Sequence record: MK524176.1
From: Escherichia phage PHB11
Direction: 5' to 3' (one strand)
Length of the DNA: 64,000 bases
In this document: positions 1 to 64,000 of the stretch, one piece after another
How the letters are laid out: each line of letters starts with the position of its first letter
Numbering within the stretch: the first letter of the stretch is position 1
Made by a program: the position numbers and the translations under genes
The notes under the pieces: generated by a model
Told to the model about the DNA's origin: nothing
The model's input: only the letters and a program-made list of their open reading frames with translations
Database searches by the model: none

Positions 1-735
1 TCTTTAAAATTAACTTGTTAGCTCTTGTTGGTCATCTGTTAAGCCTCTGTAAAGACTATTCAGCACTTGTTAGAAATCTGTTAAGCTCTTGTTAGTTCTG
101 TTAAGAAACTGTTAAGACCTCTGAAGAGATGTTAAGAGGATGTAGTAGCTGTTAAGAGATTGTTAAGGATATTTTAAAATTTTGCAAAGGGATGGTAAGG
201 GAGCTGTTAAGGGCTACCAAGCAGATATACATCCTAGACAGATATTTTTCAGTTCCTTCAAAGACCCTAAAAAACGACTTGATAGTCCTATTTTATAAAA
301 ATTTTAAAATTCTGAATAATTACCTAGACAGTCTTTTAAAAATACAGGCATAAACAGGCTTATAAGATACCTTGTTAGTACCGTGTTAGACCTTGTGAGA
401 TAAGGTCTGTAAAGATATTCCTGTTAAGTTTGTTAAAACAGTCTATATAGAGGCTTAGTAATACCTAGTGAACACCTATAGAGGGTAACATAGCTGACAT
501 AATGGGTTACTGTTAAGTAACACAGATAACCTAGAGATTAAGAGGTGTATAGGGGCTTCTAAGAGGGTGTAGAGTAATGGTTAAGGTGATTGTATAGGTT
601 GTTAAGAAGGCTTGTTAGAAGAGTGTTTAGAAGGGTTATACAGAGGGGCTATTAAGACCACTAGATAGATACTAAGATACTATATAGTACTATATAACTA
701 TATATAGAGAGTAAGCTTAAGAAGGTTGTTAAGAA
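1..735. repeat. Iteron-like array: about 12 TGTTAAG and 7 TTGTTAG heptamers, all in the same orientation, in an ORF-free region (window edge; may extend upstream)
   Basis: Direct reading: TGTTAAG at about 38,79,99,109,130,149,160,203,421,510,600,727; TTGTTAG-type at about 15,67,89,371,383,611,625. No ORF of 60 aa or more on either strand. Confidence 0.7.
676..708. repeat. Three ACTATATA copies at 10-bp spacing (AT-rich, DUE-like)
   Basis: ACTATATA at 679, 689 and 698, next to the heptamer array. Confidence 0.55.
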
Positions 736-800
736 GGGTAGATATTTTATTCACATATGATGGTGACCCATAGGTTGGGACAACCGATAAAATTTTATAA

Positions 801-830
801 AAATTAAAAAGCCCCCCAATTAAGGAGGCT
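801..830 (-). terminator. Rho-independent terminator after the 842..1435 gene
   Basis: Minus-strand reading AGCCTCC-TTAATT-GGGGGGCT (one G-U) followed by TTTTT. Confidence 0.5.
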
Positions 831-841
831 CTTAAGATATT

Positions 842-1435
842 TTAAATCAATGTTTCCAGAACTGTCTTCAGTGATGACTTGGTTGTCTGATAAAAATGAG
901 TGAATCCATTGTTGTTATCGAATACTTGCATCATGATGTCATCTCCCTTGACTGGGTACACTCGGATATCATAGTGAAAACCATTAAAGACACAAGAACC
1001 ACTACAGAATGCTCTAAAGTCATCCACTGAGATATACTCTTCATGTCCTGTGATTTTTATACAAACACCTTTACTCGGTCTCTTAGGGTTGATATCTTCC
1101 ATCACAGACATATTCTGTCCACCAAGAGATACCATAGTGACCACTTTACGGTTCTTCTGTTTAAAGTACATCTTAACTTTCTGTAAAGTATCTTCATAGA
1201 ACGGATAAGACTTCTCTACAAAGATTCCTTCAAGTGGCTCTTTACCATTTCTAACTTCTCTGATATGACGTACTGAGAAGATAAGTTGCTCTAGTATGTC
1301 AAGGCTTTCTTTAGATAGTGCTTCCCGAACATCAGCCAAATCAAGGACTAGGTAGTTGCCTTCAACTTCTTTCAAGTTATCTTTTTCCATAGCTATCACA
1401 CCATTATCGTAAAACTTGGTAATCCGGTACTGCAA
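842..1435 (-). CDS. Hypothetical protein (may be the C-terminal part of one gene with 1404..1718, or start at an internal ATG near 1390)
   Basis: 197-aa ORF; the ORF-track start is TTG; an internal ATG with a GGTG SD-like sequence lies at about 1390. Confidence 0.45.
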   Translation of the reverse strand: MQYRITKFYDNGVIAMEKDNLKEVEGNYLVLDLADVREALSKESLDILEQLIFSVRHIREVRNGKEPLEGIFVEKSYPFYEDTLQKVKMYFKQKNRKVVTMVSLGGQNMSVMEDINPKRPSKGVCIKITGHEEYISVDDFRAFCSGSCVFNGFHYDIRVYPVKGDDIMMQVFDNNNGFTHFYQTTKSSLKTVLETLI

Positions 1436-1718
1436 ACTTGTTGTTGTTGTTCTTAATGAGGTCTTCTTCTGTTACTAAGAATGTGAGACCACACAAGTGT
1501 GTATATCTGCTATCATACTCAAATATTTTAAGTAAGTATTTACCATCATGGTAAACAAATTCTACTACACCTTTTGCAACAATCTTTCCAGTCTTGAAAT
1601 CTTTAAGAGGGTATACATTACCAACTTTAGGAACTGTTTTCATCTCAGGTTCTTTCAGTTTCTCACCAGCTTCTACATCACCTAGTAAGTGAGAACTCTC
1701 AAATGCTACATATTGCAT
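1404..1718 (-). CDS. Hypothetical protein (overlaps 842..1435 in a different frame at an AAC repeat)
   Basis: 104-aa ORF ending in an NNNNK run encoded by (AAC)4. Confidence 0.45.
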   Translation of the reverse strand: MQYVAFESSHLLGDVEAGEKLKEPEMKTVPKVGNVYPLKDFKTGKIVAKGVVEFVYHDGKYLLKIFEYDSRYTHLCGLTFLVTEEDLIKNNNNKFAVPDYQVLR

Positions 1719-1857
1719 ATAAGCTTCTTAGCATTCCCAAATAAAACAATGTACAAGAACCTTAGCAGCATGTCTTGAACAGTTCAACTCATCACAGATT
1801 TCTTTGTACATTTCATCTTTAGTTGAATTGGTAAGCATTGATTTTCGAACTGTTTCT

Positions 1858-2286
1858 TTAATTTTCATAAGCTCTCCGAATAACCCTATTAAGCATCTCT
1901 AAAGTCAGCTTTCCAGACTCTAAATGTGGCATAACAAGCTTTAAAGCTTTTTCAACATCATGCACAACATCTATTATACCTTCTTCATAGGCTTCTACAA
2001 GGATATCTTTTACGTTTTGTTGGTTATCTTTTTGTGGTATTGCTAGACGCATATCAAACTCATTTGCTTGGGGATGGTTCTTACCTTGCCAATAACCATC
2101 TTTGTTAAAGCTGATGTAGTCACCGTGGTAAAAGTGTACACCATTAGCTTTAAACTTCTCCAGCACAAGGCATTGAATTGGGTATTCAGTATTCCACTCC
2201 CTGACTCCTATAACCTTCACTGTTGCGATGTACTCCTGTGTTTTTGCATCTATGATGTCAAGTTCTTGACCAGCTATGATTTGCAT
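1858..2286 (-). CDS. Hypothetical protein
   Basis: 142-aa ORF in a co-oriented tightly packed cluster. Confidence 0.5.
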   Translation of the reverse strand: MQIIAGQELDIIDAKTQEYIATVKVIGVREWNTEYPIQCLVLEKFKANGVHFYHGDYISFNKDGYWQGKNHPQANEFDMRLAIPQKDNQQNVKDILVEAYEEGIIDVVHDVEKALKLVMPHLESGKLTLEMLNRVIRRAYEN

Positions 2287-2340
2287 ATTCGCTACCTTCT
2301 AAGTTTCTACAAAGGGGCTATCAAGTAACCCCTCAAGTTA

Positions 2341-2565
2341 TTACTCAGACTTTTCAGTCTTCTTGTCGGATTTCTTACTAGTCTTCTTCTCAGCTTTCTG
2401 CTCAGGTTCCTTCTCAGAAGTTACCTTGATAACCATATCAAGAAGCTCTGATAGGTCACTCTTCAGCAGAGTAACAGGCTGCTCATTGTAGAAGTTTTTG
2501 TCAAGATAAACTTTGAACTCTTCTATAGAGGGAAATCCAAAAATTGGTACAGGTGTCTTAATCAT
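2341..2565 (-). CDS. Hypothetical protein, lysine-rich C-terminus
   Basis: 74-aa ORF. Confidence 0.4.
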   Translation of the reverse strand: MIKTPVPIFGFPSIEEFKVYLDKNFYNEQPVTLLKSDLSELLDMVIKVTSEKEPEQKAEKKTSKKSDKKTEKSE

Positions 2566-2641
2566 TACTTAGTTTCTCCATAGGCATCTTTTAAGATTGC
2601 CTTATTAATCATTTCAGCGATTGCAAAACGAACACATACGG

Positions 2642-3175
2642 CTATAATTGTAGGTTGCATTCTTTACTTACCTCTTCAAGCTTAACCTCAGAGTCCTTGA
2701 GTCGTTTCTTATGAACTCTGAATCTCATTAGTGCGATGATGATACCAACTAAAGGAACAGCATACAAGTACCAAACATCATATACCTTTGTAGTAATCTG
2801 TGTAATGGTCAAATCTTGAGCTATGGAACTGATTGCTGATACTGCCAGTAATGTTGCTAAGAAAAATGCCAGTACCATTACTGTACTTAAACAACCTCTG
2901 GCATGGTGTTCATGCTTAATACACTTATTCTTTTCGTCAACAACCCTGTTGTAGTCGTTTGTAAAGTCTCTGTAGAAAGCTTTCAAGTATTCTTTATTGT
3001 AGCCTTCAAAGCAACCTGTACCGTACCAATAATCACCGCCGAAATGTGCTATGATACCAGTTTCTCCGTTTGGTTTAGTTACTCTCAAAGATGTGTGATG
3101 ACGAGTATCTTGATAGTCTATTTTGTATCTTTCTTCGTAAATCATTTTCCAACCCCTCTCAATCGTTTGTTCCAC
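2642..3175 (-). CDS. Hypothetical membrane protein
   Basis: 177-aa ORF with hydrophobic segments (LAFFLATLLAVSAISSIA, AVPLVGIIIAL). Confidence 0.5.
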   Translation of the reverse strand: MEQTIERGWKMIYEERYKIDYQDTRHHTSLRVTKPNGETGIIAHFGGDYWYGTGCFEGYNKEYLKAFYRDFTNDYNRVVDEKNKCIKHEHHARGCLSTVMVLAFFLATLLAVSAISSIAQDLTITQITTKVYDVWYLYAVPLVGIIIALMRFRVHKKRLKDSEVKLEEVSKECNLQL

Positions 3176-3360
3176 TCAAGGTCAACAAGTCTTTGTAGGA
3201 CTTTCCCTCTAGGTGTTACACCTTTTAAATCCGCATCGTAACAATGGTAAAAGTCACCTTCAGCGTGTTTACCATAGCATTTCCTGATATTCTGACTTCT
3301 ACGATACTGCTCTAGTAGGGATAGTCTGTAGTAATCTTCAACTGTAGTTAGTTTTTTCAT
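3142..3360 (-). CDS. Hypothetical protein
   Basis: 72-aa ORF overlapping its neighbour. Confidence 0.4.
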   Translation of the reverse strand: MKKLTTVEDYYRLSLLEQYRRSQNIRKCYGKHAEGDFYHCYDADLKGVTPRGKVLQRLVDLEWNKRLRGVGK

Positions 3361-3385
3361 TCTTTCACCACGAATCCTTTTAAGA

Positions 3386-3418
3386 AACTAAAAAGGGAAC
3401 TACCTCTCGATAGCTCCC
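3386..3418 (-). terminator. Candidate terminator hairpin
   Basis: Imperfect inverted repeat GGGAACTA/TAGCTCCC followed by T-run on the minus strand. Confidence 0.35.
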
Positions 3419-3443
3419 ATCATAGTTAACATTGTATACTCGG

Positions 3444-4025
3444 TCAAGAGTATTTTTTAGGCAGTAATGCACTACGCTTGTTGCTCTCTTCGCTCAATAG
3501 TGCGATAAACTCATCACCTTTCCCTTTCCACGGGCTGAATGTAGGGATGTGCTCTCTGATAGCCTCAATCACTGTTTTCAGGGCGTTGTTCTTTAACCAC
3601 CAATCAGACACTGCCGAAGCTACAATATAGTAAGCACCGTCATCTGTGAAGATTGGCTCAGAGATACATGGTGAAATCATAGTGGTAATGATAGAGCCAT
3701 TATTCATGTAGTATGTTCTTTTTTCAACCTTGTCAAGAAGTTTATGAAGGTCTGCAAAGAGACTTACCACCTCTTTATGGTCAATATCCTTTTCAAGATT
3801 TGCCCTGTATTTCAATAGTGCAGCATCAACCTCTTTATCATTGAATTTGAAGTATTGGACTTCTTCATTCACACATACACTGATATTGTTGGTGTTTATC
3901 GTCAATTTGCACAGTTTGACTGGAGAGTTGATGTTGGTCTGGAAAAGTGCTACACAGCCTTCTACATTCCCGAAATGTTTGACTAGTGTAACTTCTGGTT
4001 GAATGTGCTCATGTTCTTCGGACAT
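3444..4025 (-). CDS. Hypothetical protein
   Basis: 193-aa ORF. Confidence 0.5.
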   Translation of the reverse strand: MSEEHEHIQPEVTLVKHFGNVEGCVALFQTNINSPVKLCKLTINTNNISVCVNEEVQYFKFNDKEVDAALLKYRANLEKDIDHKEVVSLFADLHKLLDKVEKRTYYMNNGSIITTMISPCISEPIFTDDGAYYIVASAVSDWWLKNNALKTVIEAIREHIPTFSPWKGKGDEFIALLSEESNKRSALLPKKYS

Positions 4026-4369
4026 TACAGTTTCCTCATTAAATACTTTTTAAGTTGTGTGTTAGGTTTCTCAAAAACTTCTATAGAAGATATCTTGACA
4101 GACTCACCACGCATACCTGTATGCTTGAATATATAATACTCTAACATCCCTATGTACTTTGCTGGTAAGTCATATTTGACGTACACTGTTACAGAATCTT
4201 CAAATTCAACAACCTTTGTACCATCTTTGTAGTTAAACTCTTTAGGATGGTTGTAATTGTCGATGTCGTACATTAAAAAGAGTCTTTTACGCTGCATATC
4301 TAGCTTATTGGTTAAAGACTCTTTGATGTCTGAGAAGTTTTTGTAGACTATGACATGGAGCTTACTCAT
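4025..4369 (-). CDS. Hypothetical protein
   Basis: 114-aa ORF, start overlaps upstream stop. Confidence 0.5.
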   Translation of the reverse strand: MSKLHVIVYKNFSDIKESLTNKLDMQRKRLFLMYDIDNYNHPKEFNYKDGTKVVEFEDSVTVYVKYDLPAKYIGMLEYYIFKHTGMRGESVKISSIEVFEKPNTQLKKYLMRKL

Positions 4370-4655
4370 CGTTAAACTCTCTGACGAAGAAATAGTTGAC
4401 TTTATTATTACCTACCATAAGGTCAAAGCAGGTATTCTCAAAAGGTTTGTTGTAGGCATCATATGAAGTGTACGTATCAGCTACTTGTTTAGTGTTGAGC
4501 TTTTTACTTGATGGATTTAAGAGGCCACCATACAGTTTCTTGATAGCCTCTTCTACAACAGACCAGATGATTTCGTCAGTAATTTCTTCGTACAGGTCAA
4601 GTTCACGCTCTAGTGAGAAGTCACAAATAGGGAAAATAACCTGTACTTTACTCAT
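4362..4655 (-). CDS. Hypothetical protein
   Basis: 97-aa ORF. Confidence 0.45.
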   Translation of the reverse strand: MSKVQVIFPICDFSLERELDLYEEITDEIIWSVVEEAIKKLYGGLLNPSSKKLNTKQVADTYTSYDAYNKPFENTCFDLMVGNNKVNYFFVREFNDE

Positions 4656-5065
4656 TAACGAATAACCTGTGTGACTTGAATTGCTTCAGTTACGGACAAA
4701 TCACCTACTTTCTCTTCTTTGATAAAAGTGAAGGTGAGTTCAACAGGTTCTTCCTCTTCTTCTTCTTCTTCTTCTTGCTCAACTGGAACACCATTAAGCT
4801 CATCAAAGATTGATTGGGTTGTCCAGTCTTCACCACCATCTGGGTAGTGGATTGCGTAAAGTGGAAACTCTAAATTATACCAAGCAAAAACAGGGCAACC
4901 ATCTGCATCATCTCGACATCTGTGGAGATATGTGTTTGTGCCTTCAAAATGCAAATGGAGATTACCATTCTTCTCAAAGAGAAGAGCATCTTGCAGGTCT
5001 AGTTCCTCATTTTTGCTGTAACGGCTGACATCAACTTTAACGTGAATATGACTGTTATTATTCAT
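4655..5065 (-). CDS. Hypothetical protein with a poly-Glu tract
   Basis: 136-aa ORF containing EEEEEEEEEP. Confidence 0.5.
   Translation of the reverse strand: MNNNSHIHVKVDVSRYSKNEELDLQDALLFEKNGNLHLHFEGTNTYLHRCRDDADGCPVFAWYNLEFPLYAIHYPDGGEDWTTQSIFDELNGVPVEQEEEEEEEEEPVELTFTFIKEEKVGDLSVTEAIQVTQVIR
4749..4774. repeat. Trinucleotide repeat (CTT)n on plus, GAA on the coding strand
   Basis: TCTTCCTCTTCTTCTTCTTCTTCTTG read directly; encodes the poly-Glu run. Confidence 0.8.
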
Positions 5066-5456
5066 AAAAACCTCTCTCTGCTTGTTCGATTTTCGCTTTT
5101 AGAACTTCACACCGTTCAATGTGATATCTGGCTTCATTCTCATGTGTCGCCAAAGTTCTTTCAAGAATGGTTTTATAGTAACCTGCAAGCTGCTCTCTTG
5201 TCAATGGGTTCTCTGAAATAATATCGAGACCACTTTCACCCAGAGTATTAAACTGCCCATGTTCATTTACATGATAAGTCTCAAACTTGAATAAACCGTT
5301 ATTAGCAGCCTCAATAGGTGAGAGTTCAACCAACTCAACGGTGAACATTGTATGCACCCTATCACCAACTGTAACAATGTTACTCCCAATGATGCGTACA
5401 AGCGAACCATTACGAGTGTACTTAAAAGTCCCAAAGTCACTAGCCCAAAGCTTCAT
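5058..5456 (-). CDS. Hypothetical protein
   Basis: 132-aa ORF. Confidence 0.5.
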   Translation of the reverse strand: MKLWASDFGTFKYTRNGSLVRIIGSNIVTVGDRVHTMFTVELVELSPIEAANNGLFKFETYHVNEHGQFNTLGESGLDIISENPLTREQLAGYYKTILERTLATHENEARYHIERCEVLKAKIEQAERGFYE

Positions 5457-5469
5457 AGTTTTCTCCTTA

Positions 5470-5498
5470 GAAAATAAAAAAGGCTCCCGAAGGAGCCT
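5470..5498 (-). terminator. Rho-independent terminator between the endolysin gene and 5058..5456
   Basis: AGGCTCC-CGAA-GGAGCCT hairpin with a T-run on the minus strand. Confidence 0.55.
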
Positions 5499-5507
5499 AT
5501 GAAGATA

Positions 5508-5972
5508 TTACTTTGGGTATACACTGTCAAGATAAATGTCAGCTTCCATTCTACGTCTGTTTTTCAGACCGTTTGAAGTGACCTTCTTACCTTTGACTGT
5601 AACCTTGTTCCACCACTGCATAGCTTCTGCACAACCTACCTTATTACCAGCATTGTGTCGCTTGATAAATGTAGAATCCTGCATAGCTGTGATACCGATG
5701 TTGTATGTTTCACTTACAAGTGCATCGAACTCATTCTGAGAGGTTGGAACCTTGATAGCTTTGTTCACTGCTGCAACAAACTTTTCAACATCTGCGAGAA
5801 GATACTGTTCAGCTTGCTCAGCAGTAATTTTCATACCCATCTTAACAGGTTTTCCGTCAATACGGATTGTACCATACCCGATTGTTGGGATTCCGGCAGA
5901 GTCTTCGTAAGCCTCTAACTTGAGACCTTCAAAGAACTTGATAGCTTCTAAACCTTTTCTTGAGAGTTGCAT
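5508..5972 (-). CDS. Endolysin, GH24 lysozyme family (T4 lysozyme / lambda R-like)
   Basis: N-terminal FEGLKLEAYEDSAGIPTIGYGT pattern with catalytic Glu, typical of GH24 phage lysozymes; 154 aa. Confidence 0.8.
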   Translation of the reverse strand: MQLSRKGLEAIKFFEGLKLEAYEDSAGIPTIGYGTIRIDGKPVKMGMKITAEQAEQYLLADVEKFVAAVNKAIKVPTSQNEFDALVSETYNIGITAMQDSTFIKRHNAGNKVGCAEAMQWWNKVTVKGKKVTSNGLKNRRRMEADIYLDSVYPK

Positions 5973-6856
5973 TATGCCTCCCCTGCTGGGTTAACTGTAA
6001 CTGTTGCCGCATTAGATGTCACAGAGCCACCTGCACCAGTAACTACACAGGTGTAGCTTCCTGAATCAGCAGTTGTTGCACCTTCTTTGGTGTAAGTCGC
6101 AGCAGTTGCGTCTGGGATGACTTCCTCACCTTTCTTCCACTGGTAACCTGTTGCACCAGTAGCTACAACACTTAGTGTCAAGGTAGCACCTTCAGTGATT
6201 TCTTGATTGGCTGGTTGTTGAGTGATAACTGGCAAAGCATTCACGGTTACTGTTGCTGCGTCTGAGGTGACACTTGTCCCGCCCTCTCCAGATACAACGC
6301 AAGTGTATGAACCAGCATCAGAAGGAGCTACCGACTGTTTTGTGTAAGTTGCAGAAGTGGCACTGGAGATGTCCTCACCATCTTTCTTCCACTGATAACC
6401 AGTGGCATTAGATGCAACAACACTCAGAGTGAGCGTTCCACCTTCATTGACTGTTTGGTTTGTTGGTTGCTGAGTGATTGATGGTGGTGTGATGGCATCT
6501 TTCAACTTAGCATTCAGCATTGAGAAAGGTTTAACTCTTGCCAGCCATTCACAGTAAATTGTGTCAACATCTTTACCGTTGATGATTGCATACTGTAAAT
6601 CCATGAAGAAATCAGCAGTTCTCATCTGTGCACCAACACTGTAAAGGAGTTCATCACTAAAAGGAACTTTGTAGTCTGGTTTGTAGTCAAACTTCTTAAC
6701 TTCTGCGATATCAGCTTCAGGCCAATATGAGCTATAGGTGAGTGGTAAAATAGCTTCTTGATATGTTCTAAAATCATATCTCTTACCAGCCTTTACATTT
6801 GCGATGAAGCCCTTCACAAATTCTTTGAAGTCTGGGTAAGTCTTTGCTTTAATCAT
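5972..6856 (-). CDS. Protein with two C-terminal tandem Ig-like domains
   Basis: Two approx 84-aa repeats with TLTLSVVA..TGYQWKK..YTCVV..ATVTVN pattern; N-terminal domain paralogous to 6853..7224. Confidence 0.6.
   Translation of the reverse strand: MIKAKTYPDFKEFVKGFIANVKAGKRYDFRTYQEAILPLTYSSYWPEADIAEVKKFDYKPDYKVPFSDELLYSVGAQMRTADFFMDLQYAIINGKDVDTIYCEWLARVKPFSMLNAKLKDAITPPSITQQPTNQTVNEGGTLTLSVVASNATGYQWKKDGEDISSATSATYTKQSVAPSDAGSYTCVVSGEGGTSVTSDAATVTVNALPVITQQPANQEITEGATLTLSVVATGATGYQWKKGEEVIPDATAATYTKEGATTADSGSYTCVVTGAGGSVTSNAATVTVNPAGEA
5975..6481. repeat. Tandem duplication of about 250 bp encoding the two Ig-like domains
   Basis: Two diverged near-identical DNA units visible by eye. Confidence 0.6.
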
Positions 6857-7224
6857 TTCTTTTTAGCCTCTAAACGTGCGTTTAATCTAAAATAGCCTTT
6901 ATGTTGTGGAGACACATCACCAACAACGATACCTTCAACTTTATAACCTTTACCGATTACATACTGGATATCCATAAGAAATGTACCAAGTCCTACAATG
7001 TGGAACATTGGGTATAATAACTTATCTGAATCTGGGAGATTAATATCTGGGTTGTAGGTAGGTTGTTTACTAGTAGGTGTAATATCTTCTTCAGGCCATT
7101 TACTTAGTCTCCATGTCAAAGGTGTTGGGATAACATCATTAAGATTGTACCTCCCACCATTCTCCACGGAATGGATATAGGATTGTAGGAAGCAATAAAA
7201 GTCTTTTGCACTCTTAGCCTTCAT
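6853..7224 (-). CDS. Hypothetical protein, paralog of the N-terminal domain of 5972..6856
   Basis: 123-aa ORF; shared motifs (GKRY, WPE.DI, KLLY) with its neighbour. Confidence 0.5.
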   Translation of the reverse strand: MKAKSAKDFYCFLQSYIHSVENGGRYNLNDVIPTPLTWRLSKWPEEDITPTSKQPTYNPDINLPDSDKLLYPMFHIVGLGTFLMDIQYVIGKGYKVEGIVVGDVSPQHKGYFRLNARLEAKKK

Positions 7225-7237
7225 TAAATATCCTTAT

Positions 7238-7263
7238 AAATAGATAAAGGGGCATTAGCCCCT
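7238..7263 (-). terminator. Candidate terminator hairpin
   Basis: AGGGGC-ATTA-GCCCCT with a T-rich run on the minus strand. Confidence 0.45.
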
Positions 7264-7271
7264 GTTTATAC

Positions 7272-7862
7272 TTAAGCTTTGGTCTTAAGTAGGTTCTTAA
7301 GTTTTTTGAGATTCATGCTCTCGTCAAACTTAAAACCAAATCCATTGACATAATCAATGAACTCGGATTTCTTACTGAGTGATAGCGCGTAACTCATATC
7401 AAAGTTATTACTTGTTTCTGCGTCTGGACTAGAGTTCACATCAAATGAAATTTCTGTAGGCTCTTGCTTGCTACTTCTCATATTATCAATTAATAGGCAT
7501 GTATAGTTCGCTGGATAGAAGTTTGCACTACCATCAACATACCCATACTTATTGTTGTGAATAAGGTTTGAAAATACCTTAAGAAATGTTTCTGAGTCGT
7601 GGCATACAAGTTTGAATTGACTGCACTCTCCAAGAGCCACTAGAGAGTAAGGACTTTCACTATCAATGTCATAGTTTGGATTTAATGCTGTAACCGTCAC
7701 ACGCATCAAGTTATTAGCAATAGTCTTCTGTTTAAAAGAATTTGGGACATAGTGAAGACCTCTATCACACTGATTAACTAACTCTTTAAGTAGGTCATTT
7801 GCATATGGTGAATTAATTGATACAGAGCCGTCACTATTGTAATTAAAACTTACTGTTAACAT
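7272..7862 (-). CDS. Hypothetical protein
   Basis: 196-aa ORF. Confidence 0.5.
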   Translation of the reverse strand: MLTVSFNYNSDGSVSINSPYANDLLKELVNQCDRGLHYVPNSFKQKTIANNLMRVTVTALNPNYDIDSESPYSLVALGECSQFKLVCHDSETFLKVFSNLIHNNKYGYVDGSANFYPANYTCLLIDNMRSSKQEPTEISFDVNSSPDAETSNNFDMSYALSLSKKSEFIDYVNGFGFKFDESMNLKKLKNLLKTKA

Positions 7863-8089
7863 TTTTCAGTTCTCCTGCGATTTATGATTTTGCTGCAATA
7901 GAGAAACGAAGTAAACTCACTGGAAGAAACCATTAAGTGTTGTTCACTAGACTGAGCCATTGCCCTGAAATACATTCCAGTCAAAGCATCGTAGTGACTA
8001 TTCTTTCCAATTGAGGTTATATAGCCATGACTCTTTGCAGTTTGATATAAATCTATAATATCTGCGATTTCTAATTGGGAACTACACAT
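7856..8089 (-). CDS. Hypothetical protein
   Basis: 77-aa ORF. Confidence 0.4.
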   Translation of the reverse strand: MCSSQLEIADIIDLYQTAKSHGYITSIGKNSHYDALTGMYFRAMAQSSEQHLMVSSSEFTSFLYCSKIINRRRTEKC

Positions 8090-8253
8090 AGATAATCCTC
8101 TTGTCTTCTGTAATTTTGAAAGAACAGGTACAGACCAATTTCAGAGGACGAATAGTAGAGTAACTCTACCCTTTTTGATTCCTTACAGTGATTGGTATTT
8201 TTACCTTTCTTCGGGTTGTTTGATTTTCTCATTAAGTCTCCTTTGTAGAACAA
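8071..8253 (-). CDS. Hypothetical small protein
   Basis: 60-aa ORF, first gene of the minus cluster; weak. Confidence 0.3.
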   Translation of the reverse strand: MFYKGDLMRKSNNPKKGKNTNHCKESKRVELLYYSSSEIGLYLFFQNYRRQEDYLCVVPN

Positions 8254-8330
8254 GGCAGACCTACAGCTTTAAGTAAGATGGTACAGTAATCCATACAACA
8301 AGTCAAGAACTATTGCAAGTTAAAAAAGTT

Positions 8331-8355
8331 GTTGACAAAGTACTTGACAAGGTGT
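8331..8355. promoter_or_regulatory. Conserved 25-bp block with two direct TTGACAA copies 12 bp apart in a divergent intergenic region
   Basis: GTTGACAAAGTACTTGACAAGGTGT; 24/25 identical to 50463..50487; no good -10 at 17 bp from either TTGACA. Confidence 0.5.
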
Positions 8356-8481
8356 AGGCTTATAAATACTTAGAAGATAACTTAAAAGGTTCCTCTAAAA
8401 AGGCTATTTAAACAGATATCTTTCTGGATATCTATCTTTTATCTTAAAAGCCTTTTAAGAGGTCTTATAAGAGGCATACCA

Positions 8482-14182: not shown

Positions 14183-14740
14183 ATGAGATATTTGAAGTAT
14201 GCTTCATGGATTTTCCTAGCTTTGTTAGACCCATTGGCAGCAATCTTAGCAGTTATCTTAGCACCTTTCGTAGTTCCATTTTACAGTGAGAAGAAAGGAC
14301 ACTTACCTTTCGGATTTAGATGGATGGAAACTTATGACAACCCAATTGACGGTGATGAAGGTCATGTCAAACGATGGGCTAAGATTAGAAAGATTGGTAA
14401 GCTTGGTATCTATATGCAGAGAGTCGGTTGGCTCTGGAGAAACAAAGCTTATAACTTCTCCTACCATGTGTTAGGAAGAGATGTAAAAGATGTTACTAAG
14501 TGGAAAGGTAATATCAACGTAAGTTCTGACCCTGAAGATAATCAGACAGGTTATCTCTTAATGTGGAACAGTAATGCTTGGGGATTATTCGCTTTTATCC
14601 CATCAATTAAAGTCTTTGGTAAACAATTCTACTGGAGAATTTATGTTGGATGGAAACTTAAAAGTGTTGTCCCAGAAGAAAGAGCATTCTCAAGGGAAAG
14701 AGTTATGTTGACATTCTTTATTCATCCACTAAGAAAGTAA
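14183..14740 (+). CDS. Hypothetical membrane protein encoded inside the tRNA array
   Basis: 185-aa ORF, AAGAGG RBS, N-terminal hydrophobic segment IFLALLDPLAAILAVILAPFVVPF. Confidence 0.6.
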   Translation: MRYLKYASWIFLALLDPLAAILAVILAPFVVPFYSEKKGHLPFGFRWMETYDNPIDGDEGHVKRWAKIRKIGKLGIYMQRVGWLWRNKAYNFSYHVLGRDVKDVTKWKGNINVSSDPEDNQTGYLLMWNSNAWGLFAFIPSIKVFGKQFYWRIYVGWKLKSVVPEERAFSRERVMLTFFIHPLRK

Positions 14741-14748
14741 AGATTTAA

Positions 14749-14821
14749 AGGGGATTAGTTTACAAGGTTAAAACCTCGGTCTTTGAAATCGAAGAAGTTG
14801 GTTCAATTCCAACATCCCCCG
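14749..14821 (+). tRNA. tRNA-Gln (anticodon TTG)
   Basis: Acceptor AGGGGAT/ATCCCCC (1:72 mismatch), D-arm GTTT-ACAAGGTTA-AAAC, stem TCGGT/ATCGA, loop CTTTGAA, T-arm GTTGG-TTCAATT-CCAAC, CCA encoded. Confidence 0.6.
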
Positions 14822-14826
14822 CCAAT

Positions 14827-14902
14827 GCTCCATTACTCCAATTGGCAGAGAGGCCAGACTTAAAATCTGTGTTATGTATCGGTTCGAATCCGATATGGAG
14901 TA
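14827..14902 (+). tRNA. tRNA with anticodon TAA (Leu-type anticodon; no long variable arm in manual fold)
   Basis: Acceptor GCTCCAT/ATGGAGT, loop CTTAAAA, T-arm ATCGG-TTCGAAT-CCGAT, A73, CCA encoded; anticodon stem has one mismatch. Confidence 0.5.
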
Positions 14903-14910
14903 CCAAATTT

Positions 14911-14983
14911 AGCGGTATAGCATAACTGGCAATGCAGCAGTCTCTGAAGCTGTCTTATTAAGGTTCAAATCCTTATGCCGCTG
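14911..14983 (+). tRNA. tRNA-Gln (anticodon CTG)
   Basis: Acceptor AGCGGTA/TGCCGCT, D-arm GCAT-AACTGGCAA-TGC, loop CTCTGAA, T-arm TAAGG-TTCAAAT-CCTTA, CCA encoded. Confidence 0.6.
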
Positions 14984-15017
14984 CCACTTCTAAGGATTCT
15001 TACGAGAGTCCTTAAAT

Positions 15018-15090
15018 GTGGCCTTATCATAAATGGTAATGACCCATGCTGTGAACATGGTCTATACGGGTTCAAATCCCGTAGGTCACC
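15018..15090 (+). tRNA. tRNA-His (anticodon GTG)
   Basis: Acceptor GTGGCCT/AGGTCAC, stem CCATG/CATGG, loop CTGTGAA, T-arm ACGGG-TTCAAAT-CCCGT, C73, CCA encoded. Confidence 0.65.
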
Positions 15091-15098
15091 CCAATTTA

Positions 15099-15173
15099 TA
15101 GTCCAAGTAGCTTATATGGTTAAAGCGCGTGTCTGAAAAACATGAGAAGAGGGTTCAAATCCCACTGGACTAC
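15099..15173 (+). tRNA. tRNA-Phe (anticodon GAA)
   Basis: Acceptor TAGTCCA/TGGACTA (perfect), D-arm GCT-TATATGGTTAA-AGC, loop CTGAAAA, T-loop TTCAAAT. Confidence 0.6.
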
Positions 15174-15191
15174 CAATTTCAAAGGTGCTTA

Positions 15192-15926
15192 ATGAAAGAG
15201 ATGACAGAACAAGGTAAGGAGATTTTTAATCTCTTAAAAACCGGTAGAGGGTTTTCTAATCCCCTTATTACTGGTGCAGCAGTTCTCGGTGGAACCGTAG
15301 CTGCCTCTACATCACTTGTAAGCTCTATTAGCTCTGTAACAGACCCTACAATAAAGGATAAACTTGTTGCTGCTGGACTTACAACAGTTCTGCTTAACAG
15401 CTTTACAACGAGTCTGACAAGCACTACATCAACCACTAAAACACTGACAGATTACGGTCAAAAGTCCATTGCTGAGTTTTCATCACGTATGCAGGTAGCA
15501 AAAGGATATTCCAATGTTATGGGTGCAGCAGGAGAACAAGTCGGTTGTACACCATTTAGTGGTATTATGGGTGTTGCTACAGAATATGGTCAAAAAGCTA
15601 TTGACACGATTAACAGTACACTAGATAGTGTTAACGGTGTATTAAGTGACTTACAGGATGCTATTGATAAAGGTCTTGATACTATTTCTGATTTAGCTAA
15701 CCAAGCTGTTAGCAAGATTAATGAAGGTATCTCAAAGATTACAGCTTATGCAGATGAAGTTGTGCAGATGATTGAAGAAGAAGCTGCCCTTATTGCAGAG
15801 TACCTTAAAACAAATATCAATGGGTTCTTAGCAGGTATCTTACCAGACTGGTTTGACGATGCTTGTAAAACTGGTGTGATTGACACTATTGCAACACCAG
15901 AAATGAAGAACGCATTACAGAAATAA
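15192..15926 (+). CDS. Hypothetical protein (Ser/Thr-rich N-terminal region)
   Basis: ORF-track 15129 start lies inside tRNA-Phe; first ATG after the tRNA is 15192 with AAAGGTG RBS; 244 aa. Confidence 0.6.
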   Translation: MKEMTEQGKEIFNLLKTGRGFSNPLITGAAVLGGTVAASTSLVSSISSVTDPTIKDKLVAAGLTTVLLNSFTTSLTSTTSTTKTLTDYGQKSIAEFSSRMQVAKGYSNVMGAAGEQVGCTPFSGIMGVATEYGQKAIDTINSTLDSVNGVLSDLQDAIDKGLDTISDLANQAVSKINEGISKITAYADEVVQMIEEEAALIAEYLKTNINGFLAGILPDWFDDACKTGVIDTIATPEMKNALQK

Positions 15927-15927
15927 T

Positions 15928-16017
15928 GGAAGATTAACCCTAAAAGGTAAGGGAGCAGTTTGCTAAACTGCCAGTAGCTGAGAAATCGGTGTATCAGTTC
16001 AAGTCTGGTATCTTCCT
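15928..16017 (+). tRNA. tRNA-Ser (anticodon GCT), long variable arm
   Basis: Acceptor GGAAGAT/ATCTTCC, stem GCAGT/ACTGC, loop TTGCTAA, long variable arm, T-loop TTCAAGT, CCA encoded; 90 nt. Confidence 0.65.
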
Positions 16018-16024
16018 CCAATTT

Positions 16025-16097
16025 GAATCCGTGACAGAAATGGCTATGTGCCTGTCTGCAAAACAGGTTTATAAGGGTTCGAGTCCCTTCGGATTCT
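16025..16097 (+). tRNA. tRNA-Cys (anticodon GCA)
   Basis: Acceptor GAATCCG/CGGATTC (perfect), stem CCTGT/ACAGG, loop CTGCAAA, T-arm AAGGG-TTCGAGT-CCCTT, CCA encoded. Confidence 0.7.
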
Positions 16098-16138
16098 CCA
16101 AGTTATTTTACTCTCTCTCTCAATTAAAATAATAATAA

Positions 16139-16200
16139 TGCCCTGCTATAAGTATTCTTCCTTTCGCTACCGAAGAGTATTTTTAGACAGGGCTTTTTTA
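16139..16200 (+). terminator. Terminator at the end of the tRNA array (long hairpin plus T6)
   Basis: GCCCTG ... CAGGGC enclosing an imperfect internal palindrome, followed by TTTTTT. Confidence 0.55.
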
Positions 16201-16264
16201 CAGAGTTATACTTTATAAGAAGCCTTATACAGTATGTCTCTGACGTACATTGTGGTTTCTCCTT

Positions 16265-16290
16265 GACGGTCTCTGTACCGTCTTTTTTAA
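16265..16290 (+). terminator. Second tandem terminator
   Basis: GACGGT-CTCTGT-ACCGTC then TTTTTT. Confidence 0.6.
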
Positions 16291-16324
16291 GGGGAAACAT
16301 AATTAATTATTTGGAGAAAACATA

Positions 16325-16525
16325 ATGAGTGAGAACGTTTATAAAGAACTTTATGAAGCTAATAAGAAGCTAGAATTTATGCAGAACACTATCATGGCAA
16401 TTGCAGATAGATTGTCTGTAGCAACAGGTATTGATATTAAAGAGGCATCTATGGATGCACTTCTTGATGCTGTTGATGCAAAGTTCGAAGTTAAGAAAGA
16501 AGAGACTGCTACAGACTCTGAATAA
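16325..16525 (+). CDS. Hypothetical small protein (possible terminase small subunit by position)
   Basis: 66-aa ORF, GGAG RBS, directly upstream of terminase large subunit. Confidence 0.45.
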   Translation: MSENVYKELYEANKKLEFMQNTIMAIADRLSVATGIDIKEASMDALLDAVDAKFEVKKEETATDSE

Positions 16526-16546
16526 TTCTATTTGCGGAGGTGCTTA

Positions 16547-18148
16547 ATGGACTTAAATGCTGTTAAGCAGAAGCGAGTGGAAGACGTTAGGAAAGTCCTA
16601 GCTGGAGAGTTGGGGCTTTCTGATGAAGTAAAAGAAATTATCAAATCATTCGGTAAAGACCCCTCTAAATTCCTTCCAACTCAAATTCTGACTTTATTAA
16701 GATACACACCAGACCAAGTTAGACTTATCTTCAAATTGATGACTGATAAGAACTATGTAGCCCCTCAGCCGGGTTCTCAAGAGGTCTTTTTAAATACTAA
16801 TGCTGACTTGGTTTTATATGGTGGTGCTGCTGGTGCTGGTAAAACTGCTGCATTGTTAATGGACTCTTTAAGGTTTATTGAAGACCCTAACTATAATGCT
16901 GTATATTTCCGTCGAAATACAACACAGTTACAAGGTGGTTTATGGCCTGCTGCAAAGAAACTATTTGGTAAGTTTGGTGGGGTTCCTCACGAGCAGAAGA
17001 TGACTATCACATTTCCTTCTGGGGCAACTATCAAGTTCACCTACCTAGAACTTGAAAAGCACGCTGAAGGTCATCAGGGTATTGAATACTCAGCTATCTA
17101 CTTTGACGAAGGTACACACTTCTCTGCTTCACAGATTTCATACCTACAGACCCGTCTACGTTCTGGTGCTGAAGGTGACTCATACATGAAGATTTCTATG
17201 AACCCAGACAGGGACCACTTCATTTATGATTGGGTAGAACCCTTCTTAGATGAAGAAGGTTACCCAGACCCTGAGAAGTGCGGTCGTATTCGTTGGTATG
17301 TTATGAATGATGGTGTGATGGTTTCTGATTGGGAAAGAGACAAGATTCTTGAAATGTTCCCTCTTGAGATTCCTCAGACATACACCTTCATCTCTGGTAC
17401 GATTGATGATAACCCAATTCTTGACTTCTTAGAACCTAAATATCGTGGTAAGTTGGAAAACAACACACCTGTAAACGTTGCAAGACTTCGTTTCGGTAAC
17501 TGGAAGGCTCGTGCAGAAGGTTCAAACTATTGGCAAAGACAATGGTGTGAGATTGTTGATTCACTCCCAGAAGATGTGTTTGATGTCAGAGCATGGGACT
17601 TAGCAGCGACTTTACCATCTGAAATTAACCCTAACCCAGACTGGACAGCGGGTGTTAAGATGGGTAAATCTAAAAAAGACGGTTGCTATTATATCATTGA
17701 TGTAGTAAGATTTAGAGATAGACCCTCTGGAGTCGAAACACAAATTAATTTGACTGCTGAAAGTGACGGTAAGCGAACTGGTATTTTTATCCCTCAAGAC
17801 CCAGGCGCTGCTGGTAAATCCTATGCAACATCCCTCATCAGGAAACTTGCCGAGAAAGGTTATCGCGCAAGAGCTAAACCAACAAATAAAGATAAAGTTA
17901 CCCGCTTTGCGGGATTTTCTGCTGCTTCTGAAGCTGGACTTGTAAAAGTCTTGAGAGGTAGTTGGAACGAAGCTTACTTCCAAGAACTTGAAGGTTTTTG
18001 TGGTGACGGCAAAACTAAAGATGACCAAGTGGATGCTACCAGTGATGCTTTCAACAGTCTTAATGAAGTTAAATTATTCAAGCCACCATCAATGGGTGCT
18101 CACACAGACTTAGTGAGAGGAAACCCATACGAGGGGCTTAGACGTTGA
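16547..18148 (+). CDS. Terminase large subunit
   Basis: Walker A-like LYGGAAGAGKT; about 530 aa; start moved to ATG 16547 (GGAGGTG RBS) from the upstream TTG of the ORF track. Confidence 0.75.
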   Translation: MDLNAVKQKRVEDVRKVLAGELGLSDEVKEIIKSFGKDPSKFLPTQILTLLRYTPDQVRLIFKLMTDKNYVAPQPGSQEVFLNTNADLVLYGGAAGAGKTAALLMDSLRFIEDPNYNAVYFRRNTTQLQGGLWPAAKKLFGKFGGVPHEQKMTITFPSGATIKFTYLELEKHAEGHQGIEYSAIYFDEGTHFSASQISYLQTRLRSGAEGDSYMKISMNPDRDHFIYDWVEPFLDEEGYPDPEKCGRIRWYVMNDGVMVSDWERDKILEMFPLEIPQTYTFISGTIDDNPILDFLEPKYRGKLENNTPVNVARLRFGNWKARAEGSNYWQRQWCEIVDSLPEDVFDVRAWDLAATLPSEINPNPDWTAGVKMGKSKKDGCYYIIDVVRFRDRPSGVETQINLTAESDGKRTGIFIPQDPGAAGKSYATSLIRKLAEKGYRARAKPTNKDKVTRFAGFSAASEAGLVKVLRGSWNEAYFQELEGFCGDGKTKDDQVDATSDAFNSLNEVKLFKPPSMGAHTDLVRGNPYEGLRR

Positions 18149-18164
18149 TAGCTAGGTGAGAAGA

Positions 18165-19631
18165 ATGGCAGAAATTACAGAAACACAAGAAAGCTTACCA
18201 CCATTTAGAATGGGTGAAGTAGGTTCTTTGGGTCTGAAGGTTAAGAATGGTAGAATCTATGAAGAACCTCGTCAGGCACTAAGGTTCCCTGAAAGTATTA
18301 AAACTTTCCAATTAATGATGCGTGACCCTGCTGTAGCAGCATCTGTGAATATTATTAAGATGTTTGTCAGAAAAGTCAACTGGAGATTCGTACCTCCAAA
18401 GGGAAAAGAGCAAGACCCTAAAATGCTTGAAAGAGCAGACTTCTTTAATTCTTTAATGGATGACATGGAGCATGATTGGGCAGATTTTATTAACTCTGTA
18501 ATGTCATTCTGCACTTATGGGTTCTGTGTTAACGAAAAGGTTTATAAGAAACGTCAGGGTAAAAAAGGAAAGTATCAGTCAAAATTTGATGATGGTCTAA
18601 TTGGGTGGGCTAAATTACCAATCAGAAACCAGTCAACACTTGATAAGTGGTATTTTGACGAAGACTTTAGAAAAGTTACTGGTGTCAGACAAAATCTAAG
18701 AAATGTTTCACATATTGCTGGAGCAATTAATCTTGGAGAAAGACCACTAACAAGAAAACTTCCACGAGCTAAATTCATGCTGTTTAAGTATGATGATGAG
18801 TATGGTAACCCAGAAGGTCGTTCACCATTACTTAATGCTTATGTACCGTGGAAGTATAAAGTACAGATTGAAGAGTATGAAGCTGTTGGTGTTTCAAGAG
18901 ACTTAGTAGGTATGCCAAAAATTGGTTTACCACCAGATTATCTGGATGAAAATGCAGAACCTGAAAAGAAAGCTTTCGTACAATACTGCAAAACTGTTGT
19001 TAATGATATGATTGCTAATGACAGAGCAGGTTTAATCTGGCCTAGATATATCGACCCAGAAACTAAAGAGGATATCTTTGAGTTCTCATTAGTTTCTAGA
19101 CAGGGTGCTAAAGCATATGACACAGGCTCTATCATTGACAGATATTCCAAGCAGATTATGATGGCATTTATGTCAGATGTTCTTGCTATGGGTCAATCAA
19201 AATATGGTTCATTCTCTCTTGCAGATTCTAAGACAAGCTTATTAGCAATGTCAGTAGATATTCTGCTGAAGCAAATTAAGAACGTAATTAACCGTGACTT
19301 AGTTGCACAGACTTATGCTCTTAATATGTGGGATGATGAAGAACATGTACAAATCACATATGATGATATCGAAACTCCAGACCTTGAAGCAATTGGTTCT
19401 TATATTCAGAAGACTGTTGCAGTAGGTGCTTTGGAAGTTGACAAAGAGCTATCTAATAAGCTTAGAGAGCATATTGGTCTTCCTCCTGCTGATGAGTCTC
19501 AGCCAGTATCTGAAAAGCTTTCTCCGAATAGTCAAAGCCGTTCAGGAGATGGTTATAAGACCGCTGGAGAAGGTACTGCAAAGACACCTTCAGCGAAAGA
19601 CCCAAGCACAGCAAATAAGGCAAATAAATAA
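18165..19631 (+). CDS. Portal protein (putative)
   Basis: About 490 aa directly downstream of terminase; ATG 18165 with AGGTGAGAAG RBS. Confidence 0.55.
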   Translation: MAEITETQESLPPFRMGEVGSLGLKVKNGRIYEEPRQALRFPESIKTFQLMMRDPAVAASVNIIKMFVRKVNWRFVPPKGKEQDPKMLERADFFNSLMDDMEHDWADFINSVMSFCTYGFCVNEKVYKKRQGKKGKYQSKFDDGLIGWAKLPIRNQSTLDKWYFDEDFRKVTGVRQNLRNVSHIAGAINLGERPLTRKLPRAKFMLFKYDDEYGNPEGRSPLLNAYVPWKYKVQIEEYEAVGVSRDLVGMPKIGLPPDYLDENAEPEKKAFVQYCKTVVNDMIANDRAGLIWPRYIDPETKEDIFEFSLVSRQGAKAYDTGSIIDRYSKQIMMAFMSDVLAMGQSKYGSFSLADSKTSLLAMSVDILLKQIKNVINRDLVAQTYALNMWDDEEHVQITYDDIETPDLEAIGSYIQKTVAVGALEVDKELSNKLREHIGLPPADESQPVSEKLSPNSQSRSGDGYKTAGEGTAKTPSAKDPSTANKANK

Positions 19632-20131
19632 TGGCTGAAATTATCTCTATTTCAAATGCTACACGGGTGCATTCGTATAGAGGTGTCCTTATCATTACTG
19701 ATAAGTTATCTGTAGAGGCTGGCTCAAGGGTCAGCCTTTCAGGTTATGTTAGTGATGGTGGAATCTCTGACGTTTTCACTATTTGCAGGTTACTTGATGC
19801 ACCAATGAGTGGAAAACCGTTTATTTCAGGAAATTGTAGTGAAATTGTTAAAATTCCATTTGACAGTTCATGCCTTTTGGGTGTAAAGTTATATAACTGC
19901 GAGAATAAACGTATCAATGTTAATAGCATTGAAGCCGCTTTCATTACCCTCGACACTGCATTTCAATCTCCAATGACAGTTAATAAAGAAACAAACAGAC
20001 TTGAATACATTTTTTCACAAAATGATTACAAAGTACTTGTCAAAGGTAAAGTATATGATATGATTGTAAATGTGGTAGATGAATCTGGTAACCATTCAAC
20101 AGTCCTTAAACAAAAAGTAAGGTTTAATTAA
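19631..20131 (+). CDS. Hypothetical head-module protein
   Basis: 166-aa ORF, start overlaps upstream stop. Confidence 0.5.
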   Translation: MAEIISISNATRVHSYRGVLIITDKLSVEAGSRVSLSGYVSDGGISDVFTICRLLDAPMSGKPFISGNCSEIVKIPFDSSCLLGVKLYNCENKRINVNSIEAAFITLDTAFQSPMTVNKETNRLEYIFSQNDYKVLVKGKVYDMIVNVVDESGNHSTVLKQKVRFN

Positions 20132-20463
20132 TGGGAACATTAACTATTGATGGTAAGAATAAAATCCTCGCCACGCTAACCCCAACGACTATTATTTTAC
20201 ACAATGTAGACCCAACGGCAGACCCTACAGCAAATAAGGTTACTCAGCCAGTGGCTATTTATTTTTCTGAACCGGATAATGGCTTAATTGCCTCAGAAGA
20301 CACAGTTAATATCACTGTTCCAGCTTCTGCAACGGTCTCACACTATAGCTTGTGGGATGCTAACGATAAATGCGTGGCAACTGGTGCTCTTAGCAAACCT
20401 CAATTCTTTGCTGAAGAAGGTATCTATGTTATCTCTTCAGTCTCTGTAGATTTAAACAAATAG
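20131..20463 (+). CDS. Hypothetical head-module protein
   Basis: 110-aa ORF, start overlaps upstream stop. Confidence 0.5.
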   Translation: MGTLTIDGKNKILATLTPTTIILHNVDPTADPTANKVTQPVAIYFSEPDNGLIASEDTVNITVPASATVSHYSLWDANDKCVATGALSKPQFFAEEGIYVISSVSVDLNK

Positions 20464-20474
20464 GGTGAGTAAAA

Positions 20475-21821
20475 ATGAGTTCGAATATCTTCAGACTTGC
20501 TGATAGATTATTCAACCAACCTTTACTAGCCACTGAATCATTAGCTCACTCAGCAGCAACTTATGTGAATAACAGATTGCTGGGTGATGTCCAAGCAGCA
20601 GTAAACTTTGATAAACCCAAAGGTGAAGCAAGAAGTCTTTTAAAAGTAAAAGATGACATTGCTATTATCCCTATTATGGGTGGTTTAACCCATCGTATGA
20701 CATTCATTGATGCAATGTGTACAGGTGGTTTAAGCTCTTATGAAGGTTTGCGCAGAGGCTTTGACGAAGCTTTAGCAGATGAGTCAATCAAGACTATTGT
20801 TCTGCATATTGATTCTGGTGGTGGTGAAGCTTCAGGTTGCTTTGAATTAGCACGTCACATTATGGCTTCAAGAGGCCAAAAGAAAATTATTGCTTATGTA
20901 GATGAGTTCGCTTGTTCCGCTGCATATGCCCTTGCATCTTCTGCTGAAGAAATTATTGCATCACCAGATGCAGATGTTGGTTCTATTGGTGTAATCATGG
21001 TTCATCAGGAATTAACTAAGGCATTTGAAAAGAATGGCGTAACAATTAACGTCATCAAAGCTGGTGAGTTTAAAGGTATGGGTTCACCATTCCAAGCACT
21101 TTCAGAAGAAAGCAAAGAAAGACTTCAAAAGAGAATTAATGATACCTACGCAACCTTTACAGGTTTTGTAGCTGAATCACGTAATCTCTCTGAAGAAGCT
21201 GTAAAGAATACTGAGGCGAATGTTTATTCTGCTCAGGAAGCTCTTGAACTTGGTTTAATTAACTCAATCATGTCTCAAGATGATTTCTTAAATTACTTAC
21301 AAGGTTCTGAAGAGGCTCCTGTAAGTTTAAACGTTAACAATTCAGGTGAAGAAATGACTGAACAAGAAAAGCAAGAACTAGAAGCTTTGCGTCTTCAGGT
21401 TGCTCAAATGAAAGCTAAAGAACAGGAAGCTGCTTTGTCAGATTTGACTAATAAGATTTCTGCTTCTGCTGAAGCTTTTGGATTTGATGCAAAAGAAGCT
21501 GCAACGACTATTTTAGGTGCTGGTCTTGATAACCCTCTGAGCGTTCTGTTTATGAATGCTATGGAAGGTGCTAACCAGAAACTTAATGAAACTATCGCGT
21601 CCCATGCTTCTGCAATGGAAGAAAAAGAATCAGAAATTACCAAGCTGAAAGAAACTGCTGGTGCTGTTCTTGAACATTCCAACGCTATGGAAGAAGTGGG
21701 TAATGACGGCGAAGCTGATTTGGTTGAAGAAGAAAAAGAACCAGCTAAGAATGCTTCCGAAGACACCGCTGAACAACGCAAACTGGCTCTCCAGAATGCT
21801 CTAAAATCTCTTATCAAATAA
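20475..21821 (+). CDS. Prohead protease, S49/ClpP-like, with C-terminal coiled-coil (scaffold-like) region
   Basis: VLHIDSGGGEASG and DEFACSAAYALAS motifs; C-terminal Ala/Glu/Lys-rich helical region. Confidence 0.65.
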   Translation: MSSNIFRLADRLFNQPLLATESLAHSAATYVNNRLLGDVQAAVNFDKPKGEARSLLKVKDDIAIIPIMGGLTHRMTFIDAMCTGGLSSYEGLRRGFDEALADESIKTIVLHIDSGGGEASGCFELARHIMASRGQKKIIAYVDEFACSAAYALASSAEEIIASPDADVGSIGVIMVHQELTKAFEKNGVTINVIKAGEFKGMGSPFQALSEESKERLQKRINDTYATFTGFVAESRNLSEEAVKNTEANVYSAQEALELGLINSIMSQDDFLNYLQGSEEAPVSLNVNNSGEEMTEQEKQELEALRLQVAQMKAKEQEAALSDLTNKISASAEAFGFDAKEAATTILGAGLDNPLSVLFMNAMEGANQKLNETIASHASAMEEKESEITKLKETAGAVLEHSNAMEEVGNDGEADLVEEEKEPAKNASEDTAEQRKLALQNALKSLIK

Positions 21822-21832
21822 GGAACACAATA

Positions 21833-22210
21833 ATGGCATATCAAGGTTTTACTAAGTTAGGTAAAAGAGAACCTCTGAATGATATCATTCTTTGGGAACA
21901 GGTTACCCCAACAGGCCACTCTCGTAAAGAGTACACTCCAGTTGCTTCAACAGAATACCGTGTAGGTGAAGTTCTGAAAGCAGACGGTACTAAGGTACAA
22001 GCTGGAGAAGAAACTCAGGCTGATTCTGTATGTATCGTTAACTTTTATGCAGACCTGCAACTGTCTTACCACGGTCAGTTGAAAGTTGTCGGTATTTACC
22101 GTGATGCAGAATTAAAAGACATGCTGACTCTTGAATCAAGCGTTGATGCTGATGCAGTCAAGAAAGCACTGGCTGCTAAAGGTATTGATTTCGTACCAAC
22201 TGGCCTGTAA
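21833..22210 (+). CDS. Hypothetical head protein (decoration or scaffold candidate)
   Basis: 125-aa ORF between protease and major capsid genes. Confidence 0.4.
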   Translation: MAYQGFTKLGKREPLNDIILWEQVTPTGHSRKEYTPVASTEYRVGEVLKADGTKVQAGEETQADSVCIVNFYADLQLSYHGQLKVVGIYRDAELKDMLTLESSVDADAVKKALAAKGIDFVPTGL

Positions 22211-22243
22211 TAACAATAATAAGACATTCTGGAGAATTTTACA

Positions 22244-23356
22244 ATGTTGACTAATTCTGAAAAAAGCAGATTTTTCCTTGCTGACCTGACTGGTGAAGTC
22301 CAGTCTATCCCAAATACTTATGGGTATATTTCCAACTTAGGTCTGTTCCGTTCAGCACCAATCACCCAAACTACTTTCCTTATGGACTTGACTGATTGGG
22401 ATGTTAGCTTGCTTGATGCGGTAGACCGTGATAGCCGTAAAGCAGAGACTAGCGCACCTGAGCGTGTTCGTCAAATCAGCTTCCCAATGATGTACTTCAA
22501 AGAAGTTGAAAGCATCACTCCTGATGAAATTCAGGGTGTACGTCAGCCAGGCACTGCAAACGAGCTTACTACTGAAGCTGTAGTACGTGCTAAGAAGCTG
22601 ATGAAGATTCGTACCAAGTTCGATATTACTCGTGAGTTCCTGTTTATGCAAGCTCTGAAGGGTAAAGTTGTTGATGCTCGTGGTACTCTGTACGCTGACC
22701 TGTACAAGCAGTTCGACGTTGAGAAGAAGACTATTCACTTCGACCTTGACAATCCTAATGCTGACATCGACGCTGCTATTGAAGAACTGCGTATGCACAT
22801 GGAAGACGAAGCTAAGACTGGCACTGTAATCAACGGTGAAGAAATTCACGTAGTCGTTGACCGTGTATTCTTCAGCAAACTGGTTAAGCATCCTAAGATT
22901 CGTGACGCTTATCTTGCACAGCAGACTCCACTGGCTTGGCAGCAGATTACTGGTTCTCTGAGAACTGGTGGTACTGACGGCGTTCAGGCTCATATGAATA
23001 CTTTCTACTACGGTGGTGTTAAGTTTGTCCAGTACAACGGTAAGTTCAAAGACAAGCGCGGTAAGGTTCACACTCTGGTTAGCATTGATGGTGTTACTCA
23101 GGATGGAACTGTAGGTGTAGGTCATGCTTTCCCTAACGTTTCTATGCTGGGTGAAGCAAACAACATCTTCGAAGTGGCATATGGTCCATGTCCTAAGATG
23201 GGTTATGCAAATACACTTGGTCAGGAACTGTACGTATTCGAATACGAAAAAGACCGTGACGAAGGTATCGACTTTGAAGCTCACTCTTACATGCTGCCAT
23301 ACTGTACTCGTCCTCAGTTGCTGGTAGATGTTCGTTCTGACGCTAAAGGTGGCTGA
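22244..23356 (+). CDS. Major capsid protein (putative)
   Basis: 370-aa ORF in canonical position after protease/scaffold. Confidence 0.6.
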   Translation: MLTNSEKSRFFLADLTGEVQSIPNTYGYISNLGLFRSAPITQTTFLMDLTDWDVSLLDAVDRDSRKAETSAPERVRQISFPMMYFKEVESITPDEIQGVRQPGTANELTTEAVVRAKKLMKIRTKFDITREFLFMQALKGKVVDARGTLYADLYKQFDVEKKTIHFDLDNPNADIDAAIEELRMHMEDEAKTGTVINGEEIHVVVDRVFFSKLVKHPKIRDAYLAQQTPLAWQQITGSLRTGGTDGVQAHMNTFYYGGVKFVQYNGKFKDKRGKVHTLVSIDGVTQDGTVGVGHAFPNVSMLGEANNIFEVAYGPCPKMGYANTLGQELYVFEYEKDRDEGIDFEAHSYMLPYCTRPQLLVDVRSDAKGG

Positions 23357-23376
23357 TAAACTTAGGAGGGTTATGA

Positions 23377-23826
23377 ATGTGTTATACAGGCGACCCAGCC
23401 AATAACCCTCTTGATAGAGTAAGAATCCTCTGCACAGACACCAATAATGATGAAATTCTTATTGAGCAGTCTGTGCTAGAGTGGTTCTATCTAGAATCTG
23501 GAAAGGATGAAAAGAAAGCAGCCATCAAAGCTCTTAAATATTTACTCTTTCAAGTAGCCAAGATGGGAGATGAGAAGGTTGGTGGTGTTTATTTACGTAA
23601 CTCTTCCAGATTCAAGTCTCTGAAAGCTGTTTATGATGACCTTGTTAAAAGCTCTGTTTCAGGACTGCCCTATGCAGGTGGTATTAATCAGTGCGATATT
23701 GACATGCGTCGTCAAAATCCTTGCTCTGTCAAGAAATACACAGAATATGGTGATGCTGCCAGATACGAAGGCAGAGATTACTGCAACCGTGTTAATGGCG
23801 TATTTATTATCGAGCGAGATGAATAA
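23377..23826 (+). CDS. Hypothetical head-completion protein
   Basis: 149-aa ORF, GGAGG RBS. Confidence 0.45.
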   Translation: MCYTGDPANNPLDRVRILCTDTNNDEILIEQSVLEWFYLESGKDEKKAAIKALKYLLFQVAKMGDEKVGGVYLRNSSRFKSLKAVYDDLVKSSVSGLPYAGGINQCDIDMRRQNPCSVKKYTEYGDAARYEGRDYCNRVNGVFIIERDE

Positions 23827-24308
23827 TGGTTAAAAGGGTTATTCACCCCGCTAGAGCAAAATTAGTCGGGGCTATGAAGAACTTGCAAACGGCTAATGCT
23901 CAAGTTGGGTATTTTCGAGAACAAGGTCAACATAGCTCTGGTTTTTCTTATCCTGCTTTAATGTATTTACAAGAAGTTATTGGGGTTCCTTCAGCTTCTG
24001 GTAAAGTATATCGTAGGTTGTTTGAAATCACTATGATGCTAAACAGACAGACCTTGTTAGAGCAGACTAAGAAGAATCTATATAAGCAACTTAGCAGTCT
24101 CAACACAGACCCTTCAAATACCTTAGAAGCATTTGCAAAGAATGCTCAGAAGGCAATTAAAAGAGGTTTTGGTAATTCTGCTATCCTCCCTCCTAACGCA
24201 CCTTCCACAGTCAAGAAAAAAGGCTTTAATGCACCTCTTGTTGAGACAGGTGACTTAAGGGAGAACCTTGCTTATAAAATTTCTACTAAGAAGGGTATTA
24301 AAAAATGA
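23826..24308 (+). CDS. Hypothetical head-tail joining protein
   Basis: 160-aa ORF, overlapping start/stop. Confidence 0.45.
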   Translation: MVKRVIHPARAKLVGAMKNLQTANAQVGYFREQGQHSSGFSYPALMYLQEVIGVPSASGKVYRRLFEITMMLNRQTLLEQTKKNLYKQLSSLNTDPSNTLEAFAKNAQKAIKRGFGNSAILPPNAPSTVKKKGFNAPLVETGDLRENLAYKISTKKGIKK

Positions 24309-24706
24309 GGCTCTTAAACAGACACAGCTTTATAGTAAAGCGTAAAGTCTCTGAAGACGGTTATTATAATGATGATGGTGATTGGGTAGCTTCACAAGAT
24401 ATTGTAGAGGTTAACTGTAAAGGTAATATCCAGCCATATATCAAAGGTTCTGTAAAGAATGGTACACAGATTGCTTTACCGGAAGGTATTAGGCTTACCG
24501 ATACAAGAATCTTGTATACCACATATAAACTTAGAACTTCAGATGATGTAGAGTGGAATGAGTCTGATATTGTTATGATTGATGGTCATGAGTATGAAGT
24601 ATTTATGACTATGGATTGGTCACAGCAATTAGCCCATACGTCCCATTATGAATATATCATTATTAGAAGGGATAAAATGAATGCAGTTAGAAACAGCAGA
24701 ACTTGA
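24305..24706 (+). CDS. Hypothetical head-tail joining protein
   Basis: 133-aa ORF. Confidence 0.45.
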   Translation: MRLLNRHSFIVKRKVSEDGYYNDDGDWVASQDIVEVNCKGNIQPYIKGSVKNGTQIALPEGIRLTDTRILYTTYKLRTSDDVEWNESDIVMIDGHEYEVFMTMDWSQQLAHTSHYEYIIIRRDKMNAVRNSRT

Positions 24707-25280
24707 AAAAGGTCTAGTTAGAACCTTAGTGGATGTTATTGGTCACAGACTAGCTCGTGATAAGAATAATAGACCAAACGTAATTAGAGCTTACCCTTCT
24801 GATAACTCAAATGACAAAGGTTTAAAACCTGACCAGCCATTTATTACCGTATATTGTCAAGATGCTGCAACACCTTATGGTTGGGTTCTTGATAAGTTTG
24901 TTGAGGATGATGTAGTTTGCTACAGAATTGCTTTTCAGATTCCAGTATTAATTACGGTAAATGGTAAAGGTGCTCACAGTATTATGCTTGAGCTTAAACA
25001 ACGATTAGAGATGAGTTCAGTCAGAGATTTAATTCTTGAAGAGACAGGAGCTACAGTTCTAGATACTGGAGCTATCCCAAATGACTATACTTATCTTAAT
25101 ACAGATTTCGAAAATTCTGCACCTCTTGTTGTAACTCTTGTAAAAAATTCAGTCCTGAAAGATGAACGTGGAGGTATTATTGAACGTGTCATCGTTGATG
25201 GTGAATTAGTTTACGAAGAAGGACAAGAGCCACCAGAATATACTATCCATCTAGATGTAGACTCCAAAGGGGTAAAATAA
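24681..25280 (+). CDS. Hypothetical structural protein
   Basis: 199-aa ORF. Confidence 0.45.
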   Translation: MQLETAELEKGLVRTLVDVIGHRLARDKNNRPNVIRAYPSDNSNDKGLKPDQPFITVYCQDAATPYGWVLDKFVEDDVVCYRIAFQIPVLITVNGKGAHSIMLELKQRLEMSSVRDLILEETGATVLDTGAIPNDYTYLNTDFENSAPLVVTLVKNSVLKDERGGIIERVIVDGELVYEEGQEPPEYTIHLDVDSKGVK

Positions 25281-26633
25281 ATGTGGAATCCAATTGTTAA
25301 TGTAGATATTACATTGAACACCGCAGGAACTACAAGAGAAGGTTTTGGGCTACCACTATTTTTAGCTTCAACAGATAACTTTGAAGAAAGAGTCCGTGGT
25401 TACACTTCCTTAACTGAAGTTGCTGAAGATTTCGATGAAAATTCTGCTGCATATAAGGCTGCTAAACAACTTTGGAGTCAGACTCCTAAAGTAACCCAGC
25501 TTTATATTGGTAGACGTGCTATGCAGTACACTGTATCAATTCCTGACTCTGTTAATGAAAGTACCGATTATTCTTTAACTGTAGCTGTGGGCGGTGGAGT
25601 TTCTCAACCATTCCAGTACACTTCACAGTCAAAAGATACTGCTGAGAAGGTGTTACAGCAGCTTAAAACACAGATTGAAGCTGACCCAACAGTTAAAGAT
25701 AAGGTCACTGTCAATGTAACTGGTGCTGGCGGTTCAGCCACAATGGTAATCACCAAAGCTGGTGTGAACGACTTCGTGAAGGTTACTTCTACAGCACAAA
25801 CAGTGTCAATTGCAAGTACAACTGCTGACACAGCATCTACTGCTTTGGCAGCTATTGAAGCTTATTCAACTGACTGGTATTTCATTGCAGCAGAAGACAG
25901 AACTCAACAGTTTGTCTTAGCAATGGCTTCTGAGATTCAAGCTCGCAAGAAGATTTTCTTTACAGCTAACTCTGATGTAACAGCACTGCAAGGTACAGAA
26001 TTAGCCAGTGCAAATGATGTTCCAGCACAACTTGCTAAGAATAAATACACTCGTACAGTTTGCTTGTGGCATCACACAGCAGCAGAAGACTATCCAGAAA
26101 TGGCATACATTGCTTATGGTGCTCCATATGATGCAGGTTCAATTGCTTGGGGTAACGCACAGTTAACTGGTGTAGCTGCTTCTCTACAACCATCTAATCA
26201 TAGACCTCTGACAAGTATTCAGAAGTCAGCTTTAGATGCACGTCACTGTAACTTTATTGACCTTGATGGTGGTGTTCCAGTGGTTCGTAGAGGGATTACT
26301 TCTGGTGGGGAATGGATTGATATCATCCGTGGTGTTGACTGGTTAGAATCAGACCTGAAAACTTCTCTGAGAGACTTGCTAATTAATCAGAAGGGTGGTA
26401 AGATTACTTATGATGATACTGGTATTACCCGTATTCGTCAAGTCATTGAAACCTCTCTACAGAGAGCAGTCAACAGAAACTTCCTGTCATCTTACACAGT
26501 TAATGTTCCTAAAGCCTCTCAAGTTGCTTTAGCAGACAAGAAAGCTCGTATCCTGAAAGATGTTACCTTCTCAGGTATCTTAGCAGGGGCTATCTTGGAT
26601 GTTGACTTGAAAGGTACAGTGGCTTACGAATAA
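25281..26633 (+). CDS. Tail sheath protein (putative)
   Basis: 450-aa ORF followed by a 148-aa tube-sized ORF, two small chaperone-sized ORFs and the tape measure gene. Confidence 0.5.
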   Translation: MWNPIVNVDITLNTAGTTREGFGLPLFLASTDNFEERVRGYTSLTEVAEDFDENSAAYKAAKQLWSQTPKVTQLYIGRRAMQYTVSIPDSVNESTDYSLTVAVGGGVSQPFQYTSQSKDTAEKVLQQLKTQIEADPTVKDKVTVNVTGAGGSATMVITKAGVNDFVKVTSTAQTVSIASTTADTASTALAAIEAYSTDWYFIAAEDRTQQFVLAMASEIQARKKIFFTANSDVTALQGTELASANDVPAQLAKNKYTRTVCLWHHTAAEDYPEMAYIAYGAPYDAGSIAWGNAQLTGVAASLQPSNHRPLTSIQKSALDARHCNFIDLDGGVPVVRRGITSGGEWIDIIRGVDWLESDLKTSLRDLLINQKGGKITYDDTGITRIRQVIETSLQRAVNRNFLSSYTVNVPKASQVALADKKARILKDVTFSGILAGAILDVDLKGTVAYE

Positions 26634-26648
26634 TAGAGGTAAATTGGA

Positions 26649-27095
26649 ATGGCTATGTATCAGCAATATTCCCCTAAAGACGTTGTATGTAGCTGGAATG
26701 GCATTGCTATTGAAGGCTTTGCTCCAGATTCATTCTTGCGTCTACAGAGAACATCACCACTTATTACACCAGTTGTAGGTGCGGGTGGTCAGGTTGCTCT
26801 GACAAGAAATGCAGACAAGACAGGTACTATTGAGATTGAGCTAATGCAGACTTCTCTCTCTAATCAGATGCTTTCTGCAATTCAAGCTAAACAAGACAAT
26901 ATGGAACTTGAAGAAGATATCTCTTCTAACTTCGTAATCTACGACCCATCAGGCTCTGTTCTGGCAACTGGTATTAATGCTTGGTTGCAGGAACTACCGC
27001 AGATTGAACTTGGTCGTGACCAGAACTCTAAGACTTGGATTTTTGGTTGTGAGAAGCTAGACTACACTTCTACAATTCCAGCGTCAAGTGTTTAA
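26649..27095 (+). CDS. Tail tube protein (putative)
   Basis: 148-aa ORF between sheath and chaperone genes. Confidence 0.5.
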   Translation: MAMYQQYSPKDVVCSWNGIAIEGFAPDSFLRLQRTSPLITPVVGAGGQVALTRNADKTGTIEIELMQTSLSNQMLSAIQAKQDNMELEEDISSNFVIYDPSGSVLATGINAWLQELPQIELGRDQNSKTWIFGCEKLDYTSTIPASSV

Positions 27096-27107
27096 TAAAT
27101 CCTATAA

Positions 27108-27139
27108 GGGGGAGACTTTAAAAGGTCTTCCCCTTTTTT
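27108..27139 (+). terminator. Terminator-like hairpin after the tail tube gene
   Basis: GGGGGAGAC-N8-GTCTTCCCC then TTTTTT. Confidence 0.5.
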
Positions 27140-27168
27140 GTTTCTTTTAAAAGTATTAAGGAATCACA

Positions 27169-27567
27169 ATGAAAACAGAAGCTAGAGTAATTAATGGTAA
27201 GAAAGTAAATATCATTCTGCTTGGGGCAAGAGATGGTATTAAGATGTCTATGAAGTTGGGTAAAATTGTTGTTCCAACTTTTGCACAGATGCTATCAAGT
27301 CTGACTGATAAAGATAAGAAAGAAGTTCCAATGGTTCCATTTAAAGAACTTGTTGAGGCTTGTTTTGACAGAATTGAAGAAATTAACCTTGAAGAAATGG
27401 CTACCCTGCTATTTCAAGGGGCAACTGTTGATGACTTCCCACTTAATATTGATACATACTTCCAAGCAAACTATGGCGAATTTATTGATTACTTAGCATT
27501 TGCGCTGGAGGCAAACTTCGGAAGTTTTTTCGAAGCAAGCATTTTCAAAAGCCTAACTTCTCAGTAA
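27169..27567 (+). CDS. Tail assembly chaperone (putative)
   Basis: 132-aa acidic ORF immediately upstream of tape measure. Confidence 0.45.
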   Translation: MKTEARVINGKKVNIILLGARDGIKMSMKLGKIVVPTFAQMLSSLTDKDKKEVPMVPFKELVEACFDRIEEINLEEMATLLFQGATVDDFPLNIDTYFQANYGEFIDYLAFALEANFGSFFEASIFKSLTSQ

Positions 27568-27569
27568 AC

Positions 27570-27808
27570 ATGGGTAACACTCTACAGACACCACTAACTG
27601 ATGCTGCTGTAGAGGCAACCTATGAAGAAGCAGACGAGATGAAATTTGTGCTTGCTATTTATGGTATGGAAGGGTGTAAAGAAACACTTGACCAACTCTT
27701 TGCTATGACATTCTCTGATTTATTATCATTGAGACAATTTCTTGAAATTCAGAGGTCGTATAAAGAGGAAATTGCTTACAACGAACTTAGAAGAGCAGGA
27801 AAAATGTA

Positions 27809-27809
<1 letters not shown>
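27570..27809 (+). CDS. Tail assembly chaperone (putative, second)
   Basis: 79-aa ORF. Confidence 0.4.
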
Positions 27810-33172
<5,363 letters not shown>

Positions 33173-33173
<1 letters not shown>

Positions 33174-34642
33174 TGGCAGGACTAACTACAACAGGATTAC
33201 AAACTCTAAGATATCAGGAGATTTTTGATAATATCAAATCAAGACTTCTTAGAGATATTTCACCAAACCTTGACGTTTCTGAAGATAGTCAATTAGGACT
33301 CTTCCTAGCTTCAATTGCAAGGTCTTTAGCAGATACCCATGAGATTCTATCAGAAGTCTATGACGGTGGAACAATTGACAAGGCCGAAGGCTTTAACCTT
33401 GATGATATTACAGCTTTAAATGCTGTATATAGATATGTTGCTCAGGCAACAAGAGGTCAGGTAGAGTTTACTGGAACGACTGGTGCTACCATTCCTTCAA
33501 CAACAAGACTAAGAAGTACTGCCGGAAATATCTTTTATCCAGTTAACAACATTACCCTAACCCCATCATATTGTGTTGAAGCTGTCCTTGAAGTTAACTC
33601 TTTACGAACTGATGCAGATTATGTTATTATTATTGATAACGTCATTTTCTCATATAAACCAACCTCATCAGACACAATCACCACACTTCTAACAAAATTA
33701 GCAGAAGCTATTAATGGTGGTATTGTAGCAAAGGCAGAAGTCATTAATGATGGAGCATCATTAAGAGTCTATAAAGATGAGGGTGATATCATTGCCAGAA
33801 CAAACCCTATGGTTGTCACTGCGACAACGTTTCTGACCTTTACAAAAATTACAACTATTTCAGATGTAGTAGCTGAAGAGGTGGGTGCTACTCCTGCTTT
33901 GGCTGGTACACTTATTGAGATTGAGACAACTGTTGATGGCCTTGACAGTATTTATAACAGGTATGACTTAACAACTGGTAGAAACGAAGAAACTGACACA
34001 GAACTTAGACAGAGATATTTAGAGTCCTTAGCAGTTACTGGTGTAGGAACTTTGGATGCAATTGTAGCTGCTGTTAAAAGAGTTCAAGGTGTCTCAGATG
34101 CTTCAGGTGTTGAAAATGATACTGAAGAGACAAACTCAGAAGGTCTTCCACCAAAATCTTTTAAGATTGTTGTAGTTGGTGGTCAAAATGATAATGTAGC
34201 TCAGGCAATCTGGGATACAAAGCCTGCTGGTATTAGGGCTTATGGCTCAATTTTTGGTACAGCCCACGATTTAGGTGGTTTGGCACATAATATTTATTTC
34301 AGCAGACCAACACCAAAATACGCATTTGTTAAGGTGTCTTACTCACTATATGATGAAGAAAGCTTGACAATCCCTGAAGAGGATATCAGAGACAGTATTG
34401 TGCAAGGTATTAATGCCTACGGAAGAACTCTTAAGGTTGGTAATGATGTTATCCCTAACAGAATCTATGGACATATCTATGACGTAATTAAAGGTATTGA
34501 GATTAATGAAGTCAAGGTAGCATTATCAAACAGCCAATCAGTTCCACCTAGTGACGGACAATATACTACAGGAAGAATTACTGTTGACGGTGACCAATAT
34601 ACTGTTTGGGAAAGTAGCCAGTATACCATCACTAAGGAGTAA
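33173..34642 (+). CDS. Baseplate J-like protein (putative)
   Basis: 489-aa ORF in conserved W-J-I order. Confidence 0.5.
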
Positions 34643-34644
34643 TA

Positions 34645-35499
34645 ATGTTTGAAAAGATTGATAGTGTTTATTACAAAACACTTGATGAACGAACTGTAAC
34701 ACAGTTTAAAGATAAGTTTATCTACACAAGTATCTTGAAAGCAATCACTGATGAGTTACAAACATTAGAGGATGTTTGCTGGCAGATGCACACAGAGAGA
34801 AATATTAGGACGTCAGTAGGCCAACAACTTGATAATATTGGCTCACTGATTAAAGTTCCTAGACCTCTAGGTGCTGATGATGAAACATATAGAGCTATGC
34901 TTTATATCCAAATCTTCCTAAGACGCTCTGACACTACTCCAACATTCTTGCAAAAAGCAATTATGACACTATATGGTGCAACTTTCTCTCAGATTTTTGA
35001 GCATATTACTCCTAAGACTGGTGGTATCGTTATCCGTATTAACACCAGAAAAAACGTTCTTGATGCTGCATACACGCTATCAAAGATTTCTGCAACAACA
35101 ACTGGTTCTGCTGTTATCTTAAGAGATGTTACTTTAAAGGGGACTGCTTGGACACCTGTAGAGGTTGCTGATTCAGCACTTGCTATTGTTGATGATAAAG
35201 AGAACTGGTTCGTAACTGATGCTAACAGGGGTCTTGTTACAAATAACACTGGTGGCTCTCTGGAGTCCAACCTAGTAGGGAGTCTTGCAGATGCTGGTGT
35301 TATTGATGGTTACTTTAAGGTTGACAGAACAGCAAACTCACAGAGTGATGATTACATGACTGTAGATAGGTCTAATAATAGTGGATATTTCATCGTTGGT
35401 AAAGAAGCTGTTGCAGGTGGTGCATACGGAATCATGGCTGAGGTTGCACAAATTGTCAAAGGCAGAAAAGATAAATCACAACAAGAAGGAAATTCTTAA
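34645..35499 (+). CDS. Baseplate/tail fiber-associated protein, gpI-like (putative)
   Basis: 284-aa ORF after the J-like gene. Confidence 0.4.
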
Positions 35500-35801
35500 T
35501 GGCAGTTTTAAATTGGTCTACAAATGAAGTGGATACTGATGGTAATCAGTTAAAAGTTTTACCACCACCGGAAATTCAAGAGACAGGTCTTTTAAAGGGT
35601 GAGCCTATGGGTAGACAGTGGTTCAACTATATTATCAACTACCTGCTGAATAAAGTAAACGGCACTGTTGGTGAAGTTCGCTCATATGCAACTGAGCAAC
35701 CAGATTTAGTGGCTAATGGCTGGAATCTAATTAAGTCTGAGACAGGGACTGCATCAACAAGCACAAGAAACCTTTACACATATGAATATGTAGGAGCTTA
35801 A
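35499..35801 (+). CDS. Hypothetical tail protein
   Basis: 100-aa ORF. Confidence 0.4.
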
Positions 35802-35803
35802 TA

Positions 35804-36979
35804 ATGGCAGTAGGTGAAATTCAAATTAGTGCCTTGCCACAAGCGGCCTTACCAATTGATTTGAGTGATATCTTCCATCTTAAGCAAGGTGTTGAGGATA
35901 AAAGATGTACGCTTGAACAGTTGTTAGCACCTCACACATCTTTGAGGAATAACCCTCATGGTGTAACTAAATCGCAAGTTGGTCTTGATAATGTTATTAA
36001 CTCACTCCAATTGGTCGCAGCTAATAACTTGTCAGACATTGTAGATGTTGCTGAGGCAAGAGCAAATCTACAGATTATGTCGTCAGATGAAGTGAACAGT
36101 TTAATTCAGAGACATATCGACGACAAAAGTAACCCACACAATACAACGAAAGCACAGGTAGGGTTAAGTAATGTTCAGAACTGGACAACATCCAACTTAT
36201 ACAATGAAGATGCTGATAAATATGCTACCGCGAGAGCAGTGAATAATCTATACAAAGCTATCCAAGCATCATATCCAGTGGGGACTATTCATCTGTCTGT
36301 TAACTCTGCTAACCCATCCACTTACTTGCTTTGTGGAGGTACTTGGGAGTTGGTTTCTAAAGGTAGGGCGCTTGTTGGTTATGATACAGAAGCTAGACCT
36401 GTTGGTTCAACGTTCGGTTCTCAGACTGTAGCATTAACAAATAATAATTTACCAGCACACACCCACTCTATCTATTTAACAGGTGGTGGTCACACACACT
36501 CTGCAAGCGTATCTATCTCTAGTTTTGATTATGGTTCAAAAAGTACATCAACTTTTGATTACGGTACAAAAACGACTAATAGTGCTGGTGCTCACACTCA
36601 CACGTTTAGCGGCACGACAAGTAATGATGGTAACCATAACCATAGAGTACCACTGAGAGGTAATGATAGAAGTGGGGGGGATGCTATTACTGCATCTGCT
36701 TATGCTGGGGTTAATAATAATACGTATACTGATTTAGCAGGTGCTCACACCCATAGCTTCTCAGGCACAACTGCATCATCTGGTGCTCATAACCATACTG
36801 TTGCAATTGGTGCTCATAGCCACACTGTTAATATTGGTTCACACAGTCATACGGGTGCTGTTACTGTCTCTAGCTCTGAACATACACACTCAGGAACATC
36901 TGGTTCTGTTGGTGGTGGTCAAGCTTTCAGTGTTGAGCAGCCATCTTTTGTCGTATATGTATGGCAGAGAACAGCTTAA
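35804..36979 (+). CDS. Tail fiber protein with His-rich HxH repeats
   Basis: 391 aa; repeated HTHS/HNHT/HSHT motifs; C-terminus ...FSVEQPSFVVYVWQRTA resembles that of 37026..39395. Confidence 0.6.
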   Translation: MAVGEIQISALPQAALPIDLSDIFHLKQGVEDKRCTLEQLLAPHTSLRNNPHGVTKSQVGLDNVINSLQLVAANNLSDIVDVAEARANLQIMSSDEVNSLIQRHIDDKSNPHNTTKAQVGLSNVQNWTTSNLYNEDADKYATARAVNNLYKAIQASYPVGTIHLSVNSANPSTYLLCGGTWELVSKGRALVGYDTEARPVGSTFGSQTVALTNNNLPAHTHSIYLTGGGHTHSASVSISSFDYGSKSTSTFDYGTKTTNSAGAHTHTFSGTTSNDGNHNHRVPLRGNDRSGGDAITASAYAGVNNNTYTDLAGAHTHSFSGTTASSGAHNHTVAIGAHSHTVNIGSHSHTGAVTVSSSEHTHSGTSGSVGGGQAFSVEQPSFVVYVWQRTA

Positions 36980-37025
36980 TTTCTTTACAGGGGCTTTGTA
37001 GCCCCTTTTAAGAGGAAAATTTATA

Positions 37026-39395
37026 ATGGCAGATTACAAATTGAGTCAATTAAACTCAATCGACACAATTCGTTCAGAAGACCTATTGCACATCAGAGTT
37101 AAGAAAAGACCTGAAATGTTGGGTGACGAAGACCGTAGAATGACCTATCAAGACTTCTTAGCTTCCTTCAAACTAGAAAGGTTTGTTCAGATTGCTGGGA
37201 GTACTATGGTTGGGGATTTAGGTATTGTCAAGTTACTTTACGGTGGCAAGGCTGTATTTGACCCAACAGATTCTTCTGAGATTACTATTGGGGATGTTTT
37301 AAAGACTTTTAAAATTAACGCAAATGGTCTTAAACTAACTATTGCAGATGCTTCAAGGTCGGCAACTGTTTATCATACTTTGAATAAGCCAAGCCCTAAT
37401 GAGCTTGGGATGAGAACTAATGAAGAGAATGATGCAAGATATGCAAGGCTTGCTGTCACAAATAACTTCAGCATTAGGCAAGCAATCATAACTGATGGTG
37501 AGCAGTTAACTCTTAAGAAGGCAACCAATGCAGGTGCTTCATATATTCAAGGTAGAGATACTAATAACCAGCAAACTTGGTATGTTGGACAGGGAAATGC
37601 AAACAGCACTAATGTTTATTTGTACAATCATGCTACTGGTGCAATGTTAACCCTTGATGCAACAGCAGCATTTAATAAGTCACTTAGAATCACTGGACAA
37701 GTTCAACCTTCGGATTTCTCTAACTTAGATGCTAGATACTTCACTCAGACAGTTGCTAATCAGAGATTTGCACAGTTAGCTGGTAATAACACTTTTACAG
37801 GTGCTAATACATTTAATAACTATATCAGTGTGAACTCTAATGCTGCTGCTATCGTGCTAAAAAATAAGTCTGCTAATGAGTCTTTGTACATCCTAGCAAA
37901 AGATGTTGAAAACAATAATCTGTGGTTTATTGGTAAAGGTAGTGCAAATGACAATATCACATTTTATGATTACAAGGGCAATACTTCTATTGTATTAAAC
38001 TCGTCTGGTGCTGCATTCAGCAAGACTGTAAAAATCACTGGTCAAGTCCAACCTTCAGATTGGGCTAACATTGACTCTAGATATATTCCGGCAGATATTT
38101 TAAGCAATCTTGCTAAAATTAATGTAACTAACACATTTACCTCCCAGCAAATTATCCAAGCAAATGGTGAAGCTATTAGGCTAAAAAACTCTTCTGAGAA
38201 CTCACCATTGTATATCAGAGCACAGGACAACACTGGTGCTTATAGGTGGTATGTAGGTAATGGCTCGGGGAGTGATGATGTCACCATCCGCAATCACAAG
38301 ACAGATTGTGAGGTTATCCTATCTAGTGTCGTTGCTATTAATAAAACATTAAGCATCACTGGTCAAGTTAAACCCTCAGATTTCTCTAACTTAGATGCTA
38401 GATATTACACGCAATCTACCGCAAACTCTAGGTATATGCTTGCTTACTCTTCTGGCAGTGGTACAGAGGTGGGTGAGAGTGATGGTATTGTTTGGAATGC
38501 TAAAACTGGTCTGTATAATGTGTATAATAAATCTGGTGGCTCAACACAGCTAGTCTACCATATGTATCAGGGTACAAGTTCTACACCATCTGCACAGTTT
38601 AAGTTTATCTACAGGAATGGTGGTATTTTTTACAGGACAGCACGAGATGGGTATGGTTTTGAGCAGGCATGGGCTAAAATCTATACAGACCAAGATAAAC
38701 CAACCCCTTCAGAGATTGGTGCGTACACTAAAGCTGAAACTGACCAGAAGATTGCAGAAGCGATTAGTGACTCTACAGACCTGAATAAAATCTATCCAGT
38801 AGGTATTGTGACGTGGTTTAACAGTAATGTTAACCCTAATACAGCACTTCCTGGGTTAACTTGGACGTACCTGAACAATGGTGTTGGTAGAACTATTAGA
38901 ATTGCAGCAGCAAACGGTTCAGATGTTGCTACAACTGGTGGTTCAGATTCTGTAACACTATCTGTTGGTAACTTACCTTCACACACGCATAGTTTCTCTG
39001 CTACCACTTCATCATTTGATTATGGTACTAAGACGACAAATACGACTGGCAACCATGCTCATGATAGAGGTAACATGGAAATTTCTGGTGTGTTTGGTTG
39101 GTTCAGAAGTGATAACGGTGCATTCTACACTGCTAGTGGTGCATTTGTGATGGGTGGTAGTCAGGCTTCGCATGGCTTCACAGGCTCTAACTTCACTTAT
39201 GGTGCGCCTGTTGATTTCCACGCGTCAAGAACTTGGACAGGTGTAACCAACACGACTGGTAACCACGCCCACAGTGTAGGTATTGGCGCTCACAGCCACA
39301 CAGTTAGTGGTAACACAGGTGGTACTGGTTCTGGTTCAGCATTTAGTGTTACTAACCAGTTCTATAAGCTAATGGCTTGGGTAAGGACTGCTTAA
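37026..39395 (+). CDS. Long tail fiber protein (paralogous C-terminal HxH domain)
   Basis: 789 aa; internal repeats (ITGQVQPSD.SNLDARY x3); C-terminal HTHSFSATTSSFDYGTKTTN ... HAHSVGIGAHSHTV ... AWVRTA. Confidence 0.6.
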   Translation: MADYKLSQLNSIDTIRSEDLLHIRVKKRPEMLGDEDRRMTYQDFLASFKLERFVQIAGSTMVGDLGIVKLLYGGKAVFDPTDSSEITIGDVLKTFKINANGLKLTIADASRSATVYHTLNKPSPNELGMRTNEENDARYARLAVTNNFSIRQAIITDGEQLTLKKATNAGASYIQGRDTNNQQTWYVGQGNANSTNVYLYNHATGAMLTLDATAAFNKSLRITGQVQPSDFSNLDARYFTQTVANQRFAQLAGNNTFTGANTFNNYISVNSNAAAIVLKNKSANESLYILAKDVENNNLWFIGKGSANDNITFYDYKGNTSIVLNSSGAAFSKTVKITGQVQPSDWANIDSRYIPADILSNLAKINVTNTFTSQQIIQANGEAIRLKNSSENSPLYIRAQDNTGAYRWYVGNGSGSDDVTIRNHKTDCEVILSSVVAINKTLSITGQVKPSDFSNLDARYYTQSTANSRYMLAYSSGSGTEVGESDGIVWNAKTGLYNVYNKSGGSTQLVYHMYQGTSSTPSAQFKFIYRNGGIFYRTARDGYGFEQAWAKIYTDQDKPTPSEIGAYTKAETDQKIAEAISDSTDLNKIYPVGIVTWFNSNVNPNTALPGLTWTYLNNGVGRTIRIAAANGSDVATTGGSDSVTLSVGNLPSHTHSFSATTSSFDYGTKTTNTTGNHAHDRGNMEISGVFGWFRSDNGAFYTASGAFVMGGSQASHGFTGSNFTYGAPVDFHASRTWTGVTNTTGNHAHSVGIGAHSHTVSGNTGGTGSGSAFSVTNQFYKLMAWVRTA

Positions 39396-39474
39396 TCCCT
39401 TGTTGACTGATTGTTAAGATGGTGTTAATATTCTTTATGGGTATTCTCACCATCTTGGCTGATGAGGTGATTAA

Positions 39475-39672
39475 ATGCCTACAATCCTAGCAATTCTTCT
39501 AAAAAATCTAGGTAGCTTCTTCTGGAAACTCATTTTATCCCTTCTAAGTGAATACATGATTGAGAAAGTGTTCTTTAGGCTTGCAAGATACCTTGCGAGT
39601 AAAACAGACACACCTATTGATGATGAGTTCGTAGATAACTTAGAAAAAGCTTTTAAGGGGGAGAATAAATGA
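39475..39672 (+). CDS. Small membrane protein
   Basis: 65-aa ORF with hydrophobic N-terminus. Confidence 0.4.
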   Translation: MPTILAILLKNLGSFFWKLILSLLSEYMIEKVFFRLARYLASKTDTPIDDEFVDNLEKAFKGENK

Positions 39673-40040
39673 AGTGGCTAGAGGAAGCTTTTAAAAATAA
39701 TATTGGTGCAATTGTAGTTGGTATTTTTAGTGTTATTGGGATGTACACCACCATGCAAGTTTCGGATGGTAAACAAGAAGTGTCTATCACAACAAAGTTA
39801 CAGCAGTTAGATAATTATTCCAAAAGTAATTATTCAGCTATTCGTGATTTACAGTCTGATATGAGGCTGCTTCAGCTAGGGATGGAGAACCAGAAAGTCC
39901 AGTTAGAGAATGTTAAGGGTGAGAACGCAAAACTTACTAAGACTCTTGATAAATTCTCTGATAGTGTAAACAATCTGGCTCAATCAGTATCAGCCCTCCA
40001 AGCTATTACTGAAAAGAACACAAAGAATACTGAAAAGTAA
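39669..40040 (+). CDS. Membrane-anchored coiled-coil protein
   Basis: 123-aa ORF: N-terminal TM (IGAIVVGIFSVIGMY) followed by a helical region. Confidence 0.45.
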   Translation: MKWLEEAFKNNIGAIVVGIFSVIGMYTTMQVSDGKQEVSITTKLQQLDNYSKSNYSAIRDLQSDMRLLQLGMENQKVQLENVKGENAKLTKTLDKFSDSVNNLAQSVSALQAITEKNTKNTEK

Positions 40041-40046
40041 AGTTTA

Positions 40047-40075
40047 AGGCTCCTTTTTACGGGAGCCTTTTTTGT
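40047..40075 (+). terminator. Terminator hairpin between convergent genes
   Basis: GGCTCC-TTTTTAC-GGGAGCC then TTTTTT. Confidence 0.6.
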
Positions 40076-40076
40076 T

Positions 40077-40976
40077 TTATTTACCTACTGACAAAGGTGC
40101 TTCAATCTTTCCTGCATGTTGATAGTTGCTAATACCACCAATAAAGTCACTTGCAGTGAGATGTTTTAAGTCACTTAAAGTGTTAAGTGGGATACCAATC
40201 TCAAAAGTTGGTGCATGGAACTCTTCATTGTTCATTAGTTCATAAACCTGCTTCATGTGGTTCTGATAAATCTGAGTATCTCCAAAGACACCTATCAAAT
40301 ATCGTGGAGTGTATCCAGTCATCTTACAAAGAACTTCCAGAATAAAACCATAAGATGCAATGTTAAACGGAAGTCCTAAAAAGGTGTCTACAGAACGCTG
40401 ATACCATTGTAAGTCAACTTCACCCTCGTTAGTGATATAAATCTGAAACAGAACATGACAAGGTGCTAGAGCCATTGAGTTTGCTGCAATATCTGCTGCA
40501 TTCCAAGCATTAACAAGCATGTAACGGTCTGTGATATCACCCTTCATCTTCGTTACTAAGGTCTCTAACTGGTCTACAACACAACCATTATGACCTTCAA
40601 AGTTTCTCCACTGAACTCCATAGATTCTTCCACCTGCATCTTCTAACCAATCTTGTTCAGAAGAATAATTAGAGCTTAACCAACGTTTAAAATCATCTGA
40701 CCAGATAGTCCAACGTTCTCCGTCATTTTCACCCCAAGTGCGGTAACGGAGTTCACCAAGCTTATTCTCACCATTCAGGAACCATAAAGCTTCTCCGATA
40801 ACTTGCCGTGTAAACACCTGTTTAGATGTTAAGAGTGGGAAACCAGTTCGCATATCAAAACGAAACTGAGGTGGAGCAAATGCAGAGATAACATCTCCAG
40901 TTCGTGTGGTACGCAGTTCACCAACTGATAAAACATGGTTCAGGATATTTTTGTAACTCAAATCTGCTTGTGACAT
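40077..40976 (-). CDS. thyA: Thymidylate synthase
   Basis: 299 aa; conserved active-site Cys context (ALAPCHVLFQIY) and overall ThyA-like pattern. Confidence 0.8.
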   Translation of the reverse strand: MSQADLSYKNILNHVLSVGELRTTRTGDVISAFAPPQFRFDMRTGFPLLTSKQVFTRQVIGEALWFLNGENKLGELRYRTWGENDGERWTIWSDDFKRWLSSNYSSEQDWLEDAGGRIYGVQWRNFEGHNGCVVDQLETLVTKMKGDITDRYMLVNAWNAADIAANSMALAPCHVLFQIYITNEGEVDLQWYQRSVDTFLGLPFNIASYGFILEVLCKMTGYTPRYLIGVFGDTQIYQNHMKQVYELMNNEEFHAPTFEIGIPLNTLSDLKHLTASDFIGGISNYQHAGKIEAPLSVGK

Positions 40977-40977
40977 A

Positions 40978-41523
40978 TCAAAAGTGCCCTTTTACTTGTG
41001 GAACATAAATTTCAAAAGTTGCTTTACCATCCTCTGATGGTTTTGACTGTACCTTTGTAAATACACGGTTATCATACAACTTTTCAAAGAAGTTTTCAAA
41101 AGGTAAATGAACAGTGGCCTCTTCAGTAACTTTATGGAAAACTGTATGGAACACTACATCAGCATACGGTAAAGCATTGACAAGGACACCTGCACCACCA
41201 ATTACAAAGACATCTTCATCAATAGAGCTATCAAGATACTTCAAAAATGCTCCAAATGACTCTTTACTGGCTTTAGCATACATTACCTCATCTTTGCCAA
41301 AGTCTATGCCTAAGTATGGTACAGAGTTTGTTAAGATGAGGTTTGCACGTTCTGGTAAGGGTTTACTACCCAGAGTCTTAAAAGTCTCATTCCCCATCAC
41401 TACTAAGTTATTTTTAGTGAGTCTCTTAAACTCTTGCATATCCTGTTTATGTCGAGGCCACGGCATACCAGTTGGAGTACCAAACTCACCATTTTCACCA
41501 CTTGCAAAGATTAGTTTAATCAT
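40978..41523 (-). CDS. folA: Dihydrofolate reductase
   Basis: 181 aa; N-terminal IFA...G.PW...D...F pattern typical of DHFR; adjacent to thyA. Confidence 0.7.
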   Translation of the reverse strand: MIKLIFASGENGEFGTPTGMPWPRHKQDMQEFKRLTKNNLVVMGNETFKTLGSKPLPERANLILTNSVPYLGIDFGKDEVMYAKASKESFGAFLKYLDSSIDEDVFVIGGAGVLVNALPYADVVFHTVFHKVTEEATVHLPFENFFEKLYDNRVFTKVQSKPSEDGKATFEIYVPQVKGHF

Positions 41524-41780
41524 TTTATAAATCCTTTCTTAATAAACCAGTTGATAACATTCTTCACAGCTTTATTGCTATGGTAGATTAAGTGTGGTGT
41601 AGGTTGGTATGAGCCATAGGCCCAGAATGATAGATGCTCACCACAACCAACACATGTAGTACTTTCTTCAGCTATATGACCATTAACAATCACATGAACT
41701 TCACCTTGCAAATCTGTACACCCACAATGTGGACAACGTATAGGTGTTCCATCAGACTCATAGCAGTGTTCAATTTTCAT
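41520..41780 (-). CDS. Zinc-ribbon protein
   Basis: 86 aa with CPHCGC ... CVGCGEH Cys pairs. Confidence 0.5.
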   Translation of the reverse strand: MKIEHCYESDGTPIRCPHCGCTDLQGEVHVIVNGHIAEESTTCVGCGEHLSFWAYGSYQPTPHLIYHSNKAVKNVINWFIKKGFIK

Positions 41781-42296
41781 TTATTTAACCTCAAAAACTG
41801 GCTCAAGAGCCAATATAAAGTCTACACAGTCATCTTCTTCATCCAGAATACCATCAAAGTTCTTAGGAACGAAGTCGAAGAGGCTCATAACAAAACAGTC
41901 AGAAGTAACCCTAATAGTGCCTCCCATATTCTCTACAGTCAACACTGTACGACTTTCTTTTACCTCTCGCAGAAGATTGCTCACAAAGTCATCTAAGAAG
42001 TACTTCATCAGTGACTTAAAGCCTTTAGGGTAATCTGTACCAGAGTATGTTTCAATCTGAGGTACAAGCTTAACATTTATACTAGTCTTTGTTAAGAACG
42101 TGCTAGAGAACATGCTATCAGGTAATTTACAAACAATCTTTCCAGTGCCTTCATGCTCAATCTCAACAAAACCAGCTTCATCACCACATGTAACTATTTT
42201 AAAAGATGCTTCATTCTCATACTGTGAAGCCATAAACTTTTTAAGCATCACTTTAAGGAAGTCTGCATGAGCATCTTGTAAGTAGATATCAATCAT
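41781..42296 (-). CDS. Hypothetical protein
   Basis: 171-aa ORF. Confidence 0.5.
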   Translation of the reverse strand: MIDIYLQDAHADFLKVMLKKFMASQYENEASFKIVTCGDEAGFVEIEHEGTGKIVCKLPDSMFSSTFLTKTSINVKLVPQIETYSGTDYPKGFKSLMKYFLDDFVSNLLREVKESRTVLTVENMGGTIRVTSDCFVMSLFDFVPKNFDGILDEEDDCVDFILALEPVFEVK

Positions 42297-42309
42297 AACT
42301 AATCACCTA

Positions 42310-42669
42310 TTATGGGAACAGACACTTAATGTCATCGTTTTTGAAAACGAAACTTGTGTAGTTGTGACCATCAACATCCAGCCAAACAGCCTGAACATCT
42401 ACACCATCAAGATTCTGGTAAAGCTCTTTGATGAAGTGGTCTTTTACAATCTGACTGCTAGTTGTTTCCAGCTTAATGTTAGAGATTGCTGAACCTACAG
42501 CCATATAACCCATGACACGTTTCTTCTCAGTATGCTTAATCTTACCATCTTTGTAAGCCATAATGAGATTGGAAAGAATCTTCACACCATAATACTTTTC
42601 AAGGTGAGTCGGTACACCATAAAAACCTAATGCGAAGTTTTCAGAGTGGATAATGTTTTCACGTTTCAT
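42310..42669 (-). CDS. Hypothetical protein
   Basis: 119-aa ORF. Confidence 0.5.
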   Translation of the reverse strand: MKRENIIHSENFALGFYGVPTHLEKYYGVKILSNLIMAYKDGKIKHTEKKRVMGYMAVGSAISNIKLETTSSQIVKDHFIKELYQNLDGVDVQAVWLDVDGHNYTSFVFKNDDIKCLFP

Positions 42670-42670
42670 A

Positions 42671-43000
42671 TTAATCTGCCAGCCTTAAATTAAAATTAAC
42701 ACCAAATTTTTCACATACTTCCAACATAAACTCAAGAGAGACATTACCAGTGAGATTAATTATGTTGGATACACGAGCCTGAGAGATACCACAAATTTTA
42801 GCAACTTGCTCTTGAGAAAGACCTCTGGATTTAATCTCTCTCTTAAAACGATGTGCAACGAAATCTCTCATTTCGTCTACATCCATTGGACAAATATAAC
42901 TCTCCATTTCAGCCTCTCTGTCAGCCTCCCAACCATCTTGTGGAGCATAAGGGTCAAAAACCTCATTCATCTTTCTTCTTCCGTTTACGTGAAGTGTCAA
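42671..43000 (-). CDS. HTH DNA-binding protein (putative transcription regulator)
   Basis: Helix-turn-helix-like LSQEQVAKICGISQARVSNIIN near the C-terminus. Confidence 0.5.
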   Translation of the reverse strand: MTLHVNGRRKMNEVFDPYAPQDGWEADREAEMESYICPMDVDEMRDFVAHRFKREIKSRGLSQEQVAKICGISQARVSNIINLTGNVSLEFMLEVCEKFGVNFNLRLAD

Positions 43001-43175
43001 TCAATGAATCTATGTTTGTAGCCCTAACCTTTTCACGTTCATCGTTAAGATAATCATCAAGAGCCTTCTCAATCTGTGAATCATCTTGACAGATAACTGT
43101 AAAGACTGTAAAGCCATCTGTATCATCAATTATCTTACCATAACCGCTTCTGGGATGTAACTTTTTAAGAGCCAT
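42963..43175 (-). CDS. Hypothetical protein
   Basis: 70-aa ORF. Confidence 0.4.
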   Translation of the reverse strand: MALKKLHPRSGYGKIIDDTDGFTVFTVICQDDSQIEKALDDYLNDEREKVRATNIDSLIDTSRKRKKKDE

Positions 43176-43176
43176 A

Positions 43177-43560
43177 TCAAATACCTGTGCAGCTTCTGTT
43201 TTCTAAGAAATACTCAACACCATACATAGCTTTTTGCATCAAATCTTCTTTAAACTGAATACGATGATTAAGCATAGTCTGTACATCAATATCATCATGG
43301 TGCTTTTCTTTAATATTTGCAGATTGCAGGAAATACTCTCCAAGAACACGATACTGATAGTCAGTTACCTTGTCAGTCATCTCTGTTAAAGACTCTTCAG
43401 AGATTGGTTTAAGTAACTCACCATTAGCCAAAGCAACACCTTTAACAATCTGACAAGTGTCTTCTGGAACACCTGATAAGTCTACATTTGGAAGTTCTGT
43501 TGCATTGACTGGTAAATTCATTGCCATAACCATTGCAGCGGCTAATAAAACCTTTTTCAT
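43177..43560 (-). CDS. Secreted/periplasmic protein (signal peptide)
   Basis: N-terminal MKKVLLAAAMVMAMNLPVNA signal-peptide-like segment; 127 aa. Confidence 0.55.
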   Translation of the reverse strand: MKKVLLAAAMVMAMNLPVNATELPNVDLSGVPEDTCQIVKGVALANGELLKPISEESLTEMTDKVTDYQYRVLGEYFLQSANIKEKHHDDIDVQTMLNHRIQFKEDLMQKAMYGVEYFLENRSCTGI

Positions 43561-43663
43561 AATAACCTCAAAGCTATATTAAATTTTGTATTACATTGAG
43601 TATAAAAATAGGCTATAACACCTGACTTGTCAACAGATTTTATAGCTTATTTGGCAGATTTTT

Positions 43664-43925
43664 TATAAGGCTACTGCCATCCTTCCATACATTACCTTAC
43701 CTTACCTCACCTGACCTGACCTGACCCTACCTAACATTACCGTGCCACACCTCACTTAAAAACCCTCTTAAAAGACTCTTAAGTGATGTAAGTCTCATTT
43801 TAATGTAGCTGAGACTAACTACCCATACCTGACCGAACATTACTAGGCCTTACCAGACACTACAGAACAGGACAGCACCGCACCTTATTAAAAGACCCTG
43901 TTTAAAGACCTTTTAAAAAGGAGCC
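43664..43925. repeat. Mosaic repeat region R1 (G-depleted ACC-rich pentamer tract, two conserved hairpins, AAAAG direct repeats)
   Basis: Shares 13-45-nt blocks with 45064..45350; pentamer tract 43692-43735; hairpins CACTTAA..TTAAGTG (43753-43785) and AGTCTCA..TGAGACT (43791-43816). Confidence 0.7.
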
Positions 43926-43948
43926 TCCGAAGAGGCTACCTAGTCAAC

Positions 43949-44389
43949 TTAGAAAGGTTTTCTACGTTGCTTGTTAATGTTAGCTTTCATAGCAGCTAAG
44001 TGGTTTTGCTGTTCAATCAGTCGTGAGCGTTCTTGATGGCTAAGTTCCATAGTGTTCACATTCTCAATAGCTTGAGTGGCTTGCTTTAAAGCTCGACCAA
44101 TCTTACCAGACATTTTACGTTTTGCAATAGTTGCTTGATGTTTAGGTTCAACCACACGATAACCAACACCCATTGAAGCAACCAGATAAATCTTCTCTTC
44201 TTTAAGAAGCTTCTCAATAAACTTCTCAAGTCGGTTTAGACGTGTAAGTGCATAAGCCTTCATTTCATCTTCGTACTTAACAATGTCGCCTTGATAAGTT
44301 GGCTTCACAATACCTAAGAAGGTGTCCATCTCAGAATGTGATACAGTGTCACCGTAACTAAACTTTGCTGCTAATGCTTTTGTATTCAT
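43949..44389 (-). CDS. Hypothetical protein (cassette gene 2)
   Basis: 146-aa ORF; C-terminal basic region. Confidence 0.55.
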   Translation of the reverse strand: MNTKALAAKFSYGDTVSHSEMDTFLGIVKPTYQGDIVKYEDEMKAYALTRLNRLEKFIEKLLKEEKIYLVASMGVGYRVVEPKHQATIAKRKMSGKIGRALKQATQAIENVNTMELSHQERSRLIEQQNHLAAMKANINKQRRKPF

Positions 44390-44391
44390 AA

Positions 44392-44997
<606 letters not shown>

Positions 44998-45063
44998 TTA
45001 GTTGATTGTTAAGTTGTTTGTAAAGAACCCTCAACAGAAGACTCTTTAGAAACTTGGTAGATT

Positions 45064-45350
45064 TTTAACGTGGCTACTACCATCCACCCATACCGTGCCA
45101 CACCACACCGGACTATACCATGCCCAACCCTACTACACCAGACCTTATTAAAAGACCCTCTTAAAAGACCTTTTAAAAAGGTAAGTCTCATTTTAATGTA
45201 GTTGAGACTAACTACCCATACCTTACCGCACCGGACATTACCGGACCGCACATCACCGCACCAAACCAAACATCACATTACCTGACCTCACCGCGCCTTA
45301 CCATACCTCACTTAAAAACCCCTCTTAAAGATTCTTAAGTGATGCTGGTG
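45064..45350. repeat. Mosaic repeat region R2 (same blocks as R1 in a different order)
   Basis: Blocks: GGCTACTACCATCC, ACCGTGCCACACC, hairpin AGTCTCA..TGAGACT (45184-45209), hairpin CACTTAA..TTAAGTG (45309-45341), TTATTAAAAGACCCTCTTAAAAGACCTTTTAAAAAGG; strongly G-depleted plus strand. Confidence 0.7.
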
Positions 45351-45374
45351 AGTACCCGTTGGTTTATGCTGCTC

Positions 45375-45402
45375 AGTATACTCACCAAATTTTCTATGTC
45401 AA
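45375..45402 (-). promoter_or_regulatory. Sigma70-like promoter on the minus strand (TTGACA-16-TATACT)
   Basis: Minus-strand reading AAAAGTTGTTGACA..TATACT; would give a roughly 380-nt leader through R2 before the 44994 start. Confidence 0.45.
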
Positions 45403-45408
45403 CAACTT

Positions 45409-46512
45409 TTATTCATAATCTCGTATAACGAGGCCAACAGGGAACTGTAAAGAACCTTTACGAGTCATCTTCTGGAACTGAACCGTCAAAGGTTTCCCGA
45501 TAAACTCTTCAGGATGTTCAGCAAGATACTGTTTCTTCTCATGAGTAGTCTTCCATGAGACATCTACAAAGACGTTAGGAAGAGTCTCTACAACGAACTT
45601 GCCATGACCACGCTTATCAGTCTTTACACCAGTCACTTTAAACTCTTCAGTGTGCATCTTCTTGTGCTTAATCAAGAAGTATGAACGGTGACAACACTCA
45701 TAGAAGGAGTCTTCAGAGATTGAACGGTACATTGCACCTTCAAACTTGGCTTCAACCCACTTATCATGAGCTTCATCAAACTCTTCCCAAGAATTTACAC
45801 GACGAGACTTAACAGGAACAACTTTACAGCCGTCTCTAAAGTCATTCAATGGTGAAGTCTCAATAATATCTCTACGCTCAGGCCACGTCTTAGTACTGTC
45901 ACAGATATCATACCAGTAAAACTTGAGCAAGTGTCTGTCAGGATTGTCTTCATTTTTAATCATGGAGACGATATCTTCTAAGTCCCACCCATGAGCATAA
46001 ATCTCTCCATCAAATTCATCAACATCTTTGTGGAGCCTTAACATTGCCATAATGTCAGGTATTAGTTCAGTAGGGATTTTATAAACAGTATTCTCACGAG
46101 AATATGCTGTAAACACACTACCAATACTCAAGTGTCTTGAAATCCTACAACGTACACCATCAAGCTTCGGTTGAGCATCAGCAGGGAACTTCAGATACTT
46201 TGCATGACTAACCTTTGCAGCATCATGAGCAAGCTGTACACCTACCTTCTCAGTATTCTGTGCAGACTCTTTTGTGTAAGCATAGCCTTTGCGGTCAACT
46301 TGCTTTTTATACTTAGCAGCAACTTCAAAGAGAGCTTGCTGTTCAGCATTACGCTCATTCTTTTTACCGATGTTTTTAGGTTCTGCTGTATACTCTTCAA
46401 ACATCATCTTGCCATTTTCTTTACCGTAGGTTGTAATAACTTTGTCACCTACAGCAACGCATGACCAGACGTTAAAAGAGCCGTCTTTATTTTGTTTGTA
46501 CAGAATTGTCAT
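45409..46512 (-). CDS. ATP-dependent DNA ligase
   Basis: Motif I KLDGVRC (adenylated Lys) and motif III FDGEIY; 367 aa. Confidence 0.8.
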   Translation of the reverse strand: MTILYKQNKDGSFNVWSCVAVGDKVITTYGKENGKMMFEEYTAEPKNIGKKNERNAEQQALFEVAAKYKKQVDRKGYAYTKESAQNTEKVGVQLAHDAAKVSHAKYLKFPADAQPKLDGVRCRISRHLSIGSVFTAYSRENTVYKIPTELIPDIMAMLRLHKDVDEFDGEIYAHGWDLEDIVSMIKNEDNPDRHLLKFYWYDICDSTKTWPERRDIIETSPLNDFRDGCKVVPVKSRRVNSWEEFDEAHDKWVEAKFEGAMYRSISEDSFYECCHRSYFLIKHKKMHTEEFKVTGVKTDKRGHGKFVVETLPNVFVDVSWKTTHEKKQYLAEHPEEFIGKPLTVQFQKMTRKGSLQFPVGLVIRDYE

Positions 46513-46715
46513 TTTCTCTTACCACCAATTTCTACGTCAATAACTTGAACATCACCAGCAACATCAAACTTATGAATGATGCTTTCCACAGTGTAAGTCC
46601 AACCTTCGATGCGAACCAACTCACCTTCTCGTGGGACGATTGGGTTACGTTGAGCTACCGTTGTAGTGGAGTGAACAACATCATAACGGTAGATATAGTT
46701 TACTAAGACTTGCAT
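46509..46715 (-). CDS. Hypothetical protein
   Basis: 68-aa ORF, overlapping start/stop. Confidence 0.4.
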   Translation of the reverse strand: MQVLVNYIYRYDVVHSTTTVAQRNPIVPREGELVRIEGWTYTVESIIHKFDVAGDVQVIDVEIGGKRK

Positions 46716-46724
46716 ATCTTCACC

Positions 46725-46931
46725 TTAAAAGAATAAGTCAGATGCTTTTGGGTTTGTCTGTTCACGATAATCTAACTCTCTGTATGTTTTCAGATAGTGG
46801 GTAATTTGTGCAGGCAATTCATGGCTTTTAACATCTGAACGTAGTAGTTGCCAATCAAAACCTTTACCGACTCTCCCATATAAACTAAATAATTTTACTT
46901 TGCTTTTCATTTTGGTATCCCCAATACTCAA
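46725..46931 (-). CDS. Hypothetical protein
   Basis: 68-aa ORF. Confidence 0.4.
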   Translation of the reverse strand: MSIGDTKMKSKVKLFSLYGRVGKGFDWQLLRSDVKSHELPAQITHYLKTYRELDYREQTNPKASDLFF

Positions 46932-47140
46932 AAGTCAATACTGATACGTTCACCCTTAAGAACACCTGTACGGTCTCTTGCAATCTTACCGTCAACGATA
47001 AGGATATGCGCGACCTTTAAAGCCTCACGATTAAAACCTTTTACGAACTTACTAGGCATCACCACAATAAGCATCTCTTGAATCAACTCTGGAGTGTAGC
47101 AATTATCGTGAAGTTGCTGAATAACGTCTGAAAGTGTCAT
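46928..47140 (-). CDS. Hypothetical protein
   Basis: 70-aa ORF. Confidence 0.4.
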   Translation of the reverse strand: MTLSDVIQQLHDNCYTPELIQEMLIVVMPSKFVKGFNREALKVAHILIVDGKIARDRTGVLKGERISIDF

Positions 47141-47191
47141 ATAGCCTCCTATATAAGATATTGTATAAGGTACTCTTCCATGAGCACCTTG

Positions 47192-47707
47192 TCAACTTAG
47201 TTTTGCAAACTCTCCGTGGAGTTTTATCGCAGCTTCACAGTAAGCTTTATGGGCCTCTTCTTCTGTTGTGTACGTCCCGATATGTATAGTCTTACCATTA
47301 TGGCTAATCTGGGCTTTCCACTTACCAGACTTACTTCTACTTGTACCTTTTAAGTTTTTTGATGTTCTAGGTTGCCTCCTATTAGACATGTTCTGTTCTT
47401 TTGTGGCCTCTCTAAGATTGTCCCAAGCATTATTCAAACCGTTCCCGTCTTTGTGGTCAATATGATTGTCAGGCCACTTACCTGTCATCCAGAACCAAGC
47501 AATTCGGTGATTGCCTGTCCTGTATCCTAAAATCTGGGTTTGCATATACACACCAGACCTTGTGCGCTTGATTGTACCAGCCTGTCTTCCAATCACCACC
47601 CTACTGCTATGTGGAGGTCTGCCAATCCAAGTCAAGACCCCTGTTTCGGGGTCGTAGTCTAACCAAGATTTTAACTGTTCATGTGTGAATCCACAATCTC
47701 TCATCAA
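47192..47707 (-). CDS. HNH homing endonuclease with C-terminal AP2-like DNA-binding domain
   Basis: IDHKDGNGLNNAWDNLREATKEQN HNH motif; C-terminal GKWKAQISHNGKTIHIGTYTTEEEAHKAY AP2-like; start overlaps DNA polymerase stop. Confidence 0.7.
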   Translation of the reverse strand: MMRDCGFTHEQLKSWLDYDPETGVLTWIGRPPHSSRVVIGRQAGTIKRTRSGVYMQTQILGYRTGNHRIAWFWMTGKWPDNHIDHKDGNGLNNAWDNLREATKEQNMSNRRQPRTSKNLKGTSRSKSGKWKAQISHNGKTIHIGTYTTEEEAHKAYCEAAIKLHGEFAKLS

Positions 47708-50433
47708 TGTACCTCATACCACGATTTACCAACCTTACCAGTACCTGTAACAAGTGTTTCTTTCTTTAGTCCTAAGTTTTTAGAAGCTTGTCCATAATAC
47801 CAATCAGTGACAGCTTTCACCTCTGCCGTCATACTTTCTGGGCATTCCCAACTCGTCTCATCGTGATAGGAGCACAATAAACGAGCACCTATAGCTGGTT
47901 TGCGACCGTTTAACTTCATCAAACCTTCGTCAATCATACGACGACAAGCGAGGTTAATTGCTTCATTCTGAATCTGGCTTTCCGAACCCATGAGCAAATA
48001 ATTCAATAACTTATGTGGAGATTTACACCACAACCAAGCTCCAGCAACCTTTACAAAACCCCCTTTAGAGATTGCAGCAGTCTTACCAAACACCTCTTCA
48101 AGTGCCTTTTTAGTCGCTTTGTAGTCAGCTTCCAAGTCATCTAGTAGCTTCTTAATCTTAGGCAAACGGATAAAGTAAGTCTGTTTAGTCAGTGCACCTT
48201 CCTGAGTAGTTGCAGCTTTAATTGTCTTAGCAAACTTCTCATCACCTGCACCAAACAGTAGTGCATAGATACCATTCTTAGCTTTCTTACGACCCTTGCT
48301 AATCTCATGAAGAAGGTTCTCATCCTGAGTAGCTCGACAAGTCAAGATATCCTGCTCATCATTCAAGCTAAAGTAAATACTATTCAGTGTGTGTGCATCA
48401 GTCCCTGAATAGACAACGTAAAGGTCATTCTCAGAGTCATAACGCAGATACTTGTCAACTTCTGGGTTAAGGTACTCATCAAAATGTTTGCAGTAATAGC
48501 GTCCATCTTCTTGACGAATAAACTCAATCTCTTCTTTACCTTGCGTTACCGCTTTGGTGAAGTCTTTGTCACCCATAAAGTTACAAAGGAGAACTAGCTG
48601 GGCTGAGTTCATGTCTACAGAGACAACGTTAGTACCTTCTTCACAAATCCACACTGCCCTCATTGGCTCACCGTAAACAGCAGCACCAGAAGGTACGTTT
48701 ACAATACCATACTGAGTCATACGTCCAGTAGAAGTACCAAACACCATTGCACCAGCACTAAGGCGACCATCAGGACGAATCTGGTTCAACCAACCTTTTT
48801 CATCATCTTTTGAGTTCTCAATAGTTCTGCGTCGGTGCATCAAAGTATAGTATTTAGCAATCTTCTGTCCAAGCTCACCTTCAATCGTATCATAAGATGA
48901 TTCAGTAAGTTTTGGTGAAGTACGGATTAAGCAAGGCTCAAGCAAATCTGTGTACTTCTTCACAGACCAGTTATGCTCAATGTACTGGACACCTTCGTGT
49001 TCAACATAACTCAAGCCACATCGTTCAACCATCTCCTGCCACTTAGGATGCTTTGTAATCATCTTTTTGTTGTCTTTGAAACGACAAACTTTGACAGGAC
49101 GACCGTCAGAGTCTTTCTTGTAGTTCCAGTCATCTGGAATCCAACCAACTGATTTCAAGTAATCTTTAACAACTGCTACCTGAGTCATACGAGAAACTTC
49201 GAACTCAATTGGTGTATATGGTGCATCAATCAAACCTGTGTAGCGACTTGACTCAAGCTCAAAGTGGTTAACGACATGGCTGTTATAGTACTTCACAGTT
49301 TTAACTGTTTTTACTGGCTTCCAGTCTTTGCACTTCTTACCAATCTTTGCATTCAACTCATTGCAAATTGCACGAGCATCCTTCATTGCTACAAAACCTT
49401 CCTTGTACTCTTCACCAGTTACAGAGTTGGTTGGTGTATAGCAATTCCGCTTTTCAATGTTAAAAATCTTTGTAGTTGGCTTACCAAATGGCTTGATTTC
49501 GTATGTCTGCATCTCACCGTTACGTACCTGTTGACGATACTTTGTCTTAGGGTACTTGGTAATTCTCTTCAGTCCATCTGCATGACCGAATGCTTCAACA
49601 TACTCATTCCAAGCTTTTGCAAACTCTTCTCCAGTGACTTTACCTTTGGTCTTAATAGTTGGAGGAAGATGTGGTTCAACCTCTGAAGCAAGCTCATTAG
49701 TCAACTTGTCAAGTTCCTTTACATGGAACTCCATAAGCTCTTTATCAGCTTTCCAACCATTGATAGCTTGTTGACTCATCCAGAAAGATGTTTCTTTAGC
49801 TCGCATATAGGTTTCATAGGTATCTATGCCACACTTCTTTAGCTTGAGATATTCATTATCCAGTGCACGTTTAGTTTTGGCGTTAATACGGATATCTTCT
49901 ACAACACGAGTGAAGATTTCTGCATTCCACACACCCCAATGTTCAATCTCTGGTTTACGTACACCAACACGAGCACCCCATGCTGCCAAGCCATGAGCAC
50001 CTTTATAGCCCTTTGGAGTTGGTCTATCCATCCACTGAACACGAGACTGGATAAGAGAATCCTGAAAGAAATTACTCCACGGCTTACACTTTGGATTATC
50101 AAAGTTCCACAAATCAGGTGCAATGTGATTGAAAACCCACCAGTCATATCCCAGACCATTATGGATGCAAAGTCGTTTTGCCTTTAACGCAAACTCAACA
50201 CCTTCACGCAAGCCACCCTTAATGTACTTGGTATACTTGTGACCGAGGATAGGCTCATCTGTAAAGACCCATACAGGTGGCTCTTCATCGTCAGATTTAT
50301 AGTCTGCGAAAGCCATTACGTGCACTTTAGTGAACTCAAGGAGTAAACCATCAGTTTCTGTATCACCAACTAAATGTAAGTTTTTAAAATCTACGTTTTC
50401 CATTTTTACTCCCTCTAAAATCATTAACCCCAT
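47704..50433 (-). CDS. DNA polymerase, family A, with 3'-5' exonuclease domain
   Basis: 909 aa; exo motif LVGDTETDGL; polymerase motifs VSVDMNSAQLVLL (A-like), KNGIYALLFGAG (B-like), SYHDE (C). Confidence 0.8.
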   Translation of the reverse strand: MGLMILEGVKMENVDFKNLHLVGDTETDGLLLEFTKVHVMAFADYKSDDEEPPVWVFTDEPILGHKYTKYIKGGLREGVEFALKAKRLCIHNGLGYDWWVFNHIAPDLWNFDNPKCKPWSNFFQDSLIQSRVQWMDRPTPKGYKGAHGLAAWGARVGVRKPEIEHWGVWNAEIFTRVVEDIRINAKTKRALDNEYLKLKKCGIDTYETYMRAKETSFWMSQQAINGWKADKELMEFHVKELDKLTNELASEVEPHLPPTIKTKGKVTGEEFAKAWNEYVEAFGHADGLKRITKYPKTKYRQQVRNGEMQTYEIKPFGKPTTKIFNIEKRNCYTPTNSVTGEEYKEGFVAMKDARAICNELNAKIGKKCKDWKPVKTVKTVKYYNSHVVNHFELESSRYTGLIDAPYTPIEFEVSRMTQVAVVKDYLKSVGWIPDDWNYKKDSDGRPVKVCRFKDNKKMITKHPKWQEMVERCGLSYVEHEGVQYIEHNWSVKKYTDLLEPCLIRTSPKLTESSYDTIEGELGQKIAKYYTLMHRRRTIENSKDDEKGWLNQIRPDGRLSAGAMVFGTSTGRMTQYGIVNVPSGAAVYGEPMRAVWICEEGTNVVSVDMNSAQLVLLCNFMGDKDFTKAVTQGKEEIEFIRQEDGRYYCKHFDEYLNPEVDKYLRYDSENDLYVVYSGTDAHTLNSIYFSLNDEQDILTCRATQDENLLHEISKGRKKAKNGIYALLFGAGDEKFAKTIKAATTQEGALTKQTYFIRLPKIKKLLDDLEADYKATKKALEEVFGKTAAISKGGFVKVAGAWLWCKSPHKLLNYLLMGSESQIQNEAINLACRRMIDEGLMKLNGRKPAIGARLLCSYHDETSWECPESMTAEVKAVTDWYYGQASKNLGLKKETLVTGTGKVGKSWYEVH

Positions 50434-50462
50434 ACATTACTGCAAAAAATTATAAAAAGCAA

Positions 50463-50487
50463 GTTGACAATGTACTTGACAAGGTGT
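50463..50487. promoter_or_regulatory. Second copy of the conserved tandem-TTGACAA block in a divergent intergenic region
   Basis: GTTGACAATGTACTTGACAAGGTGT, 24/25 identical to 8331..8355. Confidence 0.5.
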
Positions 50488-50660
50488 TAATCTTTGCGAA
50501 GTGGGTTTTTACTTAAAAGGTTACTTAACAGTTTAACTATACAGATACTTTAAAACTCTTAAAAGATTATTTAATAGCTTTTAAAAAGCTTTAAAGTATA
50601 ACGTATAGAATACGTTAAGATAAAAGATTAAAACTTAATAGTTACTTAAAAGAGGCTTAC

Positions 50661-51083
50661 ATGCAGAAAATGTTTGTTCACCCAGACATAGCTGACTTTG
50701 TTAGAGCTTTGCAGAAGTTGGAAGAACTTGACATTGCTGCTCAACGGGAATATGCTCACCATCACAGGAGAATGGTTGATATACAACATGAAATAGAGTT
50801 GTCTGAAAACTATGAAGATGACTTAAAATGCTCTGTGTTTGAGCATATGAAAGATGTTGCTACAGCGAGACGTAAAGCTAAAGACACAGTTGCTTTACTA
50901 GATTCTCTTAAAAAGAGGTTGCAAAGTGGTACAGACCTGTGTAATCTAGCGTCACTGATTAACGATGTTGAAACTTCTTGGGATAGGCATTACTATCCAC
51001 GTTCTGAAAAGACACTTGACTTTTCTTCATCTGAAAACTTAAAATGTTCTAGAAAGAAACTTAACCAACTGAGAGAGAAATAA
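50661..51083 (+). CDS. Hypothetical protein
   Basis: 140-aa ORF, AAGAGG RBS. Confidence 0.5.
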   Translation: MQKMFVHPDIADFVRALQKLEELDIAAQREYAHHHRRMVDIQHEIELSENYEDDLKCSVFEHMKDVATARRKAKDTVALLDSLKKRLQSGTDLCNLASLINDVETSWDRHYYPRSEKTLDFSSSENLKCSRKKLNQLREK

Positions 51084-51084
51084 T

Positions 51085-51897
51085 ATGAATACTACTGTAG
51101 ACCAGATGCTTGAAGAAAAAGGTATTGACGAAGCATTCTTAATCAATGCCGTAGAAAGCATGGCTATGATTCTTCGTGGAAACAACTACACAGAACAGTT
51201 TATGCCTGCAAGCTATAACTTGCCTAAAGACAAGTCTGATAACGGTGCTTTTGCAGAACAGGTTAATATGATGCTGTGTGATAAAACACTTGCTTTAGCA
51301 TCTATCGTTGTAGGTGTTGATGCTCTTGCAGAGTTCATTTTCTATGAGATGCAGAAAAATGACTATATTGCCATGACCTTTGAAGAAAAAGACTCGCTAC
51401 TGCTCTTAGGTTATGATGAGCTAGTTGACCTGTTAATCTCGTCAACGAGTGCTGTTATGGCTGCTCTTGAGAAGCGAATGGAAGAGAAGCTGTCACGGTA
51501 TGAAAAACTTGATTGGGGTGTAGAAGAGTTAAACCCACGAATCAAAGAGATTATCCAGCAAACTAAAGACTCTTTAGCAGAAGCCGTGAAAGATGATTCT
51601 GTAGCTGATGTAGAACCACTACAGGTTAAGGTTGCTCTGATGATTCCTGCTATCTCTACAATGATGAATATCGTTGCACTAATCCAACTTTCTCAGATGT
51701 TGGGTGTAACCATTGAGTTCGTTGAGGAGATGACTGGTGGTGTCAGTATGCAAGCAATTAATGATGTTTTGGTAAACATTGGCGCTTCAATCATTGAAGA
51801 GAAGCTTCGCATTAACTTTGGTGACGATTTTGTGAAGCAAGTCTCAGATATGGCTGAAAAAGAGCAATCACAGATTACTAGTGACCAACTGCACTAA
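51085..51897 (+). CDS. Hypothetical protein
   Basis: 270-aa ORF. Confidence 0.5.
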   Translation: MNTTVDQMLEEKGIDEAFLINAVESMAMILRGNNYTEQFMPASYNLPKDKSDNGAFAEQVNMMLCDKTLALASIVVGVDALAEFIFYEMQKNDYIAMTFEEKDSLLLLGYDELVDLLISSTSAVMAALEKRMEEKLSRYEKLDWGVEELNPRIKEIIQQTKDSLAEAVKDDSVADVEPLQVKVALMIPAISTMMNIVALIQLSQMLGVTIEFVEEMTGGVSMQAINDVLVNIGASIIEEKLRINFGDDFVKQVSDMAEKEQSQITSDQLH

Positions 51898-51915
51898 GTC
51901 TTTATAAATCTTACA

Positions 51916-51941
51916 AGCCTCCTTAGTTGGGGGCTTTTTAG
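51916..51941 (+). terminator. Rho-independent terminator
   Basis: AGCCTCC-TTAGTT-GGGGGCT (one G-U) then TTTTT; same hairpin sequence family as 801..830. Confidence 0.55.
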
Positions 51942-51958
51942 TAATTAAGGGAGATAAA

Positions 51959-52702
51959 ATGAGTAATATTATTGCATTTACTGGAAAGGCACGTTCTGGA
52001 AAAGACACCTCATGTTCTATTGTTAAGAATATCTTAGAAGATGAGTATGGCTACAATGTTGCAGTAATGGCCTATGCAGACAATCTTAAGCTATCTGCAT
52101 CAAAGATATTTGACTTGACATGGAATGACCTGTACGGTGAAACTAAAGAGACTCCACAGGTCTTTGATTTATCATACTCTGAACTTATGACTAAAGTTAC
52201 GGAAGCTATGGAGTTCACCTTCAGAGATGAACGTTACCATATGGACTTTAAGCTTATGTCAGAGTTAACCGGACGATTAATCATGGAACTTAAGAAGGTT
52301 GCTAAACCGACTCTATTGACACGTCTGGGATTTAGCAAAAAGTATAAATTCTCATCAAGACAAATTCAACAGATTTGGGGCACTGAAGTAATCCGTAAAG
52401 TTATGGGTGACAAGTTCTGGTCTAAAGACCTTGAAAAAAGAATGGTAAACTTCTTTGACGTTTGCTCACTTAGGAATCAAGAAGGTGTTGTTTTAATCAG
52501 TGACTTAAGGTTTGACTCTGAAGCTGAGTGGCTGAGCAGATTTGCACACCAAACTATTGAAGTAAAAAGAGACAATGTGGACAAGGTTTCATCACATGTT
52601 TCAGAAAATGGAATTTCTACCAAATATGCGCGTGACATTATCCATAATAATGGTACTCTTGAAGACCTTGAAAGCAAGCTAAGAGCTATCCTGAAAATTT
52701 AA
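51959..52702 (+). CDS. Deoxynucleoside monophosphate kinase (putative)
   Basis: N-terminal P-loop FTGKARSGKDT resembling phage dNMP kinases; 247 aa. Confidence 0.55.
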   Translation: MSNIIAFTGKARSGKDTSCSIVKNILEDEYGYNVAVMAYADNLKLSASKIFDLTWNDLYGETKETPQVFDLSYSELMTKVTEAMEFTFRDERYHMDFKLMSELTGRLIMELKKVAKPTLLTRLGFSKKYKFSSRQIQQIWGTEVIRKVMGDKFWSKDLEKRMVNFFDVCSLRNQEGVVLISDLRFDSEAEWLSRFAHQTIEVKRDNVDKVSSHVSENGISTKYARDIIHNNGTLEDLESKLRAILKI

Positions 52703-52710
52703 AAGAGAGA

Positions 52711-52911
52711 ATGAAGATGAGAGTAAAAGATAATTTTAAAGTTATTGACCATCGTTTAGTGGAACTCTCATCTCTTTCCAATGAGGTAATGATTGAACGT
52801 CTTAAGAGAGTTGAATCACGAAGGAAAGAGATTGCAGATGAAATTCATGAACTGGACAAGATTGAAAACGGATTGAAGGCAGAACTACAACGAAGAGGTG
52901 CTAATGTCTAA
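52711..52911 (+). CDS. Hypothetical coiled-coil protein
   Basis: 66-aa ORF. Confidence 0.4.
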   Translation: MKMRVKDNFKVIDHRLVELSSLSNEVMIERLKRVESRRKEIADEIHELDKIENGLKAELQRRGANV

Positions 52912-54889
52912 AGGTCGTAAATTGAAAGAGGCTGGTCAGTTTATTGGTCATTGTGCATGTCCACGTTGTGGTTCATCAGATGCTGGTTCAATCTACCATC
53001 ATGACGATGATTCTTATTCGATGACTTGCTTTAGCTGTAACAAAGGTTTCCCAGAGTGGGATTTTGATAAAGGACAAATCGTGAGCACTTATTCTACTGG
53101 TTCAGATAATAAAAACCGTACTTTCCGTGGAATGGATTTAGACGATGTAAAAGAAAACCTAGAAGCAATGGACTTGAAAGACAGGAAGATTCCTGCAAAA
53201 GTTCTTGAACGCTTAGGTATCAAGGTTGACATTGACAGTGACGGCGAAATTGACGCACATTTCTATCCAACTTACAAACGTAATGAAGATGGTAAGCTAG
53301 AGCACGTCGGTTATCGTGTACGTCACCGTTACCCAGAAGACCACCCAAAAGAACATCTACGCGGTAAGTTAAAAGACTTTTCAGGTGGTGTTGGGGACAT
53401 TAAAGGTGAACTGGCAATGTTCGGTTCATGGATTGCTCCAGAAGGCGGTAACCGTCTATTCATTTGGGAAGGTGAGATGGAATGTGCCACAGCAATCTAC
53501 ATGACTTCTCTGGCGATTAAAGATAAGTCTCGTCGTAAGAATTACTGTCACGTATCTGTTCCATCAGGTGCAAACATTAAGTCTATCAAAGACAACTATC
53601 AGTACATTACATCATTTGATGAGATTTACTTGTGCTTTGATAACGATGAAGCAGGTGCTAAAGCTACCAAAGAAGCTGCTGGTATCCTACCTATTGAAAA
53701 GGTTCGTTTATTCCAGTATCCAGAAGGTGTAAAAGACCTTAACGAATGGTGGACAAAGTTCTATAAAGAGAAAGACACAGTTCTGGAAGGATTTAAACAG
53801 CGTATCTACAACGCACCTCGTTACTGCCCTGCTGGTATCAAGAACTTCGCAGATGGTTTTGAGGCAATGAAGAATCGTGGTCAGATTCCATTGATTCCTT
53901 TCCCAGAATCTTTCGGGGATTTGAACAGGTTGACTTATGGTGGTTACGGTTTAGGTGAGATTACAACTCTGGCAGCACCATCTTCAGTAGGTAAATCAGC
54001 ATATACCCGTGAAATGATTTACACTGCTTGGAAGGAAACCGATTATAATATTGGTGTAATTCCTGTAGAAGATACCTATGAAGAGTTGATGGAGATGCTC
54101 TGTGCAATTCATCTAAGCAAGCAGATTTCTGAGATTCCTTATGATGAACGTGATTGGGATGAATTGAAGGAAGCACACGCAGAACTATCTAAAGGTCGTC
54201 GTATCCATATCGTTGACCATCAAGGGGCAATTGACCAAGATAACCTACTGGAATTTGTTGACTATCTTGTTAACAGTTTAGACTGTAAGATTATTATTCT
54301 TGACCCTATCACGTTAGCTCTGTCACGTTCAGATACGGATGAAGAGGAAGTTTTGTCTGAGCTATTGCGTCGTTGCAAACGCTACCAGTATGCACAGGTA
54401 AACGTATGTCACGTTCGTAAGAGTGCAGGTGGTCAGAAAGCTAACTCTGAAGGTGGAGATATCTCTGAAGAGGATATTAAGGGTTCTGGTGCATACTTCC
54501 AGATTTCCATGAACAACATTCTGTTAATGCGTAACAAGGTTGACCCAGACCCTGTTAAGAAAAACTTGACAAAAATCAAGTTAACTAAGTGTCGTCGTCA
54601 TGGTAAGTCAACAGGTATTGCTGGTCATACTTGGTACAATCCAGATACAGGACGTCTTATCAAAGCTTCTGGATGTGGTGTTGACATTGATGGTGCAGCA
54701 GAAAATATTCGTCAACAGTTTGGCATTGGTGAAGCTGAAGACCATTATGATGACTCTTTACCTCATTATGAGGATGAAGTGTTTGACCGTGAGACTGGTG
54801 AAGTCTATACTGAAGAACAGCGTCAAAGCTCAACGATTCCGCCTGTATTAAGTGAGGATGCAGATGACTGCCCGTTTGAAACTGAGTGA
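52904..54889 (+). CDS. DNA primase-helicase (T7 gp4-like)
   Basis: N-terminal zinc ribbon (CPRCGS ... CFSCNKGF), central region, C-terminal DnaB-like helicase Walker A (SSVGKSAY); ATG 52904 with AAGAGGTG RBS. Confidence 0.75.
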   Translation: MSKGRKLKEAGQFIGHCACPRCGSSDAGSIYHHDDDSYSMTCFSCNKGFPEWDFDKGQIVSTYSTGSDNKNRTFRGMDLDDVKENLEAMDLKDRKIPAKVLERLGIKVDIDSDGEIDAHFYPTYKRNEDGKLEHVGYRVRHRYPEDHPKEHLRGKLKDFSGGVGDIKGELAMFGSWIAPEGGNRLFIWEGEMECATAIYMTSLAIKDKSRRKNYCHVSVPSGANIKSIKDNYQYITSFDEIYLCFDNDEAGAKATKEAAGILPIEKVRLFQYPEGVKDLNEWWTKFYKEKDTVLEGFKQRIYNAPRYCPAGIKNFADGFEAMKNRGQIPLIPFPESFGDLNRLTYGGYGLGEITTLAAPSSVGKSAYTREMIYTAWKETDYNIGVIPVEDTYEELMEMLCAIHLSKQISEIPYDERDWDELKEAHAELSKGRRIHIVDHQGAIDQDNLLEFVDYLVNSLDCKIIILDPITLALSRSDTDEEEVLSELLRRCKRYQYAQVNVCHVRKSAGGQKANSEGGDISEEDIKGSGAYFQISMNNILLMRNKVDPDPVKKNLTKIKLTKCRRHGKSTGIAGHTWYNPDTGRLIKASGCGVDIDGAAENIRQQFGIGEAEDHYDDSLPHYEDEVFDRETGEVYTEEQRQSSTIPPVLSEDADDCPFETE

Positions 54890-55141
54890 TAGTTATAAAA
54901 GAGAGGGGTTCATACCCTTCTTTGAAGAAAAAAGTTTAAATAAATTTCAGGAAGAGTGTTTGACAAAGATTGATAGGTTCTATAGAATGCTCCTCATGAA
55001 ATGCGATGGTGAGGTTGCTATAAAAGAAGACTCCTACCAAAGCACGATTACAGTCATCATTACACTGCCTCAGCATAATATTAGTTGGCTGTTTATAATT
55101 AAAGAAAATGTGTTTGAATATCAAGTATATCGGAGAATATC

Positions 55142-55291
55142 ATGAAACACTCTAAAGCATTTGAAAAAGTTTTTGGGGATTCCTTAAAAGCCACTGCTGG
55201 CAAACCAGCAAAATACTATGAAGAGAAGCGTGTAAGAACTGGAAAAACTGCACGCAAAGCAGCTTCTAAAGATAAGCACAACTTCCAGTAA
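55142..55291 (+). CDS. Possible small basic protein (49 aa)
   Basis: ATG with GGAGA RBS; not in ORF track (under 60 aa). Confidence 0.3.
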   Translation: MKHSKAFEKVFGDSLKATAGKPAKYYEEKRVRTGKTARKAASKDKHNFQ

Positions 55292-55298
55292 TTAATGT

Positions 55299-55327
55299 TT
55301 GACAATAGAGTATCAACAAATTAGAAT
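55299..55327 (+). promoter_or_regulatory. Sigma70-like promoter (TTGACA-17-TAGAAT)
   Basis: Inverted repeat AGAGTA/TACTCT brackets spacer and -10; upstream of the SSB gene. Confidence 0.5.
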
Positions 55328-55363
55328 TGGTACTCTTCATAAATTGAGATAGAGGTTTAAATA

Positions 55364-56221
55364 ATGTCTAAAGTTGTTAAAATGAAAGCTCCGGTAGAGA
55401 AGTACAATGGTACTGAACGTCAAACTCTGCGTTACCTGCTGAAAGATGTTTGGTTTTATTACCTGAACACTTCACCACGTCCGGGAAAAGGTAAGTCCAT
55501 TGATAAGAAATTCCCAGGAAAAGACTGCAACTACAGTGTTTCAATTCTGGCAGAAGACGGTAACAAGCTGTTTAAAGAATTTACTAAGTCTAAGAAAAAC
55601 CCAGAAGGTTGGGATAAAGTTACTACTGAAGCGGTTGATGCAGACGACTTCGAAGAGAAGTTTGGTTGCAAACCACCATTTGAAGCAGACACTTACTACA
55701 TCTTGAAAGTAAGTCGTGCAGCAGCTTATAAAGATGGTGCTGTGTGGACAGCTAAACAGTCATTCCCTGTAATGCTGATTGAAGAAGTAAATGGTAAGCG
55801 TGTAGCTGTTAAACAGCCGATGAAGAAAATCAAAGCTCAAGCATCTGATAAGCATGAAGATGACAAGAACTATGATGTAATTCATCCAGATATTGCAGTT
55901 GGTAACGGTTCTTTTGGTAGTGTGATTCTTTCTACTCACTTCTACACCTTTGAGAACAATGTTCTGACAAAACCTATTCAGGAACAGTTTATCATTGATA
56001 CTCTTGTACCTTACACTGGTGGTAACGGTGCTAATGGCGAACCTGAACTGGATGAAGACGAACTGGCTATGCTTGGTCTTGATGGTGTTGAAGATAACGG
56101 TGAAATCACTGAAGAAGATGCAAAAGACCACAAACCTTCGAATGATTCTGATGATGGTGACGATGAAGACTTGCCAGACCCAGATGACGAAGAAGATGAA
56201 GACTTCGATACAGAAGACTAA
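55364..56221 (+). CDS. Single-stranded DNA-binding protein (T7 gp2.5-like, putative)
   Basis: 285 aa with a highly acidic C-terminal tail (DDGDDEDLPDPDDEEDEDFDTED) including a terminal aromatic residue. Confidence 0.5.
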   Translation: MSKVVKMKAPVEKYNGTERQTLRYLLKDVWFYYLNTSPRPGKGKSIDKKFPGKDCNYSVSILAEDGNKLFKEFTKSKKNPEGWDKVTTEAVDADDFEEKFGCKPPFEADTYYILKVSRAAAYKDGAVWTAKQSFPVMLIEEVNGKRVAVKQPMKKIKAQASDKHEDDKNYDVIHPDIAVGNGSFGSVILSTHFYTFENNVLTKPIQEQFIIDTLVPYTGGNGANGEPELDEDELAMLGLDGVEDNGEITEEDAKDHKPSNDSDDGDDEDLPDPDDEEDEDFDTED

Positions 56222-56239
56222 TCTCTAAAAGTTACTTTA

Positions 56240-56268
56240 AAGCCCTGTACTTAGTATGGGGCTTTTTC
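56240..56268 (+). terminator. Terminator-like hairpin
   Basis: AAGCCC-N11-GGGGCT then TTTTT. Confidence 0.45.
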
Positions 56269-56283
56269 ATATGGAGAGTCACA

Positions 56284-57324
56284 ATGGAGAAGTATACGCT
56301 AACAAAACTTCCCGATTCAGTTACACATGTCTTTATTGACTCTGACAGTATTGCCTATAAAGGTGCTTGTGTAGTTGAGAAAGCAAAATATAAATATGTC
56401 AATAAACTCACAGCAGAAGAATCTGAACCATTTGATAATGCAAAAGATGCCGCAAGATGGTTAGCAGACCAGAGAATCCTTGTAGAAGAGCTTGGCCTAG
56501 CATTTGATGAAGATGAATGGGAAAGACAGACTTGGAAAGAAGCTAAGAGTGAAAAAGAAGCTATCATGGCTACTCAGCAGGTTCTTCAGGAATGGCTTAA
56601 GGTTGTTGGTAAAGAAAGAACTTGGGTAGGTTACTTAACAGAGAAAGGTGTGCATAAGCATAAAGACGTTAAAGGTCTTGAGCACCAATATCAAGGTAAC
56701 CGTAAAGATGCTGTCACACCAACACACTTAGTTGCTTGTCGTGAATATCTCCTGTCAAGACCAGAGTTCAAACTCTTAAAGGGTGGCTTCGAAGCCGACT
56801 CAATCGTTATTGCTAAAGCTGAAAAGATGGGTAAGAAAGCTGCTCTTATGAGTATTGACAAAGACCTTCGACAAGCTGAAGGTACTTATTGTATTGATAT
56901 GACTTATGAAAAGTCACCACTAATTTTTATTGCTGATAATAATGTTGGTGATATCTGGGATTGCCCTATCAAATCAAAACCAAAAGCTGCAAAAACAGTT
57001 GGTGTAGGTTTTAAATTCTTGTGTTATCAGGCTGTTGCTGGAGATAATGCAGACAACTACTTCGGACTTAAAGGTGCTGGAAAAGTAGCTGTGATGAATG
57101 CTTTAGATGGTAAAGAGACTTATAAAGAGTGTCTTGATGCTATCTATGAACTCTATGCTAAAAAAGAGTCTTATACCTATGTATCATGGGATGGACAGAC
57201 TGTTACCAAAACACCATTAGAGTTAATGGAACAGCATTTCTGGATAGCATATCAAGAGAGAAATCCAAAAGATAATTTCTCTTTTAAGAAATATAATTGG
57301 GAGCCGTGTATGAATGAAGATTAA
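56284..57324 (+). CDS. 5'-3' exonuclease / flap endonuclease (RNase H-like)
   Basis: 346 aa; AGDNADNYFGLKGAGKVAVMNAL resembles the helical-arch/H3TH region of 5' nucleases; acidic residues VFIDSDSIAYK at the N-terminus. Confidence 0.6.
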   Translation: MEKYTLTKLPDSVTHVFIDSDSIAYKGACVVEKAKYKYVNKLTAEESEPFDNAKDAARWLADQRILVEELGLAFDEDEWERQTWKEAKSEKEAIMATQQVLQEWLKVVGKERTWVGYLTEKGVHKHKDVKGLEHQYQGNRKDAVTPTHLVACREYLLSRPEFKLLKGGFEADSIVIAKAEKMGKKAALMSIDKDLRQAEGTYCIDMTYEKSPLIFIADNNVGDIWDCPIKSKPKAAKTVGVGFKFLCYQAVAGDNADNYFGLKGAGKVAVMNALDGKETYKECLDAIYELYAKKESYTYVSWDGQTVTKTPLELMEQHFWIAYQERNPKDNFSFKKYNWEPCMNED

Positions 57325-57811
57325 AGGATTTGGCAATTGCCCTACCTATGGTCATTGGGTATCTTTATGTGGGGAAGTTGACCCCACTAAACATTTTGGT
57401 TTTGTCTATTTAGTACACTGTAAGAAGACCGGACAATATTATATCGGAAAGAAACAGCTTAATAGTGTGACCAAAAGAAAAGTTGCTGGCAAGACTCGGA
57501 AGAAGGTAGTCACTAAGGAGAGTGATTGGGTGACTTATGAGACTTCTTCTGAGTATATTAAAAAAGATATTGAGAGCTTTGGAAAAGAATTTTTTGACTT
57601 TTACATTATCCAAACCTACTACACGAAAGGTGGTCTAGTTTATGGTGAAGCAAACCTCCAACATAAATTCGATGTAATGACAAAAAGGATTGACTCTAAG
57701 CTCAGACTCTTCTACAATGCCAATATTGCAGCAATTAAGTTTATCACTAAAGAAACTTATGAAGATGCTGAAAAAAGAATCCATAAGGTAATGAAAGCAA
57801 ATTGTGCTTGA
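57314..57811 (+). CDS. GIY-YIG-like domain protein (candidate homing endonuclease)
   Basis: FGFVYLVHCKKTGQYYIGKKQ matches the GIY-(10-11)-YIG spacing; 165 aa. Confidence 0.4.
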   Translation: MKIKGFGNCPTYGHWVSLCGEVDPTKHFGFVYLVHCKKTGQYYIGKKQLNSVTKRKVAGKTRKKVVTKESDWVTYETSSEYIKKDIESFGKEFFDFYIIQTYYTKGGLVYGEANLQHKFDVMTKRIDSKLRLFYNANIAAIKFITKETYEDAEKRIHKVMKANCA

Positions 57812-57832
57812 TAACTATTGAGAGAGAATAAA

Positions 57833-58063
57833 ATGTTTAACAAAAGTAAAGCTGTGAGTCATGTAGCAAAGGTTGACAGCAAGATTGAAGAACTTGAGCG
57901 CATTCTTGCAAATGCCAGAGAGTCAATAATTAAAGAAGTTGAAGCTGTTGAATCTCAAATGCAGCACCTAATGCTTAAACGTCAAGAGTTACGTGAGCAT
58001 CTGGAATATATTGAAACACGAGAGCTAAAAGTTAACAGATTTTTAAGGAGTCCAAATGTTTAA
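57833..58063 (+). CDS. Hypothetical coiled-coil protein
   Basis: ATG 57833 preferred over the upstream TTG of the ORF track. Confidence 0.4.
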   Translation: MFNKSKAVSHVAKVDSKIEELERILANARESIIKEVEAVESQMQHLMLKRQELREHLEYIETRELKVNRFLRSPNV

Positions 58064-58811
58064 CTCAAGAGAATCAGTAAAAAACTGGAATCTTCGTTGC
58101 GGAAACACCCAAAAGCAACCTTACAGTGATGAGTATTGGGAATCTTTGAAATCCCAGTCTCTGTGTATGCTTGAAGAAGCGAAAGAGCTTGTAAAAGCAA
58201 TTGAAGAGAAAGACCCCATTGAGACATTGGATGCTCAGGCAGATTTGCAATATGTTCTTGACGGTCTAATTTATCTGTCACAACATGACCACAATGGCGC
58301 TATGGAAGCTGTTTGCCATAATAATGACCTGAAGTACACAGATGACTATGAAGAAGCTTTAAAACGTCTTGCAGATATTGAGAAGCGTACTGGTCAAGAG
58401 TGTATTATCAGAATGTCAGTAGTTGATGGTAAAGAGTGGTATGCGATTGTCCGTGCAGCAGATGGGAAGATTATGAAGCAATCAAATCTCCCTAAAGTAC
58501 AGCTTGGTGAATACATTGTAGAGCTTGAAAGCCAAGAACTTTTTGTGGTAGTATCTGAGACATGCGTTATCTGCAAAGGTATTGTAGGTAGCTTAAAGGA
58601 TTTGGGTGTAGATGGTTTTGTAGAAGTTAATCCAATTACCTCTAAAGCAGATAAAGATTTCTGTAAAGAGAATGGACTATGGATTGCAGATATTGTCTAC
58701 TACGATGGTGAGCAGTTCCATGTAACCTCATACCCGAAACTGAATTATGATGCTAATAACCTGAAGTGCTGGTTAAAAGGGGTTGGTTATGATGGATTCA
58801 CAGAACATTAA
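58056..58811 (+). CDS. Protein with MazG-like NTP pyrophosphohydrolase N-terminal domain (putative)
   Basis: LEEAKELVKAIEEKDPIETLDAQADLQYVLDGL resembles the EExxE...ExxD MazG motif; 251 aa. Confidence 0.4.
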   Translation: MFNSRESVKNWNLRCGNTQKQPYSDEYWESLKSQSLCMLEEAKELVKAIEEKDPIETLDAQADLQYVLDGLIYLSQHDHNGAMEAVCHNNDLKYTDDYEEALKRLADIEKRTGQECIIRMSVVDGKEWYAIVRAADGKIMKQSNLPKVQLGEYIVELESQELFVVVSETCVICKGIVGSLKDLGVDGFVEVNPITSKADKDFCKENGLWIADIVYYDGEQFHVTSYPKLNYDANNLKCWLKGVGYDGFTEH

Positions 58812-59115
58812 TAAAGAAGGTGTGGCTCAGAAGAGCCACTTCTCAAACTACAATATTTCTATGACGGTGTTTATGTATGACCCGTTACTTGAGAAGTATG
58901 GTGAGACTCCAGATACACTTCTGGATAATGAACAAGTTTTAAAAGCAGTCCTGTACAAATATGGGATTGATATTGAGAAAGAGTATTCCTTTGAAATCTG
59001 CCAACACAGAAATACTTTTGGTAAAGTTGTGATGGCTCCACTCTTCATGGGTGTAGAAAGAACTGACTATGGTTGGTTATATCTAAAAAGAAACTTGGAG
59101 AAATACCGTGTCTAA
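58783..59115 (+). CDS. Hypothetical protein (start uncertain; ATG 58861 possible)
   Basis: 110-aa ORF overlapping the upstream gene end. Confidence 0.35.
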   Translation: MVMMDSQNINKEGVAQKSHFSNYNISMTVFMYDPLLEKYGETPDTLLDNEQVLKAVLYKYGIDIEKEYSFEICQHRNTFGKVVMAPLFMGVERTDYGWLYLKRNLEKYRV

Positions 59116-59449
59116 AGCAAAAAAGTTATCTTATGATGACATTATCTCAGGTGCTAAGTTAGGTGTTGACAGTATCGGACAAGACGTTAAGCACGGAGAC
59201 ACAGTTATGTACTGTGATGACCGAAGAGGGAGAAGTGCAATCTTGTTTGGAAGAATTGTTTGCAAGATGCGAGGTAATTACGTTGTTGCAGACATGGATG
59301 TGAACGTTACACAAAAACTTGAAACACTTATGGATGATAATACATCATCATCATGGTTCTTCCTGAATTGTATGCACACTTCTTCAGTCACAAAAGTAAG
59401 TGATAAGTTTTACGATATGTGGCAGAATGAGCAAATTTTCAAGATTTAA
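59108..59449 (+). CDS. Hypothetical protein
   Basis: 113-aa ORF (GTG start in ORF track). Confidence 0.45.
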   Translation: MSKAKKLSYDDIISGAKLGVDSIGQDVKHGDTVMYCDDRRGRSAILFGRIVCKMRGNYVVADMDVNVTQKLETLMDDNTSSSWFFLNCMHTSSVTKVSDKFYDMWQNEQIFKI

Positions 59450-59455
59450 ACTAGT

Positions 59456-59478
59456 GAGCCTCTTCGGAGGCTCTTTTC
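59456..59478 (+). terminator. Rho-independent terminator
   Basis: GAGCCTC-TTCG-GAGGCTC then TTTT. Confidence 0.7.
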
Positions 59479-59495
59479 ATCTGTAGGATTCAAAA

Positions 59496-61730
59496 ATGAT
59501 TAAGACAATTAAAAAATCAAACGGTACAGTAGTAAGCTTTGACCCAGAAAGACTGAATAAGTGGGCATCATGGGCAGATAAGCGTGGAATTATCTGGTCA
59601 GAAGTCACTATGGAAGCCATGAAACGTGTCTATGAGGGTTGCACTACAAAAGAGATGCACCAAGCCATGATTGATGTTTGTGTTGATAAGCAAACTCAAG
59701 AGTACTCAGACATGGCTGGACGGCTACTTCTGGGAATTATCTACAAAGAAGCCTTTGGAGGCTTTACTAAGGTTCCTACGCTGGTTACCTTCGTTAAAAA
59801 TATGGAGAGAGCAGGACTTTGGGAGAAGATGGACTATTCTCAGGAAGAGCTTGAATATCTGCAAGGGTACATTGTGCACTCAAAAGATATCTCTTATGGT
59901 TATGCAGTCCTGAAACAGTTCAGAGACAAGTATGGTATTCGTGATATCAAAACGGGAAGACTTTTTGAGTCACCACAATTTATGTTTATGGGTATGGCTA
60001 TGAAAGCCTTTGAGAAGCAACCAAAGCACCGTAGACTGCAAGATGTTATCAAGCTGTACACTTACCTATCTGACCTGAAGATTAATGCTCCTACACCTTA
60101 TCTGAATGGTTTAAGAGCTACTAAATCGGGTTATGCGTCATGCTGTTTGATTAAGGCGAATGATACCGCTGAATCACTCGGTATTGCTGCAAAGGTTGCT
60201 TATGATATGACTACAAAGCAAGCTGGTATCGGGATGCTGATGGAGACTCGTACTATTGGTGATGGTATCCGTCAAAATACTATTGAGCACATGGGTAAAC
60301 TACCTTATTACAAGCTTGTACGTTCATCTGTAGAGGCAAACAAACAGAAGAGTCGTGGTGGTTCAGCTAACAACTTCTACACTGCTCTAGACCCACAGAT
60401 TGAAGATTTACTGCGTTTGAAGCACCCTACAACGGTTCCTTCGAAACGTATTAACGAGATGGACTACTCATTCGGCACAAATGATTATTTCTGGCAGTGT
60501 GTTCAATATGATACAGACTGGTTGCTTTTCTCTTACAAGGATGCACCAAAGCTCTATGACATGTTCTACACAGCATCTGCTGATGAGTTTGCTATGGCAG
60601 TTGGTCACGCAGTACATTCAGGTGTTAAGCACAGACGGGTGAAGGCTCGTGAAATTGCTAAACTGTTTATCCAGCAGCGTTATGCAACAGGCCGTGTGTA
60701 CCCATTCTTCACGAATAATGCAAACACACATACACCATTTAAAGAGCCTTTGAAGATGTCAAACCTTTGTATGGAAATTGTGTTGCCAGTGTACGGCTTT
60801 GAGAAAGAGACAGACCTTTACAGAGATGATGCTGTGAAAGAGGATGGTGAGGTAGCTCTTTGCTTCCTAGCTAGTTTGGTTGCAGGGAGAATTTCGGAAG
60901 ATGAATACGCTGACGTTGCTTATTATGCTCTTGCAATGGTTGACTCCGTTATTGACCTTATGGATTATCCGTATCCGTCGATGCGCAACCATGTTCAGAA
61001 GCGTCGTTCTGTTGGTATTGGCCTTACAAATGTGGCTCATTACCTTGCAAAAAATTACGTGAACTACTCTTCAAGAGCAGGTAAGACAAAGCTTCATGAG
61101 CTTGCTGAAATGCACTCTTACTACTTACACGAAGCTTCTTTAAGACTTGCTAAAGAACGTGGTGTACCTGAGTATATGCAGTTCACTAAGTATCCTGAAG
61201 GTTGGGTTCCTCCGAAGACAGCTAACAGGAAGATTGATGAGAAGCATGATGCAAAACTTCGTTATGATTGGGATGACTTAGCACAACGTATTAAAGAAAA
61301 TGGTGGAATCCGTAACTCTGTATTAGAAGCTTACATGCCTAATGAGAGTTCTTCACTGGCAACTAATACGACAAATGGCTTGTATCCAATTCGTGACTTT
61401 ATTTTAACTAAAAAGTCTGCAACTGGTAACGTACTGTTTATTGTTCCAGATTACGAAGAGTTGAAGTATGTCTATGAAATTGCTTGGGATATTGACACCT
61501 TTGACCTGATTGATTGTTATGCAATTGTTCAAAAGTTCACTGGTCAAGCTATTTCTTCAGATTTCTATGTTGACTACGCAAAAGCTAAGAAGGTATCATT
61601 GGCTCAAGCTTTGAAGTACATGATTTATGCCAACTCAGTAGGTATGAAAACCATGTACTACCTTAACAGTCGCATCGGTGTAGGTAAATCTGCACTACAA
61701 GATGCTTATTGCGAGGGTTGTGGTGTTTAG
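59496..61730 (+). CDS. nrdA: Ribonucleotide reductase large subunit (class I, with N-terminal ATP-cone)
   Basis: 744 aa; ATP-cone-like N-terminus (IKTIKKSNGTVVSFDPERLNKWASWA); C-terminal CEGCGV tail; followed by a small-subunit-sized gene. Confidence 0.8.
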   Translation: MIKTIKKSNGTVVSFDPERLNKWASWADKRGIIWSEVTMEAMKRVYEGCTTKEMHQAMIDVCVDKQTQEYSDMAGRLLLGIIYKEAFGGFTKVPTLVTFVKNMERAGLWEKMDYSQEELEYLQGYIVHSKDISYGYAVLKQFRDKYGIRDIKTGRLFESPQFMFMGMAMKAFEKQPKHRRLQDVIKLYTYLSDLKINAPTPYLNGLRATKSGYASCCLIKANDTAESLGIAAKVAYDMTTKQAGIGMLMETRTIGDGIRQNTIEHMGKLPYYKLVRSSVEANKQKSRGGSANNFYTALDPQIEDLLRLKHPTTVPSKRINEMDYSFGTNDYFWQCVQYDTDWLLFSYKDAPKLYDMFYTASADEFAMAVGHAVHSGVKHRRVKAREIAKLFIQQRYATGRVYPFFTNNANTHTPFKEPLKMSNLCMEIVLPVYGFEKETDLYRDDAVKEDGEVALCFLASLVAGRISEDEYADVAYYALAMVDSVIDLMDYPYPSMRNHVQKRRSVGIGLTNVAHYLAKNYVNYSSRAGKTKLHELAEMHSYYLHEASLRLAKERGVPEYMQFTKYPEGWVPPKTANRKIDEKHDAKLRYDWDDLAQRIKENGGIRNSVLEAYMPNESSSLATNTTNGLYPIRDFILTKKSATGNVLFIVPDYEELKYVYEIAWDIDTFDLIDCYAIVQKFTGQAISSDFYVDYAKAKKVSLAQALKYMIYANSVGMKTMYYLNSRIGVGKSALQDAYCEGCGV

Positions 61731-61785
61731 TTTTAATAACTATGAGGGTCGTAAAAGACCCTCTAAAATTAACTTTGGAGAAACT

Positions 61786-62043
61786 ATGAAAGACCTAATA
61801 GAAAAACATGAGAGACCAATATACTTGTTCTACAAACCCCGCAAAACATTATACTACGTGAGCAGCACAGGCATCATGATAAAGCAGAATGATGACTTAT
61901 GGGTAACTGGAGCCTCTTACATCTCTACAGCAGATGGTAAAATCTACGCAAGACCTTACGAGATGTTCAATGAAGAAAATTGGGAAGTTTTAGACAGAAA
62001 ACAAGCCTTAGAGATGATAAAGAAAGGAGAAATCACACTATGA
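61786..62043 (+). CDS. Hypothetical small protein between nrdA and nrdB
   Basis: ATG 61786 with GGAG RBS; stop overlaps the nrdB start (ATGA). Confidence 0.45.
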   Translation: MKDLIEKHERPIYLFYKPRKTLYYVSSTGIMIKQNDDLWVTGASYISTADGKIYARPYEMFNEENWEVLDRKQALEMIKKGEITL

Positions 62044-63113
62044 TTAACCAACACCCAATCTTTTTAGGTGGTGAAAGAAAAACATTTGACTCCCTTAATA
62101 AACACTACCCAAAAATCTTTGAGCTATACAAACAACAAAAAGCGCAAGACTGGTCAGAAGATGAGTTCCCTTTTGAACAATCACGTCTTGATTTTGAGAG
62201 TGTGCCAGCATCAATGTCAGGTGTAATGCTTGAGATTCTTAAGTGGCAGTGGGAAGCAGATACCCAAGTTGCTAAGAGTTTAGCGTTTGCCTTTGCACCA
62301 TTTATCTCTGATGACATTTATGCAACTGCAATTATGAAGCAGTCTGAGATTGAAAACCTACATGCTCTCACTTACTCGGAGATTGTAAGGCAATGTATTA
62401 AAAACCCTGAAACAATCTTAGATGAGATTAACCAGAATATTGCTGTGCAAGACCGATTAAAAACTGTGAATCGTGTTCTTGAAGAATTGCTGGACGAAGG
62501 TATAAACTATCGGCTGAGTTATGTCCGTGACTCACTTCTGGACAAAGACCCTTTACACTTCCATAAAGTGATTTTAAAAGGTCTATTTGCAGTGACTGCA
62601 CTTGAAGGTATATCTTTTATGGCATCCTTTGCGTGTACTTTTGCACTTGATGCTCAAGATAAATTTCAAGGTATTGCTCAAGCTGTCCAGAAGATTATGC
62701 TTGATGAAATCCTTCACACTAAAATTGATATTGAAGTTTTAAAAGAAACTTTAAGAGATGATGAGTGGCAAAAAGCTTTCCAACAAATTCTTCCAGAGAT
62801 TAAAGTAATCTTAGATGAAGTAGTTGAAAGTGAAGAGAAATGGTCGTATTATATCTTCTCCGAAGGACGTGCTGTAGTTGGGTTAAATACAAAGCTTCTT
62901 CATGAGTGGGTTTACTATAATGCTGCCCCACTGTATGATATGTTTGGCATTCCCAGAGATTTTGTAGCTCCTAAAGAACCACCTTTGAAGTATATGATTA
63001 AGAAGATGGAAATTGATAAAGAGCAGAATGCTAATCAGGAGCAACAGAACGGTGCGTATTTATTGAATACTGTTGTAGATGATTTGAATAGTGGATTTTT
63101 AGAGGTTCCTTAA
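62040..63113 (+). CDS. nrdB: Ribonucleotide reductase small subunit
   Basis: 357 aa from ATG 62040 (AAAGGAG RBS); position and size; helical protein with conserved E/H-rich segments. Confidence 0.7.
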   Translation: MINQHPIFLGGERKTFDSLNKHYPKIFELYKQQKAQDWSEDEFPFEQSRLDFESVPASMSGVMLEILKWQWEADTQVAKSLAFAFAPFISDDIYATAIMKQSEIENLHALTYSEIVRQCIKNPETILDEINQNIAVQDRLKTVNRVLEELLDEGINYRLSYVRDSLLDKDPLHFHKVILKGLFAVTALEGISFMASFACTFALDAQDKFQGIAQAVQKIMLDEILHTKIDIEVLKETLRDDEWQKAFQQILPEIKVILDEVVESEEKWSYYIFSEGRAVVGLNTKLLHEWVYYNAAPLYDMFGIPRDFVAPKEPPLKYMIKKMEIDKEQNANQEQQNGAYLLNTVVDDLNSGFLEVP

Positions 63114-63355
63114 TGACTTATGTAATTTACTCCAAAACTGGATGCCCTCAGTGTGAGACTGCAAAGAATTTTGCAAAAGCTCGTGGTATTGACCATGTTG
63201 TAAGAATGTTGGGGCAGGATTATGAACTGTCAGACCTGATTGATATTGCACAGATGCCAGTTCGTCAGATGCCATTCATCATGAAAACTGATGGTCAAAA
63301 TCTAAAACCTGTTGGAACGCTACAGAATTTCATGGCAGAGGTGAATAATGCTTAA
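63113..63355 (+). CDS. Glutaredoxin/NrdH-like redoxin
   Basis: 80 aa with N-terminal CPQC active-site motif, immediately after nrdB. Confidence 0.65.
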   Translation: MTYVIYSKTGCPQCETAKNFAKARGIDHVVRMLGQDYELSDLIDIAQMPVRQMPFIMKTDGQNLKPVGTLQNFMAEVNNA

Positions 63356-63554
63356 ACGCCTTTGGGAAGGCTTGGTTGTTGATGCACCAGCCATTGTGAT
63401 TGGTATGCTTGTTGTTAACCTATTTACTGATTTTGAACAAGGTTCATTGTTTGGAGCCATGTTACTATGGGTTATCTTTGAAATATTAGAGATACAGCTA
63501 GGCATTACTGAAAAACTAAGAAAACTTGTTTCGAAGTTTTCTAAAAAGATTTAA
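63348..63554 (+). CDS. Small membrane protein
   Basis: 68-aa hydrophobic ORF. Confidence 0.4.
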   Translation: MLKRLWEGLVVDAPAIVIGMLVVNLFTDFEQGSLFGAMLLWVIFEILEIQLGITEKLRKLVSKFSKKI

Positions 63555-63561
63555 AATGAAA

Positions 63562-63584
63562 AGGTCTCTTCGGAGACCTTTTTA
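63562..63584 (+). terminator. Rho-independent terminator
   Basis: AGGTCTC-TTCG-GAGACCT then TTTT. Confidence 0.7.
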
Positions 63585-63602
63585 GCATGTAAAGGGGCAA
63601 TA

Positions 63603-64000
63603 ATGAACAAAGTACAGATTATTAAAAAGAACGGCTCACTTGAAGAACCTGATATCAAAAAAGTTTTAGCAGCAGTAACTAAGTCAGCTAACAGAGTTGG
63701 GTATAAAGAACTCCCACCAGATGTTACCCAAGCTCTTGAGTCAGCATTTATGAGGATTCTGGTAAAGTCCACTAAGCAGAATAATTTGCTCATCTCGGTA
63801 AACGATATTCACAGTATTGTTGAAGGTGCTTTGGCAGAAGTCAATCACGAGATTTATGAGTCTTACTCAACATACAGAAATTACCGTAAAGAGGTTGCTC
63901 AAAATTGGGATGAGCTTTACCAAAAGACTAAAGACACACTCTTCTTAGGTGACCGTGAAAACGCTAACTTTGACAGTAGTTTAATTTCTACAAAAGGCTC
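63603..64000 (+). CDS. ATP-cone domain protein, partial (possibly anaerobic ribonucleotide reductase NrdD N-terminus)
   Basis: N-terminal VQIIKKNGSLEEPDIKKVLAAV ATP-cone-like; ORF runs off the window end. Confidence 0.45.
   Translation, partial: MNKVQIIKKNGSLEEPDIKKVLAAVTKSANRVGYKELPPDVTQALESAFMRILVKSTKQNNLLISVNDIHSIVEGALAEVNHEIYESYSTYRNYRKEVAQNWDELYQKTKDTLFLGDRENANFDSSLISTKG

Follow-up and report, generated by a model that had tools for sequence, protein, structure and literature searches.

The first 218 bp of the DNA analysed here, a 64-kb stretch (the window) of the ~88-kb genome of Escherichia phage PHB11, correspond by alignment to the left copy of a Felix O1-like direct terminal repeat (DTR), of which they cover the inner third, and carry a dense array of the heptamer TGTTAAG and its close variants. 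The array lies on a single strand, is phased with the DNA helix, stops in its phased form at the inner boundary of the repeat, and is conserved together with that boundary across genera. On balance, we consider it probable that this is a putative protein-binding array, which would organize the concatemer junction for cutting and packaging by the terminase. The DTR itself is already known for Felix O1-like phages, and the array adds another case to a known type of feature rather than representing a new one; the conserved phased heptamers and an 11-mer at the boundary appear undescribed.

Genomic setting and position of the terminal repeat

The window belongs to the genus Felixounavirus (Felix O1-like myoviruses): its first 3 kb match 255 related records, among which SME50 is 96.6% identical over this length. 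The first ~363 bp of the genome and its right end lie outside the window. Relatives whose genomes were assembled as circles have a gene-free region of ~1.6 kb in all, which separates two convergent gene blocks, with terminators on both sides. In the window, a gene-free unique spacer (219-840) runs from the DTR to the terminator that closes the first leftward operon; this terminator is also annotated in wV8 and Mordin.

The original prediction, made from the bare sequence, held that the region contains no ORF of 60 aa or more, and indeed no conserved ORF was found. A 53-aa ORF at 192-353, annotated in some relatives across the DTR boundary, was rejected as a gene: it is not conserved, and its start codon is lost or stops lie inside it in Pr103Blw, skuden, wV8, CHB7, and Roscha1. 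The neighboring minus-strand genes had also been described as an early cluster, a label that is unsupported because the matching minus-strand block in the SME50 annotation includes lysin and tail genes. In an Rfam scan of positions 1-1500 (E<=1), known RNAs were absent, with one sub-threshold Phe_leader match over the terminator, and no convincing sigma-70 promoter was found in the region. Promoter or operator roles are unlikely, since the operons on either side are transcribed toward the region and each is closed by a terminator. The features discussed below are as follows, in order along the window (a slash between positions or sequences marks a cut).

1-218, plus strand: inner part of the DTR, as judged by homology; the full DTR is ~580-620 bp long and starts ~363 bp to the left of the window.
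15-211, plus strand: phased array of 11 TGTTA(A/G) copies, with a dense core at 68-167 and degenerate units at about 27, 121, 141, and 193.
167-190, plus strand: conserved block GATATTTTAAAATTTTGCAAAGG, nearly invariant in four genera, located after the dense array and before the last heptamer.
205-231, plus strand: inner boundary of the DTR and inferred cleavage site, made up of the last heptamer and GGCTACC (205-218), the cut at 218/219, and AAGCAGATATACA (219-231).
232-360, no strand: AT-rich unique spacer, with GC of ~25% at 241-390 and small AT palindromes at 289-341.
372-389, plus strand: CTTGTTAGTACCGTGTTAG, a doublet of heptamers spaced 11 bp apart, at 153 and 164 bp inward of the boundary.
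422-733, plus strand: six scattered TGTTAA copies (422, 431, 511, 600, 613, and 727), unphased and no better conserved than their surroundings.
678-706, no strand: ACTATATA units at 679, 689, and 697, with a TRF period of 8.
807-833, minus strand: intrinsic terminator, an 11-bp stem followed by a T run, at the end of the leftward gene block.
842-1435, minus strand: last gene of the leftward block, from the ORF listing.

Several studies have described terminal repeats in this group of phages. In UAB_Phi87, a DTR of 608 bp was determined by Bal31 digestion and run-off sequencing (PMC4837284), and PhageTerm yielded DTRs of 581 bp in Pr103Blw (PMC8303462) and 613 bp in Ro111lw (PMC6454146). Short terminal repeats had also been inferred in the Felix O1 genome paper, with genome size as the basis (PMC3185647), and the large terminase (TerL) of the Felix O1-like group clusters with DTR-type terminases (PMC4837284).

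The sequence records agree with these reports. In Pr103Blw, the initial and final 581 bp of the record are identical, and in Ro111lw the same is true of the 613 bp at either end. The Pr103Blw record, which starts at the physical left end and has its DTR annotated at 1-581, contains window position 1 at its position 364. Both repeats end in ...TGTTAAGGGCTACC and are followed by AAGCAGATATAC; this end aligns to window 218/219, which is why window 1-218 is assigned to the inner third of the left DTR. In UAB_69, studied in another laboratory, a DTR of 618 bp is annotated, both ends of which fall within 2 nt of those of Pr103Blw and Ro111lw.

The same boundary, GGCTACC/AAGCAGATATAC, is present at window 212-230. 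It includes an 11-mer, AGCAGATATAC, that is invariant in 14 of 14 sequences (13 relatives and the window) from four genera. This 11-mer starts 2 nt past the DTR end in both PhageTerm-defined repeats, and the annotated DTR of UAB_69 ends on its first base. At the outer end, the DTR starts with GCCCCCTTAACA, and this boundary is conserved too, with ...TTA before the cut and GCC(C/A)C after it. On the virion DNA, the right end has the sequence ...TGTTAAGGGCTACC, and the left end reads ...TGTTAAGGGGGC on the complementary strand. Because the heptamer copies at the outer end are inverted, a heptamer followed by GGG points at each of the two cuts.

A packaging or terminal-repeat region had been named in the original prediction as an alternative to an origin, and it is this alternative that the alignments sustain: positions 1-218 fall in an experimentally defined Felix O1-like DTR, and the phased array ends at its cleavage boundary. 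As regards position, the region is thus part of a terminal redundancy, a finding which, if coupled with a lack of protein binding, the prediction had itself counted against its reading.

Composition, phasing, and conservation of the array

The density of heptamers in this region is far above that of the rest of the window. About 19 plus-strand copies had been predicted in positions 1-735, a figure that holds for the core TGTTA(A/G) (19 copies); exact matches number 17, namely 12 of TGTTAAG and 5 of TTGTTAG, all on the plus strand. Over the whole window, TGTTAAG occurs 42 times vs. 16.6 +/- 4.4 in dinucleotide-preserving shuffles, and TTGTTAG, with 13 copies vs. 16 expected, is not enriched. 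Inside the DTR, the core starts at 16, 37, 68, 79, 90, 99, 110, 130, 150, 161, and 205, and beyond it at 373, 384, 422, 431, 511, 600, 613, and 727. Positions 1-840 therefore hold 19 copies on the plus strand and none on the minus strand, vs. 0.74 expected (Poisson P (>=19) = 1.5e-20). Expressed as density, this is 22.6 copies per kb in the region and 50.5 per kb in 1-218, against a background of 0.89 per kb per strand. The check proposed for the array, a count of the heptamer elsewhere, thus came out in its favor over the window, where any other 200 bp contain at most 3 copies vs. 11 here.

Two finer points of the predicted repeat structure stood in part. The extension of the heptamer to TGTTAAGA is common, but a following (G/A)G is inconsistent. 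Likewise, the three ACTATATA units are present, but their spacing is 10 and 8 bp rather than a regular 10 bp. Within this stretch, positions 678-689 form a perfect 12-bp palindrome, TACTATATAGTA, and a related sequence, CTATATAG, is found at 442-449.

In positions 1-218, the heptamers are in phase with the helical repeat, with a coherence of R=0.87-0.89 at a period of 10.33-10.5 bp that was reached by 0 of 5000 random placements. The start of the window truncates the array, which in complete genomes runs ~363 bp further to the left. From the physical left end, the DTR begins with GCCCC and about three inverted copies (CTTAACA) 11 bp apart; these are followed by four or five direct copies, also 11 bp apart, then by four more direct copies in the middle of the DTR, and finally by the dense inner array (window 16-205) and the boundary. 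Each DTR contains 18-20 direct TGTTAR copies and 3-4 inverted ones. Outside it, the inner flank (219-840) has eight unphased copies, and the 457-bp gene-free flank to the left of the right DTR copy, taken from Pr103Blw, has no heptamer on either strand. Where the DTRs of close relatives differ in length, they do so mainly by insertions or deletions of 11 and 22 nt, the size of one and two repeat units.

Conservation was assessed in the 13 relatives, which represent four genera of the Ounavirinae: Felixounavirus, Suspvirus, Mooglevirus, and Kolesnikvirus, the last of which infects Erwinia. In the first three genera alike, heptamers are found at -130, -121, -110, -90, -70, -59, and -15 from the boundary. 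In Kolesnikvirus, the array is kept but is ~11 bp off register, and the boundary-adjacent heptamer at -15 is missing. Inside the DTR, heptamer columns share 0.85-0.90 identity with the three other genera, vs. 0.59-0.64 for spacers (permutation p<1e-4). In the unique part, the corresponding values are 0.47 for heptamer columns vs. 0.61 for the whole, with the exception of the doublet at 372-389, which is found in the same place in Felixounavirus and Mooglevirus, is shifted by an insertion in Suspvirus, and has a comparable pair in Kolesnikvirus. The 678-706 stretch is conserved in Felixounavirus, Suspvirus, and Mooglevirus, and not in Kolesnikvirus. In distant genera, the dense array and boundary (107-231) are the only part of 1-840 still detected by BLAST. 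This pattern, in which motifs are kept and spacers drift, suggests that the heptamers inside the DTR, along with the boundary, are under selection, and argues against neutral slippage.

Further afield, the left end of PaP1, a distant relative in the genus Pakpunavirus, contains no such array, and its DTR contains genes. From this comparison of sequences, the array appears specific to the Ounavirinae.

Proposed role in packaging and competing explanations

Phages with exact short DTRs package their DNA from concatemers with one DTR copy per junction, as has been established for T7 and T3. Since only one copy is available per junction, the terminase must recognize the junction and cut both DTR boundaries while the repeat is being duplicated. 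The heptamers of the DTR, which lie on one helix face and point to the inner boundary, could serve as head-to-tail sites for a phage DNA-recognition protein, putatively of the small-terminase-like or winged-helix kind. By coating and bending the concatemer junction, such a protein would form a bent nucleoprotein complex that positions the large terminase (T4-type, encoded at 16532-18148 and followed by the portal gene) for a cut at 218/219, beside the invariant AAGCAGATATAC, and the inverted copies at the outer end of the DTR would do the same job for the outer cut. The array would then provide the recognition element of a pac-like site, in the manner of pacB and pacC of T3 and T7. We infer this role in recognition from the confinement of the heptamers to the DTR and its inner flank, their direction toward the cut, their position on one face of the helix, and their conservation together with the cut sequence.

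More tentatively, and with less confidence than in a packaging role as such, the phased array and the inverted outer copies can be proposed to form a complete code that sets both cuts and is read by a small, putative protein binding head to tail; in this code, a heptamer followed by GGG may be placed beside each cut in mirror orientation.

Some observations stand against the packaging reading. Heptamers are also present in 219-840, where they are mostly unphased and unconserved, and the Kolesnikvirus boundary has no heptamer adjacent to it. In addition, DTR packaging as such does not need an array, since the DTR of PaP1 carries none. With regard to the binder, ORF and domain searches recognized no small terminase in this phage, and a 66-aa ORF at 16325-16525, upstream of TerL, matched nothing in Pfam or the PDB. 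The PDB likewise yielded no sequence match for TerL, which has an N-terminal extension of ~95 residues; a single-sequence AlphaFold model of its first 105 aa had a pLDDT of 45 and was unusable.

A less likely explanation, which nevertheless fits the layout of the repeats, is that a phage or host protein unrelated to the terminase coats both genome ends as an architectural array; its roles could be protection from exonucleases, control of ejection, pairing of DTRs for concatemer formation, or insulation of the convergent operons. Host regulators of the OmpR/PhoB family, which have a winged helix, would be candidates. Members of this family bind direct repeats of 6-7 bp on an 11-bp period, and the half-site of PhoP, (T/G)GTTTA, resembles TGTTAA. 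The head-to-tail 7-bp repeats here, with a period of ~10.4-11 bp and on a single helical face, would suit such a protein; their core is strongly conserved, and their location in the DTR would put the array at both ends of the virion DNA. However, the array is closely tied to the invariant boundary and has inverted copies at the outer cut, both of which speak for a part in end formation itself. As for a host factor, the hosts concerned (Escherichia, Salmonella, Citrobacter, and Erwinia) differ, yet the heptamer is identical throughout, so that a phage-encoded reader is the simpler explanation.

The original prediction gave first place to a replication origin, in which an initiator binds the heptamers as iterons and the adjacent AT-rich DNA (232-360 and 650-710) melts. 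This reading found no specific support, and we regard it as improbable. It is true that the region is gene-free and combines direct repeats with AT-rich DNA (GC ~25%), and that the secondary origins of T7 lie near both genome ends, beside its heptamer arrays; the annotations of the T7 record include the phiOL and phiOR promoters. However, what is conserved is a core of 7 bp that recurs every 10-11 bp between drifting spacers, not an iteron of 17-22 bp. The ORFs that flank the gene-free region are not initiator-like either: on both sides they have no Pfam match, their PHROGs are all of unknown function, and no Rep-, O-, or DnaA-like initiator was found among them. Origin signals in the region amount to one DnaA box with one mismatch, at 747; an IHF consensus is absent. 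In the alignment, the AT-rich segments differ between genera by indels, as is the case for the spacer at 232-360, and they are not the AT maximum of the window: GC is ~25% at 241-390 and 651-750, equal or lower values are found elsewhere, and the minimum (18-21%) is at 50.49-50.68 kb, in the gap from which PolA and the primase-helicase block diverge. In addition, it is within the DTR that the array is conserved and phased, and this part of it goes no further than the DTR boundary. Finally, the replication genes of the phage include a T7-like PolA (47704-50433, minus strand) and a primase-helicase (52898-54889), and replisomes of this kind, which are classically started from transcripts, would not be expected to start from iterons.

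It is very unlikely that the array has a purely structural role, with phased TTAA and TGTT steps providing curved or flexible DNA that aids processing of the junction without any specific binder. A period equal to the helical repeat (10.33-10.5 bp) and main indels of 11 and 22 nt, which preserve the phase, are what such a role would predict. However, curvature tolerates many sequences, whereas exact TGTTAAG is kept in four genera while the spacers drift, and the strict orientation of the copies, reversed at the outer end, suggests that the sequence is read directionally.

The weakest explanation, a functionless expansion of tandem repeats by replication slippage in gene-free DNA, would account for the units of 11 and 22 nt gained or lost between close relatives and for the scattered, poorly conserved copies of the unique part, but it is hardly credible for a DTR array that is in register in three genera, retained in the fourth, and conserved above its spacers (p<1e-4), next to another gene-free DTR flank without a single copy.

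Practical value and comparison with known systems

Felix O1-like phages are widely used in typing, biocontrol, and therapy directed at Salmonella and E. coli, and their genomes are often deposited with arbitrary starts. The inner boundary GGCTACC/AAGCAGATATAC and the outer end GCCCCCTTAACA provide a sequence rule by which the physical ends can be located in any Ounavirinae assembly. For the present phage, the predicted ends of the virion DNA are GCCCCCTTAACA... and ...GGGCTACC. The conserved, phased, and directional array inside the DTR is also a candidate packaging recognition signal for the group. In the searchable literature, the existence and length of the DTR are reported, and the array, its phasing, and the boundary 11-mer are not described; a text search for TGTTAAG returned primer sequences only. 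Two elements that could have been taken for the same feature were set aside: the "heptanucleotide" of a Kuravirus paper is a frameshift site, and the repeats of a PAK_P1 paper are 41-nt promoter repeats.

Among the nearest known counterparts are the Felix O1-like DTRs themselves (UAB_Phi87, Ro111lw, Pr103Blw, and UAB_69), to the inner end of which window 1-218 is homologous, with an identical boundary sequence. In iteron origins, such as lambda ori and plasmid oriV, direct repeats of one orientation lie beside AT-rich DNA, as they do here. However, iterons are 17-22 bp long and are located beside or inside the initiator gene, whereas the repeats described here have a 7-bp core on a 10-11 bp period, coincide with the DTR, and have no initiator nearby.

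Short repeats near a terminase cut are known from other packaging systems, including the TGATCA/G hexamers that flank the cut in P1 pac, pacL and pacR of SPP1, and the R sites of lambda cosB. In these systems, the repeats by the cut are thought or known to bind the small terminase and to bend the DNA, as is proposed for the heptamers. However, P1, SPP1, and lambda use headful or cos packaging, while the present phage probably has an exact DTR and, with ~20 repeats per DTR, many more sites. In addition, the P1 hexamers carry Dam sites, whereas TGTTAAG has no GATC.

The closest analogue is T7, in which a heptamer of single orientation is repeated many times within a short exact DTR and next to it, at a gene-poor concatemer junction. 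In the T7 record (NC_001604), CCTAAAG is found at 17, 41, and 60 inside the 160-bp DTR, at least eight times in exact form at 175-340, and again at 39,620-39,710 before the right DTR, with no copy in the opposite orientation. Dunn and Studier reportedly named these short-repeat arrays SRL and SRR in 1983; to our knowledge, their function was never established. The T7 class II pause signal, ATCTGTT, is also present at the end of the T7 DTR, and its overlap with the heptamers at 33-43 and 75-85 of the window was treated as coincidence. No T7-like RNA polymerase was found among the seven ORFs scanned of the twelve of at least 380 aa, and we know of none encoded by Felix O1.

Like T7, the present phages have a one-orientation heptamer about ten times or more at a short exact DTR, with 18-20 copies per DTR and 8 in the inner flank; unlike in T7, where arrays lie on both unique flanks, the 457-bp flank of Pr103Blw is empty. 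The heptamer itself differs, as does its spacing, which is mostly 13 bp in T7 and a helical 10-11 bp here. The T7 arrays are mainly outside the DTR and on both sides of it, while those of Felix O1-like phages are mainly inside it, with one flank and inverted outer copies. Moreover, T7 is a podovirus with its own RNA polymerase, and the phage described here is an unrelated myovirus. The array can thus be placed alongside the T7 heptamer arrays as a second, independent example. If it is indeed the complete code for both cuts proposed above, the definition and duplication of exact short terminal repeats could be conveniently studied in Felix O1-like phages, which would also shed indirect light on the role of the heptamer arrays of T7.

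Ends and length of the terminal repeat

The two ends of the direct terminal repeat (DTR) form an imperfect inverted repeat, with the outer end taken from Pr103Blw (L001) and the inner end from the PHB11 window:

L001 1-14: DTR outer end, TAGCCC(CC)TTAACA
Window 205-218: DTR inner end, TGTTAAGGGCTA

Kolesnikvirus lacks this inverted relation, which is present in Felixounavirus, Suspvirus and Mooglevirus. The annotated boundaries of the PhageTerm records and of UAB_69 lie 2 nt apart on each side, an offset that could reflect either staggered cuts or differences in method. The length of the repeat also varies, and the gap between the 581-bp DTR of Pr103Blw and the 613-bp DTR of Ro111lw is due to indels of 11, 1 and 22 nt, of which the first and last correspond to one and two repeat periods.

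Annotated genes and short motifs in the gene-free region

In several GenBank records, small CDSs labeled "hypothetical protein" occupy the DTR and its boundary region (SME50_089, UAB69_gp027, UAB69_gp028, and GEC_vB_NS7). These are probably annotation artefacts, because the CDS that corresponds to window 192-353 (plus strand) crosses the DTR boundary and is not conserved as an ORF. The name "DNA helicase" given to an 83-aa ORF that adjoins the gene-free region in Salmonella phage ST-3 (L013 866-1117, QGF21882.1) is probably spurious, since its positional counterpart in SME50 matches no Pfam family.

The palindrome CTATATAG makes up another motif family, located at window 442-449 and 678-706, which includes the perfect 12-bp palindrome TACTATATAGTA at 678-689. 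This family is kept in three genera and is absent as a conserved element from Kolesnikvirus. GGGCTAT/TATAGAGG motifs are also present in the gene-free region.

Candidate sites for DNA recognition and replication

No recognizable small terminase is present, and DNA recognition could therefore be provided either by the N-terminal extension of the large terminase (TerL), in which about 95 residues precede the Terminase_6N domain, or by the small ORF directly upstream:

16325-16525: 66-aa ORF, phrog_4397
16532-16820: N-terminus of TerL

Positions 50491-50680 have the highest AT content of the whole window (GC 18-25%). As a candidate origin, or as a candidate site of divergent early promoters, this stretch is more conventional than 1-735. 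The GC skew switches sign there, and the stretch lies in a gap from which the genes on either side diverge:

47704-50433, minus: PolA gene, left of the gap
52898-54889, plus: primase-helicase, in the plus-strand block right of the gap

Resemblance to T7

Two heptamers, at window 33-43 and 75-85, read ATCTGTTAAG, which contains ATCTGTT, the class II pause signal of T7 RNA polymerase. This match is probably a coincidence, because no T7-like RNA polymerase was found among the seven large ORFs scanned, out of the 12 of at least 380 aa in the window. In T7 itself, the class II pause signal (L015 161-167) falls precisely where the DTR ends on its inner side. In addition, the CTNTAAAG motif of the gene-free region (47-54 and 406-413) is reminiscent of T7's CCTAAAG.

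What the first reader, a model, noticed from the sequence alone, without database searches (positions are those of the whole stretch)
4749..4774. In-frame (GAA)n microsatellite encoding a poly-Glu tract
A (CTT)6-8 tract on the plus strand encodes nine consecutive Glu in the 136-aa protein at 4655..5065. Triplet repeats expand and contract by slippage without breaking the frame, so the tract length may vary between isolates.
Basis: seen in the sequence. Interest (0 to 1): 0.2.

Follow-up and report, generated by a model that had tools for sequence, protein, structure and literature searches.

The report
Variable poly-Glu codon repeat in phage gene
A run of GAA codons in a small Felix O1-like phage gene of unknown function really does differ in length between related phages, but it is an ordinary in-frame repeat polymorphism in a floppy linker, not a switch.

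Summary
The window is a Felixounavirus (Felix O1-like) genome. The minus-strand gene 4655..5065 (136 aa, PHROG 4348, unknown function) carries nine Glu codons at 4748..4774, read as (GAA)6 GAG GAA GAA. This is the only period-3 array and the only 20-nt-or-longer purine/pyrimidine run in the 64 kb.

In 40 related loci and 120 protein clusters, every Felix O1-type allele fits GTT GAG CAA (GAA)n [marker] CCT. The pure GAA run ranges from 1 to 9 units in whole codons, and the reading frame is intact at the tract in every allele. Four allele series, told apart by their 3' marker codons, each show their own length ladder, so the length has changed many times. A nested 9-nt unit (GAG CAA GAA) also occurs in 1, 2 or 3 copies.

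Relatives about 2% diverged carry 4 Glu instead of 9. The near-identical isolate pairs I looked at appear to share one length, and no ≥99%-identical pair with different lengths was found. I therefore see moderate mutability, not contingency-locus behaviour. AlphaFold2 places the tract in a low-confidence linker between a β-rich N-domain and a C-terminal β-hairpin. The "D-Ala-D-Ala carboxypeptidase" label in some records is unsupported. Overall interest is low.

The parts
4655..5065 (-). CDS of 136 aa, acidic (pI 4.3), member of PHROG 4348 (unknown function). It is the ortholog of Felix O1 p066. It overlaps the upstream gene by 8 nt and the downstream gene by 1 nt (TAATG).
   Evidence: ORF. phrog_4348 at E = 9.5e-74. 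127 homologues including Felix01p066. Synonymous to nonsynonymous codon differences are 417:113 against 23 orthologs. pI.
4748..4774 (-). Nine consecutive Glu codons (E98-E106): (GAA)6 GAG GAA GAA.
   Evidence: Sequence read. Codon parsing. TRF period-3 array.
4757..4774 (-). Pure (GAA)6 run. This is the part whose copy number differs among relatives (n = 1 to 9).
   Evidence: Allele table from 40 loci. Length changes map only here.
4754..4756 (-). GAG interruption codon. It is retained in allele series A and B as a fixed 3' marker of the GAA run.
4775..4780 (-). GAG CAA (E96 Q97), the invariant 5' anchor of the repeat. Together with the first GAA it forms the 9-nt unit GAG CAA GAA, found in 1, 2 or 3 copies in other alleles.
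   Evidence: L039 x1; L005 and others x2; L002, L004, L014, L020, L029 and L033 x3. The warpig record annotates a repeat_region here.
4748..4776 (+). 29-nt pure pyrimidine run (purine on the coding strand). It is the only run of 20 nt or more in the window.
4748..4780 (-). Residues 96-106, predicted to be a disordered acidic linker (pLDDT below 50).
   Evidence: AlphaFold2 model m149f8b5e3277.
4796..5050 (-). Residues 6-90: a β-rich N-terminal domain (strands between residues 6 and 73) followed by helix 83-90. The first ~55 residues are mosaic across Ounavirinae; residues ~55-94 are nearly invariant.
4661..4744 (-). Residues 108-135: a C-terminal β-hairpin (TFTF...VTEAIQVTQVI) that is nearly invariant.

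Best explanation
This is a coding trinucleotide microsatellite. A run of GAA codons arose inside a short (GAG CAA GAA)2 motif and gains or loses whole codons. The likely cause is strand slippage during phage DNA replication, possibly helped by unequal recombination. Because the unit is one codon, every change only lengthens or shortens a poly-Glu stretch.

That stretch lies in a predicted flexible, acidic linker joining the conserved β-rich N-terminal domain of a 136-aa Ounavirinae protein of unknown function to its conserved C-terminal β-hairpin. The linker tolerates about 7 to 18 residues, so most length changes are probably nearly neutral, and different lineages have drifted to different lengths. 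The window carries one of the long alleles, with 9 Glu and n = 6.

Shown here: the tract, its non-random nature, codon-unit length variation confined to the pure run, recurrence in several haplotype backgrounds, and an intact frame at the tract. Inferred: slippage as the molecular cause, disorder of the linker (a model only), and near-neutrality.
For: (1) The tract is real and non-random.

(2) All 36 Felix O1-type loci (of 40) fit GTT GAG CAA (GAA)n + marker + CCT. Series A (marker GAG CAA GAR) has n = 1, 2, 3, 6, 7 and 9. Series B (GAG GAA GAA) has n = 1, 3, 4, 5 and 6. Series C (pure GAA) has 4, 5 and 6 codons. Series D is (GAA)7 GCG GAA GAA. Protein clusters fill in the ladders.

(3) Every extra codon is GAA, although only 65% of Glu codons in the window are GAA. 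With at least 21 nested inserted codons, the chance of that is about 0.65^21, or roughly 1e-4 (my arithmetic).

(4) All seven series B alleles share a 3' 81-nt segment with 0-2 differences from the window, yet n runs from 1 to 6. Length therefore changes faster than the adjacent sequence.

(5) The closest genes outside the tract, Shy (7/363 differences) and JN01 (8/363), have 4 Glu. S19cd (11/363) has the identical 9-Glu tract.

(6) No allele among the 120 clusters and 40 loci is frameshifted at the tract.

(7) In the AF2 model, residues 96-106 have pLDDT below 50 and sit between structured parts. More distant orthologs have a non-repetitive acidic linker of 9-12 residues at the same place.

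(8) The gene is under purifying selection (417 synonymous against 113 nonsynonymous codon differences).
Against: No direct measure of mutation rate exists, because no read-level data are available. No pair of genomes at 99% identity or above with different tract lengths was found. Near-identical isolates match over the same gene length, and the window and S19cd share the exact allele despite 11 substitutions in the gene. The rate is therefore modest.

The flank tree is blurred by mosaic recombination. Some alleles may therefore have spread by recombination rather than arising anew. Neutrality is assumed, not tested. The short allele (131 aa) dominates, with a cluster of 382 members. That could reflect selection against long tracts or simply a contraction bias. 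The structural model is of only moderate confidence (mean pLDDT 69.6).
Confidence: 0.8

Rival explanations
1. Adaptive tuning. The poly-Glu length is a selected 'tuning knob' that sets the spacing or charge of an acidic phage protein binding a host or defence target. Slippage then supplies rapid heritable variation that selection sorts by host.
For: The protein is strongly acidic (pI 4.3, 31 D+E against 9 K+R). It has conserved structured parts on both sides of the tract. Many alleles coexist across E. coli, Salmonella and Shigella phages.
Against: No pattern by host is visible in the records seen. Nine-Glu alleles occur in a Salmonella phage and in an E. coli-associated record, and short alleles occur everywhere. 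The short allele dominates. Distant orthologs keep a fixed-length non-repetitive linker. No known function or partner exists, and there are no PADLOC, Pfam, NCBIfam or PDB matches.
Confidence: 0.08
2. Recombination, not replication slippage. Length alleles arise by unequal homologous recombination within the repeat and are then shuffled between mosaic phage genomes. The ladders would then reflect few origins and much exchange.
For: The gene is visibly mosaic. The N-terminal ~55 codons come in Felix O1-like and Moogle-like versions joined to the same C-terminal half. Series B alleles with n = 4-5 sit behind the Moogle-like N-terminus yet share the window's 3' segment (1-2 differences). Window and S19cd differ at 11 sites 5' of the tract and at none 3' of it. 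Expanded alleles are scattered on the flank tree.
Against: Exchange alone cannot create new n values. Each of four marker-defined series has its own ladder, so unit changes must have occurred repeatedly. With 3-nt units and tracts of at most 27 nt, there is little homology for RecA-type unequal crossing-over. Sequence data cannot separate the two mechanisms, and they are not mutually exclusive.
Confidence: 0.2
3. Artefact. The length differences are sequencing or assembly errors at a low-complexity site.
For: Many of the variant alleles come from short-read metagenome or Logan assemblies.
Against: The tract is at most 27-30 nt, well within a single read. All differences are exact multiples of 3 with marker codons preserved. 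The same alleles recur in independent finished genomes from different laboratories, for example the x3 9-nt allele in warpig, JohannRWettstein and TH10, and n = 3 in RPN213 and HK3. P0003 is seen on 8 contigs and P0015 on 20.
Confidence: 0.02
4. Nucleic-acid-level function. The 29-nt polypurine·polypyrimidine tract acts as DNA or RNA, for example as a triplex/H-DNA former, a replication or transcription pause site, or an internal Shine-Dalgarno-like pause (GAGGAA). The Glu run would then be a by-product.
For: It is the only R/Y run of 20 nt or more in the window. GAA·TTC repeats are known triplex formers when long (established knowledge, Friedreich ataxia FXN repeats).
Against: The common allele in the family has only a short tract interrupted by CAA, and distant orthologs have none. 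A conserved nucleic-acid role is therefore unlikely. The tract is far shorter than those that form stable triplexes. It lies 90 nt from the next start codon, so it is not a ribosome-binding site.
Confidence: 0.03

Closest known systems
Coding simple-sequence repeats that give single-amino-acid repeats (SAARs), including D/E repeats
   Same: A tandem trinucleotide repeat inside an ORF encodes a homopolymeric acidic run. Length is polymorphic in codon units. It lies in a low-complexity, predicted disordered segment. The abstracts of PMC5125637 and PMC9672403, as listed, describe this class, and the latter describes instability of D/E repeat-coding regions.
   Different: Here it is in a lytic phage genome of about 86-90 kb that otherwise lacks such repeats. 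The tract is short (at most 10 Glu seen) and is nested in a second 9-nt repeat.
Bacterial contingency loci (SSR-mediated phase variation, e.g. Haemophilus and Neisseria tetranucleotide or homopolymer tracts)
   Same: The presumed mutational mechanism is the same: slipped-strand mispairing at a short tandem repeat, giving a multi-allelic locus.
   Different: The unit is 3 nt and in frame, so no ON/OFF switching occurs and every allele keeps the ORF at the tract. No sign of hypermutability was seen among near-identical isolates.
GAA·TTC expansion at FXN (Friedreich ataxia)
   Same: The repeat motif and the polypurine·polypyrimidine character are the same.
   Different: That repeat is intronic, reaches hundreds of units and acts through triplex or heterochromatin silencing. 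Here there are 1-9 coding units with no evidence for any DNA-structure effect.
Felix O1 p066 / PHROG 4348 family of Ounavirinae hypothetical proteins
   Same: The window's protein is a full-length member (E = 9.5e-74; 85% identical to Felix01p066). Gene order is the same: endolysin, a 132-aa gene, this gene, then 97-aa, 114-aa and 193-aa genes.
   Different: Felix O1 itself has the short linker VEQEEQEPVE (131 aa). The window has five more GAA codons and a CAA-to-GAA change.

Membership tests
Coding trinucleotide microsatellite with slippage-type length polymorphism | Perfect tandem repetition of a 1-6 nt unit, longer than composition predicts | tested here: met
   Seven perfect period-3 units (4755..4775). 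Simulations give at most 4 units, and it is the only period-3 TRF array in the window.
Coding trinucleotide microsatellite with slippage-type length polymorphism | Alleles among related genomes differ by whole repeat units, within the pure part of the tract, with flanks and interruptions retained | tested here: met
   n = 1-9 GAA across 36 Felix O1-type loci, with GAG/CAA/GCG markers fixed and all added codons GAA.
Coding trinucleotide microsatellite with slippage-type length polymorphism | Recurrent, independent length changes (homoplasy) | tested here: met
   Four marker-defined series each have their own ladder. Series B shares one 3' haplotype with n = 1, 3, 4, 5 and 6.
Coding trinucleotide microsatellite with slippage-type length polymorphism | Elevated per-generation indel rate, seen as within-population length heterogeneity | not testable with these tools
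   No read data are available. Indirectly, no pair at 99% identity or above differs in length.
Phase-variable contingency locus | A change in repeat number switches expression on and off, through a frameshift or altered promoter spacing | tested here: not met
   The unit is one codon inside the ORF. All alleles keep the frame at the tract.
D-alanyl-D-alanine carboxypeptidase (the label on this gene in warpig, BPS17L1 and other records) | Match to a peptidase family profile (M15/VanY, S11, S13) | tested here: not met
   No Pfam hit at E ≤ 0.01, no NCBIfam hit at E ≤ 10, and no PDB sequence hit with the family profile at E ≤ 1.
D-alanyl-D-alanine carboxypeptidase (the label on this gene in warpig, BPS17L1 and other records) | Conserved catalytic or metal-binding residues (H..D..H, or Ser-x-x-Lys) | tested here: not met
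   H6, H8, H37 and H39 of the window protein are replaced (by Q/K/I/P and by R/S/F/L) in family members. No invariant His, Ser or Lys appears among the invariant columns of the 38-sequence alignment.
D-alanyl-D-alanine carboxypeptidase (the label on this gene in warpig, BPS17L1 and other records) | Peptidase fold | tested here: not met
   [not shown]
PHROG 4348 (Ounavirinae protein of unknown function) | Full-length match to the family profile | tested here: met
   E = 9.5e-74, residues 3-136 against profile positions 1-129 of 129.
Intrinsically disordered acidic linker | Low predicted order, low complexity, and tolerance of length and sequence change between conserved domains | tested here: met
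   pLDDT is below 50 for residues 96-106. Linker length is 7-18 residues across the family, with flanking columns invariant. This is a prediction only; there is no experimental structure.

The most novel reading that the evidence does not exclude
The GAA tract could be a selected evolvability device. By slipping, it would tune the length and charge of the spacer in an acidic (pI 4.3) phage protein that engages a host or anti-phage target. Felix O1-like phages would then carry a built-in, reversible 'rheostat' for host adaptation, an in-frame analogue of bacterial contingency loci in a lytic phage.
Probability: 0.05. Interest if true: 0.5.

Novelty: new member of a known kind. Interest (0 to 1): 0.12.

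Why it matters
The significance is small. The tract is a clean, well-resolved example of a microsatellite being born inside a phage gene, going from (GAG CAA GAA)2 to (GAA)n, with interruptions acting as haplotype markers.

In practice it is a cheap multi-allelic typing marker for Felixounavirus isolates, which are widely used in Salmonella and E. coli biocontrol. It is also a site where assemblies and variant callers should expect genuine 3-nt indels.

The work also shows that the "D-alanyl-D-alanine carboxypeptidase" label propagated on this gene in several GenBank records has no support. Nothing here suggests a new mechanism.

Tried and rejected

(2) The peptidase idea. HxxxD and HxH-like strings in the window protein looked LAS/M23-like from memory. 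I rejected this because those histidines are not conserved in the family.

(4) The flank-based NJ tree. Expanded alleles are scattered, but mosaic recombination makes the tree unreliable for counting events. I used marker-defined allele series instead.

(5) Exact look-up of the window's protein in the public collection found nothing on record.

(6) Two literature searches found nothing specific to this gene or tract.

(7) Alternative-frame ORFs across the tract on the + strand (poly-Phe and poly-Ser). I dismissed these as by-products of the repeat.

Full report
**What is there.** On the + strand, 4748..4774 reads TTC TTC CTC (TTC)6. The only long ORF covering it is on the minus strand, 4655..5065 (136 aa). 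In that frame the tract is GAA x6, GAG, GAA, GAA, which encodes Glu98-Glu106. It is preceded by GTT GAG CAA (V95 E96 Q97) and followed by CCT GTT GAA (P107 V E). Several measures show the tract is not a chance feature:
- TRF reports it as the only period-3 array in the 64 kb.
- The perfect period-3 run has 7 units (4755..4775), against a maximum of 4 elsewhere in the window and in 200 Markov simulations.
- It is the only amino-acid homopolymer of 5 or more residues in the 60 ORFs of at least 120 aa.
- It is the only purine/pyrimidine run of 20 nt or more (29 nt).

**Context.** The window is a Felix O1-like myovirus (Ounavirinae, Felixounavirus). The gene matches 186 phage records, the best being Salmonella phage S19cd at 97.3%. 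The window also carries a block of 26 tRNA genes. The gene lies in a run of tightly packed, overlapping minus-strand genes just downstream of the endolysin (5508..5972, Phage_lysozyme E = 6.6e-41). This run is bounded by terminator-like hairpins at 5498..5481 and 3418..3395, which are consensus matches only. The protein belongs to PHROG 4348, of unknown function (E = 9.5e-74), and is the ortholog of Felix01p066. It is a real gene: across 23 orthologs of the same architecture, codon differences from the window are 417 synonymous against 113 nonsynonymous, and the C-terminal two-thirds is nearly invariant across three genera.

**Does the length vary?** Yes. The 60 GenBank records listed match over 396 nt (45 records), 399 (6), 402 (4), 405 (3) or 411 (2). 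I extracted the linker between the conserved ELNGVP and TFTF motifs from 120 protein clusters. It is VEQ(E)nQEPVE with n = 2-8 and 10, VEQ(E)nPVE with n = 1, 3, 4, 6 and 9, VEQ(E)nAEEPVE with n = 3, 4 and 6, or VEQEEQEEQEPVE. The commonest form is VEQEEQEPVE (131 aa, Felix O1 itself; one cluster alone has 382 members).

**DNA-level anatomy.** I examined 40 loci, and every Felix O1-type allele fits GTT GAG CAA (GAA)n [marker] CCT. Four series can be told apart by the marker:

| Series | 3' marker | n observed (example loci) |
|---|---|---|
| B | GAG GAA GAA | 1 (Shy), 3 (E9), 4 (L021, L024), 5 (L022), 6 (window, S19cd) |
| C | none (pure GAA) | 4 (JN01), 5 (UAB_Phi87), 6 (L037) |
| D | GCG GAA GAA | 7 (L017) |

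All added codons are GAA, although only 65% of Glu codons in the window are GAA. For at least 21 nested added codons that is about 1e-4 by chance (my arithmetic). This argues that the codons arose by copying the neighbouring unit.

The common allele, GAG CAA GAA GAG CAA GAA, is itself a tandem pair of a 9-nt unit. The unit occurs once in the 128-aa allele (L039). It occurs three times in warpig, JohannRWettstein, TH10 and others, and the warpig record annotates a repeat_region there. The locus therefore has two nested repeat modes, and the GAA microsatellite was born inside the 9-nt motif. The window's allele is Shy's allele plus five GAA codons. Series B as a whole differs from series A by one CAA-to-GAA change.

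**How often and how fast?**
- Each marker-defined series has its own ladder, so unit changes happened many times. I count at least about 16 from the distinct n values per series.
- All seven series B alleles share a 3' 81-nt segment with 0-2 differences from the window, yet n runs from 1 to 6. The tract therefore changes faster than the adjacent sequence.
- Outside the tract, the closest genes are Shy (7/363 differences, 4 Glu) and JN01 (8/363, 4 Glu). S19cd (11/363) has the identical 9-Glu tract.
- My reading is a moderately mutable microsatellite, multi-allelic at the genus level, and not a hypermutable contingency locus.

The flank-based tree scatters expanded alleles. The gene is mosaic, with a Moogle-like N-terminal third joined to the same C-terminal part. 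Recombination has therefore also moved alleles around.

**What the tract does to the protein.** An AlphaFold2 model built on 38 homologues has moderate confidence (mean pLDDT 69.6). It has a β-rich N-terminal domain (strands between residues 6 and 73), a helix (83-90), a segment with pLDDT below 50 at residues 96-106, and a C-terminal β-hairpin (108-135). The low-confidence segment is exactly E96 Q97 plus the nine Glu. More distant orthologs (Mooglevirus and Suspvirus types) have a non-repetitive acidic linker of 9-12 residues at that place, for example LEDEVTEPTL or VEQEVEKEPVE. The family-wide linker range is 7-18 residues, with the flanking columns invariant. The simplest reading is a flexible acidic spacer whose exact length matters little. 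The protein is acidic overall (pI 4.3, or 4.6 without the nine Glu).

**What the protein is not.** Several records call it a D-alanyl-D-alanine carboxypeptidase. Nothing supports that label:
- There are no Pfam, NCBIfam or PDB-sequence matches.
- The histidines that look like metal-ligand motifs in the window protein are not conserved.
- BFVD returns only an ortholog.
- There are no PADLOC matches.

The function remains unknown.

**Mechanism and rivals.** The best explanation (confidence about 0.8) is slipped-strand mispairing at the pure GAA run. It generates in-frame gains and losses of Glu in a tolerant linker, with largely neutral consequences.
- Adaptive tuning of linker length (0.08) is not excluded, but no host pattern is visible and the short allele dominates.
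- Unequal recombination and allele shuffling (0.2) probably contribute. They cannot be separated from slippage by sequence alone, and they cannot on their own explain four independent ladders.
- Assembly artefact (0.02) is excluded in practice, because the same alleles appear in independent finished genomes and all differences are exact codon multiples.
- A DNA- or RNA-level role for the polypurine tract (0.03) is unlikely, because most family members lack a long tract.

**Verdict.** This is an ordinary coding microsatellite, a new member of a known kind. It is useful mainly as a strain marker and as a tidy example of microsatellite birth. Interest is low.

Noticed in passing
[not shown]
   Followed up: partly
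window 43577..45262, especially 43688..43741: A pentanucleotide array (TACCT) of about 10.8 copies, together with a cluster of 12-15 nt tandem repeats (ACCTTATTAAAAG, AGACCTTATTAAA, TTACCGCACCGCACA). This looks like a repeat-rich, possibly regulatory or origin-like, intergenic region.
   Followed up: no
window 16..105 and 36770..36838: A 22-nt tandem repeat (about 3.8 copies) at the very start of the window, and a 27-nt-period repeat (about 2.1 copies) at 36.8 kb, probably coding.
   Followed up: no
window 10515..16100 (+): A block of 26 tRNA genes, including tRNA-Glu(UUC) at 10599..10676, which reads the GAA codons of the tract.
   Followed up: no
GU169904.1, 141004..141399 (hit H6): The record named 'Staphylococcus phage SA1' (147 kb) carries this Felix O1-type gene at 93.7% identity. 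The host label or the assembly of that record looks inconsistent with an enterobacterial phage module.
   Followed up: no
window 4655..5065 orthologs in warpig, BPS17L1, ESCO45, finno, Si3 and others: The annotation 'D-alanyl-D-alanine carboxypeptidase' is propagated across many GenBank records for this gene without support from profiles, conserved residues or fold.
   Followed up: yes
window 4904..5065 (N-terminal ~55 codons of the gene); L016-L025: The N-terminal third of the protein exists in at least two diverged versions (MNNNSHIHVKVDVSRYS... and MNKDVRDIQVKVDTFGHDG...) joined to a nearly identical C-terminal part. This points to a recombination junction inside the gene. Homologue P0063 also has an internal duplication, GCPVFGCPVF.
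   Followed up: partly
window 2642..3175 (-): A 177-aa ORF with two hydrophobic stretches near its C-terminus (…VMVLAFFLATLLAVSAISSIA… and …LYAVPLVGIIIALMRF…). It is a possible membrane protein a few genes downstream of the endolysin. A lysis role was not examined.
   Followed up: no
P0053 (119 aa homologue): One homologue cluster ends in a frameshifted tail (…TFTSSKKRKLVICL) just after the linker, near the A-rich AAA GAA GAA AAA stretch and not at the GAA tract. It may be a sequencing error or a genuine truncation.
   Followed up: no

Follow-up and report, generated by a model that had tools for sequence, protein, structure and literature searches.

Two similar control regions lie between divergent gene clusters

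The DNA analysed here is a 64,000-nt stretch of Escherichia phage PHB11 (MK524176.1; hereafter the window), which shares 96-99% identity with numerous genomes of Felixounavirus, a genus of Felix O1-like myoviruses of Escherichia and Salmonella, and whose gene layout agrees with the four transcription units reported for Felix O1. At two places a minus-strand cluster and a plus-strand cluster diverge (Table 1). These places correspond to the gene 40/41 (site 1) and gene 96/97 (site 2) intergenic regions of Felix O1, and each contains a copy of the same 25-mer, GTTGACAAAGTACTTGACAAGGTGT at 8331-8355 and GTTGACAATGTACTTGACAAGGTGT at 50463-50487, the two being identical at 24 of 25 positions. The original prediction, that this 25-mer recurs in both divergent intergenic regions, bore up well: a search of the window on both strands returned these two matches only (none expected) at three or fewer mismatches, and none arose in 100 shuffles. 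Each 25-mer contains TTGACA twice in direct orientation (hexamer 1 and hexamer 2), 12 bp apart centre to centre and thus slightly more than one helical turn; exact TTGACA-N(2-9)-TTGACA arrangements occur in the window at these two sites alone, against a shuffle mean of 0.12. A second shared block (block 2) had also been proposed about 25 nt downstream, and ACTTAAAAGGTT is indeed found exactly at both sites, 24 nt (site 1) and 23 nt (site 2) past the 25-mer. The stretch between the 25-mer and ACTTAAAAGGTT is unrelated in sequence at the two sites, so the likeness between them is that of two separate conserved blocks and not of one duplicated segment.

Table 1 Features of the window that bear on the two divergent intergenic regions
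Feature	Position	Strand	Remarks
Leftward cluster	842-8253	-	
Rightward cluster	8482-40040	+	DUF5681 protein, Ro/TROVE-like 'RNA-binding protein', 26 tRNA genes, then terminase, head and tail genes
26 tRNA genes	10515-16100		Inside the first rightward cluster
Leftward cluster ending with DNA polymerase	40077-50403	-	
Rightward replication/nucleotide-metabolism cluster	50661 onwards	+	dNMP kinase, primase/helicase, exonuclease, ribonucleotide reductases
DUF5681 gene	8482-8853	+	First gene of rightward unit 1
HTH_3 (Cro/CI-type) transcriptional regulator	42671-43000	-	Pfam HTH_3 5e-11, PHROG 1373
Noncoding region	1-700	-	Packed with CTTAACAG and CTAACAAG, period about 11 nt; cut by the window start
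Leftward promoter candidate, site 1	8309-8338	-	TTGTCA (8338-8333), 18-nt spacer, TGc-AATAGT (8317-8309); from consensus scan
A-rich tract TTAAAAAAGTTG, site 1	8320-8331	+	UP-element-like, abuts hexamer 1 upstream; also the spacer of the leftward promoter candidate
Hexamer 1 TTGACA, site 1	8332-8337	+	Proposed -35; invariant in 10 distinct variants, 17 nt from conserved TAnnnT
Inter-hexamer AAGTAC, site 1	8338-8343	+	6 nt, variable in relatives
Hexamer 2 TTGACA, site 1	8344-8349	+	In spacer, at about -23 to -18; invariant, flanks vary
TAGGCT, site 1	8355-8360	+	Proposed -10, 17 nt from hexamer 1
Leader of DUF5681 gene, site 1	8366-8481	+	Predicted, start inferred; near-invariant across three genera
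Block 2 ACTTAAAAGGTT, site 1	8380-8391	+	First CTT[AT]A[ACT]AG unit of the leader
Leftward promoter candidate for DNA polymerase gene, site 2	50434-50462	-	TTGCTT (50462-50457), 17-nt spacer, TAATGT (50439-50434)
Hexamer 1 TTGACA, site 2	50464-50469	+	Proposed -35; invariant in 9 distinct variants
Hexamer 2 TTGACA, site 2	50476-50481	+	In spacer; invariant, preceding 6 nt in 9 forms
TGt-TAATCT, site 2	50485-50493	+	Proposed extended -10, TG at -15/-14, 18 nt from hexamer 1
Leader of rightward replication cluster, site 2	50499-50660	+	Predicted; six CTT[AT]A[ACT]AG units, two hairpins/palindromes
Block 2 ACTTAAAAGGTT, site 2	50511-50522	+	

Both sites carry candidate sigma70-type promoter elements

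The original prediction had set the promoter reading aside on the grounds that neither TTGACA is followed by a convincing -10 hexamer at 16-18 bp. For hexamer 1 this does not hold, since candidate -10 hexamers, each with A as the second base and T as the sixth, lie 17 nt (site 1) and 18 nt (site 2) downstream of it. Both agree with the consensus at only three of six positions, and a simple consensus promoter scan, which demands four of six matches in the -10, misses them for that reason. The candidate at site 2 has an extended TG and the one at site 1 does not. Promoters composed of these elements would face the rightward clusters, 115 nt (site 1) and 160 nt (site 2) ahead of the first start codons, with transcription predicted to start near 8366-8368 and 50499-50501, respectively. 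The upstream context at site 1 is also that of a promoter: hexamer 1 is directly preceded by AAAAAAGTTG, and the AAAAGTTG-TTGACA context is common to site 1 and to canonical promoters of the window (TTGACA-N16-18-TAnAnT) at 11891(+), 45402(-) and 10459(+), as well as being present in many unrelated phage promoters.

Each putative rightward promoter stands back to back with a putative leftward one. The -35 of the leftward candidate at site 1 overlaps hexamer 1, being its reverse reading plus the A that follows, and the TATTGCAA of this candidate is invariant across genera. At site 2 the leftward -35 is one base from hexamer 1, and the candidate is kept as TTGCTT-N17-TAATGT or TTGCTT-N17-TAGGGT in SUSP2 and Moogle.

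Neither a phage RNA polymerase nor a phage sigma factor is encoded by Felix O1 according to Whichard et al. 2010 (PMC3185647), who predicted a host-type promoter, P41, with the sequence TTGACA(N15)TATAGG at site 1, reported nothing homologous to P41 in the 96/97 region, and left both the temporal control of transcription and the passage of many internal terminators in this phage unexplained. By end-point RT-PCR (PMC3185647, Table 3) ORFs 41, 42 and 96-99 are maximal at 25 min and not at 5 min, and the text of the same paper states that ORF 96 is transcribed within 5 min. Such timing would be consistent with dependence of the promoter on a phage factor. Our search of the literature found no transcription start or polymerase-binding data for any Felixounavirus, and other papers on Felix-like genomes offer generic promoter predictions only.

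Both hexamers are invariant among relatives in which their neighbours diverge

To gather relatives without selecting on the motif itself we used IMG/VR scans anchored on downstream leader sequence, together with GenBank genomes, which yielded 10 distinct variants of site 1 and 9 of site 2. Both TTGACA hexamers are unchanged in all 19. The six nucleotides between them, by comparison, take seven forms at site 1 (AAGTAC, AAGGAC, AAGCAC, AATGAC, TTCCTC, AGCCTC and AGGGGA) and nine at site 2. Downstream, the proposed -10 of site 1 reads TAGGCT, TAGCCT, TAAGTT or TAGTGT, always 17 nt from hexamer 1, and that of site 2 reads TGtTAATCT, TGtTAGTCT or TGgTAGTCT, at 18 nt. Hafnia phage Zyzzx, which is much more distant, has TACTCT (site 1) and TATTGT (site 2), both at 17 nt. 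Across Felixounavirus, Suspvirus, Mooglevirus and Zyzzx the only fixed positions of this hexamer are the first T, the A and the last T, a pattern that is the signature of a -10 element.

Orthologous sites in still other relatives have one hexamer only. At the site 2 position Pectobacterium phage Arno18 carries just one TTGACA, as TTGACA-N17-TGcTAGGCT, and both positions in Erwinia phage phiEa21-4 are occupied by canonical promoters with a single hexamer. phiEa21-4 carries TTGACA-N6-TTGACA-N5-TAAAGT elsewhere in its genome, where it heads a large noncoding region.

We considered whether the likeness of the two sites might have no function and simply reflect a recent duplication of, or gene conversion between, the intergenic regions. 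Such an event would account for the fact that in Felixounavirus even the variable bases are alike (AAGTAC versus ATGTAC) and that block 2 has changed at both sites. Against it, the stretch between the 25-mer and block 2 differs entirely from one site to the other, four genus-level lineages keep the hexamers unchanged amid diverging neighbouring bases, and the two Mooglevirus sites differ at four of the six inter-hexamer positions and keep both hexamers. This pattern of conservation appears largely to refute a functionless origin of the likeness, to which we attach hardly any credence.

From the conserved -35 and -10 elements, their spacing and their orientation, we think that both sites are probably sigma70-type promoters that use hexamer 1 as the -35 and head the rightward units.

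Hexamer 2 is under selection and has no conserved -10 of its own

An ordinary promoter gives no reason for the invariance of hexamer 2, which sits in the spacer of the promoter proposed above. The simplest role for it would be as a second -35, such that two promoters overlap and their start points are separated by about 12 nt. As -35 elements both hexamers are perfect, and the GenBank record of phage ASO1A annotates this other register at site 1 (hexamer 2, N15, AATACT). The annotated AATACT, however, is not conserved between genera, and a 1-nt indel falls within its spacer. At site 2 the positions 15-18 nt past hexamer 2 hold AAGTGG and its neighbours, nothing of which resembles a -10, and the T4-like family described below likewise lacks a -10-like sequence 16-18 nt past hexamer 2. 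With no conserved -10 15-18 nt downstream at either site or in that family, hexamer 2 was rejected as a productive -35, and overlapping promoters are in our judgement highly improbable. Leftward use of hexamer 2 was likewise rejected, there being no -10 at a usable distance.

Several other identities were tried for the tandem and its surroundings and discarded. The GTAC palindrome between the hexamers is confined to Felixounavirus and is not conserved in the other genera. A MotA-dependent middle promoter of the T4 type would have a MotA box (TGCTTtA) at -30, and there is none. The resemblance of TATAAATA at 8361-8368 to a T4 late promoter appears coincidental, as site 2 lacks this sequence and relatives have TAATAAAA in its place; no gp55 homologue was found in the window. 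Sites for sigma32, sigma28, sigmaE and sigma54, the pho box, ArcA TGTTAA repeats, and sites for CII and MotA misfit in sequence or spacing when compared with their generally known consensuses. Repeats of the pho box, OmpR or lambda CII type were excluded since the repeat here is TTGACA with a 12-bp period and not one of the repeats of those families at 10-11 bp, and on neither strand is there a CTGTCAT-N4-CTGTCAT at the right distance from a -10 or a TTGC-N6-TTGC. Finally, the extended 12-mer CTTGACAAGGTG does not appear to be a genome-wide operator: it has one further near-match at a promoter (47185-47196) and no convincing enrichment.

The same layout recurs in unrelated T4-like phages

The matches listed by a scan of IMG/VR with TTGACA-N5-CTTGACAAG include many chance ones within genes and a large set that is clearly intergenic, in which a good -10 lies exactly 5 nt past hexamer 2. 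Among the 94 distinct non-Felix matches listed, 26 have TAnnnT exactly 17 nt from hexamer 1, compared with a background of 2%. Most of the intergenic matches listed are in T4-like, cyanophage-like contigs whose closest isolates are Synechococcus phages at 50-59% identity, and in these the element has the layout TTGACA-N6-TTGACA-N5-TAnAnT and is flanked by a small ORF towards uvsW and by the gene for the late sigma factor, g55 (neighbours identified as UvsW by Pfam and as g55 by PHROG 234 at 2e-58). To leave hexamer 2 out of the anchor, we ran a second IMG/VR scan with AAAAGTTGTTGACAA only; TTGACA was present at offset 12 in 14 of the 16 distinct members of this T4-like family listed, and the five bases ahead of the -10 vary freely.

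The g55 element resembles site 1 closely. It reads AAAAGTTG-TTGACA-AAGGGC-TTGACA-N5-TATAGT, with identical offsets and the same upstream context; its hexamer 2 is conserved while the flanks vary; and it stands back to back with a leftward extended -10, TGgTATAnT, that adjoins it and faces g55. Unlike the Felix-type sites, it has strong -10s and points away from g55, antisense to the genes on the uvsW side. No protein shared between the fetched T4-like contig fragments and the window was detected, which makes host polymerase the most economical factor common to both systems.

A second TTGACA is not a general trait of strong phage promoters. We examined 228 distinct TTGACA-N17-TAnnnT sites from unrelated viral contigs (about 0.9 Mb), and not one carries a second hexamer at offset 12, even with one mismatch allowed. 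Selection on hexamer 2 is thus specific to the tandem promoters and needs an explanation of its own. The back-to-back leftward promoter that is common to both systems suggests a role for hexamer 2 in competition or coupling between divergent polymerases, and this context is the only functional hint that we found for it. In Zyzzx, hexamer 2 lies at an offset of 11 bp at one site and 10 bp at the other, compared with 12 bp in Felixounavirus, Suspvirus and Mooglevirus. This 2-bp float relative to hexamer 1 and the -10 argues against a single fixed contact in the open complex and equally against a rigid tandem dimer.

A phage-encoded regulator of both sites is possible but unlikely

The original prediction took the repeats to look more like an operator, bound by a dimeric or tandem-binding regulator of both regions, than like a standard promoter. 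It was right that these are not plain promoters, inasmuch as hexamer 2 is conserved as strictly as hexamer 1. Its case against a promoter fails on the A-rich upstream context, the conserved -10, the single-hexamer orthologues and the recurrence in T4-like phages, and the dimeric or tandem regulator fits poorly with repeats whose phasing varies from 10 to 12 bp.

A broader form of the proposal is that a phage regulator (the HTH_3 protein, which is the only recognisable DNA-binding regulator encoded in the window, or another protein) binds the pair of TTGACAA units or just hexamer 2 and would thereby switch both rightward units on or off jointly, with block 2 and the CTTWAMAG units described below as possible further sites; this reading is compatible with a promoter. 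It would explain the hexamer 2 invariance that the promoter model leaves unexplained and the absence of the tandem from ordinary promoters. Both sites head long operons whose first genes are maximal at 25 min, block 2 has changed in parallel at both sites in Felixounavirus, and the HTH_3 protein co-occurs with the tandem in three genera (Felixounavirus, Suspvirus and Mooglevirus). No HTH_3 homologue was detected at E<1e-3 in Zyzzx or in the Erwinia or Pectobacterium relatives, and since Zyzzx keeps the tandem the occurrences of protein and site do not coincide fully. As a rule, dimers of Cro/CI-type HTH proteins bind inverted and not direct repeats, which also counts against this candidate. 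Further points against an operator are that the conserved bases are the exact sigma70 -35 consensus, that most other promoters of the phage would attract a reader of TTGACAA as well, that the layout is kept in the T4-like phages, whose fetched contig fragments have no protein in common with the window that we could detect, and that the distance between the hexamers is not fixed. We therefore regard a phage regulator as unlikely. At most, the comparisons allow a promoter with an embedded site, and they do not favour an operator in place of a promoter.

Repeated 8-mers fill the predicted leaders and a large noncoding region

Block 2 belongs to an 8-mer family, CTT[AT]A[ACT]AG (the CTTWAMAG units), which includes CTTAAAAG, CTTAACAG, CTTTAAAG and CTTAATAG and forms strand-specific arrays. 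Six copies lie on the transcribed strand of the 162-nt site 2 leader, where about 0.1 are expected; several lie in the site 1 leader; and 11 lie on the minus strand of positions 1-660 of the window, often 11-12 nt apart, where about 0.5 are expected. The gap homologous to the noncoding region at the start of the window measures 1.7 kb in SUSP2 and 1.2 kb in phiEa21-4, and in these two complete genomes the windows densest in the motif are the site 2 leader, the site 1 leader and this noncoding region of 1.2-1.7 kb. The copies are thus clustered, phased, above chance and kept in relatives. Orthologous copies keep C, T, T, A5, A7 and G8, and positions 4 and 6 vary. Block 2 itself reads CTTAAAAGACTC at both sites in Suspvirus, Mooglevirus and Zyzzx, except at Mooglevirus site 2 (CTTAATAGACTC), and CTTAAAAGGTT (GGTT) at both sites in Felixounavirus, a parallel change; at site 1 the change is matched in the predicted pairing partner (CCUCU/AGAGG versus CUUCU/AGAAG). 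The CTTWAMAG units are probably sites for a phage factor acting on DNA or RNA, or else an RNA signal.

Structure in the leader RNA is plausible from folding predictions. The z-scores against shuffled sequence are -3.2 for site 1, which has a long predicted hairpin, and -2.2 for site 2, where Moogle has ATGTAT/ATACAT in place of the hairpin AACGTAT/ATACGTT. The sequences vary too little for covariation to be informative, and the three pairs with double changes all come from a doubtful alignment of Zyzzx. An Rfam search of the leaders gave nothing near any gathering score (two matches at site 1 reached about 20 bits, compared with thresholds of at least 100).

More speculatively, block 2 and the leaders would fit an origin-like module, in which a strong host promoter fires into an AT-rich repeat region and the transcript primes replication or opens the DNA for the T7-like primase-helicase and the polymerase, as at the T7 primary origin or T4 oriF/oriG, with the CTTWAMAG units as iterons. 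The AT content of the window peaks in the site 2 leader (82% over 120 nt), which lies between the DNA polymerase and primase/helicase genes, and the 8-mers form arrays of 11-nt period in the noncoding region of 1.2-1.7 kb, which in phiEa21-4 is headed by a tandem TTGACA promoter. Against this, the turn of the GC skew at each of the two sites is confounded with the orientation of the genes, the leaders lead into ordinary ribosome-binding sites and genes, and no initiator protein was identified. On this balance an origin at these sites seems improbable.

A working model for the two sites

Returning to the promoter reading, we propose that host sigma70-RNA polymerase would take hexamer 1 as its -35, so that the 25-mer represents the -35 and part of the spacer, and would use the weak -10s, TAGGCT at 17 nt (site 1) and the TG-extended TAATCT at 18 nt (site 2). 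Transcription would then proceed from about 8367 and about 50500 through long, conserved, AT-rich leaders, in which block 2 opens the series of CTTWAMAG units. Each rightward promoter would be back to back with a leftward one, their -35 elements overlapping at site 1 and abutting at site 2. Hexamer 2, at about -23 to -18, is under selection without being a productive -35. For its function we tentatively prefer a second docking site for sigma region 4, a possibility to which we would not commit ourselves firmly; such docking might modulate the capture or escape of polymerase, or the competition between this promoter and the leftward one. Equally, hexamer 2 could be the target of a factor with the same sequence specificity.

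A wider reading is that these sites represent a distinct 'double -35' promoter class, under selection in at least two unrelated lineages, with the TTGACA in the spacer read in an undescribed way and coupled, in Felix O1-like phages, to CTTWAMAG arrays. We hold this to be doubtful. Were it true, one option is that sigma region 4 adopts a second register while polymerase is captured at, or escapes from, back-to-back divergent promoters, and the other is a phage factor that mimics -35 recognition; the CTTWAMAG arrays would then tie both rightward operons to the large noncoding (origin-like or packaging-like) region through one binding factor. No double -35 promoter class was described in the literature that we searched, and we know of no described promoter class with a second perfect TTGACA inside the spacer.

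Felix O1 is a classic diagnostic and biocontrol phage, and the two near-identical control regions pin down candidate promoters for its two large rightward units and offer an entry point to them. The conserved second -35 hexamer poses a small puzzle about how promoters are read by sigma70 polymerase or by a mimic of it, and the CTTWAMAG arrays point to a sequence-specific factor and may also indicate where the replication or packaging region lies in phages of this group.

Comparison with known systems

The PhoB pho box, OmpR sites and lambda CII sites (TTGC-N6-TTGC) resemble the present sites in having two direct repeats about one helical turn apart that extend from about -35 to about -18 in a promoter whose -10 is weak. 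They differ in that the repeat here is the sigma70 -35 consensus and its period is 12 bp (10-12 bp in relatives), not a fixed 10-11 bp, and no response-regulator-like or CII-like protein was seen.

With lambda nut and HK022 put the present sites do not share a boxA/boxB or a put structure recognised by Rfam, and no N-like protein was identified. What they do share with these systems, and with the T7 primary origin and T4 oriF/oriG, is the presence of paired elements just past two major promoters, with AT-rich, repeat-rich and hairpin-rich leaders and operons that contain many internal terminators.

P41 of Felix O1 is at the same locus as site 1 and uses the same upstream hexamer. Its register, with a 15-nt spacer, is specific to Felix O1, the second hexamer went unremarked and nothing homologous was reported for the 96/97 region, which holds the second copy.

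Canonical sigma70 promoters with a UP-like A-tract, an extended -10 or both include the early promoters of T7 (A1-A3), T5 and T4. They lack a second TTGACA under purifying selection in the spacer, and the -10s of both sites described here are weak by comparison. In other respects the likeness is close: a perfect TTGACA preceded by an A-rich tract, a spacer of 17-18 nt, TAnnnT (with TG at site 2), and placement ahead of an operon in a phage without an RNA polymerase of its own.

DNA polymerase start and neighboring promoter-like elements

Although mechanical ORF calling puts the start of the DNA polymerase gene at 50433 (window 50401–50433), its true start is likely an ATG at position 50403 with GAGGGAG in front of it, in agreement with the annotation of phage SUSP2. 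Because we place the start at 50403, the intergenic region containing site 2, the second copy of the 25-mer, is taken to be 50404–50660.

A third copy of TTGACAAGGTG lies on the minus strand at 47185–47196, downstream of the HNH endonuclease gene, where it forms the −35 element of a promoter candidate (TTGACA-N17-TACCTT) and shares an identical 11-mer with hexamer 2, the second TTGACA of the 25-mer, and its flank. The window also contains, at 8361–8368, an exact match to the T4 late-promoter consensus (TATAAATA). We rejected a T4 late promoter at this position, as TATAAATA is unconserved in relatives and missing from site 2, and there is no gp55 homologue within the window; we judge the match a coincidence.

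A putative promoter (TTGACA-N6-TTGACA-N5-TAnAnT) is conserved in T4-like (cyanophage-like) metagenomic contigs, between g55, which encodes the late sigma factor, and a small ORF on the uvsW side. Among the matches listed, it is antisense to the uvsW side in most contigs; in L126 it is directed into the g55-like gene. The equivalent place in the cultured phage S-RSM4 (L135:1030–1200) carries TTGTCAAAGCTTGACA-N17-TAGAAT.

Coordinates of features in the window and in comparison loci
Feature	Location	Remarks
Repeat-packed noncoding region	window 1–840	minus
SUSP2 counterpart	L003:26739–28407	
phiEa21-4 counterpart	L004:16471–17660	
DUF5681 protein, first gene after site 1	window 8482–8853	N-terminus basic, glycine-rich
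DUF2828/DUF7788 Ro/TROVE-like 'RNA-binding protein', second gene after site 1	window 8935–10350	directly before tRNA cluster
g55-side tandem promoter	L075, L080, L076, L111, L121, L089, L052, L126, many more within L015–L281	

Flanking genes and noncoding region

Since the small terminase subunit of Felix O1 is not known (Whichard 2010, PMC3185647), the DUF5681 protein is a possible candidate for this subunit. Interspersed with the tRNA genes (26, window 10515–16100) are canonical TTGACA-N17/18-TAnAnT promoters at 10368, 10459 and 11891, the first enclosed by a terminator-like hairpin (GGGTATTGACAATGTGTTTGATACCC).

Where two gene clusters converge, their ends enclose a noncoding stretch 0.8–1.7 kb long, crowded with the short repeats CTTAACAG, CTAACAAG and TGTTAAGA in both orientations with a period of ~11 nt, and also containing AT-rich stretches. 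It resembles an origin or a packaging or terminal region. At the head of the phiEa21-4 counterpart lies a tandem TTGACA promoter (a proposed promoter with a second TTGACA inside the spacer).

Similarity between the leaders

Past block 2, the first CTTWAMAG unit of each leader, the two predicted leaders, for which Rfam gave no near-threshold match, have a further similar stretch in common (CTCTAAAAAGGCTATTTAAACAG versus CTCTTAAAAGATTATTTAATAG; window 8392–8470 and 50555–50625). A hairpin or palindrome follows it in each leader (AGATATC...GATATCT; AGCTTTTAAAAAGCT), an arrangement loosely reminiscent of boxA-spacer-boxB.

What the first reader, a model, noticed from the sequence alone, without database searches (positions are those of the whole stretch)
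35804..39395. Two tail fiber proteins sharing a His-rich HxH-repeat C-terminal module
Both fibers end with a domain containing repeated HTHS/HNHT/HSHT motifs and a similar final segment (...AFSV...VWQRTA versus ...AFSV...AWVRTA), while their N-terminal and central regions differ; the longer one has three internal repeats of about 100 aa. HxH repeats coordinate metal ions in the receptor-binding tips of some phage fibers, so a shared tip on two different shafts suggests module exchange.
Basis: partly seen in the sequence, partly recalled or inferred. Interest (0 to 1): 0.35.

Follow-up and report, generated by a model that had tools for sequence, protein, structure and literature searches.

The report
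Felix O1-type phage fibres, T4-like tips
These are the short and long tail fibres of a Felix O1-like E. coli phage; both end in the already described T4 gp37-type collar, histidine needle and head tip, so the feature is real but ordinary, and what gets swapped between phages is the small head inside the needle.

Summary
ORFs 35804-36979 (391 aa) and 37026-39395 (789 aa) are the short (STF) and long (LTF) tail fibres of a Felixounavirus, 95% nt identical to phage EC6. They carry 9 and 4 HxH motifs. The LTF has three internal repeats of 107-115 aa.

The shared part is a scaffold, not a shared receptor-binding tip. It is a gp10/gp12-type collar domain interrupted by a beta-hairpin "needle", as in T4 gp37 (PDB 2XGF; STF E=7.5e-27). 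In T4 the HxH layers of that needle hold iron. The receptor-contacting head sits between the descending and ascending HxH runs. The two heads here are unrelated (17% identity), against 35-38% for the scaffold.

No recent exchange between the two genes is visible; the best shared DNA is 44-51 nt at 73-77%. Exchange does occur between phages. The LTF head cassette (nt 39003-39304) is 87% nt identical to gp37 of a Tequatrovirus and 69% aa identical to E. coli prophage fibres, both with T4-type collars. Phage REP7 carries this LTF's collar with a T4-type head.

This architecture was noted for Felix O1 in 2010 and shown by cryo-EM of Bas63 in 2025. It is already known, so interest is low.

The parts
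35804..36979 (+). Short tail fibre (STF) gene, 391 aa; orthologue of Bas63 gp26
   Evidence: ORF. 75% aa identity to Bas63 gp26 in the same gene order wedge2-wedge1-platform-STF-LTF. PHROG 2097 tail fibre, E=5.5e-138.
35804..36253 (+). STF N-terminal baseplate-binding and shaft region (aa 1-150), with two NPHxxTKxQVGLxNV motifs at aa 50-64 and 110-124
   Evidence: 88-96% identical to Bas63 gp26 and 81-97% identical across 29 related loci. The role is taken from the Bas63 cryo-EM paper (PMC12609058).
36272..36457 (+). STF collar domain, N-terminal part (aa 157-218)
   Evidence: Pfam Gp10_C PF21939 envelope aa 154-390 maps to profile positions 3-139 of 139, so the domain is interrupted by an insertion. 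Aligns to the T4 gp10 C-terminal domain 2FKK and to the gp37 collar.
36458..36643 (+). STF descending needle strand (aa 219-280) with HxH at 219, 230, 264 and 278 and two FDYG(S/T)K repeats
   Evidence: homology to gp37 883-931.
36644..36745 (+). STF head (tip) subdomain, aa 281-314, hypervariable
   Evidence: 24-36% identical in most related loci while flanking segments stay at 59-98%. Aligns to the gp37 tip region 932-959. AF2 pLDDT is below 50 at 287-305.
36746..36889 (+). STF ascending needle strand (aa 315-362) with HxH at 315, 329, 338, 347 and 360
   Evidence: The 9-residue GxHxHxVxI periodicity matches gp37 980/989/998.
36890..36976 (+). STF C-terminal strands that close the collar domain (aa 363-391, ...QAFSVEQPSFVVYVWQRTA)
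   Evidence: The Pfam Gp10_C hit runs to aa 390 and profile position 139. Aligns to the gp37 end ...NIAFNYIVRLA.
37026..39395 (+). Long tail fibre (LTF) gene, 789 aa; orthologue of Bas63 gp27
   Evidence: ORF. PHROG 4277, E=0, full length. 68% identity to Bas63 gp27.
37431..38441 (+). Three tandem shaft repeats: R1 aa 136-250, R2 251-365, R3 366-472 (Pfam gp37_trimer)
   Evidence: Repeat 2 matches the T7 gp17 fibre 4A0T/4A0U at E about 3e-5.
38442..38780 (+). Knob domain (aa 473-585), homologous to phage Mu fibre protein S
   Evidence: PDB 8JU3, E=1.6e-25. Pfam gp37_C PF12604, E=1.9e-22. Foldseek of the AF2 model against 8JU3, E=1.4e-5.
38793..38981 (+). LTF collar domain, N-terminal part (aa 590-652)
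   Evidence: Pfam Gp10_C at 587-689. 94-100% identical in 21 of the 27 loci with an intact LTF.
38982..39062 (+). LTF descending needle strand (aa 653-679) with HxH at 653 and 677 and one FDYGTK motif
39063..39263 (+). LTF enlarged head (aa 680-746, the 'W-type' head)
   Evidence: 24-38% identical in most relatives, but 67-73% in L003-L005 and in L022/L024. 69% identical to E. coli prophage fibre P0145. Found in 59 phage records.
39264..39392 (+). LTF ascending needle strand (HxH at 747 and 756) and the C-terminal collar strands (aa 747-789)
   Evidence: The last 39 aa are 100% identical to Bas63 gp27.
39003..39304 (+). Exchangeable head cassette as delimited by DNA identity to a T4-like phage
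   Evidence: blastn finds 87% identity over 302 nt to gp37 of Tequatrovirus CJY920 (L039) and 75% to Mosigvirus ZQ3 (L040). Against Bas63, nt identity falls from at least 90% to 17-60% between about aa 661 and 750.
35499..35801 (+). 100-aa protein upstream; orthologue of Bas63 gp25, the LTF platform
   Evidence: Synteny. Role taken from PMC12609058. PHROG 4141, function unknown.

Best explanation
The window comes from a Felix O1-like myovirus (Felixounavirus). The two genes encode its homotrimeric short and long tail fibres.

Each fibre ends in a T4 gp37-type receptor-binding module. A collar domain of the gp10/gp12 fold is interrupted by a long beta-hairpin. In the trimer the three hairpins form a six-stranded needle. 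Each HxH motif from the three chains is expected to form one octahedral six-histidine metal site, which holds iron in T4. The hairpin turn forms the small distal head that touches the receptor.

By motif count, the short fibre would hold up to nine metal layers around a roughly 30-aa head. The long fibre would hold four layers around an enlarged roughly 65-aa head.

The histidine layers are a folding and rigidity scaffold, not the specificity determinant. Specificity lies in the head, which differs between the two fibres, so they most likely recognise different surface structures.

The conserved FDYGTK...GxHxH and GxHxHxVxIGAHxH motifs that flank the head coincide with the recombination junctions. 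Head cassettes are swapped there between Felixounavirus fibres, T-even gp37 and E. coli prophage fibres.

Shown here: homology, domain layout, motif conservation and the mosaic pattern. Taken from the literature: the trimeric needle and iron binding. Inferred: the metal occupancy of these particular proteins and their receptors.
For: Identity of the phage and the genes:
- 95% nt identity to phage EC6 over the locus; 235 matching records, mostly Felixounavirus-type phages of E. coli and Salmonella.
- Same gene order as Bas63 gp23-gp27.
- 75% and 68% aa identity to Bas63 gp26 and gp27.

Homology to the T4 tip:
- STF aa 146-362 matches 2XGF (gp37 785-1026) at E=7.5e-27; LTF aa 647-768 matches it at E=9.5e-5.
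- Pfam Gp10_C spans STF 154-390 and covers profile positions 3-139, so the needle is an insertion in the collar. This mirrors gp37, where D11 (882-1009) is an insertion into D10 (811-881 plus 1010-1026) (PMC6957217).
- Motif-by-motif alignment with gp37 (HxH at 883, 915, 929 | 966, 980, 989, 998) is.
- HxH conservation is 55-57 of 57 sequences (LTF) and 31-58 of 58 (STF).

Structure:
- The AF2 monomer model of the STF shows a confident collar (pLDDT 83-93 for aa 141-200; 88-90 for the C-terminal strands, aa 381-391) and paired beta-strands through the HxH region. Foldseek finds the gp10 C-terminal domain at probability 0.94-1.0.
- Cryo-EM of the orthologous Bas63 fibres describes collar, HxH needle and head for both fibres (PMC12609058).

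Head as the variable, exchangeable part:
- 2x2 table. Collar identity: T4~P0145 83%, window LTF~REP7 100%, cross pairs 21-25%. Head identity: T4~REP7 83%, window LTF~P0145 69%, cross pairs 22-25%.
- 87% nt identity over 302 nt to a Tequatrovirus gp37.
- Breakpoints fall at about aa 661-680 and 741-750.
Against: - No direct evidence of metal binding or trimer geometry exists for these two proteins.
- Only monomer AF2 was available and confidence was moderate to low: mean pLDDT 69 (STF) and 60 (LTF C-terminus), and below 50 in both heads.
- Foldseek did not return 2XGF itself for either model.
- In T4, folding of this module needs the chaperones gp57A and gp38. No gp38 or Caudo_TAP homologue was found among the ORFs of the window. 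Assembly may therefore differ, or a chaperone may lie outside the 64 kb or be unrecognisable.
- The Pfam collar hit on the LTF covers only the N-terminal part of the domain, at 26.9 bits against a cut-off of 27.
- The receptors of either fibre are unknown.
Confidence: 0.85

Rival explanations
1. The shared C-terminal module results from a recent exchange or gene conversion between the two fibre genes of this genome. On this reading both fibres carry the same receptor-binding tip and bind the same receptor.
For: Both C-termini align significantly (E=1e-11). They share short motifs such as SSFDYGTKTTN and GAHSHTV, and similar end segments.
Against: - Identity is only 33% overall: collar 35%, C-terminus 38%, head 17%.
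- The longest shared DNA stretches are 44-51 nt at 73-77%.
- The shared motifs are equally present in T4 gp37 and in prophage fibres, so they are family-wide conserved motifs.
- Each fibre's tip is much closer to its orthologue in other phages than to its paralogue.
Confidence: 0.03
2. The His-rich stretches are low-complexity or disordered linkers, or a non-specific metal-binding tail, with no defined structural role.
For: AF2 confidence is only 50-70 across much of the His-rich region. The composition is biased towards G, S, T and H.
Against: - Strong sequence homology to the crystallised gp37 needle.
- Near-invariant HxH columns in diverse homologues.
- Regular 9-residue spacing of the motifs.
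- Predicted paired beta-strands rather than coil.
- Cryo-EM density for the needle in Bas63 (PMC12609058).
- The iron-binding His929 and His931 are essential in T4 (PMC6957217).
Confidence: 0.02
3. The architecture is as described, but the bound metal or the role of the HxH layers differs from T4. For example, zinc could replace iron, as in the T4 gp12 short fibre. Alternatively only some of the motifs may be occupied, particularly the less conserved STF motifs at 230, 264 and 360.
For: The STF motifs at 264 and 360 are intact in only 36 and 31 of 58 homologues. Motif numbers vary among relatives: 7 or 9 in the STF, and 4, 6 or 7 in the LTF. That gp12 binds zinc through histidines is my own recollection and was not checked here.
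Against: The closest solved homologue (gp37) binds iron at every HxH layer (PMC6957217). Nothing in the sequence distinguishes which metal is preferred.
Confidence: 0.1

Closest known systems
Bas63 (Escherichia phage JohannRWettstein) STF gp26 and LTF gp27; cryo-EM, Sci Adv 2025 (PMC12609058)
   Same: - Same genus, same gene order and same two-fibre system.
- Both fibres end in collar + HxH needle + head.
- N-terminal parts are 88-96% identical, the LTF collar is 88-96% identical, and the last 39 aa of the LTF are 100% identical.
- Pfam architecture is the same.
   Different: - Tip cassettes differ. Window STF has 9 HxH against 7 in gp26; identity in aa 251-300 is 34%.
- Window LTF has 4 HxH against 6 in gp27, and an enlarged head; identity in aa 701-750 is 28%.
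T4 gp37 receptor-binding tip, domains D10/D11 (PDB 2XGF)
   Same: - Collar interrupted by a hairpin needle with HxH layers on both strands and a distal head.
- Conserved FDYGTK and GxHxHxVxIGAHxH motifs.
- Conserved C-terminal collar strand.
   Different: - gp37 has 7 HxH layers. Its collar belongs to the Pfam 'Collar' PF07484 type and is only 20-21% identical to either collar here.
- gp37 is the distal quarter of a four-protein kinked fibre and needs gp38 and gp57A.
- Here each fibre is a single protein, and no gp38 or Tfa homologue was found in the window.
Escherichia phages EC6, SME50, HMD-P10 and ZX4221 (Felixounavirus)
   Same: - EC6 is 95% nt identical over the whole locus.
- SME50 has both heads 100% identical. 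HMD-P10 has the STF head 100% identical, and ZX4221 the LTF head 100% identical.
   Different: The EC6 record has the LTF split into two ORFs, whereas it is intact here. Otherwise the fibres are essentially the same.
E. coli prophage side tail fibres (P0142-P0149) and T-even gp37 of CJY920 and ZQ3
   Same: They carry the same W-type enlarged head as the window LTF. P0145 is 69% aa identical. CJY920 is 95.5% aa and 87% nt identical.
   Different: - The collar and C-terminus are T4-type (83-84% to T4, 21-25% to the window).
- The prophage versions are followed by a Macro-domain protein and a Caudo_TAP chaperone gene.
Phage Mu tail fibre protein S (PDB 8JU3) and R-type pyocin fibres (6CL5, 6CT8)
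   Same: LTF aa 473-577 is a homologous knob domain: 8JU3 at E=1.6e-25 by sequence and E=1.4e-5 by Foldseek.
   Different: Only this one domain is shared. In Mu it lies near the C-terminal receptor-binding end, whereas here it precedes the collar-needle-head module.

Membership tests
T4 gp37-type receptor-binding tip (collar D10 + needle/stem and head D11) | Significant sequence homology to gp37 residues about 785-1026 (2XGF) | tested here: met
   STF E=7.5e-27 over aa 146-362; LTF E=9.5e-5 over aa 647-768.
T4 gp37-type receptor-binding tip (collar D10 + needle/stem and head D11) | Collar domain of the gp10/gp11/gp12 fold, interrupted by the needle insertion and closed by the C-terminal strand | tested here: met
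   STF: Pfam Gp10_C aa 154-390 maps to profile 3-139/139, and Foldseek finds gp10 C-terminal domains at probability 0.94-1.0. LTF: the Gp10_C hit covers the N-terminal part only, at 26.9 bits against a cut-off of 27; the C-terminal strand is aligned to the STF and to gp37.
T4 gp37-type receptor-binding tip (collar D10 + needle/stem and head D11) | Conserved HxH motifs on both the descending and the ascending strand | tested here: met
   STF has 4+5 and LTF has 2+2. They are conserved in 31-58 of 58 and 55-57 of 57 homologues.
T4 gp37-type receptor-binding tip (collar D10 + needle/stem and head D11) | Homotrimeric six-stranded beta-needle | not testable with these tools
   Only monomer AF2 was available; it predicts paired strands at moderate confidence. 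The cryo-EM paper on the orthologue Bas63 supports the needle (PMC12609058).
T4 gp37-type receptor-binding tip (collar D10 + needle/stem and head D11) | One iron ion per HxH layer, six-His octahedral coordination | not testable with these tools
   Inferred from gp37 (PMC6957217).
T4 gp37-type receptor-binding tip (collar D10 + needle/stem and head D11) | Dependence on dedicated chaperones (gp38, gp57A) | tested here: not met
   phmmer of T4 gp38 and of a Caudo_TAP protein against 553 six-frame ORFs of the window gave no hit at E<=10. gp57A was not tested, and the window covers only 64 kb of a genome of about 86-90 kb.
Felixounavirus STF/LTF pair (Bas63 gp26/gp27, Felix O1 gp76/gp77) | Synteny wedge2 (489 aa) - wedge1 (284 aa) - platform (100 aa) - STF - LTF, and orthology of both fibres | tested here: met
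   Identity to Bas63 is 75% and 68%. All 29 related loci have the same order.
Pfam PF20744 gp37_trimer shaft repeats | Tandem domains of about 95 aa that pass the gathering threshold | tested here: met
   E=9.5e-65, 215 bits against a cut-off of 21.7, three stretches. Internal repeat BLASTP E from 5e-21 to 1e-32.
Mu gpS-type knob (Pfam PF12604 gp37_C; PDB 8JU3) | Sequence and fold match to the knob domain | tested here: met
   PF12604 E=1.9e-22. 8JU3 E=1.6e-25. Foldseek E=1.4e-5, 46% identity over 100 columns.

The most novel reading that the evidence does not exclude
The enlarged, roughly 65-aa 'W-type' head of the long fibre is flanked by only four His layers and has no solved structure. It may be a portable receptor-binding cassette that circulates between three otherwise unrelated fibre frames: the Felixounavirus LTF, T-even gp37 and E. 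coli prophage side fibres.

It also appears to track hosts. It is present in 35 Escherichia, 20 Shigella, 2 Citrobacter and 1 Salmonella phage records. By contrast, 79 Salmonella phages are among the 235 records that match the fibre locus.

If so, it would define a receptor class that can be moved between phage families by swapping about 300 nt bounded by His-box motifs.
Probability: 0.45. Interest if true: 0.4.

Novelty: already known. Interest (0 to 1): 0.2.

Why it matters
The finding has little value as a discovery. That both Felix O1-type fibres end in a gp37-like C-terminus was noted in 2010 (PMC3185647). The collar, HxH needle and head architecture of both fibres was shown by cryo-EM in 2025 (PMC12609058).

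The practical value is in annotation and engineering:
- It locates the likely host-range determinants precisely: STF nt 36644-36745 and LTF nt 39063-39263.
- It shows that the conserved FDYGTK and His-box motifs bound a roughly 300-nt cassette that nature already swaps between Felix-like, T4-like and prophage fibres.
- That cassette is therefore a ready-made design unit for retargeting phages against E. coli O157, Shigella or Salmonella.

Tried and rejected
- **Foldseek of the two AF2 monomer models against the PDB.** The STF model gave only weak hits: gp10 C-terminal domains at E 0.03-0.06, plus spurious matches of the long hairpin to pore-forming toxins (lysenin, aerolysin). For the LTF model only the Mu knob was significant. 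2XGF itself was not recovered, probably because a monomer model of an intertwined trimer has the wrong global shape. I therefore rely on sequence homology for the needle.
- **The original gp37 tip structure paper (PMC2996694).** It is not held in the library. I used PMC6957217 and PMC12609058 for the structural facts instead.
- **PMC13419801, an O157:H7 receptor screen.** Only about 3,450 characters of this record are held and none of my search terms occur in it.
- **The 2026 receptor-prediction preprint.** It only says that Felixounavirus belongs to clades known to use O-polysaccharide or LPS, and it assigns no receptor.
- **Recent intragenomic exchange between the two genes.** Rejected, because there are no long shared DNA stretches.
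- **Search for a fibre chaperone in the window** (T4 gp38, Caudo_TAP). Nothing was found. The two small ORFs downstream have no informative Pfam or PHROG match.
- **Two accession guesses** (MZ501111, MZ501076) and a third (MZ501085) were needed before Bas63 was located as MZ501086.


Full report
**1. What is there**

The locus is 95% nt identical to Escherichia phage EC6. It matches 235 phage records, mostly Felixounavirus-type phages of E. coli and Salmonella.

The surrounding genes are baseplate wedge 2 (489 aa), wedge 1 (284 aa) and a 100-aa protein, followed by the two fibres. Two small ORFs come next, and then thymidylate synthase and DHFR on the opposite strand. This is the order in EC6 and in Bas63, where the corresponding genes are gp23 to gp27. 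All 29 related loci fetched from IMG/VR have the same platform-STF-LTF order.

The 391-aa protein is therefore the short tail fibre (STF) and the 789-aa protein is the long tail fibre (LTF) of a Felix O1-like myovirus.

**2. Checking the observation**

- The STF has nine HxH motifs (aa 219, 230, 264, 278, 315, 329, 338, 347, 360). Shuffles of its own residues give a mean of 1.4 and a maximum of 6.
- The LTF has four (aa 653, 677, 747, 756). Shuffles give a mean of 0.27 and a maximum of 3.
- The two C-terminal regions align at 33% identity over 201 columns, E=1e-11.
- The three internal LTF repeats are real. They cover aa 136-250, 251-365 and 366-472, are 30-47% identical, and give BLASTP E from 5e-21 to 1e-32. 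The DNA repeat spacing is 345 and 321 nt. Pfam recognises them as three gp37_trimer domains (E=9.5e-65).

**3. Anatomy of the shared module**

STF aa 146-362 matches the crystallised T4 gp37 tip (2XGF) at E=7.5e-27. LTF aa 647-768 matches it at E=9.5e-5.

In gp37, the collar domain D10 (811-881 plus 1010-1026) has the fold of the gp12, gp10 and gp11 domains. D11 (882-1009) is an insertion into it, made of a stem (882-931 and 960-1009) and a tip (932-959). Seven iron atoms are coordinated by histidines along the needle. Receptor-binding mutations map to the tip (PMC6957217).

The same topology is visible here. The Pfam Gp10_C hit on the STF runs from aa 154 to 390 while covering profile positions 3-139 of 139, so the collar is split by a long insertion.

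Aligning gp37 with both fibres places the gp37 HxH motifs (883, 915, 929 | 966, 980, 989, 998) against the fibre motifs:
- STF: 219, 264, 278 | 315, 329, 338, 347. The STF has two extra, collar-proximal motifs at 230 and 360.
- LTF: 653, 677 | 747, 756. The LTF lacks the head-proximal pair (equivalents of 929 and 966) and the equivalent of 998, and has a larger head instead.

This is the strand that closes the collar.

The histidines are conserved. The four LTF motifs are intact in 55-57 of 57 diverse homologues, although mean column identity is only 21%. The STF motifs are intact in 31-58 of 58.

**4. Structure prediction**

Only monomer AF2 was available.

The STF model has a mean pLDDT of 69. 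The collar is confident (83-93 for aa 141-200, 88-90 for the C-terminal strands, aa 381-391). Paired strands run through the His region, and confidence falls below 50 in the head (287-305). Foldseek returns gp10 C-terminal domains at probability 0.94-1.0 but weak E-values, plus spurious hairpin matches to pore-forming toxins.

The LTF C-terminal model is poorer, with a mean pLDDT of 60. Its only significant match is the Mu fibre 8JU3, for the knob at aa 473-577. This agrees with the sequence match at E=1.6e-25.

These models neither add to nor contradict the sequence evidence. The trimeric needle and the metal sites remain inferred from T4 and from the Bas63 cryo-EM.

**5. What is shared and what is not**

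I split the module into collar, head cassette (from the HxH after FDYGTK to the GxHxHxVxIGAH motif) and C-terminus. Between the window STF and LTF, identity is 35% for the collar, 17% for the head cassette and 38% for the C-terminus.

The longest DNA stretches common to the two genes are 44-51 nt at 73-77% identity. They cover motifs that T4 gp37 also has.

So the two fibres share an old, diverged structural frame. They do not share a receptor-binding tip, and nothing indicates a recent exchange between them.

**6. Where exchange does happen**

Across 29 related loci, the N-terminal attachment regions, the collars and the C-terminal strands are conserved. The LTF collar is 94-100% identical in 21 of the 27 loci with an intact LTF. 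The heads are hypervariable, at 24-38% identity in most loci. Two phages with the most divergent backbone (wedge 77%) have the same head types as the window: STF head 61% and LTF head 71-73%.

Against Bas63, LTF nt identity is at least 90% up to about aa 660. It drops to 17-60% across aa 681-740 and returns to 90% from aa 751.

A 2x2 comparison makes the point:
- Collars: T4 gp37 and an E. coli prophage fibre (P0145) are 83% identical. The window LTF and the phage REP7 LTF (P0125) are 100% identical. Cross pairs are 21-25%.
- Heads: T4 gp37 and the REP7 LTF are 83% identical. The window LTF and P0145 are 69% identical. Cross pairs are 22-25%.

At the DNA level, window nt 39003-39304 is 87% identical to gp37 of Tequatrovirus CJY920 and 75% identical to gp37 of Mosigvirus ZQ3. 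Both of those fibres have T4-type collars and C-termini.

The exchanged unit is therefore the head plus the adjacent stem layers, bounded by the FDYGTK...GxHxH and GxHxHxVxIGAH motifs. From memory only, and not checked here: 'His boxes' flanking variable gp37 segments and acting as recombination sites were described for T-even phages by Tetart, Krisch and colleagues in the 1990s.

**7. Host association**

The window's LTF head type occurs in 59 phage records: 35 Escherichia (many O157:H7), 20 Shigella, 2 Citrobacter, 1 Salmonella and 1 unnamed. By comparison, 79 Salmonella phages are among the 235 records that match the locus as a whole.

The STF head type is at least 80% identical in 38 records, again mostly O157:H7 phages.

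This is a correlation without phylogenetic correction. It fits the idea that the heads carry specificity. The receptors themselves are unknown. The literature says only that Felix O1-type phages depend on the LPS core (PMC8594841; bioRxiv 10.64898/2026.04.02.716166).

**8. Comparison with what is known**

The Felix O1 genome paper of 2010 already reported that gp76 and gp77 resemble T4 gp37 at their C-termini (PMC3185647).

The Bas63 cryo-EM paper of 2025 describes both fibres as ending in a gp37-like tip with collar, HxH needle and head. It counts seven motifs in the STF and six in the LTF, which I reproduced on its sequence (PMC12609058).

The window differs only in the tip alleles: 9 and 4 motifs, and an enlarged LTF head. 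These alleles are already present in sequenced phages. SME50 has both heads 100% identical, and EC6 is 95% nt identical over the locus.

My verdict is 'already known'. Its structural guess about metal-binding HxH motifs is right by homology. Its evolutionary reading needs correction: the shared part is the frame, and the swapped part is the head.

**9. Open points**

- No homologue of T4 gp38 or of Tfa-type chaperones was found in the window, although the prophage fibres with the same head are followed by a Caudo_TAP gene. How these fibres fold is unresolved.
- Metal identity and occupancy, trimer geometry, the fold of the W-type head, and the receptors all need experiments or multimer modelling.

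Noticed in passing
L001/L002 (EC6) locus 7223-9593; L028: In the EC6 record the long-fibre gene is split into two overlapping ORFs (541 + 259 aa). It is also split in IMG/VR locus L028 (453 + 311 aa). In the window it is one intact 789-aa ORF. This probably reflects frameshift sequencing errors or real pseudogenisation in those records.
   Followed up: partly
window 39003-39304; L039 3941-4242; L040 3950-4233: The LTF head cassette is 87% nt identical over 302 nt to gp37 of a Tequatrovirus (CJY920). It is 75% identical to gp37 of a Mosigvirus (ZQ3). This indicates exchange of a roughly 300-nt tip cassette between phage families.
   Followed up: yes
P0125 (Escherichia phage REP7), P0133: These are Felixounavirus long fibres with a collar and C-terminus 96-100% identical to the window's LTF. 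Their head, however, is 83% identical to the T4 gp37 head. This is the reciprocal chimera of the case above.
   Followed up: yes
L036/L037 (E. coli chromosomal contigs) 1-2876: E. coli prophage fibres carrying the same head type are followed by a Macro-domain protein (296 aa) and then a Caudo_TAP tail-fibre chaperone. A Macro domain between a fibre gene and its chaperone is unusual, and I did not examine it further.
   Followed up: no
P0126, P0141; organism list: Fragments closely matching the Felixounavirus long fibre are labelled Staphylococcus hyicus (P0126, 66% identity over the full query) and Pseudomonas aeruginosa (P0141, 92% over 39% of it). 'Staphylococcus' and 'Campylobacter' phage records also appear among the megablast hits. 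These are probably contamination or mislabelling.
   Followed up: no
window 35951-35995 and 36131-36175: The short fibre's shaft carries two copies of the motif NPHxxTKxQVGLxNV (aa 50-64 and 110-124). This stretch matches many unrelated PHROG tail-protein families. It is probably the 'triple alpha-helix and turn' element described for Bas63.
   Followed up: no
window 39475-39672 and 39669-40040: Two small ORFs lie directly after the fibre genes (65 and 123 aa). They are conserved in all related loci. The N-terminal stretches look hydrophobic by eye (not tested). Their PHROG families have unknown function and there is no significant Pfam hit. They could be lysis-related or fibre-assembly proteins.
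   Followed up: partly
window 37026-39395 versus L003-L005: Some phages have wedge and short-fibre genes 95-98% identical to the window's. Even in these, the long-fibre shaft repeats (50-60%) and knob (40-43%) are strongly diverged and the protein is about 60 aa longer. Mosaicism therefore affects the shaft as well as the tip.
   Followed up: partly

Follow-up and report, generated by a model that had tools for sequence, protein, structure and literature searches.

VIPR (Viral Interference Programmable Repeat) is a newly described type of RNA-guided DNA recognition, in which a non-contiguous code is used by a single protein of ~20 kDa. It has been set out in two 2026 bioRxiv preprints from one group (10.64898/2026.04.26.720920,.720927). 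The system consists of Vipr, a minimal RAMP protein with RRM core, G-loop and thumb, of the accessory gene vap, and of vrRNAs of ~100 nt, each with 9-16 YNNGG repeats in which GGY is conserved and NN is hypervariable, followed by an invariant pseudoknotted tail. One Vipr protomer is bound per repeat and sequesters GGY. Pairing with double-stranded DNA is left to the NN dinucleotides, with every third target base skipped, and the outcome is transcriptional silencing (10.64898/2026.04.26.720920,.720927). In phage SUSP1, the region equivalent to the one studied here is reported to yield ~100-nt small RNAs that are recovered together with purified Vipr and guide its binding to DNA (10.64898/2026.04.26.720920). 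The same preprint covers 41 guides, gives a satellite phage in E. coli genomes as the source of most natural targets of the SUSP1 clade, and in its methods names the transcript 'the vrRNA-vipr operon'.

Two other described systems are close enough for comparison. In Class 1 CRISPR-Cas, where Cas7 assembles on crRNA, a RAMP-fold protein with G-loop and thumb likewise forms a polymer on its guide RNA, and at regular intervals the thumb turns bases out of the guide-target duplex. Here too a variable guide is capped by a conserved structured handle, and the target is foreign DNA; VIPR has been proposed as an ancestor of the CRISPR RAMP effectors. Unlike Class 1 CRISPR-Cas, VIPR is encoded by phages, silences and does not cleave, lacks a repeat-spacer array, cas1/cas2 and a PAM, and has a non-contiguous guide, 2/5 of the RNA bases reading 2/3 of the DNA bases. 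The second system is the trp leader of Bacillus, in which the binding site of TRAP consists of triplets spaced by 2 nt. There too, a 5' untranslated region contains copies of a conserved triplet, set 2 nt apart, to which an oligomeric protein binds; however, the VIPR triplet is GGY and that of TRAP (G/U)AG, Vipr forms a RAMP helical filament and TRAP an 11-mer ring, the VIPR spacers, unlike those of TRAP, encode DNA recognition in trans, and VIPR has no attenuator terminator.

The window analysed here, by which we mean the whole stretch of 64,000 nucleotides, comes from Escherichia phage PHB11 and belongs to Felixounavirus. With high confidence, we regard positions 45003-45402 as the upstream guide-RNA array of the Felixounavirus type II VIPR system, and not as an mRNA regulatory leader. 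Because the locus falls in the very clade characterised in the preprints of April-June 2026, neither the system nor its clade, code or target is new; PHB11 contributes four concrete guides with testable satellite targets and no new principle. On the whole, the locus matches 275 phage records, nearly all of them from Felixounavirus and relatives (Felix O1, wV8, SUSP1/2), the top match being phage vB_EfeM_pEP20 at 99%. The labels that GenBank records give to the region are 'DR_4' repeats, terminator plus promoter, or hypothetical proteins, and the repeats are not mentioned in the genome papers of Felix O1, wV8 and UAB_Phi87. The features of the locus are listed in Table 1.

Table 1. Features of the vrRNA-vipr-vap locus of phage PHB11 (positions in the window)
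Feature	Position	Strand	Description
Sigma-70-type promoter (predicted)	45375..45402	-	TTGACA (45402-45397), 16-nt spacer, TATACT (45380-45375)
Transcribed leader before first repeat	45308..45367	-	Also present in SUSP1
vrRNA R2a repeat tract	45218..45307	-	18 GGYNN units (T at position 1 in four of them); NN = guide code
R2a 3' tail, H-type pseudoknot	45184..45217	-	S1 GTAGTT/AACTAC, S2 AGTCTC/GAGACT
Inter-vrRNA spacer	45145..45183	-	U-run, A/T palindrome, box TCTTTTAAGAGGGTCTTTTAA
vrRNA R2b repeat tract	45090..45144	-	11 GGYNN units
R2b 3' tail, H-type pseudoknot	45056..45089	-	S1 GTGGAT/AGCCAC, S2 GGTAG/CTACC
Invariant stretch, last tail to vipr	44980..45055	-	Hairpin, weak promoter-like site, ribosome-binding site
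vipr	44392..44979	-	195-aa RAMP-like protein, polymerising on GGY motifs by near-identity to SUSP1 Vipr
vap1 accessory gene	43949..44389	-	146 aa
vrRNA R1a, downstream array	43791..43884	-	12 units (43884-43825), pseudoknot tail (43824-43791)
vrRNA R1b, downstream array	43653..43751	-	13 units (43751-43687), pseudoknot tail (43686-43653)

The product of vipr matches PDB entry 36pp, 'SUSP1 Vipr protein', with a phmmer E-value of about 1.5e-127 to 1.7e-127 and 190 of 195 residues identical (97%). Since SUSP1 Vipr aligns end to end, we place the start of the gene at ATG 44979, with the ribosome-binding site GGAG at 44992-44989, and not at the GTG at 44994, which was the choice of the ORF caller and had been taken as the first start codon in the first-pass annotation. 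Therefore ~390 nt of non-coding sequence lie between the predicted transcription start and the vipr ATG. The residues H17, K33, E71, M72, R138, C173, D177, W178 and R179 are all present in the PHB11 protein, and in the Vipr structure these nine contact G1, G2, Y3 or the skipped target base (10.64898/2026.04.26.720927). The second gene, vap1, is identical to its SUSP1 counterpart at 145 of 147 positions, stop included (99%). The Pfam search of vipr and vap returned no family, and in PHROGs the two genes belong to phrog_4652 and phrog_5926 respectively, both of unknown function. Neither Pfam nor PHROGs reveals cas genes near the locus, where the neighbours are a ligase, an HTH regulator and unknowns.

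The SUSP1 locus (L018 among the loci fetched) shows the same order of ligase, array, vipr, vap1 and array. Both phages share the sequence of the promoter, of the 65-nt leader, of the vipr-side tail and of the 76 nt in front of the ATG; they also have the GGYNN repeats and the tail types in common, and their target element is likewise the same, an E. coli satellite with baseplate and tape-measure genes. The array layout differs: PHB11 has two modules on either side of the genes, whereas in SUSP1, in agreement with the preprint, one is upstream and three are downstream. All four PHB11 guides also differ from the SUSP1 guides in their NN codes. R2b is the positional counterpart of SUSP1 vrRNA1, with an identical tail and shared downstream sequence but a different NN code. 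Given its near-identity to the experimentally characterised SUSP1, PHB11 would be expected to express the array, form the ribonucleoprotein, bind DNA and silence its targets as SUSP1 does.

Among other relatives, phased tracts are present around vipr in all 18 close ones (18/18), with 1-3 modules per side, and the number of upstream modules varies from 1 to 3 even among near-identical phages. Viral contigs from unrelated phages, with a Vipr of 37-40% identity, have GG-pentamer tracts before, between and after both genes, and some of these distant tracts use GGC, not GGT. Because close relatives and those at 37-40% identity all keep the tracts, the repeat travels with Vipr and not with replication genes.

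On the minus strand, the promoter agrees with the consensus at 11 of 12 positions and ranks first of four promoter-like sites in a scan of 43400-45600. Of 21 Felixounavirus loci, 19 carry exactly this 28-mer and each of the other two has one mismatch to it, and in all 21 it lies upstream of the array. In PHB11 it comes directly after the DNA ligase gene (minus strand), which ends at 45409. The distance from promoter to ATG ranges over 265-554 nt in these loci, tracking the number of modules between. The near-consensus promoter of the first-pass annotation is borne out, and it is conserved in 21 related loci. Also supported are the strand transcribed, the absence of coding sequence from the stretch and the idea of a structured RNA product; physically, the stretch does belong to the 5' portion of the vipr-vap transcription unit. 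As a separate observation, an inverted repeat, GGTGAGTA/TACTCACC, brackets the -10 hexamer. We infer that this promoter drives the upstream vrRNA array in PHB11, with activity and RNA ends as predicted from the sequence, and it probably serves the whole vrRNA-vipr-vap unit. The leader contains a hairpin of 16 bp (about 45342-45308, -15.2 kcal/mol) that abuts the first GGY unit; as the mature vrRNAs of the preprint measure ~100 nt, the leader with this hairpin is presumably cut away during maturation. At the other end, the stretch before vipr is nearly invariant in the 21 loci and includes the weak promoter-like site TTTACA-18-TAAAGT (45024-44995).

The long GGU-rich tracts that had been noted between promoter and gene are real, and are in fact strictly in-phase GGYNN pentamers, with 18 (R2a) and 11 (R2b) units upstream of vipr. 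The same kind of tract, with 12 (R1a) and 13 (R1b) units, makes up a second array at 43884-43653, downstream of the two-gene vipr-vap operon. R2a is longer than the published range of 9-16 units, and the other three are inside it. In a scan of all 64 kb, in-phase ACC/GGT with period 5 is found only at the array region and at the sister intergenic region 43660-43884, and the phased tracts are far beyond chance. To describe the repeat, we took the window together with 20 related phage loci, which gave 749 units in 65 unique tracts. All 749 units (100%) have a pyrimidine at position 3, position 1 is G in 82%, and the two NN positions are hypervariable, with 0.08-0.11 bit of information each; the G at position 2 was imposed by the tract caller and is therefore no evidence. 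Since about 18% of the units have T or A in place of G at position 1, some of them may be weak Vipr binders; SUSP1 vrRNA1 seemingly opens with a TGT unit as well. CRISPR-like repeats are not found in the window, where the only period is 5 and the modules of 128-163 nt are tract plus tail. The direct repeats of 24-48 bp, the unique spacers of similar length and the cas genes by which a CRISPR array is recognised are thus not found at this locus.

Each tract closes with a conserved 34-nt tail. The two conserved hairpins of the first-pass annotation exist; however, each is one half of an H-type pseudoknot, and further hairpins precede the tracts. In the alignment of tails, stem 1 pairs columns 3-8 with 15-20, and stem 2 joins columns 9-14, which form the loop of stem 1, to 29-34. 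There are five types of tail, whose second stem changes between AGTCTC/GAGACT, GGTAG/CTACC, GGCAG/CTGCC, AATCG/CGATT and GTCG/CGAC, and over the 21 phage loci 10 of the 12 pseudoknot pairs show compensatory changes. The pseudoknot cells are paired in 91.7%, compared with 31-41% when the partners are slid, and the covariation score is reached by none of 500 shuffles. The vrRNAs have no Rfam family so far: with the Rfam 15 covariance models, the sole match on the locus is at chance level (E=0.81) and inside the vap gene, and the search of distant VIPR loci gave nothing useful.

Since a mature vrRNA has roughly the length of a tract with its tail, maturation must take away the leader and the spacers. 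Candidate processing signals are the 16-bp hairpin at the first unit, the array-specific box, and a U-run that follows the first tail. Each of the two upstream tracts is preceded by an A/T-rich box with hairpins. The box of the spacer occurs at 3 sites against 0.03 expected, all of them at VIPR arrays, and the spacer hairpin has -9.9 kcal/mol, so far as prediction goes; a role of the spacer in processing or termination may be inferred. A general phage promoter motif was also considered for the box TCTTTTAAGAGGGTYTTTTAA and ruled out, for it occurs at arrays only.

It is of interest to see what the NN codes are directed against. When complete E. coli genomes are searched with the locus by BLAST, 148 of them show vrRNA-like matches, located in chromosomal DNA without annotation. 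The matches lie in a satellite island of roughly 11 kb, present in 528 of 5,426 E. coli genomes (about 10%) and integrated at wrbA, yecD/DUF72, tonB-yciI or lpxL-mdtG. Its genes include a large serine recombinase, a phage baseplate protein, a tape-measure protein, several small unknowns and often an adenine methyltransferase. One satellite locus (L041) carries WP_096972663 and WP_096972664, the proteins cited for the SUSP1-targeted satellite in the preprint. We scanned 18 satellite loci (352 kb) with guide patterns in which GGY was replaced by 0, 1, 2 or 3 wildcard bases. With a 1-base skip, 27 of 54 phage guides of at least 10 units reach an NN match of at least 85%, while for skips of 0, 2 and 3 the numbers are 0, 1 and 0. 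The 1-base-skip code and the satellite target element are thus reproduced independently of the preprint.

For the four PHB11 guides, the matches recur at homologous sites in several satellites, all in one satellite family. Units 7-17 of R2a match the tape-measure gene at 21 of 22 NN positions (L043 9527-9559, also L044), a score reached by 0 of 150 unit-order shuffles for the best 11-unit window, and the guide sense is antisense to the gene. Units 1-6 have no match, and the full length of R2a, with 23/36 (0.64), is at background, being reached by 157 of 300 shuffles. The predicted target in the tape-measure gene is well supported for the 3' two-thirds of R2a. R2b matches the same gene at 18/22 (0.82; L045 6726-6758; 4 of 300 unit-order shuffles) and at 17/22 at the homologous site in L046, a marginal match, so that the R2b target is suggestive only. 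R1a matches the adenine-methyltransferase gene (L041, L042) at 20/24 (0.83), with units 1-7 perfect and 0 of 300 shuffles reaching the score, and R1b a gene of ~108 aa (L036, L030 and others) at 21/26 (0.81), with 19/20 over units 1-10 and 1 of 300 shuffles. For R2a, R2b and R1a the base that is skipped is the wobble base of a codon, as the VIPR preprint gives it for most targets, and for R1b it is at codon position 2.

None of the four guides has a perfect target in the 18 satellite loci, and the first ten satellite variants gave no R2a or R2b match above background, the matches coming only with eight further variants. Within the window there is no self-target, except the guides' own genes under a 3-base skip. 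The scan of IMG/VR for the exact xNN pattern found nothing for R2b (first 10 units) or R1b, nor did the R2b pattern (first 10 units) in species-representative genomes. Two R2b matches in metagenomes, with the 11th unit mismatched and in unrelated environmental genes, were rejected because about one is expected by chance.

The first-pass annotation had suggested post-transcriptional regulation or a cis-acting RNA element. Of the alternatives this one survives best, though we judge it quite unlikely: the vipr-vap mRNA would have a regulatory 5' leader acting in cis, either in place of the guide function or in addition to it, such as a TRAP-like attenuator whose triplet repeats are bound by an oligomeric protein, perhaps Vipr, with control of transcription or translation downstream. 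The array does lie between promoter and vipr with no strong terminator between, its triplets with 2-nt spacing resemble the TRAP binding site, and hairpins stand beside the tracts. Moreover, Vipr binds these repeats (10.64898/2026.04.26.720927), and feedback is therefore physically plausible. However, modules of this kind lie beyond the end of the operon as well, where no leader is possible, the count of upstream modules differs among near-identical phages, and the hypervariable NN matches foreign DNA under the skip rule, which a cis element does not need. Neither a terminator/antiterminator alternative nor an Rfam leader family was found at the locus. A TRAP-type leader has about 11 (G/U)AG triplets with spacers of 2-3 nt over an antiterminator, then an intrinsic terminator, and is read by an mtrB-like ring protein; the locus departs from it in its GGY triplet, in the lack of a terminator between tracts and gene, and in its RAMP partner. 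The cis function is thus unsupported because of the phased GGYNN, the hypervariable NN, the pseudoknot tails and the near-identical vipr and vap, and the features match trans-acting VIPR guide RNAs instead. As for a secondary cis or autoregulatory role beside the guide function, nothing points to one. Such feedback on vipr and vap is conceivable since, in the vipr-vap transcript, the upstream vrRNAs belong to the 5' untranslated portion. We may therefore put forward, as an unlikely speculation, that assembly of Vipr on the nascent GGY tracts both matures the guides and feeds back on vipr/vap, as in TRAP-like autoregulation, and that R2a is a fused guide with two specificities; if true, the latter would make unit-level recombination a source of new guides.

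A replication origin or recombination hotspot, at which a transcript with a G-rich non-template strand would prime replication through an R-loop or G-quadruplex, or the repeats would serve as iterons or primase sites, is highly improbable. Ligase, polymerase and primase-helicase genes are nearby, the local G/C strand asymmetry is strong, GG at 5-nt spacing could in principle give two-tier quadruplexes (distant relatives even have true G3 runs), and a varying module copy number is what a recombination-prone repeat is expected to show. Yet the constraint is on GGY at a 5-nt phase with free NN and not on G-richness, each tract ends in a covarying RNA pseudoknot that an origin does not need, and in unrelated phages the tracts are linked to vipr and not to replication genes. 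In addition, there is no cumulative GC skew switch at the site beyond the change of gene orientation, and the SUSP1 equivalents yield discrete Vipr-bound small RNAs (10.64898/2026.04.26.720920).

A decaying or selfish simple-sequence repeat without function, the promoter being there merely for the downstream genes, could account for the degenerate TGT or AGT units and for the over-long R2a that is matched in part only, but can practically be dismissed, as phase and GGY are kept over 749 units, the tails covary, the association of repeat and Vipr persists to 37% protein identity, and the skip-1 matches are non-random within one mobile element. Five early hypotheses, namely a TRAP-like attenuator, an R-loop/G-quadruplex origin, a T7-type primase-site cluster, an antisense-strand Rho-loading site and Shine-Dalgarno-like standby sites, were dropped once vipr had matched a solved structure, the tails had been seen to covary, and the guides had skip-1 targets.

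With the region read as a VIPR guide-RNA array, a mechanism can be proposed for PHB11 along the lines of SUSP1. Transcription from the sigma-70 promoter (45402-45375) would proceed through the leader, R2a, the spacer, R2b, vipr and vap1, and possibly R1a and R1b too. Such a single long transcript is uncertain because a terminator-like hairpin separates vap from the downstream array, which suggests that the latter may need read-through or a start of its own. Each vrRNA would be a run of GGYNN pentamers capped by its 34-nt pseudoknot tail, on which Vipr, one protomer per repeat, would hide GGY and present NN to double-stranded DNA, skipping every third base. The bound filament would block transcription of the target, so that satellite genes would be silenced during infection. 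The targets would be genes of the ~11-kb satellite, with R2a and R2b most likely addressing the tape-measure gene.

VIPR arrays can be recognised from raw sequence by the phased GGYNN signature together with the pseudoknot tail, and deposited genomes label such arrays as hypothetical proteins, direct repeats or terminators. Beyond the accessible parts of the preprints, our analysis of PHB11 and its relatives adds the conserved promoter with the inverted repeat around the -10 hexamer, the variation in array copy number, the 18-unit and partly matching R2a, and the degeneracy of the first position of the unit. The residual new details also include the 2+2 layout and the mis-annotation of the arrays in GenBank. 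Finally, the guide of R1b is found in identical copies in two of the loci (L007 and L012).

The satellite family targeted by VIPR, the phage RNA-guided DNA-silencing system, is found in 528 of 5,426 complete E. coli genomes at a minimum of four integration sites (wrbA, yecD/DUF72, tonB-yciI and lpxL-mdtG); it is highly mosaic, and its copies are frequently riddled with IS elements. Among the 18 satellite loci studied here (L027-L036 and L039-L046), nine carry a single tract resembling the VIPR guide RNA (vrRNA), with 12-13 GGYNN units and a pseudoknot tail of the phage type. A tblastn search (E<=1) finds a vipr or vap homologue in none of the 18; these orphan guides would have to depend on the Vipr of a helper phage. 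Their best skip-1 matches, in which the guide NN pairs are aligned to DNA with one skipped base per unit, lie in other satellite loci or their flanks, and not in the 64 kb of the window.

Features of the VIPR locus, distant loci and satellites
Feature	Locus	Coordinates	Strand	Remark
Repeat tracts	L023	3058-3376, 3822-4000		GGC units
Repeat tracts	L026	2356-2484, 3024-3309, 3720-3848		GGT/GGG units, including true G3 runs
vrRNA-like tract (example)	L028	14996-15093		
vrRNA-like tract (example)	L041	14667-14770		
Orphan guide, best skip-1 match	L043	17047-17082		21/24
Orphan guide, best skip-1 match	L040	17484-17522		23/26
Inverted repeat GGTGAGTA ... TACTCACC	window	45346-45385	minus	flanks -10 hexamer and predicted transcription start of array promoter
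86-aa ORF	window	45009-45269	minus	across repeat tracts
Terminator-like hairpin AGCCTC-TTCG-GAGGCT, then CCTTTTT	window	43922-43937	minus	
Second promoter ATAAAATCTGTTGACA-17-TATTTT	window	43605-43633	minus	same type as array promoter
Small HTH_3/Cro-C1-type regulator gene	window	42671-43000	minus	~0.6 kb downstream of VIPR locus

Five distant viral contigs from IMG/VR (L022-L026), with Vipr 37-40% identical, share a layout of tract, vipr, one or more tracts, vap and tract, the adjacent tracts being parted by hairpins. L021 has tracts as well, but about 1.2 kb downstream. No Rfam match is obtained among the distant VIPR loci.

In several GenBank genomes (e.g. OR863361, PP886229 and MK482688-90) 'hypothetical proteins' are annotated over the vrRNA arrays; the wV8 record labels portions of them DR_4 and the ASO1B record labels them terminator and promoter. 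The 86-aa ORF of the window, which crosses the repeat tracts, is almost certainly spurious as a gene.

The inverted repeat at the promoter of the upstream array is conserved along with that promoter among related phages, and a regulator could use it as its operator. The terminator-like hairpin lies immediately 3' of the vap stop codon and 5' of the downstream array, which puts the transcription route of that array in question. The next gene (43560-43177) is preceded by the second promoter, which is located just past the downstream array. Seven further copies of the motif TGTTGACA occur in the window, and several of these resemble additional promoters. The early-type promoters in this region have a candidate regulator in the product of the HTH_3/Cro-C1-type gene.
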